Shown here: positions 1 to 40,984 of the stretch, one piece after another
Position numbering within the stretch: position 1 is the stretch's first letter
How the letters are laid out: each line of letters begins with the position of its first letter
IMG/VR virus record: IMGVR_UViG_2541047851_000005
Direction: 5' to 3' (one strand)
Length of the DNA: 40,984 nt
Source of the DNA: a virus
Lineage: Duplodnaviria > Heunggongvirae > Uroviricota > Caudoviricetes
Made by a program: the position numbers and the translations under genes
The notes under the pieces: generated by a model
What the model was told of the DNA's origin: nothing
Seen by the model: the letters and a program-made list of their open reading frames with translations, nothing else
The model's database searches: none

Positions 1-696
1 TCACTTAGGGTATGGCTGAACCTTGAATAGCTTGGTATTTAGTCGCTTCCTTGCTCGCTTGTTCAGGAACCTGATGTAGCGATACTGATTAAATTTGTGC
101 ACCACGGCACGCTCTTTATTAGCCCGTAAATACACGCCTCGTTGTCCACCGCGTTTAATCGCGTTCATCGTTATCTCGTGATACCACTCACCATCCAGCT
201 CGTAGAACGTGCTTTCATGGCTGCCAATAAAATCAAAATTCGACGCCTGATACACAACGCCTGCGCGTCCGCAGCGTTCGTCAGCAAAGGACTGAACCCA
301 CTCCACTGACGGATACAGTAACCTTATGGTTTTCAGTGCATAACTGATGGCCCGAGATTCAGAGTTGCGGGGCATGTTGTCGTGTAGCCACATGCGGTTC
401 AACTCCATATAGCCCCGGTTATCCGTTTCAAGCACGACACGACGACCTGAGTTGGGGTTAAGGGCATATCCCTACTGGAGAACGCCAACCAGATCGCGTC
501 CGCTGAATACTCCCAGGTGGAGGTAAGAGTTATTCACAAAACGGCGGGAATAGTGCTTTGTCTGAATAATTGTGCGGGCCAGCCAGCAGGATATGGTTTC
601 AACGCGCAGCTCCTTTGAACCATAGCCAACAATCTGGCCTTCATACTCAATAACGCACGGTTTCGTCAGAATGCGTGATTTCTTCTCTTTTCCCAC
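1..696 (-). pseudogene. mom: mom (DNA modification protein Mom) interrupted by an in-frame amber codon at 472-474
   Basis: ORFs 472..726 and 1..435 are in the same frame, separated by TAG at 472-474 with 12 sense codons between. Read-through from GTG at 694-696 gives 231 codons, the length I recall for Mu Mom. Overlaps com 3' end as in Mu. Confidence 0.8.
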
Positions 697-835
697 AATG
701 TTTCTCCGTGGGATGCTCGCAGGCATTCAGCATTATGATGTGACGTTTGCAACGCGGACACCTGATTTCAATGTGAACAAAGGAATCCGCCTTAAATAAC
801 AGTTTGTTGCAGTTTTTACAGCGAATTGATTTCAT
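647..835 (-). CDS. com: Com, zinc-finger translational activator of mom
   Basis: 62-aa [16 protein letters not shown]...CPRCKRH with CxxC...CxxC zinc ribbon, matching recalled Mu Com; immediately upstream of and overlapping mom. Confidence 0.9.
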
Positions 836-945
836 CTCACCTCCTTTGCATCAATTCGCCACTATCTTAAAAAACATCGTGGGTTAAGTGTGGTTATTAG
901 GGCATAATCGATCTGTATTACCGATCGATTTGATTGATTCGATCG
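836..945 (-). promoter_or_regulatory. mom operon promoter region (Pmom) with C-activator site, T-run spacer and three Dam GATC sites
   Basis: Minus-strand reading gives TTATGCCCTAATAA dyad, a T6 run and TAAGAT upstream of com. GATC at 910-913, 923-926 and 941-944 overlap the gin 3' end, as in the Mu mom regulatory region. Confidence 0.55.
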
Positions 946-1511
946 TCGTTTTCTATATGCGTTCGTTTCGCAGGGTGTTTTTTATACAGAGTTGAGAGGG
1001 CCACATCGTAGATCAATGCGACCTGCTTGCGGGGGATTCCTTGTGCTAATAAACGCCCGGCCTGCTCCCACTCTGCTTTGGTTAGTTTAGGTGGTCGCCC
1101 ACTAATACGGCCTTTATTTCTGGCGGCAGCAAGTCCAGCCATCGTTCGCTCGATAATTAGTTCTCGTTCCATTTCAGCCAGAGCACCCATAACGTGGAAG
1201 AAAAAACGCCCCATTGGAGAAGATGTGTCTATGCTGTCGGTCAGACTGCGAAAATTAATCCCTCGCTCCCGTAGTTCCCCGACGAGAGAAATCAGATGTT
1301 TCATGCTTCGCCCGAGGCGATCCAGTTTCCAGACAACCAGCGTGTCACCTTTTTGAAGGCGCTTTAAAGCGCGTTTTAATCCCGGTCGGTCTGTCTTTGT
1401 CCCGCTTAATTTATCTTCAAATATTTGTTCACATCCTGCACAAACAAGAGCGTTTCGTTGCAGGTCTGTATTCTGGTCATTTGTTGATACCCTTATATAG
1501 CCAATCAGCAC
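918..1511 (-). CDS. gin: Gin DNA invertase (serine recombinase)
   Basis: 197-aa ORF MLIGYIRVSTNDQNTDLQ... with serine-recombinase N-terminus and C-terminal HTH; adjacent to gix site; matches recalled Mu Gin. Confidence 0.92.
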   Translation of the reverse strand: MLIGYIRVSTNDQNTDLQRNALVCAGCEQIFEDKLSGTKTDRPGLKRALKRLQKGDTLVVWKLDRLGRSMKHLISLVGELRERGINFRSLTDSIDTSSPMGRFFFHVMGALAEMERELIIERTMAGLAAARNKGRISGRPPKLTKAEWEQAGRLLAQGIPRKQVALIYDVALSTLYKKHPAKRTHIENDDRINQIDR

Positions 1512-1565
1512 TCTGGATCTCCCGTTTAAAAGCGCAAATCATGCCATGCAGGCCGGAAACAGCCA

Positions 1566-1591
1566 TTATCCAAAACCTCGGTTTACGAGAA
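1566..1591. repeat. gix recombination site (left in window)
   Basis: TTATCCAAAACCTCGGTTTACGAGAA, inverted copy of the site at 4244-4269 with 2 mismatches; matches recalled Gin gix sequence. Confidence 0.85.
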
Positions 1592-2416
1592 CTCGGAAAA
1601 AGCGGGGATAACATAGCGTTAATCAGTGGAGATAACATGTCGAGCAATCGTCAATTTGAAAATGGCTCAATTCTTGCGTAGATTCCCAGTAATGACGGTA
1701 CGAAGACTGGGTTTAAAACTGATCGAAATGGTGCCGGAGATGGTTTCAAGGGGTCTAAAACAATTGCCAATGGCGACGAATATTTCAAAGGATGAAGACT
1801 CCGGCAAACCACAACTACTGTCCTTGTTAAGCTGAAATGTGAAGCGCTTTATGATAAGGGTAAAGATATCGTTAATGTCGGTGTTGCAGTTGCTTTAATG
1901 CTTCCCTTTAATAGTAGCGCTAGTGTTCTTCGTGATATACACATCCGAGTCAAATATAAAAGTGATGGTATTTCGGACGTGTACGCTAATAGTCAGTATG
2001 GATTTCGATTTGAGAGTGGAGTTTTCTATGCCATGAAAAAAAAACATGCAGGTGGAAGTGATGATTCCTCGCTGCCCACAGCCTATAACTCAACATAGAT
2101 TGCAGGTTTTAGCTTATGGGGTGTTTCAACTCTTCCGATATTTGAAGAGCTCGGCTGGTATGCAAGATGGGGTTACTTCATCACGGGTAATATAAACGGC
2201 AACGGAGTATTATTAATTAACGGAACACTGCAACCCACAATTCGGGGGTATATTAATGCGACGTATGTAAACGCTGGGCGTATGTATCCGCGTGGCACTC
2301 AAAAAATGTTACGTCTTGGAACTCATGAAAAAACCGGGCATACCAGCTCAGGAATCAGATTCATTGGAGATGTCGTTATTCAGGATAAAGCAATAATTGG
2401 ACCGAGGCAAAAATGA
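1592..2416 (+). pseudogene. Alternative tail-fibre variable cassette (S'v-like) with three in-frame stops
   Basis: Frame-2 reading from gix continues IQNLGLRELGKSGDN...; in-frame TAG 1679-81, TGA 1793-95, TAG 2096-98, final TGA 2414-16. Translation is homologous and equal in length to the minus-strand cassette. Confidence 0.55.
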
Positions 2417-2628
2417 ATCTATGGCCCGTCATATTACGTAGCATCGGTGACCATAACGCAGTATTTAATTGTAATGAAATCAGGGTTTCCGCAAACAAAC
2501 CAGAAAGCTCAGCCGTCGTTGAATTTTGTTATAATATGGTAAAGGTCAGGAGTGAGGAATCGGGGGTATGGTTAATTAAAGAAGGCTTAGGAAGACAGCG
2601 TACTGATTGCGAAGGACGACAAAGGTAA
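2413..2628 (+). CDS. Hypothetical ORF inside G segment (position expected for a tail-fibre assembly gene, no recognisable similarity)
   Basis: 71-aa ORF from track; occupies the interior where Mu carries U/U'. I could not recognise Tfa-like sequence. Confidence 0.25.
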   Translation: MNLWPVILRSIGDHNAVFNCNEIRVSANKPESSAVVEFCYNMVKVRSEESGVWLIKEGLGRQRTDCEGRQR

Positions 2629-3417
2629 CATTGTTAAAATGACAAGCAAAGCCTCATCGATCAATTCAGGGAGAATAACCAGCTTTGAGACTCCAGGCTT
2701 CAGATGGAATTGTCTTCCCAAGGGTTTAGGGAAAAAGTTGCCTAAGGAAGGATCTGTGCTTAGAAAGTCGTATACAGAGACCGCTCCGCACTGCCAGTAA
2801 GGTTCACAAAACAACCAGAATGAGTGAGGGGCCGATAGTGGGACTCAGCTTCTAGACAGGGTTTTCTGGCTATATATGACTACGGGTATCCACCGGACAG
2901 GACAGGACTCTTTGGCGTGCCAAAGCCTTCAGTTGAGCCGGTTGCTCATACCAAATCACATATGGCCTCAAAAGCCTTTCCAATAACTGAATCACAATAT
3001 CGGGTCCTGAAACAAACTGGACGTTCTGGGATCGGTACTGTCAGTCTGGAGCTTCCGGTGTATTAAACTTTCTACCCACAGTTCCGCCCCTAAACATCCA
3101 CTTGTTTATATTCGTCGGAAGAGGTTTGGATGCTATGCCGGGAGTCCCATCGCCGGTTTTGCTCTCTGACTTATGCGAACAGGCATCGTTTTTTATGTCC
3201 AGCTTGATACTTCTTCCCTTCCTCACAATATTTACGGTGTCGCCCTACGCCATCTTTGAACACCCATATCAGCTTTACCCCTCCCCGGAGATCAGCTATA
3301 AAACATGATAATTCTATGATGGCTGCTCCTTCCGTTTTATTTGTTGAAATATCCTCTTCAAAATAATTAATTGCTCCATAATGTACACATGCGCTATGCT
3401 ATATGTTGGGCCATTGA

Positions 3418-3982
3418 TTTATTTTTGCATCGTACCAATGATGGCCACCACATGACCATATCCTTCAGCTGTGATATTTAATTGGTAGCTGGTATGCCTG
3501 GCTTGTTCAAAACGAGCACGAAGCAACATTATTTGAGCAACACATGGTTCAATACGACCCGCTTTAAACCACCTCGAATCAAAACTCTACTGAATGGGGG
3601 TCGGCTTCTGAGTATTAATAGAAACTATTCCGTTGCCATTTGTATTTCCCTTAACAAAATAATGTCACCTTTCCTACCCGCCGGAACCTGCCAATGCCGG
3701 ACGGGTTGACGCACCGCATAGACTAAAAGCTGCAATAATCCTGGAGGTATATGCGCCCGGCAGATAGGACTCATCACTTCCACCTGCCTGTATTTTTTTA
3801 ATAGTAATAGCATCTGCACACTGTAATTGAAACACATACCCATCATGAGCCGAACCATAGGGAATACCACCACCTTTATAATTCACACGGGTTTGAACGT
3901 CACCACAACCAACAGAGTTACTACTTAAGGGAATCATCAAACCAAATGCAACACCAACCTGGGTGTCAGCAGCTCCACGATT
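3418..3982 (-). pseudogene. Distal part of tail-fibre variable cassette (Sv), in frame with S but separated by amber and further stops
   Basis: Same frame as S ORF. After TAG 3983-85 the frame continues NRGAADTQVGVAFG...GGSDESYLPGAYTSRIIAAF...; in-frame TAG 3674-76, TGA 3665-67, TAG 3587-89, final TAA 3418-20. Confidence 0.5.
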
Positions 3983-4765
3983 CTATTGCCCTCCCACGTA
4001 CGGCTTCCTCAGATCAGTTGTACTGGTGTGTCGGCGGGCACACCCTTTGAAATATTCGTCACTAATGGCAACATCTTTAGAACCCACGAAAGCAACAGCG
4101 GCAACTTCACGTGCTGTTTTCAGTCTTGTCGCCGCCCAGGCAGTGTCTCGCATTTCGCCAGGAAGTCCATCGCTTTCTGATGTAAGATCGCCGGAGAAAT
4201 TCTCTGTACTGTGTTGCGCTGCGTTCTCCCCCCTGTTTCCCGTTTCCTGTAAACCGAGGTTTTGGATAAATAGCGGCTTATTGGGAATATCTGCTCCGTT
4301 CCGGTCTTTTGCCAGACGGGCATTGGCATTATCCATCGCAATTTTCACCGCTTTTGCGGTGGCTGCCAGCGTTTCACTGGGGCTGTCAGTGGCACTGGTT
4401 AGCTGAACGAGTCCTTTTTTGTTCAGGCTGGCATCATAGATATCCAGATTTTCACGTGCTGTACGCTGTGCTGATGCCCCGGCAATTTTAATTTCGCTGA
4501 GGTTATTTTTTATCAGCAGCGCGTTATTGCTCATAATGGCTTTAATGGACAGTGCAAGCTGGTTTAATTTTGTTTTATCCGGTTGAATACCGGCTTCTTC
4601 CAGCGTGTTTAATAACTCCGCCTGAACAATATTAAACCAGTCCATGCCGGGCCATGTGATAATATTATTCCCGTCACCTTCTGAAAACCAGCGAACGATA
4701 GCACTACGCTGGGCGGATACGGGCGGCATGACGGTTACGCCGCTGTCGTTATCAATATAAAACAT
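3983..4765 (-). CDS. S: Tail fibre protein S (constant part plus proximal variable part), terminated by an amber codon
   Basis: 260-aa ORF; N-terminal 166 aa constant region reads through gix (FIQNLGLQETG) into G; ends at TAG 3983-85, much shorter than the ~500 aa I recall for Mu S. Confidence 0.75.
   Translation of the reverse strand: MFYIDNDSGVTVMPPVSAQRSAIVRWFSEGDGNNIITWPGMDWFNIVQAELLNTLEEAGIQPDKTKLNQLALSIKAIMSNNALLIKNNLSEIKIAGASAQRTARENLDIYDASLNKKGLVQLTSATDSPSETLAATAKAVKIAMDNANARLAKDRNGADIPNKPLFIQNLGLQETGNRGENAAQHSTENFSGDLTSESDGLPGEMRDTAWAATRLKTAREVAAVAFVGSKDVAISDEYFKGCARRHTSTTDLRKPYVGGQ
4244..4269. repeat. gix recombination site (right in window)
   Basis: TTCCTGTAAACCGAGGTTTTGGATAA inside the S coding sequence; inverted relative to 1566-1591. 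Confidence 0.85.
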
Positions 4766-5307
4766 TAGTTATCTCCGTCATGGTAAACAAATTTATAAAT
4801 CTGATGCGCGGGTTTATATTTCTCCAGTAAACATTCCAGCGCACCCGATTCATAAACACGTAACGGCGTCAGAACATTATCCAGCACCGTTGCGTTGCGA
4901 TAATTTTTAATACCGTAAATATTGACCTGCGTAACCCACTGGCCTTCTGTGGAATCCGTCAGCCTGACGGTAAAACCGTACTGCGCAGCCAGCCATTCAT
5001 AAAAACGCCGACTCAGATTGCCGGTCATACGCATTTTATTCGCGGCAGCCCGCTGGCGTTCGGACAGGGTGCCGTTTTCGCTGGTACAGTCAGGCAACCC
5101 CAGAAATGATTCCCACTCCCCCAGATACCAGCGGGATGTGGACGGGAAACGCTCCCGCAGCATTTGCCGCGCATCATCCGCCGCAGTGGCAATCACGTCA
5201 CTGATGGCCTGCGCCAGCGCAGATAATTTGCTGTCGGGGCTTTTATTCCAGGCAAGCCCTGACGGCAGTAATTGCAGAAAGGCCGTCTGATAGGGTGTTA
5301 CAGCCAT
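4765..5307 (-). CDS. Tail/baseplate protein (Mu gp48-like)
   Basis: 180-aa ORF immediately upstream of S in the Mu baseplate block; position and size. Confidence 0.65.
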   Translation of the reverse strand: MAVTPYQTAFLQLLPSGLAWNKSPDSKLSALAQAISDVIATAADDARQMLRERFPSTSRWYLGEWESFLGLPDCTSENGTLSERQRAAANKMRMTGNLSRRFYEWLAAQYGFTVRLTDSTEGQWVTQVNIYGIKNYRNATVLDNVLTPLRVYESGALECLLEKYKPAHQIYKFVYHDGDN

Positions 5308-6380
5308 TCAATTGTCCCCGGTGTTAACAGTTCCGTATTCTCCGAACGCTGGATCTCTGTCGGGAAACGCACTTCAAAATCATCCAGACCGGTAACACCT
5401 GCCACCGCACGGATAATACGGGAGGGGGCAAGTGCGCCGCCCGGCGTCACCTCATTAAAAAACATGGTATTAATGGCGTGGGTAATAGCCTGTTTCAGTT
5501 CGGCTGTCTTCGGTGATATATAAATCCGTGGATTTACCGGCTTTGCCTTTGGCGCAAATACAGTGACATTTACACCGTCAGGCTGTCCGACAATCAGACC
5601 GGTGATCGGGTCAGTATGACCGGCGATATAATCCGCCACGCGTTCCACGTCTGCCGGTTGTGGAAAAATATTGCTCCGGTTATCCATAACAAACGTCACC
5701 CCGACTGTGCCACCGCCTTTCCATGTCGGAAAACACCAGGCACGGGTAACGCCGCTGACTTCACGTGCCCAGCGGACGTAATCAAACTGATTACCGCCGA
5801 ACGGAGGATACTGGACACGATATTCCAGCCGTGACAGCAGCTCCGCTGCACTCTCAATATCAGCTCCACCGGAAAACCCTTTTACAGTGATGGCATCGGA
5901 AACAACACAGGCAACCGGGGTGATCAACGTTAAAAGGGTATTCTCACCGGTATTTCCTGCCTCACCGGCAGCCAGTGCGGTAACGGTAATTTCCGTCGTT
6001 CCTGCACGGTCAATCACAATGGCATCAGCCAGGCTGTAAACCACACCATCAGCACGCTGCCAGCGTGTACCGGCAGGAATGGTGGTCGCTGCCGATGTGG
6101 TGACAGTCAGCGGGCCGCTGGCGGCTGTCGCCTGTTTGCGGCGCACCCCCCAGAACCGGCAGTGCTCCAGCAACTCATCTTCATCTGCTGTCGACGGGAT
6201 AATCTGCCGTCCAACCCATGAAATATGCTCGTGACAACCGGCAGCAAGGCCCGCCTGAGCATAAGCAATGGCACTCAGCGTTTTTTCACGGGCCTGAGGC
6301 CAGCTACCCGGCAGGCGCTGTTCAATATTCTGTTCTGTACGGGCAATCAGCGATGATAGTGTCGGTGGTGAATAAGCCAT
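5298..6380 (-). CDS. Baseplate J-like protein (Mu gp47-like)
   Basis: 360-aa ORF in baseplate block; size and position consistent with baseplate wedge J family. Confidence 0.75.
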   Translation of the reverse strand: MAYSPPTLSSLIARTEQNIEQRLPGSWPQAREKTLSAIAYAQAGLAAGCHEHISWVGRQIIPSTADEDELLEHCRFWGVRRKQATAASGPLTVTTSAATTIPAGTRWQRADGVVYSLADAIVIDRAGTTEITVTALAAGEAGNTGENTLLTLITPVACVVSDAITVKGFSGGADIESAAELLSRLEYRVQYPPFGGNQFDYVRWAREVSGVTRAWCFPTWKGGGTVGVTFVMDNRSNIFPQPADVERVADYIAGHTDPITGLIVGQPDGVNVTVFAPKAKPVNPRIYISPKTAELKQAITHAINTMFFNEVTPGGALAPSRIIRAVAGVTGLDDFEVRFPTEIQRSENTELLTPGTIEWL

Positions 6381-6818
6381 TTAAACCCCGTTAAATGCTG
6401 CTTTAAACTCATAAGGAATAACGGAACCATCCGGTAATGTCAGTGCAATATAGAGGTATAACCAGCCCTGATGTAACTGTTCCGCTCTGACGTTAATCGC
6501 ACTTACCCGGCCCGCTGTTTTCAGCCATTCCAGCGCCTCTTCGGCATACCCTCTGGCGCGTTCCAGCGTATCCGGTGTGGCTTTTTCACGTGATAACAGC
6601 CACAACCGCGAACCGATGGGGCGGTCGCGGTAACTGTCACCCCACCATCCACGGCGATCATCTGAACCATCCGGCAGCGTGTCAGAATCCAGCGCGCGCC
6701 GGTCGGTAAACAGGGAGATTGTCACATCGGTTGTCAGGCTGTCGTCGGTCAGCATATCAATGCCATCCTGTGCAATATCGCCGCGTCCGTTCGTCCAGAT
6801 AATGGCTAAATCGGTCAT
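6381..6818 (-). CDS. Baseplate protein (Mu gp46-like)
   Basis: 145-aa ORF, tightly packed in baseplate block. Confidence 0.65.
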   Translation of the reverse strand: MTDLAIIWTNGRGDIAQDGIDMLTDDSLTTDVTISLFTDRRALDSDTLPDGSDDRRGWWGDSYRDRPIGSRLWLLSREKATPDTLERARGYAEEALEWLKTAGRVSAINVRAEQLHQGWLYLYIALTLPDGSVIPYEFKAAFNGV

Positions 6819-7408
6819 TGCATTGGCCCCGTGGTTCCGCCACTGTCGCCCGGATGGGTGTGTTTATCCGTCGATTTGCCATTGATGATGGCATCCGGGG
6901 CGCTGATATTGCCTGCAAAGTCACTTTCACCTTTAACACTGAGGCCTTTCAGAATTTCAACATCGCCGGTAAACGTGGCTTTCGGGGTGTCAACGGTCGC
7001 GCCTTCATCGGCGTGAACCTCAACCGTTTTACAGGTAATGATGCAGCGTCCATCCTTTGTCAGCCTGATACGATGCCCTTCGTAGTGATAAACGCCGGCA
7101 TCGCCCGGTTCAAGATTTGTCGGGCGGTAGCGGCGGTCTTCCACCACAACGGCAATCCCCTGATCACGTTGTGCACCCACACAGGCAATCAGCGCCTCTG
7201 CGCCCGGCAGAGGAACGCTGAAATGCCCGTAATTTTGCAGGCGCTCCACTTCATCAGATTCCTCATCATCCAGCAGACCAACCTGCAGGTTCTGAACCTT
7301 TCGCCCGTCGTTAATCACGTTAACAACGGCACGCGCAAGCATCAGGCGCACACGACGCATCAGCGGCATCAGCAGGCGGTTCATGGCGGAATCATTTACT
7401 CTTTCCAC
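6815..7408 (-). CDS. Baseplate assembly/spike protein (Mu gp45-like)
   Basis: 197-aa ORF with C-terminal Gly-rich tip; position after P. Confidence 0.7.
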   Translation of the reverse strand: MERVNDSAMNRLLMPLMRRVRLMLARAVVNVINDGRKVQNLQVGLLDDEESDEVERLQNYGHFSVPLPGAEALIACVGAQRDQGIAVVVEDRRYRPTNLEPGDAGVYHYEGHRIRLTKDGRCIITCKTVEVHADEGATVDTPKATFTGDVEILKGLSVKGESDFAGNISAPDAIINGKSTDKHTHPGDSGGTTGPMQ

Positions 7409-8529
7409 GGCGGCGTTTTCTCCGGGTGTCTGCGATAATAATCTTCAACCAGCGCATCAATACCGCCGTTATTGTCACTTTTGTTTTTACGGTCACTTTC
7501 AACCGGCACCAGAAAGCCTTCGCGTGGTGCAAGGCTGACGCGGGTTTTCATCCCGTCCTGGTCATTCAGTATCAGGGTGACTTTGCTGACCAGTAATTCC
7601 GTGGTTTTGATGGCATATTTCGAGGCATCAATAGTGACCAGCAGGTTCGGCATCCAGAGTTGCCCGTCCTTGCGAGTCCATCCGTCAATTTCTGCCTCAA
7701 AGGTGATGGATTTTGCCAGTCTGCGGCGTTGCTCACGCAGGGCGCGGGCCTGTGCATCCTTCGCCGTAATCTTGCTGTCAGCAATGATGATCATCGGTCT
7801 GTAACGGGTCACATCACTGTCAGTGGCGGTCCCTTTCCGGGATACGATACTTTTCGCATCAATATCATCACCCTCAGCACCATTTGCGCGGGCATACCCC
7901 TTGACGGTGTATTCGCTGAACCGGTCGCGGAAGTCTTCCTCAAAATCCAGTGTCAGCAGATTTTCTCCGAGAACCAGCTCATCAGTGGCTGTGCTGGCAG
8001 CCCGGCTGAATACCAGCTCTCCGGCGGCATTGCTGGTCATCAGTACACCGCGTGCGCGGGAGGCACGCACCAGCGCCTCATAAACGGTTTCTGAATGGTC
8101 CAGCGTGAAGCCGGGAAAAGCTGCCGAACTTTCCTTATCGGAAAGCTCCCAGCGAACGGTAACGCCATAAGGGGTGCACAGGTCACGCGCAATCTGCTCC
8201 AGTGTGCGGTTTTTCCACTGTCCGCCACTGTAAACGGCAGCACAGTCAATCAGGTCAGCCGTTTTGTCACGTCCGGCGATAGTGATTTTCATACTGTCAG
8301 CGGTCATCTGGCGTCGCCGTGAATCGATATAACCGGTGCAGACAATCTGCCCCCCGATTTCGAGCGTGAACTTCTTCCCCGGTGCCAGCCCGGATAAATC
8401 CGTGCCCGGTGGCACGTTCACCCCCAGCTCAAAATATCCGGCTACGGATTCAATCGAGCGGGTGACAGAGACTGACGTCCAGCCGGTAAAAAGCCTGCCA
8501 TCCGTTCGCAGCGTGACGGTATTACTCAT
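7396..8529 (-). CDS. P: Tail/baseplate hub protein P
   Basis: 377-aa ORF; Mu P-like size and position between N and the baseplate genes. Confidence 0.75.
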
Positions 8530-10009
8530 TAATCACCTCAATACTGATACCACCGGGAACAAACAACGGGTTGCTGATACCGTTCCTGCGGGCCAGCCGT
8601 TGCCAGTTCCGGCTGTTTCCTGTGTAACGGTACAGGGCCACCATTGCAGGCATCGTCTCCGGCAGGCGGTGCGTTTCACTGCCCGCCAGTTGCAGCCCGC
8701 GTTTTTCCAGGTCGGCAACAACCAGCAGACGCAGTTGCGTAAGCTGAACGCTGTCTGTCGAAAAGCCCTGCTCAGATGCCGTCAGAATGACGGTATCCAG
8801 TGCAGCCCCCAGCATGGCGGCTGTTTTTCCGATATCGGACACACTTTCAAATACCGGGGGCGTGGCTGTACCACTGTCTGAAAAGGATACCTGTGAAAAG
8901 CCGCCGTCCGGGGTTATGGCAGTTAACTGTAACTGTCCCTGTGTGACGGTAGCAGATGTGCTGCTGGCCCCGCTGGCTGTGCCGGTTGTGGTGGACGGGG
9001 CATCCAGTACAGGTGCACGGGCGGCATTATCCATCCGGCGACTGAAATCCAGTGCCGCAGTCAGTGCCTGGCTGGCAGCTTCTGCCCGGTATGTCTGCGC
9101 CGCTGCCAGCATGACGTAGTTCAGTGTGGCAATATTTTTTTCTGCAACCGGACTGTTGTACGAGGTTGTGATTGTCCCCTGTCTGCCTGCGGTGACGGCA
9201 TGGCGACGTTCGAATCGTTGCGCCAGACGGTTCCAGGTGGAAAATGCTGTCCGGGTATCGCATAACGATGAAACGCCGGACAGCGCCCCCATCAGCGAGG
9301 AGGCCAGCATGGCAGGCTGGTTAATCAGGCTGGTCACAGAGCCTTTCATCGCAGAAAGCGATCCCATCAGACCGCTGACAGTCTGCGTAACCCCCAGATT
9401 GTCCACCGCATCACTGATATCATCGATGACACCGGTTACAGCTTCCATCACGGCGGTTGCCGCCGCAGTGCCATCTTTTACGGTCTGCCAGACAGAGGAC
9501 AGCGTATCTCCCAGAGAACCGGTTACAGCAACGGCCTGTGCCGGTACGGCTGCACTGGTGTCTGTCTCTGCGTCCGGGGCAGTATCCTGCAACGACGGAT
9601 AAACGGTAACGGTGAACGCGTAATAATTCAGTTCATCCGCTTTAGTGCGGCATTCCCATGAATCCACCATGACGTCCACAGTGCCGAAATCAGGATGTAC
9701 CAGCTCACCGCTACCCGGAGCATCAAGAGCATCCATCAGCGCACCCGCTTCATCTCTGGCTGTTTCTGCGTTGCTGTTCAGAATGCAGGCGCTGAATGTA
9801 CGGGAGCGAAGCTTTTTCCCCAGGTCATTGACGCCGCCGGTATCACGTAACGGGTACTCGCGTTTAACCAGGCGACGTCCGCCAGCCTGTTTTTGCTCCT
9901 CGATGACGAGAAACGGCACGTTACGGAACGTGCCTTTGCCGGTTGTTTTCCTGCCTCCACCAGTTTTATCCCGGACAGCATTAACGGCATTTAAAGCATC
10001 TTCAAACAT
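8522..10009 (-). CDS. N: DNA circularization protein N
   Basis: 495-aa ORF immediately downstream of the tape measure gene, as in Mu. Confidence 0.75.
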
Positions 10010-10013
10010 GGTT

Positions 10014-12086
10014 TTACCAGCCCGTAATGTAGTTATCGCCCGCGTAAATATTCAGCCCCATACCATCCTCGGTGACGCGGGAACTGGTCAGACGTAACCC
10101 CTCGCCAAGTTCGACGCGCAGCGAGGCTTCCGCATTGACTTTTTGTTCCTGCGGTTCCTTATCCGTGGCCGTCCATTTCTGATACAGGTCGGTTACAAAA
10201 CCGCCCAGATACTCCCCGGCGACACTGCCCAGCGTGGCACCGGCAACCGTACCCAGCGGTCCGGCAAGGCTGCCAACGGCACCGCCGAGCCATGCACCGG
10301 CTGTACTGCCAATTGCGCCTGCTTTTTCATGGGTTGACGCCTGCTCATCCATCAGGACGGGGGCAAGCTGGAGTGCCCCCATTACCGGGCCCCCCAGACG
10401 TGACAACGCACGACCGGCACCTTTCCCCATCCAGCCCAGCGCCCCGGCACCTTTTGTCACAACCCGACCGATCGCACTGCCTGCAAGTTTGTTTCCGATA
10501 CCGGAAAACCACCCGCCAACGGCACGCCCGGCATCAGCCAGCTTTCCGACCGTTCCCGTAACCAGTTGCCCGGCAGCACTGCCTGCAAGCCTGCTCAGAA
10601 GACCGGATTTACCGGGTAAAGGTAATGGTGCAGGCCGTGCCGTTACCGGTACGCCGGGTGGGGGTAATGCCAGTACAGGGCGTGGTGCAGGTAATGCCAG
10701 CGGCTGTGGTCCGGACAGCAATAACGGCTGGCGGGGTAACAGCGGGGCCATTCTTCCGCCGCTCCGTCCGCGACGACCGCCGCCACTCCCGTAGCCACCA
10801 AATCCACGGGGCCAGTTGATGACAAACACACGCTGAATGCCGATACCCTGCAACAGCGTCTCAGACGTCATGGCATCCGGGACCGGCAGACCTGCCTGCC
10901 CACGTTTGCGGTTCCGCATCCAGCGCCACATACGACGCCCGGTTTTAAACGGATAACTGGCAACCTGCCATGAGGGTTTTGCCACGGCCCAGCCTGCTCT
11001 CAGGGCTTTATTGGCAAGCCAGACAGACACCAGAACAGCAGCCAGTTTTTTCAGGCTGACAATATTCTGGTCAACCCATGCCAGCGCATCTTTACCCGGT
11101 TTCAGCCAGCGCCATAACTCCTGCGCCGCGATTTTTACCGTTCTGAACGTGGTCAGAAATTTCTGACCAATGTTTTCTGCCAGTGCGTCAAGTTCCCCGG
11201 ATTTATCCGCCATGTCGTGCCAGTTAAGCACCCGGCGCATCTCGTTCTTGATTTCTTCAAAGGGGCCGCTGTTTGCCACCTTTATGCGAAATTCAAGCAG
11301 GTTGGCTTCCATCTGGGCGAACATCCCGTCCCAGGAGTTCATCGCACTGGCCTGTGCACCTTTTGACTGTTCTGACAGCGTTCTGAATACCGTCAGAATG
11401 GATTTCAGGCCCAGCTTGCCTTTTTCACCTTGTTTGCGGATATCCTTAACGTCTTTACCCAGTGCATCCGCCAGCGTCTGGTAAACGTTAATACCGTAAC
11501 CGGTCAGCAGGTTGGCATCCGCCGCTGTGATTTGCTGGCGGGCAAACATCTGTTTCAGTTGCAGTGAGGCACCCTGTGCAGTGGGTAAATCCCAGCCGTG
11601 CATGGCCCCCTGATCCTGCAACATGGTGATGAACTGTTTCGTCTGTTCATCCGTCATGCCGAAGCCTTTTGACGAACGGATCTCATCCAGAACACCACTC
11701 AGCCCCCACGTGGTGTCCTTCGCGTTCTGCTTTGCCCAGGCCATCATGGCCTGCGCTCTGACCTTATCGCCGTGATACAGCGAGTTCATGGCGATAATCT
11801 GTTGCTCACGCTGGGCGGCTGCACCAATAAACAGTTTATTGGCGGTGTAACCCACGCCAGCGATACCCAGCGCCCCGGCTGACAGCATTCGGAATGTACG
11901 GGTTGACAGAGAACCCATTCTGTCAATGGCACCAGAAACGCGCACAACCTCCATACGCAGGGCACGAAGGGAACTTTGCCCGCTACGGGACAGGGCGTTT
12001 ATCTGGTTCGAATACTGGCGGGAACGCCGGGAAAGATTGCCATTAAGATCAATAATGACAGACGCCTTTAAGCGTTTCCCGGTCAT
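10014..12086 (-). CDS. Tail tape measure protein
   Basis: 690-aa ORF with helical N-terminal region and Pro-rich/Gly-rich low-complexity C-terminal region; between tail chaperone and N. Confidence 0.85.
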
Positions 12087-12230
12087 AGAGATTTCCTGAT
12101 TTAACGGTGATATTGAGAGAGGGTTTTAGCCTGCTGGCAGTGCCGGAAAAAGCGGGACAGCGGGAGAGACAAGGCCCATTCCGGGCCACTTTTCAGAATA
12201 ACGCCAATCGCTGTCGCCGCTTTCTCAATA

Positions 12231-12665
12231 TCATTCCGGCACCGCAGCCACTCGCCCCCGTTCTTGTGTCAGCGATGCTGCCACAGCCATGTCGTACATT
12301 TCTGTAGCCAGCGACAGACGCTGGAAGTCATCAACAGACAGCTTGCGCATCAGCGCCAGCGATAACGGGCCTTTGATGCAACCCACGCTGGCAATCTGTC
12401 GGCGCAGCATTTCCAGTCCCATCCGGGACGGGGAACTGACCAGCACCGGGCCTTCCTTGCTCATTACCAGCTTTTCAGCAGCCGCCTGGGCATCAATCAG
12501 ATCGCCTGCGGTCAGTTCACGCAGCGTCACGTCATACTGCATTTCAGTCTCGTCACCGGTGCCGAACGGCAGGCCGTCTTTCAGTTTCAGCACGCCGGAC
12601 TGAATTTCTGCCACAATGCTGTCATGCAGTTCCTGTGCTTCAGGACCTAAATTCATTTCGTCCAT
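12231..12665 (-). CDS. Tail assembly chaperone (Mu gp41-like)
   Basis: 144-aa acidic ORF between the tube and tape-measure genes. Confidence 0.6.
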   Translation of the reverse strand: MDEMNLGPEAQELHDSIVAEIQSGVLKLKDGLPFGTGDETEMQYDVTLRELTAGDLIDAQAAAEKLVMSKEGPVLVSSPSRMGLEMLRRQIASVGCIKGPLSLALMRKLSVDDFQRLSLATEMYDMAVAASLTQERGRVAAVPE

Positions 12666-12674
12666 TGTTTCCCC

Positions 12675-13031
12675 TTATGCAATGCGTTTGCTTTGTTTTG
12701 CCATCAGTACCAGCGAAATTTCGCCGCCGTCGTTTTTCGGTTCATCTGCCTGCCAGGCATTCGCCATCATCCAGGTTTCACCGGTGTCTGCCTGAAACTC
12801 TGCCGTGATGTTTTCCCAGCCGATGATTTCATCCAGACCGATATCACCACCGCCCGGAATTTTGCATTCCAGCTTTGCGGCACGTGGTTTACCTTTCCAG
12901 CCATAAACCCGCGAGCCGGTCACTTCTTCACGGGTGATACCTGAAGGCGTGAAGGAGGCACCTTCCATCGTTTCAAGCTCCATGCCATTGACACGGATGA
13001 ACGCCACCCCCTGACGCTGATTTCCAGCCAT
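12675..13031 (-). CDS. M: Tail tube protein M
   Basis: 118-aa ORF directly downstream of the sheath gene. Confidence 0.8.
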   Translation of the reverse strand: MAGNQRQGVAFIRVNGMELETMEGASFTPSGITREEVTGSRVYGWKGKPRAAKLECKIPGGGDIGLDEIIGWENITAEFQADTGETWMMANAWQADEPKNDGGEISLVLMAKQSKRIA

Positions 13032-13040
13032 AAATGCTCC

Positions 13041-14528
13041 TTACAGAATGAACTGAACTTGTGCCGCGAAAATGCGGAACTGGTTAATCAGATTCGGGCC
13101 GCAAAGCACATCAAGACGGTCTTTGTCGTCCTTGTTACGTGCCACATACAGCTCCTCTTTGAACGTGTCGAAATCCTCGACCAGTCCGGCGTTTTCCCAT
13201 TCTTCAAACAGTGCCAGCAGCTCCGTTTTGATCACGGATGGCGTCACCACGGCCTGACCGGTGGCAAAGCGGGTGCCATCACTTGCCAGCTTGTAGTTCG
13301 GGAATTTCTGCGTGATGCGGGTTCGCAGTGAATAACGCAGATAACTCAGCGTGGCGATGGTATTCACGTTCAGATAAGACGGATCACTGTCACCGTACTT
13401 GTTTGTGCGGTACATCGTGATCATGCGTTCAATCTGCATTTCACCACCATCATTCACGTTAAACGTGGAGATGCCGTCAAACAGCAGCGCATTACGTTCT
13501 GACCAGGTGAAACGATCCCCCACCGCAGGCGGCATTCTTCCGGGCAACGTCAGCGTCTGGAGAGGACGCGCCGGGTCGATGGAAAGCGCCTGGCTGGCAA
13601 CGGCACACAGTGTGGCGGCGTACAGATATGACGGTTCCGGTGCACCGGCAATCCCCATACAGGAGATCAGATGATCATTACGACTGACACCAAACGTGGA
13701 AATATCCCCATACGTGCCGGACAGCACTGTCACAGCAAAGCCATCAGCCTGATTGACCGGTCCCCAGCGTTCCTGCAATTCAGTGCGTAACAGATTCAGG
13801 TTCGGTTCATCGGTATAGGGCATCACAATATATTTGTATTGCAGATCGCCCATTCCCGCGATACTTGCGCTGATATCCGGGTTGCCATTTTTCCCGGAGG
13901 CGGCTTTGAATGCCGTGATAATCCCGTAAGGGGTCGTTTCACCCGCGTAATAGTTCCAGCGCACGTCCACGGCAGATAATGCACCCGTAAATTTTGCACT
14001 CAGAACCACATCTGCATGGGTGTCATCATCCCCGCTGTCTGCGCGAACTTCTGCCGTCACCGGTAAATCAGGCTGGCCTTTGATTCGGGCAACCAGCAGG
14101 TCAGCCAGCGCCGCTCCCGTTGCACCTGCTGCGACAGATACCGCCAGTCGCTGACCGGCAATGTAAGTCACAAGCGAGCCGTTTTCGCCTGCCGTTCCTG
14201 ACAGTGAAATTTCACCGACAGCAGCATTACCGGTGCCGTTCCCCTGCGGAATACACCACAGCTCCGCCACGCGGTTAGCGTTCAGGAATGCATCTGCCAT
14301 CAGTGCCAGCATGGAACCCTGACCAAATGCCGCACTGGCCTGTGAGCCGGAACGGATACGGACAGGCACGTTTGGTGCCGCACTGGCTTTACTTCCGCTT
14401 TGCCCGAACATCAGCACGCGCTGACGGGGTGCCGGTGTTCCGCTGACGGCATTACTGTTATCAAATTCGATATACGTCAGAGGAACGCGAACATCTGACG
14501 GGATCGCGTTAAATGAAATATCGCTCAT
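13041..14528 (-). CDS. L: Contractile tail sheath protein L
   Basis: 495-aa ORF; size and position typical of myovirus sheath, Mu L-like. Confidence 0.9.
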
Positions 14529-14731
14529 TTCGATTTACTCCGTTTTTTCGGCGCAGCGTCGGTATCATCCGCCGTGTTTTCGGTGCTCCCGACTTCAACC
14601 ACATCACCGGCTGCAAGGCGACGTATCCAGAAACTGTTACGGGGCTTTTCTTCTCCCTCAGACGCCAGTAATTTCATCGTGAGCGGGTCACGGATGGCTT
14701 TTCCCGCTGCAGGTTTAATTTTCAGCATCAT
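14525..14731 (-). CDS. Small phage protein (Mu gp38-like)
   Basis: 68-aa ORF overlapping neighbours by 4 and 17 nt. Confidence 0.5.
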
Positions 14732-15263
14732 GATCCTTTTCCTGATTCACATTGATATGTGCGGCAAATTCCGGGGTTTCGTCCGGGAATTTCCAGGTCT
14801 GCCAGTGACGCTCGTAATCATCCAGCGAATCCATGTCCACCACGGACGGCAGCGGGGTAGTGCCACTGAACAGAACGCCGTAAAGCACCACACCGGCATT
14901 GATACGGTTGTCGTCACAAAGATTTCTGACCTGCGTCAGTCTCATCCCGGTGGTCGGACCAAACGTCTGACCGTTAACACCGGCAATCAGTCGCTCCACA
15001 ATCTGATAAATACCGGGCCGGTTTACCGGTTCCCCGTTCAGCAACTCCGCCACGACAAAAAATGCCCAGCGACTTTCAACTTCCCGACGCGTACGCCCCT
15101 CACCACAGCCCATCCATGCCAGAAATACCGATGGCGGGGCCAGAAAGAGACGGTGCACATCCTCGTTAGTCCATGTGCCGGTAAGGGGTTCCACCTGCCG
15201 CAGGGTTGCCCCAAACAACTCACGAACGCGCGCCAGCAGTGCGGCTTCGGTTTCTTCCAGCAT
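14715..15263 (-). CDS. Tail completion/neck protein (Mu gp37-like)
   Basis: 182-aa ORF in head-tail joining block. Confidence 0.6.
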   Translation of the reverse strand: MLEETEAALLARVRELFGATLRQVEPLTGTWTNEDVHRLFLAPPSVFLAWMGCGEGRTRREVESRWAFFVVAELLNGEPVNRPGIYQIVERLIAGVNGQTFGPTTGMRLTQVRNLCDDNRINAGVVLYGVLFSGTTPLPSVVDMDSLDDYERHWQTWKFPDETPEFAAHINVNQEKDHDAEN

Positions 15264-15688
15264 CAGATAAACCCCTTCTGTTTTCGTGAGAAGACCGGCG
15301 CGTCAGACTGCACCTGCACAAGGTTTTCACCATCCGGCGAGGCTGCCGTCCTGCTTTCCACGCCGGGATCTGTTTTGCCATCGCGCACCTGTTCCAGCCA
15401 GCGCACTGTGTCCCTGTAAGTTGCGGTGATCTGCTCGGTGGGTTGTGATTCATTCAGATAAAACCAGGCCACCACGCAACACTGCCGTTTCAGCAGTGAG
15501 GGGACGACGGTAAGCGGCAGAACAAAGCGCGCGGCGAGATAGCCATCAATAAAGGCCGAAGCATCTGCCAGTGCCTGTTCTGCCACGGCATCATCCGGCT
15601 GCCCGTCCGCTGTTTTAGGGCGGGTGAGAATATCCAGCCGCGTACGTGTATAGCGGGCGCACAGGTCATTTACCGTCGCGTAATTCAT
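15263..15688 (-). CDS. Head-tail joining protein (Mu gp36-like)
   Basis: 141-aa ORF, packed between gp35 and gp37 homologues. Confidence 0.6.
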   Translation of the reverse strand: MNYATVNDLCARYTRTRLDILTRPKTADGQPDDAVAEQALADASAFIDGYLAARFVLPLTVVPSLLKRQCCVVAWFYLNESQPTEQITATYRDTVRWLEQVRDGKTDPGVESRTAASPDGENLVQVQSDAPVFSRKQKGFI

Positions 15689-16095
15689 GCATCCGCCTCA
15701 GCCAGCGCCGCTTTGATTTGCGCACTGCTCACCGGTTCCCCCAGCGCCGCACTGACGGCTTTCACTTTGGGTTCTCCCCCTGCGGTAAAGTGCTCCGGGT
15801 TTGCCTTATCCAGACCGGCAACGGTCGCACGGATACGGGTATTCAGATCGCCCACACCCAGAACGTCCAGCCCCCCAGCCTCAGCGAGCATTTCTGCTGA
15901 CGATGCAGATACCACAGACAGCACGCTGTCGGCACGAATGATCGCCAGTTGTTCTTCGGTGACCTCCACGGTGTTTTCGCCACGCGTAAAGGCGATTCCG
16001 GCGCGGCGGTAGACCGGACGAAGGCATTTAATAATCGCCGTGCAAGTGATGCGAGAAGTGTCCAGCCGTTGTGAATTAAGCGAAGTGCCTGACAT
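15685..16095 (-). CDS. Head-associated protein (Mu gp35-like)
   Basis: 136-aa ORF downstream of the major capsid gene. Confidence 0.5.
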   Translation of the reverse strand: MSGTSLNSQRLDTSRITCTAIIKCLRPVYRRAGIAFTRGENTVEVTEEQLAIIRADSVLSVVSASSAEMLAEAGGLDVLGVGDLNTRIRATVAGLDKANPEHFTAGGEPKVKAVSAALGEPVSSAQIKAALAEADA

Positions 16096-16126
16096 AACAC
16101 ATGCTCCTCCTTTTCCTTTAAATCAG

Positions 16127-16152
16127 GTTAAAAGGCGGTCTGAACCGCCTTT
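16127..16152 (-). terminator. Putative intrinsic terminator/attenuator after major capsid gene
   Basis: Minus-strand GGCGGTTCAGACCGCC hairpin followed by TTTTAA, in the 66-bp gap after T. Confidence 0.45.
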
Positions 16153-16161
16153 TAATGACGG

Positions 16162-17100
16162 TTACAGGTAGTCAGCGACAACCAGTTGCAGCTTGCCCTT
16201 CATCTCGTTGGAGACGGTGGTATTGCCATCCGCGAACAGTTCTCGTTCCAGTAACTGCACCGCCTGTTTTTCCAGAGAGGTGGGCACCACAATGTGCGTG
16301 GGCTTAATCCCCAGCTTGCGCCCGCCATCAGCCGTAAATTCACGCATGGCCGACCAGCCGAGCCAGAGATTATCCAGCGTCAGCGGTGCCTGCATCATGT
16401 AAGCCATCTGCCAGAAGCCGTAGCCCACATTGCGGCGGGCTGATGCACCAAACACAAACTCGTTATCCGTAAAGGCCCGGCCTTCATCGACTTTGGTCTG
16501 GGCAACCAGTTCTGCCTTGCGGCGATCCTGATAAATCAGCGGTTTCACAGCGCGGGAACAGTCAAGCAGATACCAGGCAGGCCCGGTGTAATCGCTTTTT
16601 TCGGCAGTCTGTGCCACAAATTTATTACTGACGTTTTTCACATCTCCGGTGCCATCCACTTTCGGATAAACAGGATGTTCGGTATCGAAGAAGTTCTGTC
16701 CGTCATAACAGGCCACTTTCACACCGTCACGCAGGGCTGCGAACACCAGTTCGTCCGGCTGTGCTGCTGCGGCACGGCCCATTTCCTGGAACAGCGGAGA
16801 ATAAATACCGAGATTGTCGTCTTCGAAGTCATCACGGTTAATGGCTACCGTGCCTTCAAAGGTTTTGTTCACAATGGAATAGCCATAGGCTTTCATCTTC
16901 TCGATGACACGCGAACCAATCCACTCACGGAATTGCGGAAACTGGCCCAGCCAGCCGTACGTGTTGGATTTCGACGTGGATGGCACGGTCATTGCAATTT
17001 TCTGGTACTGCGACGGGGCCATTGCCATACCAGCCTGAAAATCGCCACGGTAGCCGGTCATCAGCGAGGTGATCATCGCAGGAGTAATCGGAGTTGGCAT
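16162..17100 (-). CDS. T: Major capsid protein T
   Basis: 312-aa ORF; size and position as Mu T. Confidence 0.88.
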   Translation of the reverse strand: MPTPITPAMITSLMTGYRGDFQAGMAMAPSQYQKIAMTVPSTSKSNTYGWLGQFPQFREWIGSRVIEKMKAYGYSIVNKTFEGTVAINRDDFEDDNLGIYSPLFQEMGRAAAAQPDELVFAALRDGVKVACYDGQNFFDTEHPVYPKVDGTGDVKNVSNKFVAQTAEKSDYTGPAWYLLDCSRAVKPLIYQDRRKAELVAQTKVDEGRAFTDNEFVFGASARRNVGYGFWQMAYMMQAPLTLDNLWLGWSAMREFTADGGRKLGIKPTHIVVPTSLEKQAVQLLERELFADGNTTVSNEMKGKLQLVVADYL

Positions 17101-18182
17101 TATTTTGAATCCTCTTTCAGTTTCAGAAATTCTGCTTCGGTTTTACCCAGCAGACGGGCTGCGGCGAGATCTTCCGCAGACAGCACTGCCACCGCCGGTT
17201 TTTCCTGCGACGGGATTTTCGCTGTGGTGGTCTGCATGGCAGATAACGCAGCGATGGGCTGTTTTTTCTCAAGCTGTGCCGACAGTGCCGCCACGCCAAT
17301 CTGACCGCCAAGCTGTTCCAGATAGGTACGTTCGCTTTTGAAAATGCGGCCTTCCTGTTCCGCCTTGTCCAGAACGGCGCTCAGGCTGGCTGTGGCGCTT
17401 TGTGCAGTCGCCTGTGCCAGTTCATCACGCAGGGCGTTGTAGCTTTCCACCGGGACGTATTTCGTCAGGTCAACGGCGGCTTTCTGTGCCTTTTCCAGTT
17501 CGGCAGACAACGCCGCCACTTTCCCGGCACTAATTTCCAGCGTGTCCAGCGCGGTCAGTGCCGCTGTTGCCTGTTCATCGGTGATGTCTGCATTTTCGGG
17601 GACAGTCACCCCAAGACGCGCAAGCAGCTTGCGCAGCGTTTCATTCATGGGTTTGTTCTCCTGTTGAAGGATGTCGGGAAGGTCTGCCGCCAGTGCGGTC
17701 AGCTTTTTCATGCCGGTGGCACCGGGGTCATTGGTCAGCGCAGCAAGGCGGATTTGCAGCACCGCACCGGTGGCGGTGTCATACGGAAAAACCGCAGAGA
17801 GATAACCAAATTCGCCGTCATCGATGCGCTGCTGGGCCGCCGCCGTCCAGCGTGGGTGGATAAATAACCCTTCACCTTCACGCCACTGCATTTCATCGGC
17901 GTTAAACCAGCCAGCCGCGACGAGTTGTTCCGGGGGTAATCCTTTGTCCTTACGTAGCTGGTTATGCTCGTAATCAATCAGCACGTCCTGGTTGAGCGCG
18001 CGAACGCCTTCAACCAGACGCCCGGCAATCTCACCGTCGATGAACCACCCCTGACCGCCTGTCACATCAAACGGACGACCATCACGGGCACTGAAATGAC
18101 CGGCAGGCAATAGCTGGCACCAGCCGTCATCGTCAATGGACAGCGCACTCAGTGCGGCAATGCCAATCGCGTGTTTTTTCAT
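17100..18182 (-). CDS. I: Head maturation protease/scaffold protein I
   Basis: 360-aa ORF with C-terminal Ala/Glu-rich coiled-coil scaffold-like region; upstream of T. Confidence 0.85.
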   Translation of the reverse strand: MKKHAIGIAALSALSIDDDGWCQLLPAGHFSARDGRPFDVTGGQGWFIDGEIAGRLVEGVRALNQDVLIDYEHNQLRKDKGLPPEQLVAAGWFNADEMQWREGEGLFIHPRWTAAAQQRIDDGEFGYLSAVFPYDTATGAVLQIRLAALTNDPGATGMKKLTALAADLPDILQQENKPMNETLRKLLARLGVTVPENADITDEQATAALTALDTLEISAGKVAALSAELEKAQKAAVDLTKYVPVESYNALRDELAQATAQSATASLSAVLDKAEQEGRIFKSERTYLEQLGGQIGVAALSAQLEKKQPIAALSAMQTTTAKIPSQEKPAVAVLSAEDLAAARLLGKTEAEFLKLKEDSK

Positions 18183-18378
18183 GTCCTGCTGCTCATCATG
18201 GTTTGTGAGCAGTCAGTTTGCGGGAGGGGCGGGGAAATCTGGGGTTATGCTATTTGAGTACTGGAGAAAGAAAGTGGAAGGAAGATAAAACGGGATTCAT
18301 ACACCGTTAAATACTGGTTTAAAAATCCCGTGGCGCGTTTTAAAAAATCTGTGCGGCTGATTTTATGCCTGATTCTGT
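18183..18378. promoter_or_regulatory. Central intergenic region between G and I: expected late promoter P_I and Mu strong gyrase site
   Basis: Only sizeable non-coding gap in the late region (196 bp); in Mu the strong gyrase site and P_I lie between G and I. Assignment by position only. Confidence 0.4.
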
Positions 18379-18849
18379 TTATTGCCTCAGAGCGGCGCTG
18401 ACGCGTTTTCTGATGGCATCAAAAATTTCCTGTTCCCCGGTCTTATCCAGCCCCATATAAGGACGCGCAGGAACGCCTGCCGGGCGGGGTGCCATATCGG
18501 GTGTACCGCCCCACTGATGAATGGCAGCATAAATTTTGGGCGAACCAATCAGGGCATAATCCTGTCCATAATCGGTGGTAATGCTGCGTGCCAGATCGCC
18601 ATGCAGGGTAAGGATACTGCCCGGAACAAAACCATGATCCTGACGCCATGCCAGCCACGAATCGCTCCACGCTTCCCAGCCTTTCCCTGTATCCGGGTCT
18701 GCCTGCCGTTCAAATGCCTGTTCCGTGGATGACAGCAGCGCCGCAGCCATCACACGGGGAATGACGCGGTCACGTGTGACGGTTCCCAGTTCATCCAGCG
18801 CAAGCTGAATACGTCGCACATCCACGGCAACGTTCATATCAAGACTCAC
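18379..18849 (-). CDS. G: Virion morphogenesis protein G
   Basis: 156-aa ORF; Mu G-like size and position. Confidence 0.8.
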   Translation of the reverse strand: MSLDMNVAVDVRRIQLALDELGTVTRDRVIPRVMAAALLSSTEQAFERQADPDTGKGWEAWSDSWLAWRQDHGFVPGSILTLHGDLARSITTDYGQDYALIGSPKIYAAIHQWGGTPDMAPRPAGVPARPYMGLDKTGEQEIFDAIRKRVSAALRQ

Positions 18850-20201
18850 TTATTCACCTCCACATGCCCCTCCAGTATGTCAATCATCCCGTCAGCAATC
18901 GCGGCTTCAAGCGACTGTGCAGATACGCGGCTGATACTGACCAGCACATCCGCACGGTCATTCTGCCTGCCGACTGTCTGTGATGTTCTGACCACAATCC
19001 GGGCCATGCCGTCACGGGTTGCCACAACATACAGCAACTGGTGTTTCTCCCTGTCCCACAATACTGCCTGTGGTTTTGCCATCAGCGACGGCAGATGCTG
19101 TAAATCCTCCGGTTTCAGGGCGACATCAGCAGTGGTCGCCAGACTTTTCCCGTTCACCACAAGCAGACGGGCTGGCATATTCCCGGTGCGCTGATGTACG
19201 GCTTCAGCTACCGATTCCGTCATAAAACCCAGTGCCCGGATTTCATGACCGGTCTGACGTGATCCTGCCAGGCGTTTAAGCCAGAGGGAAAAAGCAAGCT
19301 GACGCTCCCGGCTGTTATTCAGCGTCTGAACAACCTGCTCACGCAACTGCGCGTCGTGAATTTCCACCAGTTTTCGTATCAGTGCCTGATCCGTACCAAA
19401 TGCCGCCGAACCGGGGTTATATGACCAGCCCACATCCGGCGTCATTTTTACCCGACCGTTGTCAAACGTGGTTGACGATGTGCGGAAAATCTCGCCGGTG
19501 CTTTCATCCGTACCGGCATCCACTTCGCGGGTATTCATGAATGACGCACCATAACTGACCTGTAACCCCAGCTCTTTCATGCGGGCCGCAGACAGCGCCC
19601 GGACGCGACAGCGGCAGTTCCAGCCATTGGGCGGGTAATGCGTCTGCCAGAAAATGTCGTCATACCTGAAAACCATATTGTGCAGCCGCGCATGTTCCGG
19701 GCGTGTTCTGCCATCCATAACGGCAACGTACTGCCAGTACGGGTACAAATCGGCGGTATTCATCATCTGCGCATAACGTCCTGCCCCATACGCCGTACGG
19801 GTATTGACGTTATAAATGGTTGCCAGACGACGCGGACTGCCCAGCTCGATTACCTTTGCGTTTCCGTCTGCATCCACGATGATTTGTTTTCCCCACCATC
19901 CGAGTTTTTGCAGCCGGGGGGCCAGTGTGCGGGTAAATTCCTCACGGGTGATGCCTTCACTGACAGCCCGCTCCACTTCCTCACGGATTGTGGTCAGTAC
20001 ATCCATCCGGGTGGCTTTGGCAACGGTAAAGGCGCGGGCGTGCGCGTCTGCCAGTTGTTCGTACCAGTTCCAGGTGATGTTGTAGCCTTTGGCGTGGAAA
20101 TACGCGACAGCCTCCTTTGGCGGGAGGCGTGCGGCATACGCCAGATCAATGGTCTGCTGCGGCATCCAGACGCCCCCATATATCGGCAACAAAAATGGCA
20201 C
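18846..20201 (-). CDS. F: Head morphogenesis protein F
   Basis: 451-aa ORF directly after portal gene. Confidence 0.85.
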   Translation of the reverse strand: MPFLLPIYGGVWMPQQTIDLAYAARLPPKEAVAYFHAKGYNITWNWYEQLADAHARAFTVAKATRMDVLTTIREEVERAVSEGITREEFTRTLAPRLQKLGWWGKQIIVDADGNAKVIELGSPRRLATIYNVNTRTAYGAGRYAQMMNTADLYPYWQYVAVMDGRTRPEHARLHNMVFRYDDIFWQTHYPPNGWNCRCRVRALSAARMKELGLQVSYGASFMNTREVDAGTDESTGEIFRTSSTTFDNGRVKMTPDVGWSYNPGSAAFGTDQALIRKLVEIHDAQLREQVVQTLNNSRERQLAFSLWLKRLAGSRQTGHEIRALGFMTESVAEAVHQRTGNMPARLLVVNGKSLATTADVALKPEDLQHLPSLMAKPQAVLWDREKHQLLYVVATRDGMARIVVRTSQTVGRQNDRADVLVSISRVSAQSLEAAIADGMIDILEGHVEVNK

Positions 20202-21684
20202 GGGTCAGCATGTCGATAAGTTCTGCATCATCCATCTGCGGATATAATGAAGCGGCTTTGTTCATGGCGGCTTCCGGCCCATCTTTCAGCACAGAAAAAA
20301 TGACGGGTTTCAGCAGGGGATCAACCGAACGCTGCCAGTCTTCCGGTGAGAGGCCCATCCGGTCGATATCATCCTCCTGCGGGATATCTTCAGCGGATAA
20401 TGCGGCCTCTTTCTGCGGACCGTTATCCATGACGACCGGTTGAGCAGTAAACACGGCTTCATCACCGACCGGCTGTGGAATATGGAGTTTTTCCTGTATC
20501 CAGGAGACCGGAATACGCATTCCCGCCGCCAGTTTCGGAATGGCGTCAGACAGTGCCGTAATATCACCCGCTTCACTGGTATCAAACACAATGCCCGGCA
20601 GGCGGTTAATATCAATGGTGCTGTCACTGTTCAGTGCCAGCAGGGGATAAATCAGGTCACGGTTAATACTGCGGGCAAGCTGGCCCACATCCGCGTTACG
20701 GATTTCCCGGCGAACCTCATCATGCACTTCACCCAGCGACCGTGCACCTTTATCGCCAGCCTCTGTGGTCAGGGTGCCGCCCAGAATGGCTTTTGAAATC
20801 GCTTTTTCTGCCCAGCCAATCATCGCCATAAAGGGGTCTGACTGACCATCTGCGGCGCTCTGAAAATCCAGCGTCATCCCCATCGGAATAATGCCACCGG
20901 CACGTCGCCCGATATCCATCACGGCCTGCATCAGCGTGGCTTTCTCACGGTTCGTGGAGCCGGTCGGATATTTACCGACGCGCATGGGAAGTCCGTAAAT
21001 TTCCAGAAACTCTGCAAAATCACGCACGGAATAGTTTTTAAAAATAAAAGGCCAGATAAGCGTGCGCACAAGGCCATTGGTGCCAACGTACCCGGTGCGG
21101 GATTTGGCCCGGTGCATAAACCAGCCGAACGGTTGCAGCTCCAGCCCGTGATAAGACGTATCACGCAGACGTAATTCGTTCAGATTATCGGGGTTCGCGC
21201 AGAACAGCGCCGGATCGCGATGATGCAGCGCCACCGGCACGCGCATTTTGCCCAGCCAGCCCCATTCAATCTCCTGCATGGAATAACCCTTGAGAATGGC
21301 ATCACCGGCATCAAACAGGGCATCTTCAAACCACGCCGCATCATGCAGATATTCATTCAGCATGTCGGCGTCTTTTTTCTCCTGTGCGCTGGCATCACGT
21401 GCCGGAGCGATGCGCCATTCCAGCGCCTGAATGGCAAGGCGGCGCTTGCTCAGTTCGGAAAAAAGGTGGGTGTCCTTTTCTTCCATATCAAAGGCCAGGT
21501 CAGCCTGTGCGGTCAGATCACCGCGTTCGGCATCACGCAGCATCTGCGCGGCCCGGTTCGGCGTCACACCACTGGAAGGATGCTCCTGCGTACGCTTCAT
21601 GACCATTGCCAGCTCATCGCTGCGGGTCTGCATTTCATCGTCAAAATCAAACGGCTGCCCGGAAATATCCAGAATACGGCCCAT
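20146..21684 (-). CDS. H: Portal protein H
   Basis: 512-aa ORF directly after terminase large subunit. Confidence 0.9.
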   Translation of the reverse strand: MGRILDISGQPFDFDDEMQTRSDELAMVMKRTQEHPSSGVTPNRAAQMLRDAERGDLTAQADLAFDMEEKDTHLFSELSKRRLAIQALEWRIAPARDASAQEKKDADMLNEYLHDAAWFEDALFDAGDAILKGYSMQEIEWGWLGKMRVPVALHHRDPALFCANPDNLNELRLRDTSYHGLELQPFGWFMHRAKSRTGYVGTNGLVRTLIWPFIFKNYSVRDFAEFLEIYGLPMRVGKYPTGSTNREKATLMQAVMDIGRRAGGIIPMGMTLDFQSAADGQSDPFMAMIGWAEKAISKAILGGTLTTEAGDKGARSLGEVHDEVRREIRNADVGQLARSINRDLIYPLLALNSDSTIDINRLPGIVFDTSEAGDITALSDAIPKLAAGMRIPVSWIQEKLHIPQPVGDEAVFTAQPVVMDNGPQKEAALSAEDIPQEDDIDRMGLSPEDWQRSVDPLLKPVIFSVLKDGPEAAMNKAASLYPQMDDAELIDMLTRAIFVADIWGRLDAAADH

Positions 21685-23339
21685 TACCAGCCCCCTCGTT
21701 CAAACTGGTGATAATCATCAAAATCATCGTTATCAACATCATCACCACGGTGGCGTGGTGGCAGCGCCTGTATGCTGTCCTCGTCGATAACAAAACCATT
21801 CATATAAGACGCCCTGACAGCCATACAGAGCGCCACGGCAAAGTCGCCATGTCGTCGGCCTTTACCACCTTCATCTTTTGTGCGCCCCTTATCAATCTGC
21901 GGAATACCTTTGTCCACCTTGATGTGGAGCAGGTCATCAAGAGTGGTCTGGTGCCGGGCAATCGTGATGTTCTGCGCTTCAAACTCGCCTTTCAGTTTTG
22001 GCATCCACTCCTGATACCAGGATGCGGTCAGATTCACACAGTCGATCATCTCCGGGCCATAAATCAGACGGGTGGCTTCTGCCAGATAACCGCCGTTACC
22101 GGTGGCATCAAATGCAGCACCGGTAAAACGGGGCAAACGGGACAGAATGAATAAAAGGATTTGTCGCTGCTGGTCATAGGTCACATTACGCAGCTCCACG
22201 CGGAAACATTCGCGTTTGCGTAAGTCAGGAGTGATGGCAAGCGGCACAAACACCGTCAGGTCGCCACGGCGTGCAAAGTCTTCGCCCAGTACGTGTTTAT
22301 TGAGCGGCGACAGCGCATCGAGCAACGGGAGCAGCTCCTGTTCACACCAGTCCTGAACGATGCCGTGGCGCATTTGTGGTGTCAGCGATTCAAAATCGTC
22401 CGGGGCTTCAAAACGCAGAATCGGGATATCCCGCACTGGCGTCATGGCGGCTTCAATCAGCACGCGTGACAGATAAGCGCCCCCGGATTTTTTGGGAATG
22501 CAGCCGTATTCCTCGTCGGCACTCTCTTTATTCGGCGCATTCCGGTACAGGCCATCACGCCAGGCTTTTTCCGCTTCCGGCGACCACGGCTGATTCGTGA
22601 CGTAACAGATACGTCGGTATAACCCGTCAGCGATGGCATCATCCAGCGTGATGCGGTGAACGCTGTAATCCTTGCGCCCCTCGCGCGCATCCTGAATGTA
22701 CTGATTAAACAGATTATCGACGCCGTTATGTGTCGATATGATGCGCACGCTGGCACCCCACATGTTTAGTGCAAAGGCCGCTTTCAGGAGTTCGTCCAGG
22801 GCTTCATGGAATGCCGCCTCATCAATCACCACGTCCCCCTGCAATCCACGCAGGTTAGACGGGCGGCTTGACAGAGCCTGTATCTTAAATCCGCTGTTCG
22901 GAAAGCGGATCATGTAGGTGAGGATTTCTTCTTTTTTGTCGCTGTCCCAGAAGGTCTGCTCCCAGACGTCAGCCTTTGCCAGTTGGTTAAAGGCACGGGC
23001 AAACAGGGCACAGGCGGCGATGTATTCCAGCGCCATTTCCTGACGGGAACCCACATAAAAGACGTTGCGACCACCGCGACGCTTCGGCTTTGCGGCCGTC
23101 ATGACATTGCGGCCCGCTTCAGCCCATGTCAGACCGGTACGACGGGATTTTTCAGCGATGCAAATCTGGCTTTCATCCTCAAACCAGCGCCGCTGATAGC
23201 CCAGAAAAACCGGTTCATTGCGGGGCTGTGCTTCCCCGATATCGGTCACGATATTCACGCCGAGCAGTCCGGCTTCCTCACGCAGGTTGATTTTGCGGGG
23301 GGCATGAAGGGCTTTAAGGTTGTTTTCTCTGGTGTTCAT
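21684..23339 (-). CDS. Terminase large subunit
   Basis: ORF 21684..23426; likely start is ATG at 23337-39 (MNTRENN...), 7 nt after the small-subunit stop, giving ~551 aa. Confidence 0.88.
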   Translation of the reverse strand: MNTRENNLKALHAPRKINLREEAGLLGVNIVTDIGEAQPRNEPVFLGYQRRWFEDESQICIAEKSRRTGLTWAEAGRNVMTAAKPKRRGGRNVFYVGSRQEMALEYIAACALFARAFNQLAKADVWEQTFWDSDKKEEILTYMIRFPNSGFKIQALSSRPSNLRGLQGDVVIDEAAFHEALDELLKAAFALNMWGASVRIISTHNGVDNLFNQYIQDAREGRKDYSVHRITLDDAIADGLYRRICYVTNQPWSPEAEKAWRDGLYRNAPNKESADEEYGCIPKKSGGAYLSRVLIEAAMTPVRDIPILRFEAPDDFESLTPQMRHGIVQDWCEQELLPLLDALSPLNKHVLGEDFARRGDLTVFVPLAITPDLRKRECFRVELRNVTYDQQRQILLFILSRLPRFTGAAFDATGNGGYLAEATRLIYGPEMIDCVNLTASWYQEWMPKLKGEFEAQNITIARHQTTLDDLLHIKVDKGIPQIDKGRTKDEGGKGRRHGDFAVALCMAVRASYMNGFVIDEDSIQALPPRHRGDDVDNDDFDDYHQFERGGW

Positions 23340-23346
23340 AACCCTC

Positions 23347-23937
23347 TCATGCCTTACCCAGCAGTACATCACGGATACGCTGCTCCAGCTCTTCGCTGAT
23401 GCCATCCTGCCCGCGCAGTTCTTCACTCACGGCGTTTGCCGCTTCTTCTGCGAATGCCTGGCGGATTTCTTTCTCGCGCCGGTGGCTGGACATTGCCGTG
23501 GATTCCAGACGCTGTGCCGCCAGCATGGCATTTTTCAGCAGGTCAATATCCACGTCAGATTCCGGGTTTTCGATTTGCCGCATCATGGCCTTAAAAAGCT
23601 GGCTGCGGGCCATTTCCAGAATCAGCTTTGTGGTTTCTCCCATTGGCTTGTCGCCAAGTTCTGCGGTCAGTGCTGACGTCATTTCACGCATCTGTCGCAG
23701 GTTATGGCCTACCTGCTCGACGTTCGTCGCGTAACGGTTCAGACCGGAACGGGAGAGTTTCATCTCATCCTGCAGGCCAGCGTCTTCAATCAGTGCGTTA
23801 ATTTCTTCCAGAATGCGGGCCTGTGGGATCGCCTTATCACGCAGCATTTCATGCAGCGTTTTACGTACGTTTTCCGGCAGTAAATCCACTTTTGAAGCCC
23901 GGCCCCGTGTTTTCCTGTCCATCACGCCTCCTGTCAT
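23347..23937 (-). CDS. Terminase small subunit (Mu gp27-like)
   Basis: 196-aa ORF immediately upstream of the large subunit. Confidence 0.7.
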   Translation of the reverse strand: MTGGVMDRKTRGRASKVDLLPENVRKTLHEMLRDKAIPQARILEEINALIEDAGLQDEMKLSRSGLNRYATNVEQVGHNLRQMREMTSALTAELGDKPMGETTKLILEMARSQLFKAMMRQIENPESDVDIDLLKNAMLAAQRLESTAMSSHRREKEIRQAFAEEAANAVSEELRGQDGISEELEQRIRDVLLGKA

Positions 23938-24224
23938 GCACGGGGACGCGGACGCTTGACACCGGCAACGCGGGCGCGGCCTTCCGCCACATCCTGACCT
24001 CGGGAGGTCAGCGTTACGACATAAAAGCCGCGCAGGTTTTCCACGGTGACCAGTTGCTGCTCTGCCAGCCAGTCAATCTGGCCGCGAACCACATCGCGGG
24101 AAACGTTGTGTCCGTATGCATCCAGACAGTCCTGAAGGATGGATTCGTTGGCTTCGTTATTGCAGTCCATCAGGGAACGCAGGATGACCAGACGACGGTC
24201 TTCAGTCAGAATATCGTTAATCAT
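23934..24224 (-). CDS. Small phage protein (Mu gp26-like)
   Basis: 96-aa ORF, 4-nt overlaps with neighbours. Confidence 0.5.
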   Translation of the reverse strand: MINDILTEDRRLVILRSLMDCNNEANESILQDCLDAYGHNVSRDVVRGQIDWLAEQQLVTVENLRGFYVVTLTSRGQDVAEGRARVAGVKRPRPRA

Positions 24225-24538
24225 GAATTACTCCGGTTTACTGCGTTTTCAAGCAGCAGCTCCAGTTGATGGGAAAATGACTGCACCCGCTGGGACAGCA
24301 CCCGGATATCGCCGGACAGCTCTGCAATACGCAGGCGCATTTCGTGTACATCTTCTGTGCCAGGGATGCTGGCGTAGCGGGTTTCCATTTCGGTCATCCG
24401 GTTTTCAAGACGCTCCACACGCTCGGTGCTGGCAAAACTACGACGCATCGCCCAGACGGCCCCACCGGCCACAACAGGCAACAGGTAAGGCCATAACGCT
24501 AAAACTGAAATCAAATCCATTATTCTGCTCCACGGCAC
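24221..24538 (-). CDS. Membrane-anchored lysis-cassette protein (Mu gp25-like)
   Basis: 105-aa ORF with N-terminal hydrophobic segment; in lysis block. Confidence 0.5.
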   Translation of the reverse strand: MPWSRIMDLISVLALWPYLLPVVAGGAVWAMRRSFASTERVERLENRMTEMETRYASIPGTEDVHEMRLRIAELSGDIRVLSQRVQSFSHQLELLLENAVNRSNS

Positions 24539-24714
24539 CAGTGGCAGTAGTTCGCCATCGGCTGCTGCCTCAGCACATCAGGCCGCAGCTCACGACCGCA
24601 ACCGGCACACAATACAGGCGGGTCATACGCCGCCGGGCGGGGAATATCACGGGTATCCCCCTGCCAGAGTTCAGCGAGCAGCAGCGCCACCGCCCGGTTC
24701 TGGTCTTCGTTCAT
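24520..24714 (-). CDS. Small Cys-rich protein (CxxC...CxxC)
   Basis: 64-aa ORF with CAGCGRE...CHWC motif. Confidence 0.4.
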   Translation of the reverse strand: MNEDQNRAVALLLAELWQGDTRDIPRPAAYDPPVLCAGCGRELRPDVLRQQPMANYCHWCRGAE

Positions 24715-25012
24715 AAATTTCTTTCCTTCGGATCTCCTGTTCCCGGACTGATGCCTTGTCGCGGTTGCACTGCCCGAGCGCCATCAACAGGTCAGCATTC
24801 CAGAGAAGGGATGCTCCCCACGTCAGGGGCTGTGGCATGGGCGGAACGGGCGTTGCTTCTGTCAGTTCTGTATCAGTTTCGGGCAGGATCACCACCGATG
24901 GCACGGGTGCGTTTTTCGAGTTCCCGCAACCTGTCAGCAGCAACGGCAGGCACAGGACGAGTGCTGCAATTGTCACCAGTAATGGCGGTTGTAATTTTTT
25001 CTTTTGCATCAT
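24671..25012 (-). CDS. Outer-membrane spanin (lipoprotein)
   Basis: Within ORF 24671..25147 the internal start MMQKKK is followed by a signal peptide and lipobox LLLTGC; overlaps the i-spanin in another frame. Confidence 0.55.
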   Translation of the reverse strand: MMQKKKLQPPLLVTIAALVLCLPLLLTGCGNSKNAPVPSVVILPETDTELTEATPVPPMPQPLTWGASLLWNADLLMALGQCNRDKASVREQEIRRKEIYERRPEPGGGAAAR

Positions 25013-25259
25013 GATGTTCTGTCTCATCTGCCAGCCGTGCGGCACGATTTGCGGCACGGATAGCGGAAAATACCTGCATCGTCTGTTCCTGACCGTGTAA
25101 CAACCATTCAGCAGTGTGGCGGGCCTGTTGCTCCGTCTGTAATTCACGGCGCAGCGTCTGGTTATCGTGGCGGGTGCTGTCCAGCCTGTGCCACAACACC
25201 CCGGACAGAACGGCGGTAAACACGGCTGCCAGCAGTAAACTTTTACTGGCGAAGGTCAT
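24873..25259 (-). CDS. Inner-membrane spanin
   Basis: 128-aa ORF with N-terminal TM helix then charged coiled-coil; directly downstream of endolysin. Confidence 0.6.
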   Translation of the reverse strand: MTFASKSLLLAAVFTAVLSGVLWHRLDSTRHDNQTLRRELQTEQQARHTAEWLLHGQEQTMQVFSAIRAANRAARLADETEHHDAKEKITTAITGDNCSTRPVPAVAADRLRELEKRTRAIGGDPARN

Positions 25260-25761
25260 CCGCCCCCCTGATATTCCAGATTGCCATTTCCACTTCGCGA
25301 CGGTTCATCAGTCCTTTCCATTTATGGCCTGCGGCAAACACCCAGCGGGCCATCTGGTCACGCGCTCCGGCGTAATCACCGGCATTGAGTTTTTTCAGCA
25401 GCGTTGATTTACTGAATGCGGTAACACCGGTGTTGAAAATAAACGTTGCCAGCGCCGTTTTCTGATATGGCGTCAGCGGCACCCTGACAAGACGATCGAT
25501 TGCCGCATAAACCGGTTTTAAATCACTGTCGAGGAGAGCCATACACTCCGCATGGCTGTAACGGCGCATTTCGATATCCGGCCCGGTATGTCCCACACAG
25601 ACCGTAAGCACACCGGCAATATCGCGGTAAGGCATATAAGCGATATTTTCCAGATGGATCAGAGACTGACGGGTCATTTCCTGATAACCACCCACACTGC
25701 CACCGGCAATCGTTGCCGCCAGCAGTGCGGCTTTCAGTTTTTTTGGTATCCCCGCCATCAT
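25243..25761 (-). CDS. lys: SAR endolysin (lysozyme) Lys
   Basis: 172-aa ORF with N-terminal signal-anchor-release segment and lysozyme-like body; first late gene after C. Confidence 0.88.
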   Translation of the reverse strand: MMAGIPKKLKAALLAATIAGGSVGGYQEMTRQSLIHLENIAYMPYRDIAGVLTVCVGHTGPDIEMRRYSHAECMALLDSDLKPVYAAIDRLVRVPLTPYQKTALATFIFNTGVTAFSKSTLLKKLNAGDYAGARDQMARWVFAAGHKWKGLMNRREVEMAIWNIRGADDLRQ

Positions 25762-25852
25762 GCTTCCCTGAAAAAATGCTCTGATGGCAGTCTAAAAAAT
25801 CAGATGGCAGGTGCGGGATTATGGTGACAGGAAATAACCGGCAGGATGCCGG

Positions 25853-26275
25853 TTATTTCTGGCTTTCAGGTGAGAACAGATCAGGCTGATGACGTCGTGT
25901 ATGCAGCTTTCTCTGGCGGGCAATAATCTGGTAGATCTGCGGCTGGGACAGGCGATACTGGCGACGCAGTTCTTCCATGTTACGACCATTGAACTGGCAG
26001 TAAAGCAAATCGTCGCGTAACGCGGTCAGGATCGTATCGCCGCAGGGGATGTAAAACTGCCGTCCGCCCAGAAAACAGGACAGGGCAACGGCCTGTTTAC
26101 GGGCAAGCTCACGGGGATTGCTGACGTTCTGGCGTTTCAGTTCGTTTTCCAGAACATCAATCAGATCAACCACCGAACGGGGCCAGCGTGATTCCAGTTC
26201 CGGGGCCGGGATGTTATCAATATGTCCGATTAACTGGCGAATTGCCGGATCGTGTTCAAATAAATCATGCTGCAT
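25853..26275 (-). CDS. C: Late transcription activator C
   Basis: 140-aa ORF, Mor/C family, paralogous to mor 0.4 kb upstream; matches recalled Mu C length. Confidence 0.9.
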   Translation of the reverse strand: MQHDLFEHDPAIRQLIGHIDNIPAPELESRWPRSVVDLIDVLENELKRQNVSNPRELARKQAVALSCFLGGRQFYIPCGDTILTALRDDLLYCQFNGRNMEELRRQYRLSQPQIYQIIARQRKLHTRRHQPDLFSPESQK

Positions 26276-26387
26276 ATTTTCCCCCGGTTAACAGACAGAA
26301 AGATACACCACGGCACTGATGGTTATCAGAACCACAAGGGCAATCACTTTTATCGCATTAATCAGCGTGGACGGCCCGAAACATTCA

Positions 26388-26618
26388 TCACTGAATTTTC
26401 TGTACACAATATTTTTCCTTATAACGTTGACAGTGGTGAAGAATTTCCGGCATATCAACTGACTGCCAGCCTTTCATGTAATAACTGCCGTGGGTGCCAT
26501 CATGACCGGTATAGTCGCGGGGCGCAGGCCGTGGCCCACCGGCGACACGGTGCAAAACCTCCTGACGCAGCCGCTCACGTCTGCCAAGATGAAAGGATGC
26601 ATTCCAGCCTTTACCCAT
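26388..26618 (-). CDS. Small ORF between mor and C (Mu gp18-like)
   Basis: 76-aa ORF; position only. Confidence 0.3.
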   Translation of the reverse strand: MGKGWNASFHLGRRERLRQEVLHRVAGGPRPAPRDYTGHDGTHGSYYMKGWQSVDMPEILHHCQRYKEKYCVQKIQ

Positions 26619-26695
26619 GATGATTTCCCCCGGTACGGTTATTCATCACAGGATATTGAGGACGTAAAAAAAGCCGGATTAACCGGCTTTACTGT

Positions 26696-27085
26696 TTACA
26701 GAAGTGAGGGCTGGTACTGGCGGTATTTCAGCCGTCGCATCCGGCGAATGGCCTTGTAAACCGTATTGAAAGTGACACCATAACGGGTGGTCAGTTCGCT
26801 GACGTTGCGACCGTTAAAATCATTCCAGATACGCAAATCCCGAATCAGCGAGTCCAGAACCTGACCGCGTGGAATGTAGACCTGACCGCCGCCCAGATGC
26901 TTACAGATAGCCACAACAATCTCCAGTGAATGGGCAGGATCAACGCCCAGCCGGGACAATTCCCCGCGTAGTAAATCGTTCAGCTCCGCCAGCAGTGCCG
27001 GAAAGCGTGACGTATCCTCTGCGGGATTGTCAAGATGTGCCAGGATGGTGTCATCCTGCAAATCACCAAATAAATCTTCCATCAT
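26696..27085 (-). CDS. mor: Middle operon regulator Mor
   Basis: 129-aa ORF, Mor/C family (shared ...GGxxxYIPxG...DxLLY/IRD... core with C). Confidence 0.9.
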   Translation of the reverse strand: MMEDLFGDLQDDTILAHLDNPAEDTSRFPALLAELNDLLRGELSRLGVDPAHSLEIVVAICKHLGGGQVYIPRGQVLDSLIRDLRIWNDFNGRNVSELTTRYGVTFNTVYKAIRRMRRLKYRQYQPSLL

Positions 27086-27633
27086 TGTGCCATCCTCCGT
27101 GTCTTTCTGACATGGGCATAAGCCGCCGTCATGGCATCATAGCCGCGCAGTTCACGCCCGGACGGACTGACCGGCAACGGAAGCCCGTGACGGGAAAAGG
27201 CTTCACGAATACAGCGGATGTGCCACTGTTTCAGGGTTTCAAGCACAACCTGCAACGATTCTCCGTGGCACCACGCCAGCGTGGAAACACCCTGTCCGCC
27301 ATTACGTTTCGCTGTCAGGCGCTGAACATATCTGTCCAGCGCCACATCACCACCATCGGTAATAAAACCGTCTTCTGCCATCTGCTGCCAGATTTTATAC
27401 ACCTTCTCACGGGGCGTGACATGCCCCTTAAACCGACGGCGTGGGTGTTTATTCTGCTTCTTAAAGCCGCGTTCTTTCATGGCATTGAGCACCTGTTCCA
27501 GTTGCGTAACCGTCAGCTCGCGGCAACTGATTTTGCCCGTTTTCTGCATCAGAAAAGCGCGGTAAGTGTCGTCGTCGAGTTGTAGCTCCCGACGGGCGAC
27601 ATGGATTAATTTAATCAGGGATGTGCGACTCAT
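27082..27633 (-). CDS. GemA-like protein (Mu gp16 family)
   Basis: 183-aa ORF immediately upstream of mor, 4-nt overlap; Mu gp16 position and size. Confidence 0.6.
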   Translation of the reverse strand: MSRTSLIKLIHVARRELQLDDDTYRAFLMQKTGKISCRELTVTQLEQVLNAMKERGFKKQNKHPRRRFKGHVTPREKVYKIWQQMAEDGFITDGGDVALDRYVQRLTAKRNGGQGVSTLAWCHGESLQVVLETLKQWHIRCIREAFSRHGLPLPVSPSGRELRGYDAMTAAYAHVRKTRRMAQ

Positions 27634-27684
27634 GATCGTACCTCCGGAAAGAGGCGGTGCTGCAACACCGCCTGAATTTACACA

Positions 27685-27987
27685 TCAGTTCGTAAGGCCC
27701 AGATGCTGACGGATCTCAAAAGCCTCAAACACATGAGCGTCAGTAACAATATCCTGGTCTGATAACCCCAGCCTGCGGCGGATGTACTCCTCGCGGGCTG
27801 TTTCATTTTGCAGTGCCACTACTGTTTCCAGACGATTCATTTCGCGGTTGATAATGTCACGGACTTCTCTGGCGGTGAGATTATGCTTAATACCATATTC
27901 AACGATAGCGCGAACACGTTCCAGCATCCCTTTTTCAGCCATGACGTTATCAATATTAAGGGGAGTAAATTTATCTTCATTGTTCAT
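27685..27987 (-). CDS. Early-region hypothetical protein
   Basis: 100-aa ORF, packed in early operon. Confidence 0.5.
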   Translation of the reverse strand: MNNEDKFTPLNIDNVMAEKGMLERVRAIVEYGIKHNLTAREVRDIINREMNRLETVVALQNETAREEYIRRRLGLSDQDIVTDAHVFEAFEIRQHLGLTN

Positions 27988-28307
27988 TTTGCGGCCCTCA
28001 GAATAAATTCAGGATAAAATTTCAGACTCATTTGCCGTAACACATCCAGTGCAGCAACGGCTGCTGATTTATCGTTGCCATCAGCAATAGCGCGGAGATT
28101 TTCAATAATCCAGTGAGGACTCAGTGACTCAGCAATAATGCCAAACCGGTACGCCATGACCTCATCAATAGCTTTTTCATGAGACGTCTCATATACAAAA
28201 TTCACAAAGTCATGCACTTCTTTTTTCGGCAAACCACCGGCAATCAGCAGGGCGGCAAGCTCTTCTGATTTTGAAAATACACCATTATTCATATCACTCA
28301 CCTTCAC
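27984..28307 (-). CDS. Early-region hypothetical protein
   Basis: 107-aa ORF, 4-nt overlap with next gene. Confidence 0.5.
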   Translation of the reverse strand: MKVSDMNNGVFSKSEELAALLIAGGLPKKEVHDFVNFVYETSHEKAIDEVMAYRFGIIAESLSPHWIIENLRAIADGNDKSAAVAALDVLRQMSLKFYPEFILRAAK

Positions 28308-28476
28308 AATTCATGCACGCCGTGTCATCGCCCATATCGCAGTGGTTGCATTTCTGCCCGCCACAATGAGGGCACTCTTTCAGATATTCAGGGGATTCAT
28401 TACCGCAGGTCGGGCATTCCTGTTTCACCGTGGTAAATTTCCCCAGCCACGAATACGATGTTTCACTGTTTTCCAT
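28294..28476 (-). CDS. Small zinc-ribbon protein
   Basis: 60-aa ORF with CPTCG...CPHCGG...CNHC...CMNC. Confidence 0.5.
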   Translation of the reverse strand: MENSETSYSWLGKFTTVKQECPTCGNESPEYLKECPHCGGQKCNHCDMGDDTACMNCEGE

Positions 28477-29032
28477 TAGTTACCTCCGCCTGTTTTTGCG
28501 CCCGGATAAATTCGTCAGAAAGGATTTCAGTCATGCGGCCTTGCGCGGGTGTCATCCCCGTCATGACGTAAATCACATCACCAACACGGAACCACTGGAG
28601 CGGGCCGAATATTGTTGCGCTGAAATCCAGTCCCAGTGCGGGTAAGAGAGCGTCAGTACGGGCATAAGTGACCGGAATATTCTCCTGCCATATTTTCGCC
28701 AGCTCTTTTGACTGCTCCCGCAGATGTGCAGGAATGCGCGATGTTCTTGGCCTGCAACTGTTACCTGATGCGGAGCGTTGTACAGTCCACAACTCCGGCG
28801 AGAAAGGTCGCTCATTCCCCGGAAAATTCACGCCATGAAAATGACGCCCACCAATACCTGTGCTGAATACTGACCGGCAACCACAACCCAGAACCTTATC
28901 AAGATGGCGGGCTTCTTCGCGTAGTTTCAGGCAGTCCGCCATAAACTGGTCCCATGCCAGCAGTGCTGCGGGATTTGACGTTTTAAAAAACATCACGCCA
29001 CCTCCTGCACCGCTGCGGGAGCCGGAGAACAA
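28463..29032 (-). CDS. Early-region hypothetical protein
   Basis: 189-aa ORF; true start may be internal (MFFKTSNP). Confidence 0.45.
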   Translation of the reverse strand: MFSGSRSGAGGGVMFFKTSNPAALLAWDQFMADCLKLREEARHLDKVLGCGCRSVFSTGIGGRHFHGVNFPGNERPFSPELWTVQRSASGNSCRPRTSRIPAHLREQSKELAKIWQENIPVTYARTDALLPALGLDFSATIFGPLQWFRVGDVIYVMTGMTPAQGRMTEILSDEFIRAQKQAEVTNGKQ

Positions 29033-29523
29033 TCAAGAATGAGATAACGCAGTACATGGTCGGTGATATTCCAGGCGCTTGAACTGCAAATAAAACGCCC
29101 CAGCCGGATATCGATATAAGCCATCACAAAACGGGGCATTCCCTGTTCGCACATTCTGTTATCCACCTCAGCAACAATGTGGACTGACTCACAGGTCAGC
29201 ACGCCCGTCGCAAACTCTTTTGCCAGCGCGGGGATGGTATTACCTTCCACCCAGGGTAATGAGCGACGCCAGTTGCACCACACCGCATCATCAACAGCAG
29301 GCTGCTCAGTTGCGTTTCGTCTTACAGGCGGCGTCGGACGCGGGCGCGGAACGTCATAAAATCCGTTGCATTCGGTGAGCACTCCGGCATCAACCGCATC
29401 ACGCAGGAAATACACCATTGACGAGGGCAGCATATTCATTTTTTCAGCCAGAACTCCGCAGGTCAGGCGTCCGTAAGCCCGTAATAATGTGCTGACACCA
29501 TTCAGAATTTTTGCATCAACCAT
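28993..29523 (-). CDS. Early-region hypothetical protein
   Basis: 176-aa ORF downstream of gam. Confidence 0.5.
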   Translation of the reverse strand: MVDAKILNGVSTLLRAYGRLTCGVLAEKMNMLPSSMVYFLRDAVDAGVLTECNGFYDVPRPRPTPPVRRNATEQPAVDDAVWCNWRRSLPWVEGNTIPALAKEFATGVLTCESVHIVAEVDNRMCEQGMPRFVMAYIDIRLGRFICSSSAWNITDHVLRYLILDCSPAPAAVQEVA

Positions 29524-29621
29524 GTTTTATTCCTCAGTAATCTGTTTCAGGCGCGAGCAATCCCCTGACGCATCGCGCCATAATTAAAAGAATGTGAATT
29601 AATTAAATATTAATGGTGGTA

Positions 29622-30146
29622 TTAAATACCGGCTTCCTGTTCAAATGGAATAATGGAAAAATCTTCAATTCCCGATTTAACCGTAATTCCGGCAACACCT
29701 GCGACGGCTTTTGGTTCCAGTAAAATCGCCTCCTTGTTGATTTCCTGCTTCGTGCGAATAAAGCGTTGCAGGCCAAGACGCTCCAGCGTTTCCATCACTG
29801 CATCCATACCACGAATACTTACTGATGGTGGACGGACCCGCCACGATACATCACCGGTGACAAGATTCGCCGTCTTCACTTTGCCGCCGTTCGTCAGTTC
29901 GTCGCGGTTCGCTTCACACCATCCCTTAACGCCTTTTGAAAGGGTTTCAATATCGGTTTTAATCGGTGCAATCCGGGCTGCAAATTTCTCCGTAATTTCC
30001 GCGATGGCATCATTCATTTCCGTTTCCAGACGTGATGCTTCGCGCTGTAAATCCCCGATGCGTTTAATATCGGTAATCACCGCATCGCGGTTTTGTGGCA
30101 CATAAGCCGCTGCGGCACTTTTGATGCGTTTTGCTGGTTTAGCCAT
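29622..30146 (-). CDS. gam: Gam, host-nuclease inhibitor (DNA end-binding)
   Basis: 174-aa ORF MAKPAKRIKSAAAAYVPQNRD...; matches recalled Mu Gam length and N-terminus. Confidence 0.88.
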   Translation of the reverse strand: MAKPAKRIKSAAAAYVPQNRDAVITDIKRIGDLQREASRLETEMNDAIAEITEKFAARIAPIKTDIETLSKGVKGWCEANRDELTNGGKVKTANLVTGDVSWRVRPPSVSIRGMDAVMETLERLGLQRFIRTKQEINKEAILLEPKAVAGVAGITVKSGIEDFSIIPFEQEAGI

Positions 30147-30165
30147 AAATTAAAGCTCCTGTTAA

Positions 30166-30465
30166 TTAATATCCGCTGTATACAATGCTGGATACAGCTC
30201 GATTGCTTAATTCCATCTTTCGGGCAATGACATGAATATCCAGCCCTTCTTTATAAAGTTCACGACATAAATATTTGTCGTGTTCACTGATTCGGTATAC
30301 ACACAATGATATTCCGTGTCTTCTGGCATGTGCCCGGAGGGCGGTTGTGGCGACTTTCAGTTTTTCCGCCATTTCTTCAACGGTCATTTTTCCAACGTTG
30401 GCTTCGATAAATTCCCGGTCTTCGCGTGACCAGCGCTTACGATTACACTTCATGTCAGCTACCAT
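30166..30465 (-). CDS. Early-region hypothetical protein
   Basis: 99-aa ORF; possible HTH-like segment. Confidence 0.45.
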   Translation of the reverse strand: MVADMKCNRKRWSREDREFIEANVGKMTVEEMAEKLKVATTALRAHARRHGISLCVYRISEHDKYLCRELYKEGLDIHVIARKMELSNRAVSSIVYSGY

Positions 30466-30909
30466 TCAGTACAACAGAGGCTCGCGCAGTGATGCCGGAA
30501 TATGCCGTAGCGATAACTGAACCGCTTTCAGGGCAAGCGAGGAATAACAGCAGCGCGCCCAGCCTTTTGCCATTAACCGGTAATCGCGCCAGATACGCTG
30601 CCACATTTCACGGGCTTTAGGGTCTGATGCGCAGATGTATTCCCGGTCCATGACGTACTCCCATAAATCCACGTTGAACGCACCGCCAAATGCAATGGCG
30701 CGGGATATGCTTTCGCCGCAATAACGCGCACAGATGCTGTAATGGTCGAAAGCAATCAGGTAAGTCTTTTCACCACAACCATCAACTTTCCGGGCGCAAA
30801 TAAACTCGCGTAATTCACCACCGTTGTTATTGCGTTCCTGAATTCGGATTAATGCCTGAATTTCATTTCGGATTTTGACGTTCATTGTCAGCGTTCCTTT
30901 CAGTGGCAT
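30466..30909 (-). CDS. Early-region hypothetical protein
   Basis: 147-aa ORF; start may be internal (MNVKIRNE). Confidence 0.45.
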   Translation of the reverse strand: MPLKGTLTMNVKIRNEIQALIRIQERNNNGGELREFICARKVDGCGEKTYLIAFDHYSICARYCGESISRAIAFGGAFNVDLWEYVMDREYICASDPKAREMWQRIWRDYRLMAKGWARCCYSSLALKAVQLSLRHIPASLREPLLY

Positions 30910-31163
30910 GTTTTTTCAACAGCCATTTCAGTGACACGGCCACCGGTGATGACACCATCGTTTTTCAAAATCTCAATAGCTTCATGGGCTGACTCATTAA
31001 TTATTTTCTGGCTTTTATTAAGCACCAGTAACGCCACCATGCCAGCAAGTGTACCCTCATCACCGTCCAGTTCCGCACTACCGTCCACCGCAATGCTGGT
31101 GAGCAAATTCCGTCCTTTAATTCCAGATACTGTATTTTTAATTTCAATAATTACTTTTGCCAT
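30900..31163 (-). CDS. Early-region hypothetical protein
   Basis: 87-aa ORF. Confidence 0.45.
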   Translation of the reverse strand: MAKVIIEIKNTVSGIKGRNLLTSIAVDGSAELDGDEGTLAGMVALLVLNKSQKIINESAHEAIEILKNDGVITGGRVTEMAVEKTCH

Positions 31164-31174
31164 TTTATTTCACC

Positions 31175-31429
31175 TTATTGATTCTGAATAACCGCGCTGG
31201 CTTTTACCTTCGCGCCTTTTACCTGCTTAAAGAAAACCGCGCTGCACCACGGACAACATGTCAGGGAATCCCGAATTTCCTTTTCGGGTGAGCATTGCGT
31301 CATAATCTGTTCGCCACATCCGGGGCATTTATATGTCGTCAGCGGCACCCCGTGGCACTGACAGTGTTTAACCCATTCAATATATTTTTCAGCTTTAATA
31401 CACATCGTTATCTCCAGATAATCTGGCAA
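31175..31429 (-). CDS. Small zinc-ribbon protein
   Basis: 84-aa ORF with CxxC...CxxC...CCPWC. Confidence 0.5.
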
Positions 31430-31635
31430 CCATTAAGACGGGCCGTCCATACAGAACGGGCCACCCCGGACTTATGCTCCATAATTCTGACCGCGCTTTT
31501 TACCAGTTCCACCGGTGGGTAAGTGATTTCAAGAATCGGACGCGCCACGCCGAGATATGATTCATTTACATGACTCCCGCGCGCCTGTAACCAGTTCTGC
31601 GCATCCGTTGCCATTTTTATATTTCGGGCCATCAT
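31408..31635 (-). CDS. kil: Kil-like host-killing protein
   Basis: 75-aa ORF immediately downstream of B, where Mu kil lies; assignment by position and size. Confidence 0.45.
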
Positions 31636-31650
31636 AATTTCTTCTCCTTC

Positions 31651-32589
31651 TTAATTACGCAGCAGCGTTGAAATATCAACGTCCAGGTCTAATTCACGGA
31701 AAGCCTGACGCAGATAATCTTCGTTAACACGCTCACCTTTACCGTGAGCCGTCATGGCGGCAAGGCGAAGTGAATGATTCAGAATGCGAAGCGCACCTGG
31801 TTTCTGCGCAATCTGCTGTAATAACTCCAGTTCATTTTCGCCGTTAATCTGCCAGGCATCCGCAATAGCTTTTACATCGGCTTTTTTGGTTTTATTAATT
31901 GCAGTGCGCTTTGCAATACGGGAAAACAGACGGGCAAATTCAACCGTTCTGTTACCCCCCGTCATATTTGAATAAACCCGGTGATTTCCCATCAGCACAA
32001 GGCCAGTGCGGGTTGATTCCTGTAACAGGCGGAGTTCTTCCAGAACTTCGGCACCAAGATGATCAGCTTCGTCGATGATAACCAGCCCCTGTGTACCTTC
32101 AAGGCGACGTCGCAGGGCACGGGAGAGTGGCCCTTTACGGCGTGGTGCGTCATTCATTCCCAGCTCAAACGCCAGTTCAGTAAGACATTCCAGAACGCTG
32201 GCACAGGATGGCGTAATGGTGATCATCCAGACATTGTTATTGGTGCGGCGATATTCACGGGCCGCTTCGGTTTTGCCCACACCAGGATTGCCACATACAA
32301 CAGCAATACTTTCAGTCAGGCTGGCAAAACGCATACTTGTCCAGATTTGTTTTACCGTCTGCGTTTCCACAAAGCGGGGCGGTTCAGGTAGTTCTGCCAC
32401 TGCATGATATTTTTCCAGCCAGCGTTGCAGCATTTGTGAAACACGCTCGTTATCCCCGTTGTACTTATCATTGATAAAACTACTGATAGTTCCGGTAGAA
32501 AGTCCGCTCTCAAGAGCAATTTGTTTAAAGGTGGTTTCTTCATTTTCTACAAGCGTGCGCAGTCCTGCGCGAATATCGGAAATATTCAT
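31651..32589 (-). CDS. B: Transposition ATPase MuB
   Basis: 312-aa ORF with Walker A GNPGVGKT and Walker B IIDEAD; directly downstream of the transposase. Confidence 0.95.
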   Translation of the reverse strand: MNISDIRAGLRTLVENEETTFKQIALESGLSTGTISSFINDKYNGDNERVSQMLQRWLEKYHAVAELPEPPRFVETQTVKQIWTSMRFASLTESIAVVCGNPGVGKTEAAREYRRTNNNVWMITITPSCASVLECLTELAFELGMNDAPRRKGPLSRALRRRLEGTQGLVIIDEADHLGAEVLEELRLLQESTRTGLVLMGNHRVYSNMTGGNRTVEFARLFSRIAKRTAINKTKKADVKAIADAWQINGENELELLQQIAQKPGALRILNHSLRLAAMTAHGKGERVNEDYLRQAFRELDLDVDISTLLRN

Positions 32590-32627
32590 CTGAATAACCT
32601 CGTAATTAAATTTTATTTAAACGTTAA

Positions 32628-34634
32628 TTAAATGGCTTTTTTACGTCTGTTCTGTTCCAGAATATCCAGCGAATGATTCAGATATTCATCACGCTCAGTT
32701 TCGTATTCATCATCACGCTCCTGATTCTTCACCCGTTCCGTATTACCGGAAGGCCGGAAAATACCAACAATTCGTGATTCTGGTGCTGCTGGTTCGGCTA
32801 TCTGCGGCAGCAGTTCAGCAACTTCCAGCGCGTCCATTTGTTTCTGCGCCTTAATGGCTGCTTTAGTTGCAGATTTCAGTTGTTTCTGGCGGCGGCGATA
32901 TTCACGGCCTGCCGCAGCATCATTAAACGCAACAGGTGCCAGACATTCCGCTTCACAAATAAACCGACCGTCCAGGGTGTAGCAATAAACCGTGCTGTGT
33001 AACTGCTGCGGATCAAATCTGACCACAACTTTTTTCACTCCGGCATTCATTAACGCCATGTTGTAATAAACGTTTTTCGCGCCTTTAAGGGAGCCGCCAA
33101 CTTTAAGCGCGAACTCGCCTTTACGTGAAACGTTCACCGCCTCGGCAGGCAGCAACAGCATCCGTTTTTGCTCTTCGGTAGGCTTACGCACAATCGTTCT
33201 GGCGTATTCACGCTCGAAAACATCATCAAACGAGAGTTTGCCCCCGCACATTTCTGTTTCACGGCCTGTTCTGGCATTAAACATCGCCACACCTTCGGCA
33301 AGGGTTTTCAGAAACAGCTCTGCATCAACAGCGCGGTCGCCATAGTTATCAGGTTTTGCCTGCGGATTAGGCCCCGTATATGCGCCAGCCAGTGCCGGAT
33401 GCTTATCAACGTATTCCTCAAGCCCACCAACACCGAAAGCACGTTCAACAGGTTTTGCCTGGCCCCAGCCTTTACCGGCAACAACGCTTGTCCAGTGCAT
33501 TTTCGCCCCCATCAGTAAAAACAGTCCTTTTGGATCGTCCTCTTTTACCTTAAAGCGGTAGCGATTGGGCGCGCCTCCCGTCAGCCATTTATTCGCAGCA
33601 CCACGGGTGTTATCAATGGTGATGTGAAAATCCTCCGGGATACCGTAGCGAGTCACAACATCCATGAACGAGAGGCGAATTGAATCAATGTTCTCGCTCA
33701 CATCGCAGCGCCAGCCCAGAATTTTTCGGGTTTTCACATCCTGCCAGAACCATGTTTTCGGGCGGATCACATCACCGTTAAACCAGCGTACAAAGACGTT
33801 ATGCAGATAACCGTCGCCGTTGATCCACTGCATGGCGTCCAGGTGTTCCACAGTTCGTTGTTGTGCCGGTATCAGATGCATCAGTGCATGTTCACCTTCA
33901 CGGCAGGCAACAACCATTGCCTCGTCCAGTTGCTGAATCCGGCGAAAGGCCGTGGCACGGGAGGGAATACTCCAGCCATGCTCGCGGGCTGCCAGTTCCA
34001 GACGCTCATAACATTTGCGGAAGGCGGGTTTTTCCGGTCGCAGATAATCTGCAATCAGAAACTGCCAGGCATCCTCGTCAAATTCACTTTTGTGAACATT
34101 GCGACGGGATGCACCACGTCCATCAACAAGTGCAGCCGCCCAGTCAGGCTTCGCAAACTTCTGTACCTGGTAATACTTGTCCCGCAAAGTGGATGCGCTG
34201 ACCTGGTAATGCCCTGCAACGGTCGCAAAAGCCGTTTTTGTTGAAATCCCCTGGTTCAGCATTTCGTCTGCGGCCTGAACCGCAGGCAACCATTTTTCAG
34301 CAAGTCTGCGCTGGGAATCGCTGGCGTTATCCCATTTGCTCCACAGTGCCTCACGATCATAATCATGGGCTTCCAGCGTGGGGCGGGCGATTTCAAAACG
34401 GCCCTGGCTTGTTTCGATCTCTCCTTGTCTAAGCAACAACGCAGCTTGCGTTTCCTTTGGTAAAGATGAGATATGAAACTCATAGGCTACTCCTCTTACC
34501 CCGTGTATCTGTCGAAACACCCACTGTTCTAACCTTGCTTTACGAGAGATCGCGCTAGAGGATTTTGGAAGACCTATCAGCCCTTCTAATTTCTTTGCAG
34601 AAAACCAATCATTACATTGTGGTTGCATTTTCAA
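32628..34634 (-). CDS. A: DDE transposase MuA (D108-type N-terminal domain)
   Basis: 668-aa ORF; most of the protein matches recalled MuA, but the first ~65 aa ([24 protein letters not shown]...) differ from Mu. Confidence 0.95.
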
Positions 34635-34849
34635 TACCTCGAAGGCCAGATGTCTCGTGGCTCAACTCCCAATGCATCGGCAATGATTCTTTCCCCCCGA
34701 GGGTAAGGTTTATCCAAGGCATTTTTTACCGTAGAGATAGAGAGACCGTTCTCACGACCAAGAGCTGCTAGGCTTTTTCCTCTTTTGCGCAGATCAGCAA
34801 CAATGTCGTATCTACTTTTGTCTTCACATTTACTTTTCTTTATCGCCAT
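34631..34849 (-). CDS. ner: Ner-like DNA-binding regulator
   Basis: ORF 34631..34858 (TTG); probable ATG start at 34847-49 (MAIKKSK...), ~72 aa; C-terminus ...IWPSRY as in Ner; overlaps the A start. Confidence 0.8.
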
Positions 34850-34878
34850 AAAATGCAATCCTCACAAGCTACGCCATC

Positions 34879-34901
34879 AGCTACGCCGCAAGGTAGCTGA
34901 T
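34879..34901. promoter_or_regulatory. Putative Ner operator: inverted repeat TCAGCTAC-N8-GTAGCTGA with an extra AGCTAC direct repeat upstream
   Basis: Seen directly 30-50 bp upstream of the ner start; resembles the inverted-repeat operator type I recall for D108 Ner. Confidence 0.45.
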
Positions 34902-34926
34902 AAGGTATGCAGCAATGCTAGTGTGA

Positions 34927-35676
34927 AAAGAGGGACTGACCGGCGAAGGCGCTGCACGGCAGAATGCCATCAATGCTTCGGTTGCACAGGGCCTTGAGGC
35001 GTCCCTGCGCTGGCTGACGGAGCTGACAACGTCACTTGCCACCACAAACTACGCGATTACCCGGGTAAACGACAGGGTCAGTTCACTGGTCAGTGATACT
35101 GCCAGGCTGGCGCATTATTCCGCAGATACACGGGAGCAGTTACTCATCCTGGCCGATCAGGTTCACCATAAACTGAATCATCTTGAAGAAAAACTCCACC
35201 GTGTTGACCAGGTTCAGCGGGCGCAGTTACATCTTGAGCAGATATTCTCATGGTGGAGCGCCGGGCGATATGCGTCATTTTCCCCTGCCGGACGTTGTTA
35301 TGTGGCGCTTGAAGAGCTTCGCTGGGGCGCGTTTGGTGATGTGATACGTCAGGGCGAAACAGGCCAGGTTAACCAGCTACTGGATATTCTCAGACATAAA
35401 GCATTAACGCAGATGGCACAGGAGAGTGGCGGTAGTGCAACCGTGCGTCTGAACACTCTGGACTGGCTTGGTGGTCAGGGCCGGGAGCAGGCAGATAACG
35501 AGTGGCATGACGCGATTAACTGGCTGGGAGACTGGTGCAGTGAAGAGCAGCATCCGGTGATCTGGTCAACCACGCAGGCTGCAGAACACTTACCGGTTCG
35601 CATGCCTCGCCTCTGCTCTGCAGAACGCCTCTCTGAAAGTATGGTCGATGAAATATTTCAGAAGGGGGCTGCATGA
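34927..35676 (+). pseudogene. 5'-truncated ORF (about 250 codons, no start codon) translationally coupled to patatin gene; unknown function
   Basis: Frame open from TGA at 34924-26 to stop at 35674-76 with no ATG/GTG/TTG before GTG 35302; stop overlaps the patatin ATG (ATGA). Coiled-coil-like and Trp-rich C-terminus. Confidence 0.55.
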
Positions 35677-36743
35677 GTACAGAAATGAAAACGGGGCTGG
35701 TGCTGTCCGGTGGCGGGGCGGTGGGCGCTTATCAGGCGGGAGTGGTTAAGGCACTGGCAGAGTGTGGTACACAGATCAGCATGGTTTCAGGGGCCAGCAT
35801 TGGCGCATTCAATGGTGCCATTATCGCGGCCTCTCCCGATCTGTCAGAAGCTGCCGTACGCCTGGAGGCGCTCTGGGATCATCTGGGGAATAATCAGGTG
35901 CTGTCGGTAAACCGATTGGTTTACTTTTCATTGCTGAAAAAATTGTTCCAGGCAATGAACCTCTGCCAGATCCCCGGACGTGCAGGAGCACTGCTTACGA
36001 CGCTTCTTCGCCATATATCGATACTCAACGGGTTTGACAATCTGATGGCTCAGCCGTTGTTGTCAGATGAGCCCCTGACAGCGCTGTTGGATCATTATCT
36101 TGATACTGATGCTCTGGCAGACGGGCTACCGCTGTATGTGTCGCTGTACCCCACAGAAGGGGGCATGCAGGATATTATTGACTGCATTCGTGCTGAACTG
36201 GGTGCCGGAACCACGAAAAACGCCGTTTTTCAGCATATCCAGAGCCTGCCCCGCGGACAGCAGAAAGAGGCTCTGCTTGCGTCAGCCGCGCTGCCCCTGC
36301 TGTTCCGTCCCCGTGAGGTTCAGGGGACAATGTTCGGTGATGGTGGTATGGGAGGATGGCGAAATATGCAGGGAAATACCCCTGTGACGCCTCTGGTCGA
36401 TGCCGGATGCAATATGGTGATTGTGACGCATCTGAGTGACGGTTCTTTATGGGATCGCCAGGCTTTTCCGGACACCACAATCCTTGAGATCCGTCCCCGG
36501 AAAAGGCTGAAATATGCAGGTGATGGTGACAACAGCGGCGGTCTGCTCAGTTTCACGTTGGCACATACCGACGCCTGGCGTCAGCAGGGCTATGAAGACA
36601 CGATGCTGACGATGGAGCATATCCGGAAACCGCTGGCAGCACGTCAGGTACTGTCCCGGTCAGAAACGGTGTTGCAGAAAAGTCTGGAGATAACGGAAGA
36701 GGCAGATTTGGCACTGAGAAACGCGATGGCCCGGATTAAATAA
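35673..36743 (+). CDS. Patatin-like phospholipase
   Basis: 356-aa ORF with oxyanion-hole SGGGAVGAY, nucleophile motif GASIG (GxSxG) and catalytic Asp motif DGG (MFGDGGMGG); AGGGGG Shine-Dalgarno upstream. Confidence 0.9.
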   Translation: MSTEMKTGLVLSGGGAVGAYQAGVVKALAECGTQISMVSGASIGAFNGAIIAASPDLSEAAVRLEALWDHLGNNQVLSVNRLVYFSLLKKLFQAMNLCQIPGRAGALLTTLLRHISILNGFDNLMAQPLLSDEPLTALLDHYLDTDALADGLPLYVSLYPTEGGMQDIIDCIRAELGAGTTKNAVFQHIQSLPRGQQKEALLASAALPLLFRPREVQGTMFGDGGMGGWRNMQGNTPVTPLVDAGCNMVIVTHLSDGSLWDRQAFPDTTILEIRPRKRLKYAGDGDNSGGLLSFTLAHTDAWRQQGYEDTMLTMEHIRKPLAARQVLSRSETVLQKSLEITEEADLALRNAMARIK

Positions 36744-36757
36744 AGACGCCCCAAAGA

Positions 36758-36786
36758 AACGCCACCGCCTGTGGTGGTGTTTTTCC
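36758..36786 (+). terminator. Possible weak intrinsic terminator after patatin gene
   Basis: CCACC-gcctgt-GGTGG stem followed by TGTTTTT. Confidence 0.35.
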
Positions 36787-37073
36787 TGGCTGGTGTTATT
36801 GAAAATATTTTCAGATATATATTACCTGAGAGAAAGTTTTACCCCTCACCTGTCAATTCACTCACTGGAAATTTAATTATGCAATTACCTGTAAAGTTAT
36901 TAATGAGCCTTATATCTCTGGTCAGCGTTATTGCACGTGCCGGGAAATATAAAAATTACATCCGGGATGAAATAAAATACTGGCGATATACATCATACAA
37001 GGGGGGGGAATTTCCGGAAGGTTTCACTGATGAGAAATTTTCCAGCGCCATTTACAACGGAAGAATATTTACA

Positions 37074-37556
37074 ATGAAACGTTTACATACCCTGATGTTA
37101 TTTCTGGCGGTTCTGTTTACTGGCTTTAACGTGGAAGCAGCGAGCGTGAAACAAGCGCTCAGCTGCGACCCAAACGCCCGGGCTGAACAACCTGGAGCGT
37201 GTCCAACAACGTACGAGTTGTACGAAGGTGACGCTGCCTACAAAGCTGCGCTTGACAAAGCATTAAAACCGGTCGGACTGAGCGGCATGTTCGGTAAAGG
37301 CGGGTATATGGATGGCCCTGGCGGAAACGTAACGCCAGTAACCATTAACGGTACAGTCTGGCTCCAGGGCGACGGTTGCAAAGCCAATACCTGCGGCTGG
37401 GACTTTATCGTAACACTCTATAACCCAAAAACCCATGAAGTCGTTGGCTACCGCTACTTTGGTTTAGATGACCCGGCCTACCTGGTTTGGTTCGGCGAAA
37501 TTGGCGTGCATGAATTCGCGTATCTGGTGAAAAACTACGTAGCTGCGGTTAACTAA
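37074..37556 (+). CDS. Ivy-family (lysozyme inhibitor)-like periplasmic protein
   Basis: Start moved to internal ATG at 37074 (MKRLHTLMLFLAVLFTGFNVEAAS signal peptide). Mature part has a CKANTC loop resembling the CKPHDC loop of Ivy. Upstream 300 bp is AT-rich and non-coding-like. Confidence 0.5.
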   Translation: MKRLHTLMLFLAVLFTGFNVEAASVKQALSCDPNARAEQPGACPTTYELYEGDAAYKAALDKALKPVGLSGMFGKGGYMDGPGGNVTPVTINGTVWLQGDGCKANTCGWDFIVTLYNPKTHEVVGYRYFGLDDPAYLVWFGEIGVHEFAYLVKNYVAAVN

Positions 37557-37571
37557 TTTAAGGAGTCTGTC

Positions 37572-37982
37572 ATGAAAACTTTTATCAAAACTTTACTCGT
37601 TGCTGTAACTATTCTGTTCTCTGTCTTCGCTACGGCGAAACAAGTAAAACTGCCAAACAACATCAAATACGTTAATACTACAGAGGCGTTTTCCTGTACT
37701 GAGATTGACGGTATGAATTGCCAGACGAAGAATCCGTTTAACTATAAAGATAACAGCTATGTTTTCGTGCTTGAACGTGGTGGTGCCTGGTGTTACGACT
37801 ACACTGTCTCGGTACTTAACCTGAAAACCGGGAAAGCACAGATGCTCGAATACAAAGACAACCAGCTGTGCTCAGGTAGCAACAAACCGTTCTTCGAAAT
37901 CAAAAATGGCGTACCGACGGTAGGAGTCATCGACACATCCGGAAAACCTGTCGTTGTGGCTCTGGACAAACTTAAAACCTGA
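37572..37982 (+). CDS. Small secreted Cys-containing protein, unknown function
   Basis: 136-aa ORF with signal peptide MKTFIKTLLVAVTILFSVFATA; GGAG Shine-Dalgarno; 16 nt after the Ivy-like gene. Confidence 0.6.
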   Translation: MKTFIKTLLVAVTILFSVFATAKQVKLPNNIKYVNTTEAFSCTEIDGMNCQTKNPFNYKDNSYVFVLERGGAWCYDYTVSVLNLKTGKAQMLEYKDNQLCSGSNKPFFEIKNGVPTVGVIDTSGKPVVVALDKLKT

Positions 37983-38124
37983 GGAGTAAACCATGCGTTT
38001 CTCTGCACATTATTAATATCAAAGGTAAATACAGCCCCAGCCATTGTTGCCGGAAAGCCGCTTAATGCGTGGCTCGCCAGTGAAAGGCTTCTCAGACAAT
38101 AAACCTCATTCATTTCACCCGTCA

Positions 38125-38158
38125 GGCCGCGTCTTCTCCGGGAGACGTGGCTTTTTTC
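38125..38158 (+). terminator. Intrinsic terminator
   Basis: GCCGCGTCT...AGACGTGGC hairpin followed by TTTTTT. Confidence 0.5.
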
Positions 38159-38202
38159 ATTTATTACACCAGTAAATCTTAACCACCGATAAGGAGCAAA
38201 GT

Positions 38203-39024
38203 ATGCGATTAGCAAGTCGTTTTGGTTATGCTGCAAACCAGATACGTCGTGACCGTCCACTGACACATGAAGAGCTGATGCACCATGTGCCGGGGATTTT
38301 CGGGGAAGAGAAACACACGTCCCGAAGCCAGAACTATACGTACATCCCCACCATCACCGTACTGGAAAGCCTGCAGCGGGAAGGCTTTCAGCCATTCTTC
38401 GCCTGCCAGACCCGTGTGCGCGACCCGGGCCGCCGGGGATACACCAAACACATGCTGCGTCTGCGGCGGGCCGGAGAGATAAACGGAGAGCATGTCCCTG
38501 AAATTATTCTGCTCAACTCTCATGACGGTACCTCCAGCTACCAGATGCTGCCGGGTTACTTCAGGTTCGTCTGCCAGAACGGCTGCGTCTGTGGTCAGTC
38601 TCTGGGGGAAGTGCGTGTTCCACACCGGGGAGACGTAGTGGAGAAAGTTATTGAAGGGGCTTACGAGGTGGTGGGCGTGTTTGACCGGATAGAGGAGAAG
38701 CGTGATGCCATGCAGTCGCTGGTCCTGCCGCCACCGGCACGCCAGGCGCTGGCACAGGCGGCACTGACTTACCGTTATGGTGACGAACATCAGCCCGTCA
38801 CCACCGCCGACATTCTGACGCCACGACGCCGGGAGGATTACGGTAAGGACCTGTGGAGTGCTTATCAGACCATCCAGGAGAATATGCTGAAAGGCGGGAT
38901 TTCCGGTCGCAGTGCAAAAGGAAAACGTATCCATACCCGGGCCATTCACAGCATTGATACCGACATTAAGCTCAACCGTGCATTGTGGGTGATGGCAGAA
39001 ACGATGCTGGAGAGCCTGCGCTGA
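38203..39024 (+). CDS. YfjQ/YafZ-family protein (DUF932) of CP4-like islands
   Basis: 273-aa ORF MRLASRFGYAANQIRRDRPLT...; matches recalled YafZ/YfjQ family; AGGAG Shine-Dalgarno. Confidence 0.75.
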   Translation: MRLASRFGYAANQIRRDRPLTHEELMHHVPGIFGEEKHTSRSQNYTYIPTITVLESLQREGFQPFFACQTRVRDPGRRGYTKHMLRLRRAGEINGEHVPEIILLNSHDGTSSYQMLPGYFRFVCQNGCVCGQSLGEVRVPHRGDVVEKVIEGAYEVVGVFDRIEEKRDAMQSLVLPPPARQALAQAALTYRYGDEHQPVTTADILTPRRREDYGKDLWSAYQTIQENMLKGGISGRSAKGKRIHTRAIHSIDTDIKLNRALWVMAETMLESLR

Positions 39025-39286
39025 TGCAATCTGTCCCTGAAGGCGTGATTCAGGCACCAGAATCACCCGACGCCCCGGAGAGCTCAGTCTGTGCAGACTG
39101 AGTACAGGCAATGGCATCTGGCCATCCGTCTGTGACCGGAACGGTTACGCGTACGGCTGTCCGGAATTTCAGCCGAATATCATTCATCCCTGACATTACC
39201 GGGTCTCACGGTCAGTGATGAACGTGATGTTGTCAGCCCCCGGCCTTTACTCCCTCTCATTTATTCACATTACAAGGATTTCATAC

Positions 39287-39760
39287 ATGAAAACATTGTC
39301 TCAGAACACCACCTCTTCGGCCTGTGCACCGGAGACTGGCCTGCAACAACTGGTTGCCACCATAGTCCCTGATGAACAGCGCATCAGCTTCTGGCCGCAG
39401 CATTTTGGCCTCATTCCACAGTGGGTGACCCTGGAGCCCCGGGTCTTCGGCTGGATGGACCGTCTGTATGAAGACTACTGCGGTGGTATCTGGAATCTGT
39501 ACACCCTGAACAACGGTGGCGCATTTATGGCACCCGAACCGGATGACGATGATGACGAAACATGGGTACTGTTCAATGCCATGAACGGTAACCGCGCTGA
39601 AATGAGCCCGGAAGCCGCCGGCATTGCTGCCTGTCTGATGACGTACAGTCATCACGCCTGCCGTACGGAGTGTTATGCCATGACGGTTCATTATTACCGT
39701 CTGCGGGATTACGCCCTGCAACATCCGGAATACGACGCCATTATGCGCATCATTGACTGA
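39287..39760 (+). CDS. Antirestriction protein (KlcA/ArdB family, YfjX/YafX-like)
   Basis: Start at ATG 39287 (MKTLSQNTTSSACAPETG...); acidic DDDDDE stretch; matches recalled YfjX/YafX. Confidence 0.8.
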   Translation: MKTLSQNTTSSACAPETGLQQLVATIVPDEQRISFWPQHFGLIPQWVTLEPRVFGWMDRLYEDYCGGIWNLYTLNNGGAFMAPEPDDDDDETWVLFNAMNGNRAEMSPEAAGIAACLMTYSHHACRTECYAMTVHYYRLRDYALQHPEYDAIMRIID

Positions 39761-39775
39761 AAGGGGGCAGGAACA

Positions 39776-40252
39776 ATGCAACAGATTTCCTTTCTGCCCG
39801 GAGAGATGACGCCCGGCGAGCGCAGTCTCATTCTGCGGGCCCTGAAAACCCTGGACCGTCATCTTCATGAACCCGGTGTGGCCTTCACCTCCACCCGTGC
39901 GGCACGGGAATGGCTGATTCTGAACATGGCGGGACTGGAGCGTGAAGAATTCCGGGTGCTATATCTGAATAACCAGAATCAGCTGATTGCCGGTGAAACC
40001 CTCTTCACCGGCACCATCAACCGCACGGAAGTCCATCCCCGGGAAGTGATTAAATGCGCCCTGTATCACAATGCCGCAGCCGTGGTGCTGGCACACAATC
40101 ACCCGTCCGGTGAAGTCACCCCCAGTAAGGCAGACCGCCTTATCACGGAACGTCTGGTACAGGCACTGGCCCTGGTGGATATCCGGGTACCGGACCATCT
40201 GATAGTTGGTGGCAGTCAGGTTTTCTCTTTTGCGGAACACGGTCTGCTTTAA
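39776..40252 (+). CDS. RadC-like JAB-domain protein (YeeS/YfjY/YkfG family)
   Basis: 158-aa ORF with HNHPSG metal-binding motif. Confidence 0.85.
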   Translation: MQQISFLPGEMTPGERSLILRALKTLDRHLHEPGVAFTSTRAAREWLILNMAGLEREEFRVLYLNNQNQLIAGETLFTGTINRTEVHPREVIKCALYHNAAAVVLAHNHPSGEVTPSKADRLITERLVQALALVDIRVPDHLIVGGSQVFSFAEHGLL

Positions 40253-40320
40253 CCCGTCACCGTCACAACCACATCACACCTGTTTTCACTTTTATCTTCT
40301 GTCTTCAGAGGTATCACACT

Positions 40321-40542
40321 ATGAAAATCATCACCCGTGGTGAAGCCATGCGTATTCACCGTCAGCATCCGGCATCCCGTCTTTTTCCGTTCTGCACCGG
40401 TAAGTACCGCTGGCACGGCAGTGCTGAGACGTATACCGGTCGTGAAGTACAGGATATTCCCGGTGTGCTGGCCGTGTTTGCTGAACGCCGTAAGGACAGT
40501 TTTGGCCCGTATGTCCGGCTGATGAGCGTCACTCTGAACTGA
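40321..40542 (+). CDS. DUF987 protein (YeeT/YpjJ/YkfH family)
   Basis: 73-aa ORF MKIITRGEAMRIHRQHPASRLFPFCTGKYRWHGSAE... Confidence 0.75.
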   Translation: MKIITRGEAMRIHRQHPASRLFPFCTGKYRWHGSAETYTGREVQDIPGVLAVFAERRKDSFGPYVRLMSVTLN

Positions 40543-40615
40543 GTCAGGAGAAATGATGAGCCGAATTATCGCTGCCACCGGACCATTCTTAACTGATTTC
40601 TGTGAGGACTTTATC

Positions 40616-40984
40616 GTGTCAGACACACTGCCCGGGACAACGCATCCCGACGACAATCACGACCGCCTCTGGTGGGGACTGCCCTGCACCGTGACGCCCT
40701 GTTTCGGGGCACGTCTGGTGCAGAAGGGTAACCGGTTGCATTACCTTGCCGACCGCGCCGGTATCAGAGGCCGGTTCAGCGATGCAGATGCATACCACCT
40801 GGACCAGGCCTTTCCGCTGCTGATGAAACAACTGGAACTCATGCTCACCAGCGGTGAACTGAATCCCCGCCATCAGCATACCGTGACACTGTATGCGAAG
40901 GGGCTGACCTGTGAAGCCGACACCCTCGGCTCCTGTGGTTACGTTTATCTGGCTGTTTATCCGACGCCCGAAACGAAAACGTAA
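40616..40984 (+). CDS. cbeA: CbeA/YeeU-family antitoxin (partner toxin CbtA expected just beyond window end)
   Basis: Start at GTG 40616 (VSDTLPGTTHPDDNHDR...), 122 aa, ends at TAA 40982-84; matches recalled YeeU. Confidence 0.8.
   Translation: MSDTLPGTTHPDDNHDRLWWGLPCTVTPCFGARLVQKGNRLHYLADRAGIRGRFSDADAYHLDQAFPLLMKQLELMLTSGELNPRHQHTVTLYAKGLTCEADTLGSCGYVYLAVYPTPETKT

Follow-up and report, generated by a model that had tools for sequence, protein, structure and literature searches.

Laboratory-made mutants of phage Mu that lack mom are viable, with DNA that is unmodified and restriction-sensitive, and mom is dispensable for growth. In Mu, the mom-com operon (AF083977, Mu_52/Mu_53; PDB 8BV8) stands near the right end of the genome, in the order gin, Pmom, com, mom and right end. 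Mom is a GNAT-fold enzyme that moves glycine from Gly-tRNA(Gly) onto the adenine N6 in double-stranded DNA, and the product then rearranges to 6-NcmdA (PMC13219725). Mom raises the plating efficiency on restricting hosts up to 10^4-fold; E. coli is killed by its over-expression, and cells that survived Mom expression had mom deletions (PMC7261163). A hairpin that pairs the Shine-Dalgarno (SD) sequence of mom with its GUG start inhibits mom translation in Mu and is opened by Com (PMC6483171).

We analyzed a viral record of 40,984 nucleotides (IMGVR_UViG_2541047851_000005; hereafter, the window), the first 35 kb of which are a Mu-like prophage in reverse orientation. On the minus strand, gin, the Pmom region, com and mom follow each other in the order of Mu. 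The window begins at the last base of the mom stop codon and so stops short of the phage right end (115 nt), which is immediately beyond it. Identity over the last kb of the prophage is 96.7% to Mu, 97-98% to D108, SfMu and several Mu-like phages of Yersinia, and 99.4% to the E. coli prophage of NZ_OZ040490.1 (WP_072301666.1, 'protein mom'), whose mom is two bases off. The lengths of com and mom, their overlap, the three GATC sites, the dyad half-sites, the -10 element and the SD/GUG hairpin are the same in Mu and in the window. The two differ in codon 75 of mom (TGG in Mu, TAG in the window), in two residues of Mom (D107N and V123T) and in two of Com (D20V and K52E). The NZ_OZ040490.1 prophage differs from the window in having TGG at codon 75 and an uninterrupted ORF of 231/241 aa, in a Com of the D20/K52 variant, and in its dyad spacer (CCCC versus CCCT in the window).

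Table 1 Positions of the mom-com operon and other features in the window.
Feature	Position	Strand	Description and basis
mom, interrupted	1..696	-	231 codons + TGA; GTG start 696..694; colinear with Mu mom
Amber TAG	472..474	-	replaces Trp TGG at codon 75/231 (W85 in the 241-aa numbering); next base G
N-terminal product	475..696	-	74 aa (84 aa from ATG 726..724); keeps W48, H58 and Y59, without all downstream catalytic residues
mom remainder, predicted untranslated	1..471	-	codons 76-231; called by gene callers as 144 aa (GTG 435) or 130 aa (ATG 393)
com	647..835	-	62-aa zinc-ribbon translational activator; 3' end overlaps the mom start; Pfam PF10122
Hairpin, mom SD (GGAG) paired with the GUG start	691..713	-	predicted fold; sequence identical to Mu
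com SD	845..840	-	alignment with Mu
Pmom late promoter	844..910	-	position transferred from the Mu annotation and alignment
Pmom -10 TAAGAT	869..864	-	alignment with Mu; no good -35
C-protein dyad TTAT-N6-ATAA	907..894	-	in Pmom; alignment with Mu
Three GATC (Dam) sites	944-941, 926-923, 913-910	-	upstream control region of Pmom; spacing as in Mu
gin-type DNA invertase	918..1511	-	intact 197-aa ORF
G segment	1587..4248		base-by-base mixture of both orientations; assembly artefact and source of all G-segment stops
Deletion junction	34922..34930		prophage left end (~980 bp: attL, c repressor) and ~2.1 kb of host DNA apparently gone

The mom gene, its amber codon and its regulatory region

An earlier note on this DNA had proposed that a single amber codon splits mom into two ORFs of the same frame, and that read-through from the GTG at 694-696 would restore the length of Mom. 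Both proposals held. The ORFs at 472..726 and 1..435 share a frame and are parted by the TAG at 474..472, and translation from GTG 696..694 to TGA 3..1 gives 231 codons with a sole internal stop at codon 75. An uninterrupted frame of 231-241 aa is absent, given this TAG. The 696 nt aligned without gaps, and codon for codon, with Mu mom (AF083977 35907-36602). At codon 75, where a sense codon one base away from TAG had been expected, both Mu and the closest E. coli prophage (NZ_OZ040490) have TGG (Trp). Across mom, the latter is only 2 bases apart from the window, one of them the codon-75 base and the other silent. Because Mu and this near-identical prophage both have TGG, the ancestral codon is TGG, and TAG is the product of one G-to-A transition. 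A total of 24 other nucleotide differences separate the gene from Mu mom, of which 20 are synonymous and the other four fall in the two missense codons (D107N and V123T). Since 20 of the 24 are synonymous, the mom frame was under purifying selection until recently, and the stop is not a chance ORF boundary.

The read-through protein matched the Pfam family of Mom (PF25680) with 252.8 bits (cut-off 27.1) over profile positions 1-202, and aligned without gaps, at ~98% identity, with the solved Mom chain 8BV8. PF25680 also matched both fragments in order, the N-terminal one at profile positions 1-46 and the C-terminal one at 62-202. We thus rejected a naturally short (~74 aa) Mom followed by an independent gene, which the earlier note had put forward as a way in which its reading could fail: successive matches to both fragments rule it out, and the family is naturally 231-241 aa long. 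By descent the gene is mom, represented here by a pseudogene or null allele. The start of mom differs between annotation pipelines (window 694-726), as the Mu GenBank record uses GTG 696 (231 aa) and PGAP uses ATG 726 (241 aa). The residue numbers of Mom are shifted by 10 between sources, with the 241-aa form in the 2026 structure paper and the 231-aa form in the 2020 paper.

The com frame is open, and its protein scored 31.4 bits against PF10122 (cut-off 22.9) with all four zinc cysteines (C6, C9, C26 and C29) kept. Two substitutions, D20V and K52E, distinguish it from Mu Com. The identical protein (the V20, E52 variant) was found on at least 1000 contigs, far above the count for the amber allele, and because of this occurrence it is a common natural variant and not a sign of decay. 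The regulatory elements of Pmom are identical to those of Mu save one dyad-spacer base, at a position that is also variable among phages with an intact mom. The Pmom region is thus preserved in sequence. Decay of the whole com-mom operon, as the two Com substitutions and the dyad spacer might suggest, was rejected on the basis of the same contig count and the same spacer variation in intact-mom phages. The predicted fold of the Com-target region was no more stable than that of shuffled controls (z = -0.14), so the hairpin call rests on identity with Mu. In general, the open com frame and the Mu-like sites confirmed the earlier proposal that the Com activator, the com-mom overlap and the GATC-containing promoter are preserved. 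The further proposal, that only the enzyme was knocked out, was right for the mom operon and wrong for the prophage, in which attL, the c repressor and the stretch ahead of ner are missing.

The D20V change of Com (GAT to GTT at codon 20, window 776-779) abolishes a GATC inside com, 57 nt after the ATG, and this site is kept in Mu and several relatives.

Occurrence of the amber allele in other assemblies

To profile the allele beyond the window, ten amber loci (L004-L013) from ten samples were retrieved from NCBI, ENA and Logan assemblies via look-ups of the exact protein. Among public proteins, the exact 74-aa N-terminal fragment was present on 41 contigs, one entry being EQV33824.1 of E. coli KOEGE 30 (63a), and roughly 60 assemblies have the allele. 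The window was identical to scaffold KE701229.1 of that strain (GCA_000459615.1) over all 6696 bases compared. The same TAG was found in 10/10 loci, with a mom that is 0-1 nt from that of the window. All ten amber prophages terminate in the Mu right end ...CGCCGCTTCA, 115 nt past the mom stop, and the host flank beyond it differs in every one of them (narG, an ETF/fixC cluster, an MFS transporter, cueO, an aldehyde dehydrogenase by selB, a dynamin-family gene, glpM, dsrB and two more). Some of the ten assemblies could be related isolates; that the insertion site is another one in each of the ten speaks against simple resampling.

These loci bear on the alternative that a poor-quality stretch of this draft assembly gave the TAG through an error of sequencing, as the earlier note had allowed for, or of the consensus. 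A gross consensus artefact, the mosaic G segment, does lie 1.1 kb away in the same record. That artefact, however, needs two orientations of an invertible segment, and since mom lies outside the inverted repeats, its cause cannot act on mom. The identical TAG also recurs at different chromosomal sites in nine further assemblies, which differ in project and source. An error is excluded for practical purposes because the identical codon stands in ten assemblies at ten insertion sites; the TAG is a real allele, and in the record of the window itself the base call rests on agreement with the other assemblies.

The ten insertion sites also imply that the allele was carried through repeated infection and transpositional lysogenisation. 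The TAG is an allele of a circulating, infectious and transposing phage lineage, and not a decay private to this prophage. Among the amber loci, the flanking phage DNA showed 0-37 differences per 4051 nt, in clustered tracts that look like recombination. Given these differences, the allele has outlived some diversification.

Within the amber haplotype, the intact Mom was called as 231 aa on 64 contigs and as 241 aa on 18 more, compared with the 41 contigs of the amber fragment, and the Mu-type intact Mom was on at least 1000 contigs. The TAG allele was found in 0/46 complete E. coli genomes that have this mom stretch (53 copies), and a scan for the exact amber 30-mer yielded no match in species-representative genomes, IMG/VR or JGI metagenomes. 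The amber lineage is uncommon, given its absence from these 46 genomes and from the 30-mer scans.

Two of the amber-lineage prophages have local variants. One (L012, 6796-6804) has a variant right terminus, ...GCGTTTATCGTGAAACGCTTCA versus ...GCGTTTTTCGTGCGCCGCTTCA, in which the outermost transposase-binding site was apparently replaced by a copy of the neighboring site. Another (L007, 5291-5476) has 15 substitutions clustered in 186 nt of gin, as if a short tract had been recombined in from a different Mu-like phage.

Predicted loss of Mom activity and persistence of the allele

In the 241-aa numbering, R111, S124 and R151 of Mom are essential, D149 contributes strongly, Y159 and W181 are important, W48 is a dimerisation residue, and removing the HTH-like insertion (175-209) abolished activity (PMC13219725). 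In the window, the mom frame still encodes all of these, together with H58 and Y59, which activity likewise requires. R111, S124, D149, R151, Y159, W181 and the insertion 175-209 are all downstream of the stop (residue 85). Because these all lie past the stop, the published mutagenesis implies that the 74-aa product cannot be active and that the phage is mom-null. The window was searched for tRNA genes and none is encoded, so there is no linked suppressor.

The amber codon may itself be functional, with low read-through, suppression by the host or assembly of the two fragments providing a reduced and less toxic dose of active Mom. Such a role is consistent with the undamaged state of com, Pmom and the whole downstream frame, catalytic residues included, in 10/10 loci, and with an SD-like GGAG (406-403) ahead of the internal ATG 393. 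However, the lineage is too young (mom variation of 0-1 nt) for an undamaged frame to count. The 130-aa ORF from the internal ATG starts after the essential R111 and is also without H58, Y59 and the dimerisation residue W48. Nor does the window supply a suppressor tRNA, and we know of no recoding element or signal at the mom stop. We consider a functional amber very unlikely.

The reading that we favor, with a probability of roughly 0.78, is that mom carries a real, inherited nonsense allele, which is null and persists in a Mu-like lineage as a neutral or mildly deleterious variant. The Trp75 change from TGG to TAG would have arisen once in a Mu-like phage lineage, and the allele would then have been carried via repeated infection and random-site lysogenisation of E. 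coli. Once the late operon is on, translation from the Com-activated GUG would terminate after 74 residues. The fragment would be without the catalytic core, with the likely result that no Mom enzyme is made and unmodified adenines are packaged. The phage should stay viable because mom is an accessory anti-restriction gene. Since growth does not depend on Mom, which is of consequence only on restricting hosts, it is plausible that the allele persists, most likely as a near-neutral variant. The mom-minus mutants of Mu were isolated in the laboratory, whereas the amber allele is in natural isolates and has spread through lysogenisation. A literature search for natural mom nonsense alleles returned nothing relevant.

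Loss of Mom may instead have been positively selected, either through toxicity of leaky Mom or because momylated DNA is a liability under modification-dependent defences. The lethality of Mom over-expression and the mom deletions of the survivors (PMC7261163) are in line with such selection. So are the spread of the allele to at least 10 insertion sites and the share of amber contigs in its haplotype, roughly a third. Contig counts, however, mirror sampling and not fitness, and the Mu-type intact Mom is far commoner, on at least 1000 contigs. Pmom is silent in lysogens (it needs the late activator C and Com), so toxicity should spare a repressed prophage. No defence system directed at momylated DNA is known to us. 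Overall, positive selection for the loss seems improbable. It is quite unlikely, too, that the allele is maintained and not merely tolerated, with the lineage gaining by switching off momylation or by cutting it to trace read-through. If it were maintained, 6-NcmdA hypermodification would be costly in nature, for example due to a host defence recognising 6-NcmdA or to toxicity on induction.

A known gene, an ordinary natural loss-of-function allele and an assembly artefact are all of known kinds. The biological weight is small: as an accessory anti-restriction gene mom has been studied well, and for it to acquire a nonsense allele is ordinary. The only mildly interesting point is the circulation of a predicted mom-null Mu-like lineage in natural E. 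coli. Natural and still-spreading mom-null phages of this kind could be used as controls for the cost and benefit of adenine hypermodification. For annotation, EQV33823 and EQV33824 are now two hypothetical proteins and should be a mom pseudogene.

Stop codons of the G segment and the left end of the prophage

Prophage tail-fibre segments that occur in mixed orientation are known to trouble assemblies, and in E. coli EC958 a DNA-invertase segment of 2-3 kb was present in both orientations in one culture and mishandled by the assembler (PMC4134206). In the window, long ORFs are absent from the stretch that separates gin from the constant portion of the tail-fibre gene. In an alignment of 2770 bases with the G segment of a P88-like phage, the region showed no indel, a uniform identity of 63% and a flat substitution spectrum without transition bias. 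The identity to the reverse complement of that segment was 62%, and one or other of the two orientations accounts for 99.3% of the positions. Two intact G segments from the phage lineage itself, in opposite orientations (L004 and L005), provided 1979 informative positions, with 949 matching one, 1009 the other and 21 neither. The order of the two orientations along the window G segment was random (runs test z = 1.6), with no base preference, and the segment was 62% identical to its own reverse complement versus 25.5% for an intact one. The sister loci show the G segment in both orientations, and in 9/10 of them the S/U and U'/S' genes are complete, whichever way the segment points.

A naturally diverged or hypermutated tail-fibre cassette was rejected based on the flat 63% identity, the zero indels, the lack of transition bias and the 99% fit to either orientation. 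The window G segment is a column-by-column merge of G(+) and G(-) that was generated in assembly, and it holds no nonsense mutations; the ORFs of the S variable part, U, U' and S' are destroyed on paper only. The ~1:1 mixture shows that both orientations were present, in about equal abundance, in the sequenced culture, and that Gin was active. Probably the assembler met two paths of equal length and collapsed this bubble into a choice at each base. The second orientation gave extra contigs in EC958 (PMC4134206), whereas in the window the two were merged base by base into nonsense. The earlier note had placed all nonsense codons of the prophage in its right-most 4.3 kb. This clustering did not survive the comparison, as the G-segment stops reflect the orientation mixture (1958/1979 positions fit one or the other). 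They are unrelated to the mom amber and stem from a consensus over a culture that held both orientations. As for the quality of the record, stop-codon inferences from the window G segment are void.

At the other end of the prophage, the phage sequence runs out at about window 34926, 77 nt before ner begins. The rest of the window, up to 40984, is 100% identical to an island common to many E. coli genomes, inside which the prophage sits, with the rdcA/rdcB dynamin-like pair, a patatin-like phospholipase, DUF932, an antirestriction protein, yeeS, yeeT and cbeA. In relatives that share its Ner protein, the c repressor is 171 aa long and the left end stands ~1055 nt upstream of ner. On the right, the prophage ends within a dynamin-family gene, ~2.1 kb from the point at which the left flank resumes in an uninterrupted genome. 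The missing host DNA (3890-6000 in the reference, L014) comprises the 3' part of the dynamin-family gene and the 5' part of rdcB. It looks like a single deletion removed attL, c, a TTGACA that is a candidate -35 of the early promoter, and ~2.1 kb of host DNA. Such a deletion would leave a non-inducible and non-transposable remnant: with attL and c lost, this copy could neither transpose nor be induced, and its mom would never be expressed anyway. The deletion appears to be specific to the window copy, whereas the amber codon belongs to the lineage. In another E. coli assembly (L023, 4222-4674), a Mu-like remnant consists of c, ner and the first 150 transposase codons, directly followed by host genes.

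Follow-up and report, generated by a model that had tools for sequence, protein, structure and literature searches.

Why should the tail-fibre region of a Mu-like prophage carry several in-frame stop codons and no frameshift? The window analysed here, a stretch of 40,984 nucleotides, comes from scaffold KE701229.1 of GCA_000459615.1, a draft assembly of E. coli KOEGE 30 (63a). Its host flank is ordinary E. coli, with 100% identity to several complete genomes, and its phage backbone is Mu-like, with about 97% DNA identity to Mu over the first 25 kb compared. The initial annotation had described two variable tail-fibre cassettes interrupted by seven stops and had proposed four causes, namely a suppressor host, localised mutagenesis, consensus errors in an inverting region, or selection to silence the fibres. 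When the sequence was re-read, all seven stops were located at the claimed coordinates and the frames were unbroken. Judging from the sequence, we give a probability of about 0.97 to the reading that the stops are an assembly artefact, a blend of both orientations of the invertible tail-fibre segment, and that the genes only look broken.

The locus has the parts of a Gin-type switch: an invertase gene is adjacent, inverted repeats bound the segment and one of them lies inside the tail-fibre gene (Table 1). As in Mu, the Gin protein is nearly the same, the constant part Sc lies outside the segment, and two alternative Sv and U cassettes belong inside it. The inverted repeats are also at the same point of S, the right one falling within S at the point that corresponds to the G-segment boundary marked in the Mu record. 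As far as the G boundary, the Sc DNA shares about 99% identity with Mu, and it shares 99.3% with the Mu-like prophage of E. coli JNEC-KY180. The differences from Mu are in the segment itself, which is 3,060 bp in Mu and 2,704 bp here, is a different allele and, as deposited, blends both orientations so that no cassette is readable. Relatives of the Mu G segment and Gin are the C segment with Cin in P1 and the P segment with Pin in e14.

Table 1. Features of the tail-fibre switch in the window. Positions of the ghosts, the blended remains of the cassette genes, were carried over from the annotated JNEC-KY180 prophage (window x = JNEC-KY180 locus y - 1435).
Feature	Position	Strand	Remarks
gin-type serine DNA invertase, intact	918..1511	-	197-aa ORF; 97.9% identity to Mu Gin over 193 aa, no stops
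gin domains	918..1511	-	source record lists Pfam Resolvase and HTH_7 for this gene
Left inverted repeat, gix-type crossover site, gin side	1566..1599		exact 21-nt core TTATCCAAAACCTCGGTTTAC at 1566-1586
G segment as deposited	1566..4269		random mixture, base by base, of a 2,704-bp segment and its reverse complement
Right inverted repeat, S side	4236..4269		exact core (inverted) at 4249-4269; identity back to 99% from 4266
Sc, constant N-terminal part of tail fibre S, intact, outside the segment	4270..4765	-	matches the beginning of Mu S
Ghost of Sv (long variable cassette), orientation A	1566..2452	+	JNEC-KY180 annotation
Mirror ghost of Sv, orientation B	4269-3383	-	would fuse to Sc, giving a 460-aa S
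Ghost of tail-fibre assembly gene U, orientation A	2456..2983	+	mirror ghost 3379-2852 (-)
Ghost of tail-fibre assembly gene U', orientation A	3012..3545	-	mirror ghost 2290-2823 (+)
Ghost of Sv' (short variable cassette), orientation A	3548..4269	-	would fuse to Sc, giving a 405-aa S'; mirror ghost 1566-2287 (+)
Plus-strand stops	TAG 1679, TGA 1793, TAG 2096	+	sequence read
Minus-strand stops	TAG 3983-3985, TAG 3674-3676, TGA 3665-3667, TAG 3587-3589	-	sequence read

The telling statistic is the self-reverse-complementarity of the segment, not the number of stops. Compared in exact register with its own reverse complement, segment 1566-4269 has 62.6% identity, and a 50:50 blend of the two orientations is expected to give 62.5%. 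For 200 control segments the same measure was 25.0 ± 1.3%, with a maximum of 28%, and a shift of the register by 1-3 bases brought the segment down to 23-29%. The pattern is thus far beyond chance, and the earlier judgement that this is not random decay was right. Genuine G segments, including the parent of the deposited one, showed an in-register self-complementarity of 27-28%. The 62.6% in the window was uniform along all 2.7 kb and was not concentrated in conserved domains.

Near-identity searches of phages and of complete E. coli genomes, with positions 1500-4800 as query, matched the flanks and gave no match inside G. A novel or decayed segment, which these flank-only matches had suggested at first, was dropped when a distant blastn search found the parent at 64%, in a single gapless alignment of 2,704 bp to Escherichia virus P88_4B11 (Xuanwuvirus; LR595891.1, 12876-15579). 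This segment has the same length and the same register. It equals 63.4% of the window bases and its reverse complement 62.6%, and one or the other accounts for 99.48% of bases, leaving 14 unexplained, mostly at mirror-image positions. The segment of the JNEC-KY180 prophage (NZ_AP045177.1, 2018751-2021454), which is also 2,704 bp and adjoins the same Sc, gin, com and mom genes, accounts for 99.56% together with its reverse complement. The residual 12-14 exceptions are probably genuine SNPs. Unrelated 'parents', used as controls, explained 43.5 ± 1.3% of bases, and the parent shifted by 1-3 bases in register explained 43-49%. The G segment of E. coli Z0117EC0036 was rejected as a parent, since it explained a poorer 95.3% and had divergent Sv' ends.

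In both P88_4B11 and JNEC-KY180 the segment stands cleanly in a single orientation and its S, U and U' are intact, whereas in the window the two orientations are superimposed. Their Sv' has no N-terminus, as expected for the non-expressed orientation. Through this 99.5% parent, the two opposite cassettes with their own chaperones (S, U, U' and Sv') are recognised in the window, where they are unreadable as deposited. In 144 complete E. coli genomes, 80% or more of the real segment is present, and among the matches listed it is annotated with tail-fibre and tail-fibre assembly genes.

Up to position 1565 the window is 96-99% identical to the clean relative; the identity is about 62% over 1566-4265 and 99-100% from 4266. 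The left inverted repeat is the exact point of the fall from 99% to about 62%. Since identity drops and recovers exactly at the inverted repeats, these are the edges of the blend. Between them, the choice of orientation behaves like a fair, independent coin. Orientation A was taken at 997 and orientation B at 977 of the 1,974 informative sites, with a runs test z of 0.45 and an autocorrelation of about 0 at lags 1-100. There was no base preference among the six base-pair classes and no codon-position bias, and the choices at mirror positions were independent of each other (255/247/246/238). A column-wise base match of 99.5-99.6%, no indels and sharp boundaries at 1566 and 4266 are the marks of an artefact at a two-state locus that we found here.

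The stops have the same origin. All seven, as well as the terminal stops of both read-through products, draw bases from both orientations, with a sense codon in each parent at the same place. For example, TAG at 1679 is made from TGG and GAA, and TGA at 3665 from TCA and TGG. Among the four causes proposed earlier, consensus errors in an inverting region therefore stood, while a suppressor host, localised mutagenesis and fibre silencing did not, the stops being hybrid codons where the parents are sense. In simulated blends we counted 7.4 ± 2.3 stops per frame; the two frames of the initial annotation lie on the low side, with 3 and 4 (P(≤3) = 0.04, P(≤4) = 0.11), a point against the blend. These two frames were picked as the most open ones, which bears on their low counts.

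The initial annotation had also reported two products of equal length that align with each other. They do have 285 codons each and are 38% identical without a gap, but their description as two variable cassettes was wrong in detail. Each strand holds the same 50:50 blend of Sv and Sv', and this is why the two products are equally long and share motifs. They terminate at mirror-image stops (2414-2416 and 3419-3421), and past about 2290 and 3545 the frames consist of blended U/U' sequence, not S. The Sv frame in the real segment is open for 294 codons.

Damage is present in the S-type cassettes as had been claimed, but it is not limited to them, since the frames of the chaperones U/U', midway along the segment, hold 3-7 stops each, with no gaps in the main alignments. 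We detected ghosts of all four cassette genes on both strands. Residues 7-174 of Mu U align to 2474-2977 (+) with five stops and residues 13-174 to 3343-2858 (-) with seven, while Mu U' aligns to 3506-3018 (-) and 2296-2820 (+) with six and seven stops; all four alignments have zero gaps. Mu Sv' aligns to 4336-3551 (-) and 1763-2284 (+). Mu U and U' thus each match both strands, gapless and in different overlapping frames, and only a superposition explains how the same DNA can match U and U' in overlapping frames. As for the claim that the rest of the phage is uninterrupted, nearly all Mu homologues are indeed stop-free, but mom has one in-frame TAG, at Trp85 (472-474). The remaining exception is one stop in a short, 20-residue partial match to gp15.

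We propose that the Mu-like prophage of the strain has an ordinary and intact G segment of 2,704 bp, of the kind that occurs in P88_4B11 and in some E. coli Mu-like prophages, and that Gin inverts this segment, so that G(+) and G(-) molecules were together in the sequenced culture. The two versions, having the same length and the same flanks, may have been treated by the assembly as alternatives for one locus and superimposed column by column. Where the columns disagree, at about 73% of positions, either base would have been written, independently and with a probability of one half. Such a column-wise blend has no insertions or deletions, which would account for the lack of frameshifts. It is expected to be about 62.5% identical to either orientation as well as to its reverse complement, and stops would appear because many codons are hybrid and some hybrids are stops. 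The blend requires both orientations as input and so would imply a mixed culture; we infer that a G(+)/G(-) mixture supplied the two versions. That Gin was probably inverting the segment is the sole piece of biology worth keeping.

The KOEGE 30 (63a) record was presumably made with ALLPATHS-LG, and we take the software step to be one in which site-wise two-fold ambiguities from an ALLPATHS-LG-type graph bubble were flattened at random. ALLPATHS-LG encodes loci with at least two alternative sequences between fixed flanks, among them sites at which the culture is mixed, and later turns the graph into plain FASTA (Ribeiro et al. 2012, PMC3483556). An invertible segment resembles such ambiguities in being two equal-length alternatives with common flanks. 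It differs in that the alternatives there are up to about 100 bases, and a per-base random flattening of a 2.7-kb alternative is not described (PMC3483556). In the literature we found no description of such a blend artefact, only general support for ambiguities encoded by an assembler.

A related case is E. coli HVH 86 (KI538694.1), which belongs to the related series of HVH, KOEGE and UMEA names and has the same 2.7-kb segment, of which both orientations were evidently seen by the assembly. There, the orientations are written in tandem and not blended, and the genes are intact: one copy lies at 6261-8972 and its reverse complement at 9123-11834, after 10 Ns, at the scaffold end. Protein searches for more blended cases in related assemblies gave only full-length or ordinary partial fibres among the matches listed. 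By its name and scaffold accession, UMEA 3200-1 would belong to the same project, and its G segment is clean, which counts against the artefact being universal.

Instead of by random resolution of ambiguities, an artefact could also have come about when a pile-up of force-aligned reads from both orientations was polished by majority vote. A mixture close to 50:50 could be blended by any consensus taken column by column, and a consensus error was among the proposals of the initial annotation, yet we regard this route as unlikely. Neighbouring columns share most of their reads, so a vote would give runs of one orientation, and neither the runs test nor the autocorrelation showed them. Likewise, A(x) and B(x') are supported by the same reads, so the choices at mirror positions should be coupled, but they were independent. 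Force-aligning unrelated sequences normally makes indels, and there were none over 2.7 kb. Moreover, short reads from the interior of the segment are identical for either orientation and would not conflict at all. A coverage-weighted majority vote thus predicts both orientation runs and mirror-anticorrelated choices, neither of which was observed, and a literally random tie-break must be assumed.

The stops might instead be physically present, as a nonsense inactivation through localised hypermutation, fibre-silencing selection or a diversity-generating mechanism. The deposited sequence does hold stops without an accompanying frameshift, and mom likewise has an amber codon, but the bases themselves make this very improbable. 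Where the segment differs from its intact parent, it carries the mirror-position base of the other strand, so that 99.5% of bases are one or the other; to our knowledge, the mirror position is read by no mutational process. Measured against either orientation, about 37% of positions are changed, and there is no bias for base, strand or codon position; this is unlike a deaminase, an adenine-specific DGR or ordinary decay. The change begins and ends, to the base, at the inverted repeats. DGR or another base-specific hypermutation was rejected on this lack of bias and because the altered positions extend over all 2.7 kb, chaperone genes included. Among the Mu gene matches in the window, nothing was suggestive of a reverse transcriptase or a template repeat.

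It is just as improbable that the DNA of KOEGE 30 truly carries the blend, made by some process on a G(+)/G(-) heteroduplex. We know of no repair or recombination that acts on single bases independently across a 73%-mismatched bubble, and replication would just separate the two pure orientations.

Functional genes whose stops are read through, thanks to amber and opal suppressor tRNAs of the host or to altered decoding, are less probable still. Five of the seven stops are TAG and the frames are preserved, as such a host would allow, but TGA and TAA stops are present too, and the other Mu genes end at normal stops. The read-through products are only about 27-42% identical to Mu S, Sv', U and U', whereas the underlying DNA blends segments that are 99.5% identical to known ones, and on one and the same strand U and U' lie in frames that overlap out of phase. 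The host flank is, as noted, ordinary E. coli. Within the window, we found neither a conserved full-length product nor a suppressor tRNA, the search of the window giving no tRNA gene. Finally, a natural self-complementarity, with Sv/U and Sv'/U' as inverted paralogues, has in its favour that Mu U and U' are homologous and that the variable parts of S share motifs, but it can be dismissed, since genuine segments, the parent included, lack the high and uniform value seen here.

There is no new biology in these stops, and they are not a real feature; the deposited G segment is a sequence that is not expected to exist in a cell. Blended entries of this kind are unfit for tail-fibre and host-range analyses, pseudogene counts and dN/dS. 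The artefact leaves a signature, an in-register self-reverse-complement identity of about 62.5% between inverted repeats with no indels, for which other drafts can be screened. A match elsewhere would flag a corrupted sequence and mark out a segment undergoing inversion in the culture that was sequenced. For KOEGE 30 (63a), the public record is wrong at the G segment, where the gene calls and at least one named protein entry, of 260 aa, derive from the blend. An exact 56-mer from the blend had no match in IMG/VR. An alteration of the sequence in the window alone was ruled out, since the public NCBI record encodes the same blend-derived 260-aa product, 'tail fiber protein [Escherichia coli KOEGE 30 (63a)]'.

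All seven stops that the initial annotation had listed in the two tail-fibre cassettes are present in the sequence as given. Its two equal-length read-through products were also recovered: each has 285 codons, they align at 38% identity with no gap, and they finish at mirror-image stops (2414-2416 and 3419-3421). The list of stops was incomplete, as U and U', which occupy the centre of the segment, are interrupted too. In tblastn with the Mu proteins, their frames had 3-7 stops per alignment and the main alignments were ungapped.

The U and U' matches overlap. On the plus strand, tblastn placed Mu U' at 2296-2820 and Mu U at 2474-2977, an overlap of ~350 nt in different frames, and a mirror-image U'/U pair was found on the minus strand (3506-3018 and 3343-2858). 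This is impossible for any real gene arrangement and is expected from a segment superimposed on its own reverse complement. When 1566-4269 was compared with its reverse complement position by position, the identity was 62.6%, and 23-29% when the register was shifted by 1-3 bases; 200 other window segments gave 25.0 ± 1.3%. A 50:50 per-base blend with the reverse complement predicts 0.5 + 0.5 x 0.25 = 62.5%. The self-complementarity of genuine segments (Mu, P88_4B11, Shae_phiSM and others) is only 27-28%. Natural inverted paralogy as the cause of self-complementarity was refuted by the controls.

In distant blastn, the invertible tail-fibre segment of Escherichia virus P88_4B11 (LR595891.1, 12876-15579) aligned over 2,704 bp in one stretch without gaps (64%), and Citrobacter phage Shae_phiSM gave a similar match. 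The window bases equal the P88_4B11 segment at 63.4% of positions, its reverse complement at 62.6%, and one or the other at 99.48%. The 14 unexplained bases are mostly at mirror-image positions, as expected of a few genuine SNPs, each read on both strands. The segment of the E. coli JNEC-KY180 Mu-like prophage, which differs from that of P88_4B11 by 0.41%, explains 99.56% of the window bases. Unrelated "parents" explain 43.5 ± 1.3% (maximum 47%), and the true parent shifted by 1-3 bases 43-49%. Against the clean JNEC-KY180 prophage, the window is 96-99% identical as far as 1565, ~62% over 1566-4265 and 99-100% from 4266. Since the drop falls exactly over 1566-4265, the blending stays between the inverted repeats.

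The real segment is widespread and intact: matches in 144 complete E. coli genomes cover at least 80% of it, and among the matches listed it carries tail-fibre and tail-fibre assembly gene annotations. In JNEC-KY180 it lies within the Mu-like prophage and adjoins gin, com and mom; the genes there are S (460 aa), U (175 aa) and U' (177 aa), together with the Sv' cassette. These four genes are almost certainly present in the KOEGE 30 prophage too. The gin-side repeat of P88_4B11 (4195-4200 of our locus L003) and JNEC-KY180 (right inverted repeat of L005) reads ...ATTTAAAACC..., which puts a TAA into the S frame immediately outside the crossover point, while the window repeats read ...ATCCAAAACC... 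on both sides (1571 and 4264). This is either a small real difference or repeat-edge blending.

Every one of the seven stops, as well as both "terminal" stops, is a hybrid codon, with sense codons in both parents at every site. The frames are preserved because both orientations have identical length and were blended without gaps; no indels were found within the blended segment. The read-through products are equal in length and have motifs in common because each strand bears the same Sv/Sv' blend. At the crossover site the two cassettes share a starting frame. When blends of the real segment were simulated, the cassette frame (282 codons) had 7.4 ± 2.3 stops, so the 3 and 4 seen here are low but still within the simulated range.

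Features of the window, with the parental codons at each stop (orientation B, reverse complement of A)
Feature	Position	Strand	Window codon	Orientation A	Orientation B	Remark
mom	726-4	-				
com	835-650	-				
gin	1511-918	-				intact (Mu protein tblastn)
Invertible G segment	1566-4269					between gin and constant part of S
Stop	1679		TAG	TGG	GAA	
Stop	1793		TGA	AGA	TTT	
Stop	2096		TAG	AAG	TTT	
Stop	3587		TAG	TAT	GGG	
Stop	3665		TGA	TCA	TGG	
Stop	3674		TAG	TCT	GAG	
Stop	3983		TAG	TGG	AAT	
Blend-derived gene call, 260 aa	3983-4765	-				source record
Blend-derived ORFs, 87, 57 and 71 aa	inside 1566-4269					source record
S constant part	4765-4270	-				
Remaining Mu genes	beyond S					out to transposase A and ner homologue near 34.8 kb

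Of the 1,974 informative sites, 997 have the base of orientation A and 977 that of B. The choice showed no departure from randomness in a runs test (z = 0.45), an autocorrelation of ~0 at lags 1 to 100 and no preference in any of six base-pair classes; codon positions were equally used, and choices at mirror positions were independent (255/247/246/238). A fair, uncorrelated and mirror-independent choice fits random resolution of two-fold ambiguities. A coverage-weighted vote does not fit, since it would yield runs and mirror coupling, unlike the observed choices. Gin inversion would have left a culture holding both orientations, which in the assembly graph would form equal-length alternative paths between the same flanks, and ~1,980 two-fold ambiguities resolved at random would then produce the deposited blend. 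The E. coli HVH, KOEGE and UMEA assemblies are presumably from a Broad Institute project and made with ALLPATHS-LG, whose code would be able to replace an ambiguity code by a compatible base picked at random. ALLPATHS-LG retains "local ambiguities", including sample-mixed sites, and then turns the graph into plain FASTA (PMC3483556).

In the related assembly UMEA 3200-1 the G segment is clean. HVH 86 (KI538694.1) has the same 2.7-kb segment twice (6261-8972 and 9123-11834), in a P2/P88-like prophage. A 10-N gap precedes the second copy, which matches the reverse complement of the first at 99.8% identity, includes 95 bp of repeated flank and stops at the scaffold end. It looks like both orientations written in succession, a different artefact of the same cause. 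The blending problem thus depends on the locus and the sample.

Physical nonsense mutation or hypermutation is contradicted by the two-parent fit of the bases and the absence of any mutational bias. The low identity of the translated-through products, the out-of-frame overlapping homologies and the ordinary stops in the rest of the phage all contradict read-through in a suppressor host; a tRNA gene was not found within the window. Among the four explanations first proposed, consensus errors in an inverting region stood, and a suppressor host, localised mutagenesis and silencing selection were not supported. Judged from the bases themselves, the in-segment stops are best regarded as not a real feature. 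Only one biological conclusion survives: the sequenced culture probably held the G segment in both orientations, and hence Gin was probably active.

NCBI assembly GCA_000459615.1 (scaffold KE701229.1) encodes the truncated 260-aa S derived from the blend, which NCBI and nr list as tail fiber protein [Escherichia coli KOEGE 30 (63a)]. The window thus belongs to a publicly deposited draft assembly. The blend-derived gene calls are spurious database entries. A change limited to this window alone is excluded, because the public record also encodes the blend-derived product.

The rest of the phage had been described as uninterrupted, which fails for mom. This gene has one in-frame TAG outside the G segment (472-474, minus strand, codon 85), a codon that is TGG (Trp) in Mu and in every close relative examined. 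It is intact (241 aa) in SE11, TUM9757, Z0117EC0036 and JNEC-KY180, and is split into 74-aa and 130-aa pieces in the source record. As it lies outside the blend, this amber is a genuine private mutation, or else a base error of separate origin.

The Mu-like prophage is in reverse orientation and shares ~97% DNA identity with Mu and D108 across the first 25 kb. Compared with Mu it is a natural mosaic: most genes are 95-100% identical and a few are divergent, the major head protein T (~16165-17088) being just 68% and Ner (34634-34831) just 50% identical, with mosaicism also in the repressor region past ner. Mu c repressor and gp19 had no tblastn match in the window. Because the window begins just past the mom stop, it includes neither the Mu right end nor the second junction; past mom, the source record encodes a Dynamin_N-domain protein and a TonB-dependent receptor. 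The prophage gives way to E. coli chromosome at ~34,926, and from there several complete genomes match the sequence at 100% identity. This host flank at the prophage left end (~34926-40984) has genes for a patatin-like phospholipase, a DUF932 protein, an RdcB-family regulator and YeeS, and so resembles a genomic island in content.

Follow-up and report, generated by a model that had tools for sequence, protein, structure and literature searches.

Identity of the Lysis Region

The window analyzed here is a single viral DNA stretch of 40,984 nt, most of which is a Mu-type prophage in reversed orientation, and all genes in the part considered are carried by the minus strand. The interval 24100–25900 was 99.0% identical at the DNA level to Escherichia phage Mu (AF083977 / NC_000929) over all 1801 nt, and coordinates were converted as window = 36238 − Mu, using the Mu record AF083977. 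The curated Mu features for gp22, gp23, and gp23.1 coincided with ORFs of the window, and the Mu record likewise annotates gp24, the releasin gp25, Plys, and the terminator behind gene C (Table 1). An earlier sequence-only reading had placed a lysis cassette of an endolysin and two spanins at 24671–25761 and had suggested a comparison with the Mu lysis genes. In that comparison, all three gene calls matched the curated Mu annotation; the genes covered by the span are real, but the span left out gp24 and the releasin gp25, which lie downstream.

Table 1. Features of the lysis region and of its control elements, in window coordinates.
Feature	Coordinates	Strand	Basis
Late-gene activator C (gp21), turns on lysis promoter	25853..26275	-	Pfam Mor family, E = 9.3e-34; AF083977 transcription regulator C
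Hairpin terminator after gene C	25832..25855	-	Mapped from Mu feature 10383-10406
Plys, C-dependent late promoter of the lysis/head operon	25769..25835	-	Mapped from Mu feature 10403-10469
gp22, SAR (signal-anchor-release) endolysin, lysozyme family	25243..25758	-	171 aa; Pfam, triad, curated Mu record
gp23, i-spanin (inner-membrane subunit, N-in C-out)	24873..25259	-	128 aa; TMD, PHROG 214, Mu annotation
gp23.1 (Mu_55), o-spanin, outer-membrane lipoprotein subunit	24671..25012	-	113 aa; lipobox, Pfam LysC, AF083977
gp24, CxxC...CxxC protein	24520..24714	-	64 aa; 100% identical to Mu gp24; PHROG 3260
gp25, releasin (DUF2730), N-out C-in	24221..24520	-	Pfam DUF2730; 99/99 aa identical to Mu gp25

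Each of 14 phage records covered at least 80% of 24100–25900, and D108, SfMu, PhiR68_1, and several Yersinia Mu-like phages showed DNA identities of 97.7–98.9%. The region was also present in 41 of 5426 complete E. coli genomes. From gp22 to gp25, four residues differed from Mu, all of them conservative: V15A and G21S in gp22, G21V in gp23, and I46T in gp23.1. The proteins gp24, gp25, and gp26 were identical to those of Mu. Residues A15 (gp22), V21 (gp23), and T46 (gp23.1) were found in all of SfMu, PhiR68_1, and vB_YpM_3, while S21 (gp22) was seen among these three only in vB_YpM_3. Every variant residue recurred in SfMu, PhiR68_1, vB_YpM_3, or an E. coli A20 prophage, the first three of which are plaque-forming or active, and at three of the four variant positions it is Mu that carries the minority state among the relatives compared. 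The K6/K7 pair, the lipobox, and the catalytic triad were unchanged across these relatives, with the exception of T52S in vB_YpM_3.

Transcriptional Control

The activator C, which precedes the lysis genes, was identical to Mu C at 138 of 140 residues, and its Pfam Mor match lay above the gathering score. The hairpin that follows its gene, AACCGGCATCCTGCCGGTT and then ATTTCC, is identical to that of Mu, Plys differs from the Mu promoter by two mismatches, and the region of the terminator and the RBS is nearly identical to Mu. Plys and the terminator after gene C both escaped a simple promoter and terminator scan, and their positions in Table 1 come from the Mu coordinate mapping; a missing sigma-70 consensus match is expected at Plys because the promoter is activator-dependent. 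Genes 24 and 25 share the late transcript and cluster with the endolysin and spanin genes. Upstream of C, gene 19 (Mu 9463–9831) is cleanly absent at about 26404–26407, and the start codon of gp20 is GTG.

SAR Endolysin

The endolysin ORF (25243..25761) opens with two adjacent ATG codons, at 25761 and 25758. The sequence-only reading had begun the gene at the first of these; we accepted 25758 because the second ATG is the start in the curated Mu record and the one from which residues are numbered in print (K6, K7, E37). Its identification of the product as a SAR endolysin stood. The protein matched the Pfam Phage_lysozyme family (PF00959) with E = 1e-37 and 129.7 bits (cut-off 22.3), and the NCBIfam search returned sub-threshold matches only. 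The triad E37-X8-D46-X5-T52 is present in agreement with the pattern E-X8-D/C-X5-T, with the motif ENIAYMPYRDIAGVLT beginning at E37.

Signal calls for the cassette were based on a PROSITE-type pattern and on our own hydropathy computation. The most hydrophobic 17-residue window of gp22 covered residues 8–24, LKAALLAATIAGGSVGG, with a mean Kyte-Doolittle value of 1.30, whereas the same measure gave 2.13, 2.73, and 1.95 for gp23, gp23.1, and gp25, respectively, all well above gp22. Low hydrophobicity of the N-terminal segment is a hallmark of SAR endolysins. Residues 6–25, KKLKAALLAATIAGGSVGGY, include five Ala, four Gly, one Ser, and one Thr, and the basic residues K6, K7, and K9 are kept. The N terminus therefore has the makeup sought in a SAR segment, i.e., weak hydrophobicity, a Gly/Ala/Ser/Thr-rich composition, and preceding basic residues. 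Compared with Mu gp22, 169 of 171 residues were identical, and both substitutions lie within the SAR segment.

The phage 21 pinholin S68 can release Mu gp22, a SAR endolysin, and the 22::cam mutation blocks lysis (PMC9239132). The earlier reading of a signal anchor in place of a cleavable signal draws on these Mu experiments, not on the sequence by itself. By extension of these experiments to a copy with two different SAR-segment residues, the gp22 described here would be membrane-tethered, uncleaved, and releasable.

Overlapped Spanin Genes

Gene 23 begins within the 3' end of gene 22, with an overlap of 17 nt. Its product carries an N-terminal TMD, SLLLAAVFTAVLSGVLW, at residues 7–23 (hydropathy 2.13) and a single cysteine, Cys98, and it matched PHROG 214 ("Rz-like spanin") with E = 1e-34. 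In the Pfam search, DUF2570 was the only match and fell below threshold (17.7 bits against 26.6); the NCBIfam search with the spanins gave no family-level match. Compared with Mu gp23, 127 of 128 residues were identical, the substitution lying in the TMD, and the topology is that annotated for Mu gp23. The ORF that had been read as a type II membrane protein is thus the curated Mu i-spanin.

The o-spanin gene begins inside gene 23. The maximal ORF around it spans 24671..25147 with a GTG start, and the lipoprotein proposed earlier begins at an internal ATG, 25012, which is exactly the start in the curated Mu record. From this ATG, the o-spanin gene opens in the +1 frame 247 nt into gene 23, shares 140 nt with it, and continues for 202 nt past its stop. 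An o-spanin gene that starts within the i-spanin gene in another frame and ends beyond its stop is an overlapped architecture as defined in the literature, which also gives the lipobox consensus as [LVI][ASTVI][GAS]C (PMC6139136), and the overlapped arrangement first suggested from the letters of the window held up in each of these respects. From 25012, the protein begins MMQKKKLQPPLLVTIAALVLCLPLLLTGC and fits the PROSITE PS51257-type lipoprotein pattern (K/R within the first seven residues, plus a lipobox) with Cys29 as the modified residue. The lipobox on which the earlier proposal hinged was found, together with a signal peptide, by pattern and hydropathy: a KKK n-region is followed by a hydrophobic core and by L26-T27-G28-C29 (LTGC), which is invariant in Mu, SfMu, PhiR68_1, vB_YpM_3, and the E. 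coli A20 prophage. The residue at +2 is Gly rather than Asp, and gp23.1 thus has no inner-membrane retention signal. The mature part of 85 aa contains 10 Pro and a second cysteine, Cys82. Compared with Mu, 112 of 113 residues were identical. Cys98 of the i-spanin and Cys82 of the o-spanin, beside the lipid-modified Cys29, may be available for intermolecular disulfides, a role taken from the general spanin literature (PMC6139136).

The neighbouring in-frame ATGs at 25027 and 25009 also give legal lipoprotein signals, and the RBS before 25012 is weak. The exact start of gp23.1 is not fixed by the sequence on its own, and 25012 is taken as the probable one, being the Mu_55 start in AF083977 and being implied by the W65am mutant described below.

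The weak RBS is also one of the points that could make the internal ORF (24671–25012/25147) a chance open frame, with gp23 alone disrupting the outer membrane or with disruption unneeded. Chance alone often leaves an overlapping frame open, and the o-spanin gene is unannotated in several deposited Mu-like genomes. When all possible starts of ORFs of 50 aa or more were screened in the six frames of the 41-kb window, the lipoprotein pattern matched four times elsewhere, each time from a GTG or TTG start. However, the product of the internal ORF matched the Pfam LysC (Rz1-like) family with E = 4e-14 and 52.7 bits (cut-off 27), as well as PHROG spanin families at 1e-28 and 4e-16, the "Rz-like spanin" family matching both spanin ORFs. 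Its signal peptide and lipobox are kept in all six relatives compared despite other substitutions. The amber mutation W65am in Mu 23.1, which lies beyond the gene 23 stop, gives, in Mg2+, spherical cells in place of lysis, a spanin-defective phenotype that is complemented by lambda RzRz1 (PMC9239132). A chance frame is exceedingly improbable in the face of these results, and gp23.1 is treated as an o-spanin throughout.

In a sister prophage, the RefSeq o-spanin is given a GTG start 40 codons downstream, with which the signal peptide and lipobox are lost. Gene callers often fail at such overlaps, and the sequence-only reading called the unannotated overlapped o-spanin, with its correct start, from the raw sequence.

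gp24, Releasin, and the Probable Absence of a Holin

Two further genes follow the spanins. Gene 24 sits between the o-spanin and releasin genes, and its first 44 nt coincide with the 3' end of the o-spanin gene. The PHROG family to which it belongs (3260) is of unknown function, and searches of Pfam and NCBIfam gave no match above cut-off; a NinF fragment suggested by Pfam was dismissed as meaningless. No lysis role is reported for gp24 in Mu (PMC9239132).

The product of gene 25 matched PF10805 (DUF2730) with E = 2.5e-13 and 50.4 bits (cut-off 24.9), while the NCBIfam search with it gave no family-level match. An N-terminal hydrophobic segment occupies residues 3–19 and is followed by MRR. 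Counting gp23.1, it is the fourth gene after gp22, and it combines the features by which a releasin was recognized: a DUF2730 domain, a TMD, and a position no more than five genes downstream. In Mu, gp25 is a cytoplasmic protein with a membrane tether, and gp22 requires it in order to leave the membrane (Chamblee et al. 2022, mBio, PMC9239132). Loss of gene 25 (25::cam) blocks lysis in Mu, as does loss of 22, gp22 and gp25 together suffice for lysis, and either K6A or K7A in gp22 abolishes the dependence on gp25 (PMC9239132). For the action of the releasin, tail cleavage, neutralization of the basic tail, a transient channel, and a host factor have been proposed (PMC9239132).

No holin or pinholin gene was recognized beside the endolysin, the only other membrane proteins recognized nearby being gp25 and the middle gene product gp20. 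A SAR endolysin normally has a pinholin as its partner, a single strong TMD is present in both gp25 and gp20, and gp19 and gp20 had earlier been put forward as a holin-antiholin pair (literature cited in PMC9239132), all of which could point to a conventional holin-endolysin-spanin cassette with gp19/gp20 as the holin or gp25 as a pinholin. Gene 19, however, is missing both here and in the active phages SfMu, PhiR68_1, and the Yersinia Mu-like phages. Moreover, Mu genes 19, 20, and 25, alone or together, showed no dinitrophenol-triggered lethality and no holin activity, and the effect of dinitrophenol on Mu lysis is a delay, not a trigger (PMC9239132). A conventional cassette is thus very improbable, and the natural absence of gene 19 in this prophage and in active Mu-like phages lends small independent support to the published conclusion that gp19 is not the Mu holin. 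Given that gp25 is 100% identical to its Mu counterpart and that K6/K7 are kept in gp22, the best-supported reading is that the cassette would be holin-less, would functionally include the releasin gp25, and would follow the same releasin-dependent pathway as Mu.

State of the Prophage

As assembled, the prophage lacks its left end, with a junction at ~34927; the missing part comprises repressor c, attL, and the bulk of the early promoter region. A Mu left-end sequence used as a query was not found in the window, which the missing left end explains. Without this end, the cassette may never be expressed in its host, and the lysis genes could be an intact but silent relic in which Mor and C are never made. 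The Mu-like sequence stops at ~34927, 68 nt upstream of ner, and beyond this point the window is 100% identical to an E. coli chromosomal island, entered inside an rdcB-family gene. Set against this, all lysis ORFs and Plys are intact with no visible decay, and since the assembly of this window clearly went wrong in the G segment, a mis-join could also account for the truncation junction. The roughly 50:50 mixture found in that segment also means that Gin, at least, is expressed. We regard a silent relic as unlikely on balance, although it deserves serious consideration.

The artefact itself was traced as follows. The invertible G segment (about 1587–4230) contains no ORF longer than 88 aa, yet it aligns gap-free to the Mu tail-fibre genes S, U, U', and S' across many in-frame TAA, TAG, and TGA codons. 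An intact G region of exactly this length occurs in a Mu-like prophage of E. coli Z0117EC0036. Compared base by base with this reference, the segment was 60.4% identical in the forward and 58.8% in the inverted orientation, whereas 94.9% of the bases matched one or the other, with 99–100% in many 100-nt bins; control symmetry centres gave a mean of 70.4% and a maximum of 72.3%. At positions where the two orientations differ, 916 carried the forward base, 874 the inverted base, and 77 neither, with a mean run of 2.0. The G segment is a consensus artefact of assembling a ~50:50 G(+)/G(-) population and not biology of the molecule. A mixture of G(+) and G(-) indicates that Gin was active in the sequenced culture. 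Stop-codon reassignment was rejected, as all three stop codons occur in frame. Ordinary pseudogene decay and targeted hypermutation were also rejected: the segment carries no indels, relatives show 98–100% identity in its flanks, and an intact relative, read in one orientation or the other, accounts for 95% of its bases.

Proposed Lysis Pathway

What the window shows directly is where the genes lie, which motifs and family matches they have, and their near-identity to Mu. With a probability of about 0.95, we read the locus as a late lysis cassette belonging to a Mu-type transposable E. coli prophage, near-identical to that of Mu and expected to work alike; no feature of the sequence speaks against this reading. 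The SAR behaviour, the spanin phenotype, the need for a releasin, and the absence of a holin would carry over to this copy from the Mu work.

Under this reading, the activator C would switch Plys on, and the gp22 muramidase would be exported via Sec, its weakly hydrophobic SAR segment, rich in Gly and Ala, tethering it in an inactive state to the inner membrane. A holin would play no part, release of gp22 instead depending on the releasin gp25. Once freed, gp22 would refold and then degrade the peptidoglycan. Translation of the o-spanin would begin at the +1-frame ATG located 247 nt into gene 23, the two genes being overlapped as in P2 and not embedded as in lambda. The spanin formed by gp23, with its inner-membrane TMD, and gp23.1, a Pro-rich outer-membrane lipoprotein, would remove the last barrier, presumably by fusion of the inner and outer membranes.

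The A15/S21, V21 variant without gene 19 might differ from Mu in releasin dependence or in lysis timing, or gp24 might act in lysis, although we think either quite unlikely; nothing seen in the analysis points to altered release behaviour or to a lysis role for gp24.

The cassette is already known, the Mu genes, their topology, and their genetics having been published in 2022 (PMC9239132). As a near-identical copy of a published cassette, the locus has small discovery value, and its value is practical.

Comparison with Known Systems

The closest counterpart is the Mu cassette gp22/gp23/gp23.1/gp24/gp25, which has the same gene order, overlaps, frames, starts, promoter, and terminator. It differs from the present copy in the four conservative substitutions, in the upstream middle gene 19, which is missing here, and in the left end of the prophage, which is missing as assembled. 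SfMu, PhiR68_1, vB_YpM_3/23/Tongde, and D108 carry the same cassette at the DNA identities given above. These Mu-like relatives share the A15/S21, V21, and T46 variants and, with the exception of D108, the arrangement without gene 19. Their deposited annotations mostly lack an o-spanin gene or label the genes hypothetical, and the N-terminal TMD of the releasin differs slightly in SfMu.

The pinholin-SAR endolysin systems of phage 21 and P1 likewise rely on a SAR endolysin whose N-terminal TMD is weakly hydrophobic, as in gp22. They differ in that no holin or pinholin gene was recognized here and in that Mu-type release needs gp25 and gp22 K6/K7 (PMC9239132). For the spanins, the overlapped lysB/lysC genes of P2 and the embedded Rz/Rz1 genes of lambda similarly encode a type II inner-membrane subunit and an outer-membrane lipoprotein subunit in the +1 frame. 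Unlike in lambda, the gp23.1 gene is not wholly embedded and continues beyond the i-spanin stop, and the likeness to P2 extends to the match of gp23.1 with the Pfam LysC family.

Sequence Mosaic in the Invertible G Segment

The invertible tail-fibre G segment contained no ORF longer than 88 aa, and in-frame stops were abundant throughout. It was compared base by base with the G region of L010, the intact Mu-like prophage of E. coli Z0117EC0036, which matched 60.4% of G-segment positions in forward orientation and 58.8% when inverted. One orientation or the other matched at 94.9% of positions, compared with 70% for control symmetry centres. The two L010 orientations alternated in a coin-flip pattern with a mean run length of 2. 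The mosaic is a consensus artefact of assembly or polishing, produced from a G(+)/G(−) population mixed at ~50:50. Such a mixture implies that the Gin invertase is active.

Features of the prophage and adjoining host DNA (window coordinates)
Feature	Position	Strand	Remark
Gin invertase	918-1511	minus	
G segment (tail fibre)	~1587-4230, within 1566-4269		invertible
S ORF	3983-4765		cut to 260 aa
gp24	24520-24714	minus	64 aa, between o-spanin and releasin
gp20	26288-26407		flanks gene 19 gap
gp18 homologue	26388-26618		flanks gene 19 gap
Host DNA	34926-40984		

Prophage Ends

Position 1 of the window is equivalent to Mu 36602, the final base of mom, so attR (the right end of the prophage) lies outside the window. 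At the left end, the Mu-like sequence stops at a junction at ~34927, 68 nt upstream of ner, where it abuts directly on a CP4-44-like E. coli island at a point within an rdcB-family gene. This island carries genes for a patatin-like phospholipase, DUF932, yeeS, yeeT, and cbeA. Neither the repressor c gene nor attL was found at this end of the prophage as assembled, and the operator/early-promoter region was present only in part. The truncation could be a genuine deletion or a mis-join.

Lysis Region

In L008, the sister prophage in E. coli A20 (99.7% identical), RefSeq/PGAP labels the o-spanin "lysC, Rz1-like" (L008 772-993) and has it begin at a GTG, equivalent to window position 24892, that lies 40 codons downstream from where the gene truly starts; the signal peptide and lipobox are thereby lost from the annotation. 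The o-spanin gene is unannotated in several deposited Mu-like genomes (SfMu, PhiR68_1, and vB_YpM_3). The start of gp24 shares 44 nt with the 3′ end of the o-spanin gene. Its product is 100% identical to Mu gp24, carries two CxxC pairs (CAGC...CHWC), and matches PHROG 3260, a family of unknown function; one record labels it "TraR/YbiI family".

Mu gene 19 (Mu 9463-9831) was cleanly missing at ~26404-26407, between the gp18 homologue, whose C-terminus is changed (76 aa vs. 72 aa), and gp20, in which the ATG start codon is replaced by GTG. The product, gp19, is a protein with four TMDs that was formerly put forward as the Mu holin, and its absence fits the published view that it is dispensable for lysis. 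The arrangement lacking gene 19 is common to SfMu, PhiR68_1, the Yersinia vB_YpM phages, and the window.

Follow-up and report, generated by a model that had tools for sequence, protein, structure and literature searches.

The window, that is, the whole stretch of 40,984 nt that was analysed, is 100% identical to sequence of an E. coli draft-genome scaffold, KE701229.1 (GCA_000459615.1), and holds a Mu-like prophage remnant together with genes of the host (Table 1). By blastn, the closest phage is PhiR68_1 (PV340575.1), with which the minus-strand prophage is collinear, positions 983–36521 of that record aligning to the window from 34927 down to 8. The element encodes a DDE transposase, A, that has the set of Mu domains and, after it, a MuB ATPase, both full length, and its gene order is collinear with that of Mu/D108-type phages. 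An attR ending in ...CA lies outside the window, in the source scaffold. Neither a c gene divergent from ner near the left end nor an attL with a terminal TG and transposase-binding sites was found in the window. The remaining essential phage genes are all full length, the exceptions relative to PhiR68_1 being c, mom and the genes of the G segment. In comparison with Mu and PhiR68_1, mom is broken by a TGG-to-TAG nonsense codon (window 472–474, minus strand), and it is the sole other phage gene that is visibly damaged.

Table 1 Features of the prophage remnant and of the host DNA that flanks it (window coordinates unless stated otherwise)
Feature	Position	Strand	Description or basis
Mu-like prophage remnant	1..34927	-	blastn collinearity with PhiR68_1
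kil	31408..31635	-	75 aa, intact; PF26843
B (MuB ATPase)	31651..32589	-	312 aa, intact; PF09077
A transposase	32628..34628	-	666 aa, intact; PF02316, PF09039, PF02914, PF09299
ner	34631..34849	-	72 aa, HTH_35 family, ATG at 34849
Perfect 9-nt inverted repeat, ATCAGCTAC-N8-GTAGCTGAT	34876..34901		arms 34876-34884 and 34893-34901
Surviving -10 hexamer TAGCAT of the putative Pe	34915..34920	-	alignment with PhiR68_1, 10 intact prophages and D108
Deletion junction	34926..34927		2-bp microhomology (AA, + strand) common to the phage and host parents
rdcB/yjcZ-family gene, 3' 750 nt	34927..35676	+	PF13990; first 155 nt and start codon missing
Patatin-like phospholipase gene	35673..36743	+	intact, cut off from the upstream dynamin-rdcB genes
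Right end (attR)	source scaffold (L025) 14766-14880		...CGCCGCTTCA, 2 positions differ from Mu attR

The original prediction for this locus started from the premise that about 1 kb lies before ner in Mu-type phages, and this holds, with ner starting at 1099 in Mu, at 1050 in D108 and at 1061 in the PhiR68_1 record. In the last of these, 7 bp of host DNA are followed by a Mu-type left end (TGTATTGATTCAC), and the repressor gene occupies positions 346–861. The leftmost 976 bp of the phage (PhiR68_1 record 8–982) are absent from the window, where ner has its ATG at the predicted place (about 34849). The absent stretch carries attL, the 171-aa c repressor, the upstream operators/enhancer and, as we place it, the -35 hexamer of the early promoter Pe with the greater part of its spacer; it also includes the sole candidate for a repressor promoter that was seen in PhiR68_1 (minus strand, 978 to 950). 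A search with the 171-aa repressor across the whole window matched only the N-terminal domain of the A transposase, and the Mu-type left-end 35-mer had no match in the window with up to three mismatches, in keeping with the prediction that neither a repressor-like ORF nor left-end sequence is present. An alignment with Mu and D108 had been proposed as a check; the c-ner region of PhiR68_1 differs from that of either phage, and their matches to the window begin only within the A gene. The N-terminal domain of A (window 34400–34628) is 65% identical to the absent repressor over 60 residues. In Mu, the N-terminal domain of the A transposase binds the operator/enhancer, and the binding sites for this domain are deleted from the prophage described here.

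Beyond the phage sequence, a frame without a start codon runs from 34927 to 35676 and into the patatin gene, as had been predicted. No ATG, GTG or TTG occurs in its first 125 codons, up to 35302, and its end overlaps the start of the patatin gene at 35673. The original prediction regarded this 250-codon frame as foreign to the phage and allowed that it might instead be a bona fide phage repressor. In favour of a diverged repressor, the frame is divergent from ner, as a c gene would be. The frame is the 3' 750 nt of an rdcB/yjcZ-family gene, with a match to PF13990 (YjcZ) and 98.6–100% DNA identity to the chromosomal alleles of approximately 2,500 E. coli genomes, in which the gene sits between those for a dynamin-family protein and a patatin and has no adjacent Mu. 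The frame also goes 125 codons without a start, and the real repressor of this phage type is the 171-aa PF02316 protein. The identity to rdcB and the PF13990 match refute the repressor reading, to which we assign practically no probability. A 124-aa product of the truncated rdcB was traced to scaffold KE701229.1, where ner and the rdcB remnant are arranged as in the window. The disrupted cluster encodes a 794-aa dynamin-family protein, an RdcB/YjcZ-family protein and a patatin-like phospholipase (window 34927–36743; L002 465–4818) and lies in a CP4-type island that also has cbtA/cbeA, radC and antirestriction genes. PADLOC gave weak matches for the host cluster, to LeoBC (4e-6) and to a phospholipase effector (9.5e-5).

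The two junctions of the prophage were located by comparison with intact phages and with the empty allele of E. coli Nissle 1917. At the left junction, phage homology ends at window 34927 (PhiR68_1 983) and host homology begins at 34926, at nt 156 of the Nissle 1917 allele of the rdcB/yjcZ-family gene. This refines to 34926/34927 the predicted stop of the phage sequence in the ner operator region. The sequence on the phage side (TTCACACTAG...) is, up to the breakpoint, the consensus of intact prophages, and there are no Ns at the junction. At the other end, position 1 of the window is the mom stop codon, and the phage continues for 115 bp in the source scaffold to a complete right end. The host sequence beyond it (GCCGGGGTGG...) resumes at position 889 of the Nissle locus, within the gene for the 794-aa dynamin-family protein (nt 425), and the left junction corresponds to position 3001. 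These two positions are on the same strand and 2,111 bp apart in the empty allele. The comparison with an empty site that had been called for thus gives 2,111 bp of host DNA and 976 bp of phage DNA as missing. Of the 5-bp target duplication, the right copy (GCCGG) alone is still there; the left one was lost with the deletion.

The structure of the locus, with both its junctions, without c and attL and with its other genes intact, is directly observed. Given a right end in the neighbouring upstream gene and a left junction in rdcB, it indicates a single deletion that starts in the Pe spacer, takes out c and attL and ends in host DNA, and both junctions in the scaffold support the predicted deletion from the operator region through c and attL into the flanking gene. 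From the same structure we infer that insertion came first and deletion second. The first step would have been insertion of a Mu-type phage with the immunity of PhiR68_1 into the dynamin-family gene of a dynamin-rdcB-patatin cluster that is part of an E. coli genomic island. Thereafter, one deletion of approximately 3.1 kb by illegitimate recombination, joined via 2 bp of microhomology, would have removed 976 bp of the phage, one 5-bp target copy, the 3' 1.96 kb of the dynamin gene and the first 155 bp of rdcB. One such deletion, across attL and with damage to Pe, very probably accounts both for the structure and for survival without a repressor.

Mu is known to promote deletions adjacent to its ends, and its transposase could in principle have made the structure, either as an adjacent deletion of this kind or by using a cryptic internal end. 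Such deletions begin exactly at the Mu end and retain it, whereas here the end is lost. A cryptic Mu end was looked for at the breakpoint and none was found, the phage sequence there (TTCACACTAG...) being without a terminal TG/CA and without the MuA-binding consensus. We consider a transposase origin extremely improbable; illegitimate recombination is favoured over a transposase reaction by the 2-bp microhomology and by the absence of Mu end sequence on the phage side of the breakpoint.

The quality of the assembly has a bearing on the junction and is not beyond question, since the same scaffold has a consensus artefact in the invertible G segment (window approximately 1570–4265). The gin invertase gene is intact, and no ORF of at least 90 aa was found between 1681 and 3963, nor any near match to the G-segment sequence in E. 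coli genomes. The segment is 62.8% self-reverse-complementary about one centre (background, approximately 30%), and at 99.5% of its positions it agrees with the G segment of phage P88_4B11 in one orientation or the other, forward or inverted; these two orientations agree with each other at only 25.7% of positions. The choice between orientations resembles a coin flip at each base (950 versus 910 informative sites, with a mean run of 1.95). We conclude that the deposited G segment is an artefact of consensus calling on a culture in which G(+) and G(-) were both present, which implies that the gin invertase is active. Decay of the G segment, considered on account of the absence of long ORFs (1680–3960), was rejected given the self-reverse-complementarity and the 99.5% match to the two orientations. 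A 260-aa 'tail fibre' ORF (3983–4765) is partly artefactual and was found in the source scaffold alone, and the S, U, U' and S' genes called on the deposited G segment are not real. This finding has practical value, given that the G segment in the public record is artefactual and the genes called on it are not real.

With such an artefact in the same scaffold, the junction might likewise be an assembly or scaffolding error, the true genome having a complete prophage with attL and c beside ner. A collapse of this kind would need a repeat, whereas the 3.1 kb that would have been skipped are unique and bounded by only 2 bp of identity. The junction is free of Ns and both of its flanks match references cleanly. 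The right end is found in the adjacent gene at a distance of 2.1 kb and has the correct strand, which is the geometry of a local deletion and not that of a random misjoin. Moreover, an exact look-up of the A protein gave two further similar places with the same neighbours, and the artefactual G-segment protein was found in one contig only, which together hint that independent assemblies share the junction. Misassembly therefore appears very unlikely, and we retain the deletion as the explanation of the junction. None of 5,426 complete E. coli genomes searched has this junction.

The configuration was compared with that of relatives. An identical Ner was found in 3030 collection blocks, and at all ten of the other loci examined with identical Ner, a 171-aa PF02316 repressor is encoded 200 bp from ner and divergent from it. 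The repressor is also present at nine of the ten places listed for the identical A protein, the tenth being the source scaffold. This immunity region was found in 17 of the 5,426 complete E. coli genomes. Of these, 15 have the full c-operator-ner stretch, and in the remaining two the match is limited to 150 bp at the query's c end; ner without c was seen in none of the 17. Overall, the repressor is kept 200 bp from ner in each of the intact relatives examined (34/34), which indicates that the configuration in the window is a one-off and not a variant phage architecture. The c-ner module (window 34631–34925; L001 330–1290) is a third immunity type, distinct from those of Mu and D108, and it was seen in only 17 of the 5,426 complete genomes though identical Ner is found in 3030 blocks.

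To place the breakpoint relative to the early promoter, the sequence upstream of ner was aligned with that of intact phages. Ten intact prophages have TTGCAT-N17-TAGCAT upstream of the inverted repeat (in PhiR68_1 the -10 is TAACAT), and this element aligns base for base with TTGATT-N17-TACATT in D108. The Mu counterpart, TTTACA-N17-TATCTT at 993–1021, falls within the published Pe deletion (991–1030) and agrees with the 5/6 and 4/6 consensus matches given for the Pe hexamers (PMC3820752). The -35 stands 106 nt from the ner ATG in Mu, as against 93 nt in D108 and 94 nt in the PhiR68_1 type. Based on its position and on the alignment with D108 and Mu, we take the element to be Pe. The breakpoint then falls inside the Pe spacer, of which 10–12 nt are lost and the last 5–7 bases are kept, along with the -10 and everything downstream. 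Where intact relatives have the -35 (TTGCAT, a 3/6 match to consensus), the window now has host CCGGTC (1/6), and the surviving -10 is a 4/6 match. In this sense, the original prediction that Pe was removed or crippled is right.

Upstream of ner, only the Pe -10, the inverted repeat and the ribosome-binding site remain. To the right of the junction, every host gene is oriented away from ner, so that no host transcription can read through into the early operon. A consensus scan of 34780–35300 found no sigma-70-like site on either strand, and a hybrid promoter formed at the junction was rejected on these grounds, although the scan is a weak test, as it also misses the Pe of intact PhiR68_1, whose -35 is only a 3/6 match. 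The TAGCAT hexamer was also considered as an additional promoter-down mutation, given TAACAT in PhiR68_1, and this was rejected because TAGCAT is present in all ten of the aligned intact prophages. A 4/6 -10 hexamer without its -35 could still give some transcription. In Mu, an internal promoter, Pe*, lies within the A gene at 1526–1561 (PMC3820752). The equivalent in the window (34386–34421, minus strand) is TCGAAA-N16-TGAAAT, against TTGAAA-N16-TGAAAT in Mu, and, with a Pe*-like sequence partly kept, some expression of B and kil may persist.

The inverted repeat between this -10 and ner was predicted as an operator-like repeat ending at 34901. The repeat is there, perfect over 9 nt in each arm and conserved in 11 intact relatives, and a direct repeat of AGCTACGCC (34867–34875 and 34879–34887) provides a third half-site. 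At the equivalent place, D108 has CCGTGAGCTAC-N8-GTAGCTCACGG, and the two repeats have in common a GCTAC/GTAGC core and an 8-nt spacer. The D108 repeat is one that we take to be the operator bound by D108 Ner. The feature that defines an operator of this type in sequence, an inverted repeat that closely follows the Pe -10 and has its arms 8 nt apart, is found in the window, making the repeat more likely a putative Ner site than a c operator. The operator-like character of the repeat thus stands, with a resemblance to the Ner operator of D108 and not to an operator of the c repressor. The differences from D108 in the arms are mirrored (TCAGCTAC...GTAGCTGA versus GTGAGCTAC...GTAGCTCAC). Symmetric differences are the pattern expected of a dimer-binding site with shifted specificity, and suggest that this Ner differs in specificity from that of D108.

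The consequences for the element and for the cell can be considered in light of work on Mu, in which a prophage with Pe deleted is uninducible, c can be deleted once early transcription is abolished, and L, R and the enhancer are all required in cis for transposition (PMC3820752). Having lost attL and the operator/enhancer, the prophage cannot transpose, as had been predicted; its transposase would be without a left substrate, and neither transposition nor phage replication would follow. Loss of c with Pe whole should be lethal through kil and other early functions, and the survivor would be one in which the promoter was cut as well. Whatever early transcription the lone -10 still drives would be very weak and would be damped further by Ner at its intact operator, which would let a repressor-less cell survive with intact kil, A and B. 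Both the inactivity of Pe and this role of Ner are deduced from sequence, and on this basis the prophage is probably silent.

Silence might instead be due mainly to a repressor supplied in trans by a second, homoimmune Mu-type prophage. Multi-copy genomes do exist, one complete genome having two places for this immunity region. On the other hand, the operators upstream of the breakpoint, which is where c binds in Mu, were deleted along with the -35, leaving little for such a repressor to bind. In addition, the 35-kb prophage was assembled as one piece in a 1.27-Mb short-read scaffold, which argues against a near-identical second copy. We therefore regard repression in trans as unlikely and attribute the probable silence to the damage to Pe.

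A single deletion has made the element an ordinary defective prophage. It seems quite unlikely that it is instead a step toward domestication, in which the host keeps an early operon that is fixed and limits itself, made up of a weak -10, the Ner operator and ner-A-B-kil-gam. If this were true, low-level MuB, Gam or other early functions would be provided, perhaps with help from the Pe*-like promoter, and the intact 35 kb would be maintained by selection and not merely be young. The finding has little significance beyond annotation, in which the element should be labelled as defective, without attL, a repressor or a complete early promoter.

Among known systems, PhiR68_1 is the nearest intact counterpart, being collinear with the prophage at 96–98.5% DNA identity and sharing ner (98.6% identity between the Ner proteins), A (99.2%), B, kil and the ner-proximal regulatory sequence. 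PhiR68_1 differs in having the stretch at record 8–982 (attL, repressor, operators and Pe -35) that is missing from the window. It also differs in some genes of the semi-essential region, in the major head gene (68.5% identity), in the G segment, and in the region after mom, which in the prophage is Mu-like and not D108-like. Segments at window 27643–28509, 30900–31153 and 16162–17142 comprise semi-essential early parts without a PhiR68_1 counterpart and the head protein with 68.5% identity, and three PhiR68_1 ORFs are missing or replaced in the window, all of which is the usual mosaicism of Mu-type phages.

The early control region has the same order as in D108, that is, -35, 17-nt spacer, -10, repeat with an 8-nt spacer and ner, and differs from it in the sequence of the arms and in that the -35 half is missing in the window. 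A same-immunity Mu-type prophage in another genome (GCA_949281505.1; L009 6222–6674) was likewise cut by a deletion. In that case the left end, c and ner are kept, whereas A is lost beyond its first 150 codons and followed by host genes, so that the truncation is the mirror image of the one described here.

The laboratory deletions of c, Pe, Pe* or attL in Mu (Saha et al. 2013, PMC3820752) are similar in that loss of Pe leaves the prophage uninducible and its repressor removable, and in that loss of attL removes a cis site for transposition. They differ in that, in the window, one spontaneous deletion did everything and took host DNA too, and in that the window keeps the -10, the Ner operator, a Pe*-like sequence and the A gene. 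The prophage is a natural counterpart of the engineered Mu mutants, in which loss of the repressor is survivable only with simultaneous loss of early transcription, and a breakpoint in the promoter spacer would achieve exactly that simultaneous loss.

Follow-up and report, generated by a model that had tools for sequence, protein, structure and literature searches.

A dynamin-like GTPase/RdcB-like/patatin operon, putatively of phage defence, left as a remnant beside a truncated Mu-like prophage

At one end of a Mu-like prophage, in a window of 40,984 nucleotides (the whole stretch of DNA analysed; IMG/VR record IMGVR_UViG_2541047851_000005), an intact patatin-like phospholipase gene and the start-less open reading frame (ORF) before it make up the distal two-thirds of a dynamin/RdcB-like/patatin operon that is conserved across many bacterial phyla. 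In this genome the module is dead: a stump is left of the dynamin gene, the rdcB-like gene survives as a fragment lacking its start, and the patatin gene, though intact, has no detectable promoter. We regard the identity of the operon and the history of its inactivation as nearly certain. The wider reading, that the window holds a broken remnant of the triad and that the intact operon is a putative phage-defence module, is in our judgement the best overall explanation, with a probability of about 0.8.

The remnant and its intact counterpart

The window carries the following features.

1-34925, minus strand: Mu-like prophage with Mom, Com, Gin, tail and head genes, Mor, Gam, Kil, MuB, MuA and Ner (ORFs, Pfam)
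34925-34927, no strand: deletion junction at which the truncated prophage meets the host rdcB-like gene, the two overlapping by 2 nt, AA (homology boundaries)
34927-35676, plus strand: 3' fragment of an rdcB/YjcZ-family gene, codons 53-301 and the stop (translation, PF13990 match)
35662-35676, plus strand: gene junction, a Shine-Dalgarno-like run AAGGGGG (35662-35668) followed by an ATGA stop/start overlap (sequence)
35673-36743, plus strand: patatin-like phospholipase gene, intact at 356 aa and the last of the operon's three (PF01734, DNA identity, AF2 model)
35709-35717, plus strand: Gly-rich oxyanion loop G13-G14-G15 (sequence; invariant in alignments A1 and A4)
35790-35804, plus strand: GASIG nucleophile elbow, with the catalytic Ser42 at 35796-35798 (sequence; G40, S42, I43 and G44 invariant)
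36339-36347, plus strand: D223-G-G, with the Asp of the catalytic Ser-Asp dyad (sequence; invariant)
36760-36779, plus strand: terminator-like hairpin and T-run right after the patatin stop, at the operon end (pattern scan)

An earlier reading of the letters alone (the sequence-only reading) had credited the patatin gene with all three catalytic signatures and proposed a Pfam search of both proteins. GGG, GASIG and DGG are indeed present, and the search returned PF01734 for the patatin (89.6 bits against a cut-off of 27.7; E 4e-25) and PF13990 (YjcZ) for the product of the upstream frame. The catalytic residues G13-15, S42 and D223 are invariant across 39 homologues with identities down to 46%; the patatin DNA is 100% identical to the alleles of Escherichia coli strains 536 and Nissle 1917, and 100% identity extends across 1875 bp with 30 listed genomes. 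The AF2 model predicts a patatin fold (pTM 0.75) with a C-terminal helix of 60 residues, 296-355, and the solved folds nearest to it are PlpD, CapV/CapE, VipD (VipD-Rab5) and ExoU, VipD being detectable as a relative in sequence as well as in fold. As had been noticed, the patatin ATG (35673-35675) overlaps the upstream TGA in an ATGA at 35673-35676; a crude consensus scan from the prophage junction to this ATG found no promoter-like site on the plus strand, and some expression of the orphan patatin is possible.

The upstream frame is open over 249 codons, from 34927 to a TGA at 35674-35676, with no ATG, GTG or TTG in the sequence ahead of an internal GTG at 35302, which agrees with the ORF of about 250 codons lacking a start codon that had been described. 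Its product had been called unrecognisable; it belongs to the YjcZ/RdcB family, the name under which RefSeq lists the protein in thousands of genomes. PF13990 matches the fragment with 219 bits (cut-off 27; E 9e-65) over profile positions 32-272 of 272, so the open frame is not there by chance, whereas the intact allele reaches 241 bits over positions 1-272. That allele, recovered from the uninterrupted locus of strains 536 and Nissle as had been suggested, is a 301-aa gene (8846-9751 in locus L001, in which position 9001 corresponds to window position 34926). Missing from the fragment are its N-terminal 52 residues, including an invariant EKFxVDxAN motif whose residues E23, K24, F25, V27, D28, A30 and N31 are conserved in the alignment. 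A structural search with the predicted RdcB-like fold gave no informative match.

Intact alleles (E. coli 536, Nissle) encode, in order, a dynamin-like GTPase of 794 aa, the RdcB-like protein of 301 aa and the patatin of 356 aa; stops and starts overlap along the 536 operon, whose locus tags are ECP_RS10380-10390, and the rdcB-like gene lies directly downstream of the RdcA-type dynamin-like GTPase gene, which is deleted from the window. The proposal that ORF and patatin form one operon therefore holds as to their co-conservation but fell short in number, there being three genes. The dynamin gene was missed because most of it is deleted and its 5' stump lies beyond the far end of the prophage.

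Prophage insertion and deletion

Phage homology runs up to 34927 and host homology starts at 34926, so that the frame opens at the prophage junction, as the sequence-only reading had it; the TGA that closes the frame upstream (34924-34926) ends at this junction. The right end of the prophage lies 115 bp past window position 1, and a Mu-type terminus, TGAAGCGGCGCACGAAAAACGCG, adjoins host DNA at L001 6889; in the source strain (GCA_000459615.1) the Mu-like phage is inserted at about codon 142 of the dynamin gene. The left end of the prophage (repressor, attL), which is required for transposition and lysogeny control, is missing from the window, and intact copies of the phage (L003, L004) have 977 bp more at the junction, including the repressor gene and this left end. 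A deletion of about 3.1 kb removed these 977 bp of phage together with 2,111 bp of host DNA, missing on both sides of the prophage, that held dynamin codons ~143-794 and rdcB-like codons 1-52. The dynamin gene persists as a 142-codon stump without G3 and G4, some 35 kb off on the far side of the prophage. The history is one in which the phage transposed into the dynamin gene and a single deletion then crossed the phage's left junction; insertion or an adjacent deletion had been offered as the cause of inactivation, and both occurred, with the junctions mapped. The deletion junction was found in none of the complete E. coli genomes of the collection; matching the 124-aa fragment of the rdcB-like gene and Gin as exact proteins led to the source scaffold, which was identified at 100% identity.

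Elsewhere in the prophage, window positions 1597-4239 are an assembly chimera containing both orientations of the phage G segment, as established by a decisive mixed-orientation test. An Rfam scan of the whole window gave zero matches.

A simpler history, in which the prophage inserted straight into the start-less ORF and the missing 5' end lies at the other prophage end, would explain why the frame begins exactly at the phage/host boundary. We reject it, and give it practically no weight: the other prophage end lies at dynamin codon ~142 and not in the rdcB-like gene, the terminal 977 bp of the phage are gone from the near junction, and so are the 2,111 bp of host DNA from both sides; the insertion lies 2.1 kb upstream, in the dynamin gene. 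It is also highly improbable that the remnant is a working two-gene unit, made of the patatin and a shortened RdcB-like protein such as the 124-aa product of an ORF starting at GTG 35302. Gene callers do report this ORF, and the patatin gene is intact with a Shine-Dalgarno-like run of its own, but any such protein lacks the invariant N-terminal motif, a start at 35302 also loses a long helix, the obligatory GTPase partner is the distant stump, and the promoter scan found no plus-strand site. Since the identical 124-aa ORF results from many unrelated breakages, it is a by-product of pseudogenisation.

Distribution and island setting

The operon is present in 2,443 of 5,426 complete E. coli genomes (~45%), in up to five copies. 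Beyond the species, the order of the triad is kept in about 55 of 60 loci (52 strict and 3 relaxed), the count covering species-representative loci with enough upstream sequence; these loci span Proteobacteria, Cyanobacteria, Firmicutes and others, and the commonest type of junction between the rdcB-like and patatin genes across species is a 4-nt overlap. The upstream frame is accordingly not an unrelated gene without co-conservation with the patatin, the outcome that would have spoken against the original proposal. One variant locus (L034) has a 413-aa protein without similarity to a dynamin in the dynamin slot. All-against-all clustering of 197 flanking ORFs revealed no fourth conserved gene, the largest cluster, WYL regulators, reaching 8 of 63 loci, and outside Escherichia neither of the two hypothetical genes that follow the patatin was conserved.

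In the window the patatin is followed by DUF932/YfjQ, antirestriction, RadC/YeeS, YeeT and CbeA genes. The operon fills the cargo slot of a CP4-44-type island, flanked on one side by a YeeP-like GTPase gene and on the other by the YfjQ/antirestriction/YeeS/CbeA block, and the whole backbone of CP4-44/CP4-57-type islands was found: YeeP/YfjP-like GTPase, cargo, DUF932 (YfjQ), antirestriction, RadC/YeeS, YeeT, CbeA and CbtA. According to the annotation of strain 536, the island adjoins yeeA-sbmC-dacD. The suspicion that the pair sits at a variable cargo position of a CP4-like island is borne out by other strains, in which Ag43 occupies or shares the slot (in or beside it in L088 and L094, by Pfam families of the genes called in loci L086-L095).

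Across the 63 loci, WYL/WCX regulators account for 7 of the 104 nearest ORFs, with 4 of them abutting the dynamin gene, and GGDEF domains for 2 of the 104. JukA lies directly downstream of the patatin gene in three loci (Erwinia, Pantoea and one Pseudomonas) after a gap of 43-61 bp; other neighbours are PDC-S17, type I restriction-modification (R-M) genes and integrases, and many neighbourhoods consist of plain housekeeping genes.

Proposed function and known systems

The dynamin of strain 536 aligns with RdcA end to end (34% identity, E 5e-122), and all of the G1-G4 motifs are found in this alignment, K81 (G1) and T102 (G2) being the counterparts of RdcA K82 and T103; the island RdcB-like protein is 31% identical to RdcB. 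Against the NCBIfam model for CrfC/RdcA (NF007368) the island dynamin scores 551 bits, where the equivalog cut-off is 1146 and K-12 RdcA itself reaches 1597, and on these scores it is a paralogue of RdcA/CrfC, not an equivalog. Core rdcAB is retained by E. coli at its own locus (phn-proP).

Solved patatins—CapV/CapE, VipD and ExoU—are inert until an activator binds, and the activator of VipD is a GTPase. RdcA binds RdcB and switches a partner enzyme, the diguanylate cyclase DgcE, by nucleotide state (PMC6510439), from which we propose, by homology, that dynamin-like GTPase and RdcB-like protein act together as a switch controlling the phospholipase. On the RdcA model, the active form would be the one free of nucleotide. 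Because the triad carries a co-conserved patatin that is absent from K-12 rdcAB, the output enzyme on the island is presumably the phospholipase, not DgcE. Freed phospholipase activity would degrade membrane lipid, and the most likely role would be an abortive-infection or membrane-damage response to phage. For this gated-phospholipase defence function of the intact operon we see about even odds. In its favour are the nearest solved folds, the induction of the operon in lysogens and neighbours such as WYL/WCX regulators, JukA, PDC-S17, type I R-M genes and integrases. Against it are the weak PADLOC matches, the many housekeeping neighbourhoods and the frequent disruption of the rdcB-like gene in E. 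coli, through frameshifts, IS insertions or deletions, which could reflect weak selection. A more speculative extension, which we think less likely than not, is that a GTPase with a YjcZ/RdcB protein constitutes a general-purpose nucleotide-state-sensing switch, applied to DgcE in the core genome and to a patatin on mobile islands, and that the triad is a new anti-phage system; infection perturbing the GTP pool or the membrane might then trigger a membrane-destroying lipase.

The defence idea itself has been voiced before. A transcriptomics paper of 2026 called the operon a putative dynamin defence system and found it to be one of the most strongly up-regulated in Kapi1 lysogens (PMC12922286); given this description and the presence of the operon in nearly half of complete E. 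coli genomes, the sequence-only reading had over-rated its novelty. A functional assay of the triad was found in none of DefensePredictor, the domain-centric NAR paper, the Millman preprint and searches on YjcZ/RdcB, and PMC13064650 and PMC7696260 were false leads.

Two other functions deserve weighing against defence. The triad might be a module for membrane remodelling, repair or vesiculation, with the lipase serving local lipid turnover and any effect on phage secondary. Bacillus subtilis DynA and LeoABC of ETEC are reported precedents for a dynamin-like protein that reshapes or seals membrane, bacterial dynamins are reported to help survey the membrane and form vesicles (cited in PMC12922286; Millman preprint), and both the many loci set among housekeeping genes and the conservation of the triad over very wide phylogenetic distances would suit such a role. 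We nevertheless think it unlikely: the nearest relative that has been characterised, RdcA, is described as soluble and regulatory and not as a membrane remodeller (PMC6510439), the E. coli triad is located on mobile islands, its recurrent neighbours include WYL regulators, JukA, R-M genes and PDC candidates, and it is induced in lysogens (PMC12922286). Regulation of a diguanylate cyclase by the RdcB-like protein and the dynamin (c-di-GMP, biofilm), with the patatin as an unrelated passenger, is suggested by the RefSeq family name, the PF13990 match, the homology to RdcA/RdcB and the occasional GGDEF neighbour, yet we hold it very improbable. Identities are just 31-34%, the dynamin score is far under the equivalog cut-off, core rdcAB is kept at its own locus, and a patatin that abuts the rdcB-like gene in most loci across phyla, often by a 4-nt overlap, does not behave like a passenger.

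The copy in the window is a dead remnant, of value as a well-resolved case in which a Mu insertion was followed by a deletion across its junction. The intact operon, a three-gene unit found from Enterobacterales to cyanobacteria and Firmicutes, is among the commonest uncharacterised accessory operons in E. coli, and it joins two parts, dynamin-like GTPases and patatin effectors, that each have immune precedent. Should the GTPase and its RdcB-like partner gate the lipase, the RdcA/RdcB "GTPase partner system" would reach beyond c-di-GMP signalling, and there would be a testable model for the contribution of bacterial dynamins to defence.

Compared with characterised systems, the triad is neither CBASS nor Eleos, nor core RdcAB. 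PADLOC v2 has no model matching the RdcB-like protein and gives a weak partial LeoBC match for the dynamin and weak N-terminal CBASS-effector matches for the patatin, the best of which (PDLC00758, E 9.5e-5) covers residues 9-70 only and is not a full-length effector match. CBASS is rejected, in keeping with the earlier view that this is not a canonical CBASS: Pfam and PADLOC identify neither of the two upstream genes as a nucleotidyltransferase, and the annotation of the intact locus contains no CD-NTase. The Type I CBASS effectors CapV/CapE likewise combine the patatin fold and the Ser-Asp dyad, and in both systems a sensor module may control a membrane-destroying phospholipase, but the triad has no CD-NTase or nucleotide cyclase in its operon and carries instead a 60-residue C-terminal helix on its patatin. 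Eleos (LeoA/LeoBC; Millman et al. 2022) likewise has dynamin-family GTPases and occurs on defence and pathogenicity islands, and GTPase motifs were needed for defence in the Eleos system tested (Millman et al. [quoted passage not shown] We reject it on that single dynamin, whose LeoBC match is partial (E 4e-6) with no LeoA match, and on a second gene without any PADLOC match; Juk is rejected as well, since neither the window nor the E. coli locus contains a JukA/YaaW homologue.

Legionella VipD (PDB 4kyi) offers a patatin that becomes active on binding a GTPase, Rab5. VipD is secreted, and its activator is a small GTPase of the host, whereas the candidate activator in the triad would be a co-encoded bacterial dynamin-like GTPase with its YjcZ partner. 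The closest likeness is to RdcA/RdcB of K-12 (YjdA/YjcZ; CrfC), the activator of DgcE (Pfiffer et al. 2019, PMC6510439), whose two genes match the first two of the triad in kind and order: one for a dynamin-like GTPase of ~750-800 aa and, across an overlapping stop and start, one for a YjcZ-family protein of ~300 aa, with homology to the island pair over the full length of both proteins. RdcA/RdcB provides a precedent for the switching of an enzyme by such a pair according to nucleotide state, but K-12 rdcAB resides at the core phn-proP locus and lacks a patatin, while the island triad travels on mobile islands and alone has the phospholipase as a co-conserved third gene.

The interrupted reading frames

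The feature at the island side of the prophage junction consists of two overlapping reading frames and a downstream hairpin:

34927–35676, + strand: RdcB/YjcZ-like frame without a start codon
35673–36743, + strand: patatin-like phospholipase ORF, 356 codons (PF01734, E = 4e-25)
after the patatin stop: terminator-like hairpin (pattern scan)

The first frame is open for 249 codons, from 34927 to a TGA at 35674–35676, its first ATG, GTG or TTG being a GTG at 35302; the patatin ATG shares bases with that TGA, forming the ATGA overlap described by the sequence-only reading, and an AAGGGGG run can be read 4 bases 5′ of this ATG. No σ70-like promoter turned up in a scan of the + strand from the junction to the patatin ATG. 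The catalytic signatures previously reported for the patatin—a glycine-rich loop (G13–15), GASIG (S42) and DGG (D223)—are all present and are invariant among 39 homologues with identity as low as 46%. The upstream protein had been judged unrecognizable, but a Pfam profile search identifies it as YjcZ (PF13990, E = 9e-65; profile positions 32–272 of 272), and RefSeq names the intact gene “diguanylate cyclase regulator RdcB family protein”.

In the annotated genome of E. coli 536, three genes with overlapping stops and starts occupy the corresponding locus, in this order:

dynamin-family protein, 794 aa
RdcB-family protein, 301 aa
patatin, 356 aa

The two ORFs thus belong to one operon, as proposed, but are not the whole system, a dynamin-family gene being the third member. 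Alignment of the window to the 536 locus begins only at locus position 9001 (window 34926); the window therefore carries rdcB-like codons 53–301 and lacks the dynamin gene. The 52 lost N-terminal residues of the RdcB-like protein contain an invariant EKFxVDxAN motif.

The predicted surroundings were also recovered, with Ner-like, MuA and MuB genes of a Mu-like prophage on the opposite strand 5′ of the ORFs, and DUF932/YfjQ, antirestriction, RadC/YeeS, YeeT and CbeA genes downstream. Two small ORFs between the patatin and DUF932 genes (36882–37556 and 37572–37982) have no match in Pfam, NCBIfam or PADLOC and no homologue among 80 other-species loci.

Insertion, deletion and the prophage

The junction is absent from every complete E. 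coli genome of the collection. An exact-protein look-up of a 124-aa RdcB-like fragment led to scaffold KE701229.1 of the source strain (GCA_000459615.1), which matches window 25302–40984 at 100% identity, and a second look-up, this time with the phage Gin gene, extended to the far prophage end on that scaffold. There the Mu right terminus (TGAAGCGGCGCACGAAAAACGCG...), in its classic form and 115 bp past window position 1, joins the host dynamin gene at its nucleotide 425 (near codon 142), followed by a 144-aa gene and TonB-receptor/ABC-transporter genes, the operon’s flank in strain 536. Intact phage copies in other genomes run 977 bp beyond the window break point, through the repressor gene and left end that the window lacks. 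From the far junction in the dynamin gene and the absence of these 977 bp it follows that a Mu-like phage transposed into the dynamin gene and that one deletion of ~3.1 kb then took the repressor and attL from the phage side and 2,111 bp from the host side (dynamin codons ~143–794 and rdcB-like codons 1–52). The deletion junction has a 2-nt AA overlap. With insertion and deletion both mapped at their junctions, the suspected inactivation holds, and this operon copy is non-functional; we put the identity of both ORFs and the manner of inactivation at about 95% probability. Intact alleles and the patatin gene of this copy still share 100% identity, which suggests that the breakage is recent.

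At this end of the prophage (31651–34925) the Ner, MuA, MuB and Kil genes survive intact, but the repressor gene and attL are gone; the element is no longer able to transpose. The 144-aa gene, a ‘hypothetical protein’ upstream of the 536 dynamin gene (5813–6247 of the 536 locus, L001) that also adjoins the source strain’s prophage, derives from a 290-aa YeeP/YfjP-like GTPase gene belonging to the island backbone by an internal deletion of ~430 bp, as comparison with 2881–3753 of E. coli locus L088 shows.

Breakage of the rdcB-like gene is common in E. coli and arises by independent events, and operon decay seems frequent. At loci L086–L095, around position 10001, the ORF calls include the same 124-aa C-terminal fragment, which recurs in no fewer than 376 index blocks and originates in many separate breakages: frameshifts, IS insertions, and deletions with fusion to Ag43-like or other genes.

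Elsewhere in the prophage lie:

1–435 and 472–726, − strand: phage mom gene, in two ORFs
918–1511: Gin invertase
1597–4239: ORF-poor block within the invertible tail-fibre (G) segment

Other copies of the phage encode a single Mom of 235–245 aa. The block in the G segment contains no long ORFs, and a search for a close match found none anywhere. Its flanks are 99–100% identical to intact phage copies and in register, whereas the block itself is only 62% identical (62–64% to either orientation alone of the reference copy, L096), its substitutions being spread evenly over all 12 types and showing no codon-position bias. All 2,643 positions (100%) agree with the reference in one orientation or the other, which makes the block a base-by-base consensus chimera of G(+) and G(−). 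It is an assembly artefact of a mixed culture and implies active Gin-mediated inversion in the culture that was sequenced.

Conservation of the three-gene operon

The operon, scored as present at ≥80% of its 4.35 kb, occurs in 2,443 of 5,426 complete E. coli genomes, in up to five copies each. A scan of one genome per species recovered 80 loci with patatin homologues (31–95% identity), 60 of which have the >3.5 kb of upstream sequence on which the count was made: dynamin, RdcB-like and patatin genes abut on one strand in 52, and three more hold the triad with a spacer or overlapping ORF calls. Because the triad is kept in these 52 + 3 of 60 loci, the partner is not an unrelated frame lacking co-conservation with the patatin gene; the operon is real and conserved, spanning Enterobacterales, Pseudomonas, Acinetobacter, Moraxellaceae, Burkholderiales, Methylococcales, Chromatiales, cyanobacteria, Paenibacillus, Sulfurovum and others.

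The genuine exceptions are one cyanobacterial and three Synergistaceae loci whose patatin matches end near query residue 310–330, short of the C-terminal helix, and an Acinetobacter locus with an unrelated 413-aa protein at the dynamin position. This last locus (L034 4852–9089, Acinetobacter sp. KCTC 92772) encodes a WYL/WCX regulator, the 413-aa protein—with no Pfam match and no similarity to dynamin—YjcZ and patatin. A patatin clade drawn nearly entirely from Synergistaceae MAGs (L058, L060, L063, L066–L068, L070–L072, L074 and L075; L060 is Neomegalonema) matches query residues ~8–311 only (to 323–324 in L060 and L063) and so is missing the long C-terminal helix; upstream, these loci have neither dynamin nor YjcZ genes. 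The helix may couple the lipase to its partners.

Function and relation to known systems

The AF2 model of the patatin has a canonical patatin fold (pTM 0.75), with a low-confidence insert at residues 83–126 and a C-terminal helix of 60 residues; among solved structures it lies closest to PlpD, the CBASS effectors CapV/CapE, Rab5-activated VipD, and ExoU. CapV/CapE, VipD and ExoU are all inert before an activator binds. For the YjcZ family we found no solved structure, and structural matches to the AF2 model of the RdcB-like protein are to generic helix only.

Among the 104 nearest flanking ORFs at 63 loci, the commonest neighbour is a WYL/WCX transcription factor (7 of 104), in four cases directly next to the dynamin gene and on its strand. 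Three loci, from Erwinia, Pantoea and one Pseudomonas species, carry JukA (YaaW) homologues (E down to 2e-58) that follow the patatin gene on its own strand after a gap of 43–61 bp:

L008 9114–9935
L009 9132–9593
L015 9125–9859

JukA is the sensor of the anti-jumbo-phage Juk system, and these loci may represent a four-gene variant or an adjoining defence gene. Further neighbours include a PDC-S17 candidate, type I restriction–modification genes, an SNF2 helicase, integrases and YeeP-like GTPases; housekeeping genes are also common. The best-supported mechanism, for which we see roughly even odds, is one in which, by analogy, the GTPase/RdcB-like pair would gate the phospholipase, most probably in defence or a membrane-damage response. 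Its main rival, a non-immune membrane-remodelling role for the triad, we consider unlikely. The operon itself is not new to the literature: homologous dynamin/RdcB-family/phospholipase operons were noted on two islands of E. coli MP1 in a 2026 transcriptomic study (PMC12922286), which regards them as a putative dynamin defence system, and no functional test of the triad was found in the other literature searched.

Set against known systems, the operon is not CBASS, as the sequence-only reading held, because it has no CD-NTase and CBASS effector models match weakly and at the N-terminus only; nor is it Eleos, because it has a single dynamin rather than two, with a weak LeoBC match and none to LeoA. 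The island dynamin and RdcB-like proteins are full-length paralogues of RdcA and RdcB of K-12 (34% and 31% identity, respectively), and the NCBIfam CrfC/RdcA equivalog model gives the island dynamin 551 bits against a cut-off of 1146 and 1597 for K-12 RdcA. RdcA binds to RdcB, and its nucleotide state governs how it activates the diguanylate cyclase DgcE, the nucleotide-free form appearing active (PMC6510439). The island system would join a patatin effector to an RdcAB-type switch and to dynamin-based defence, each of them of a known kind.
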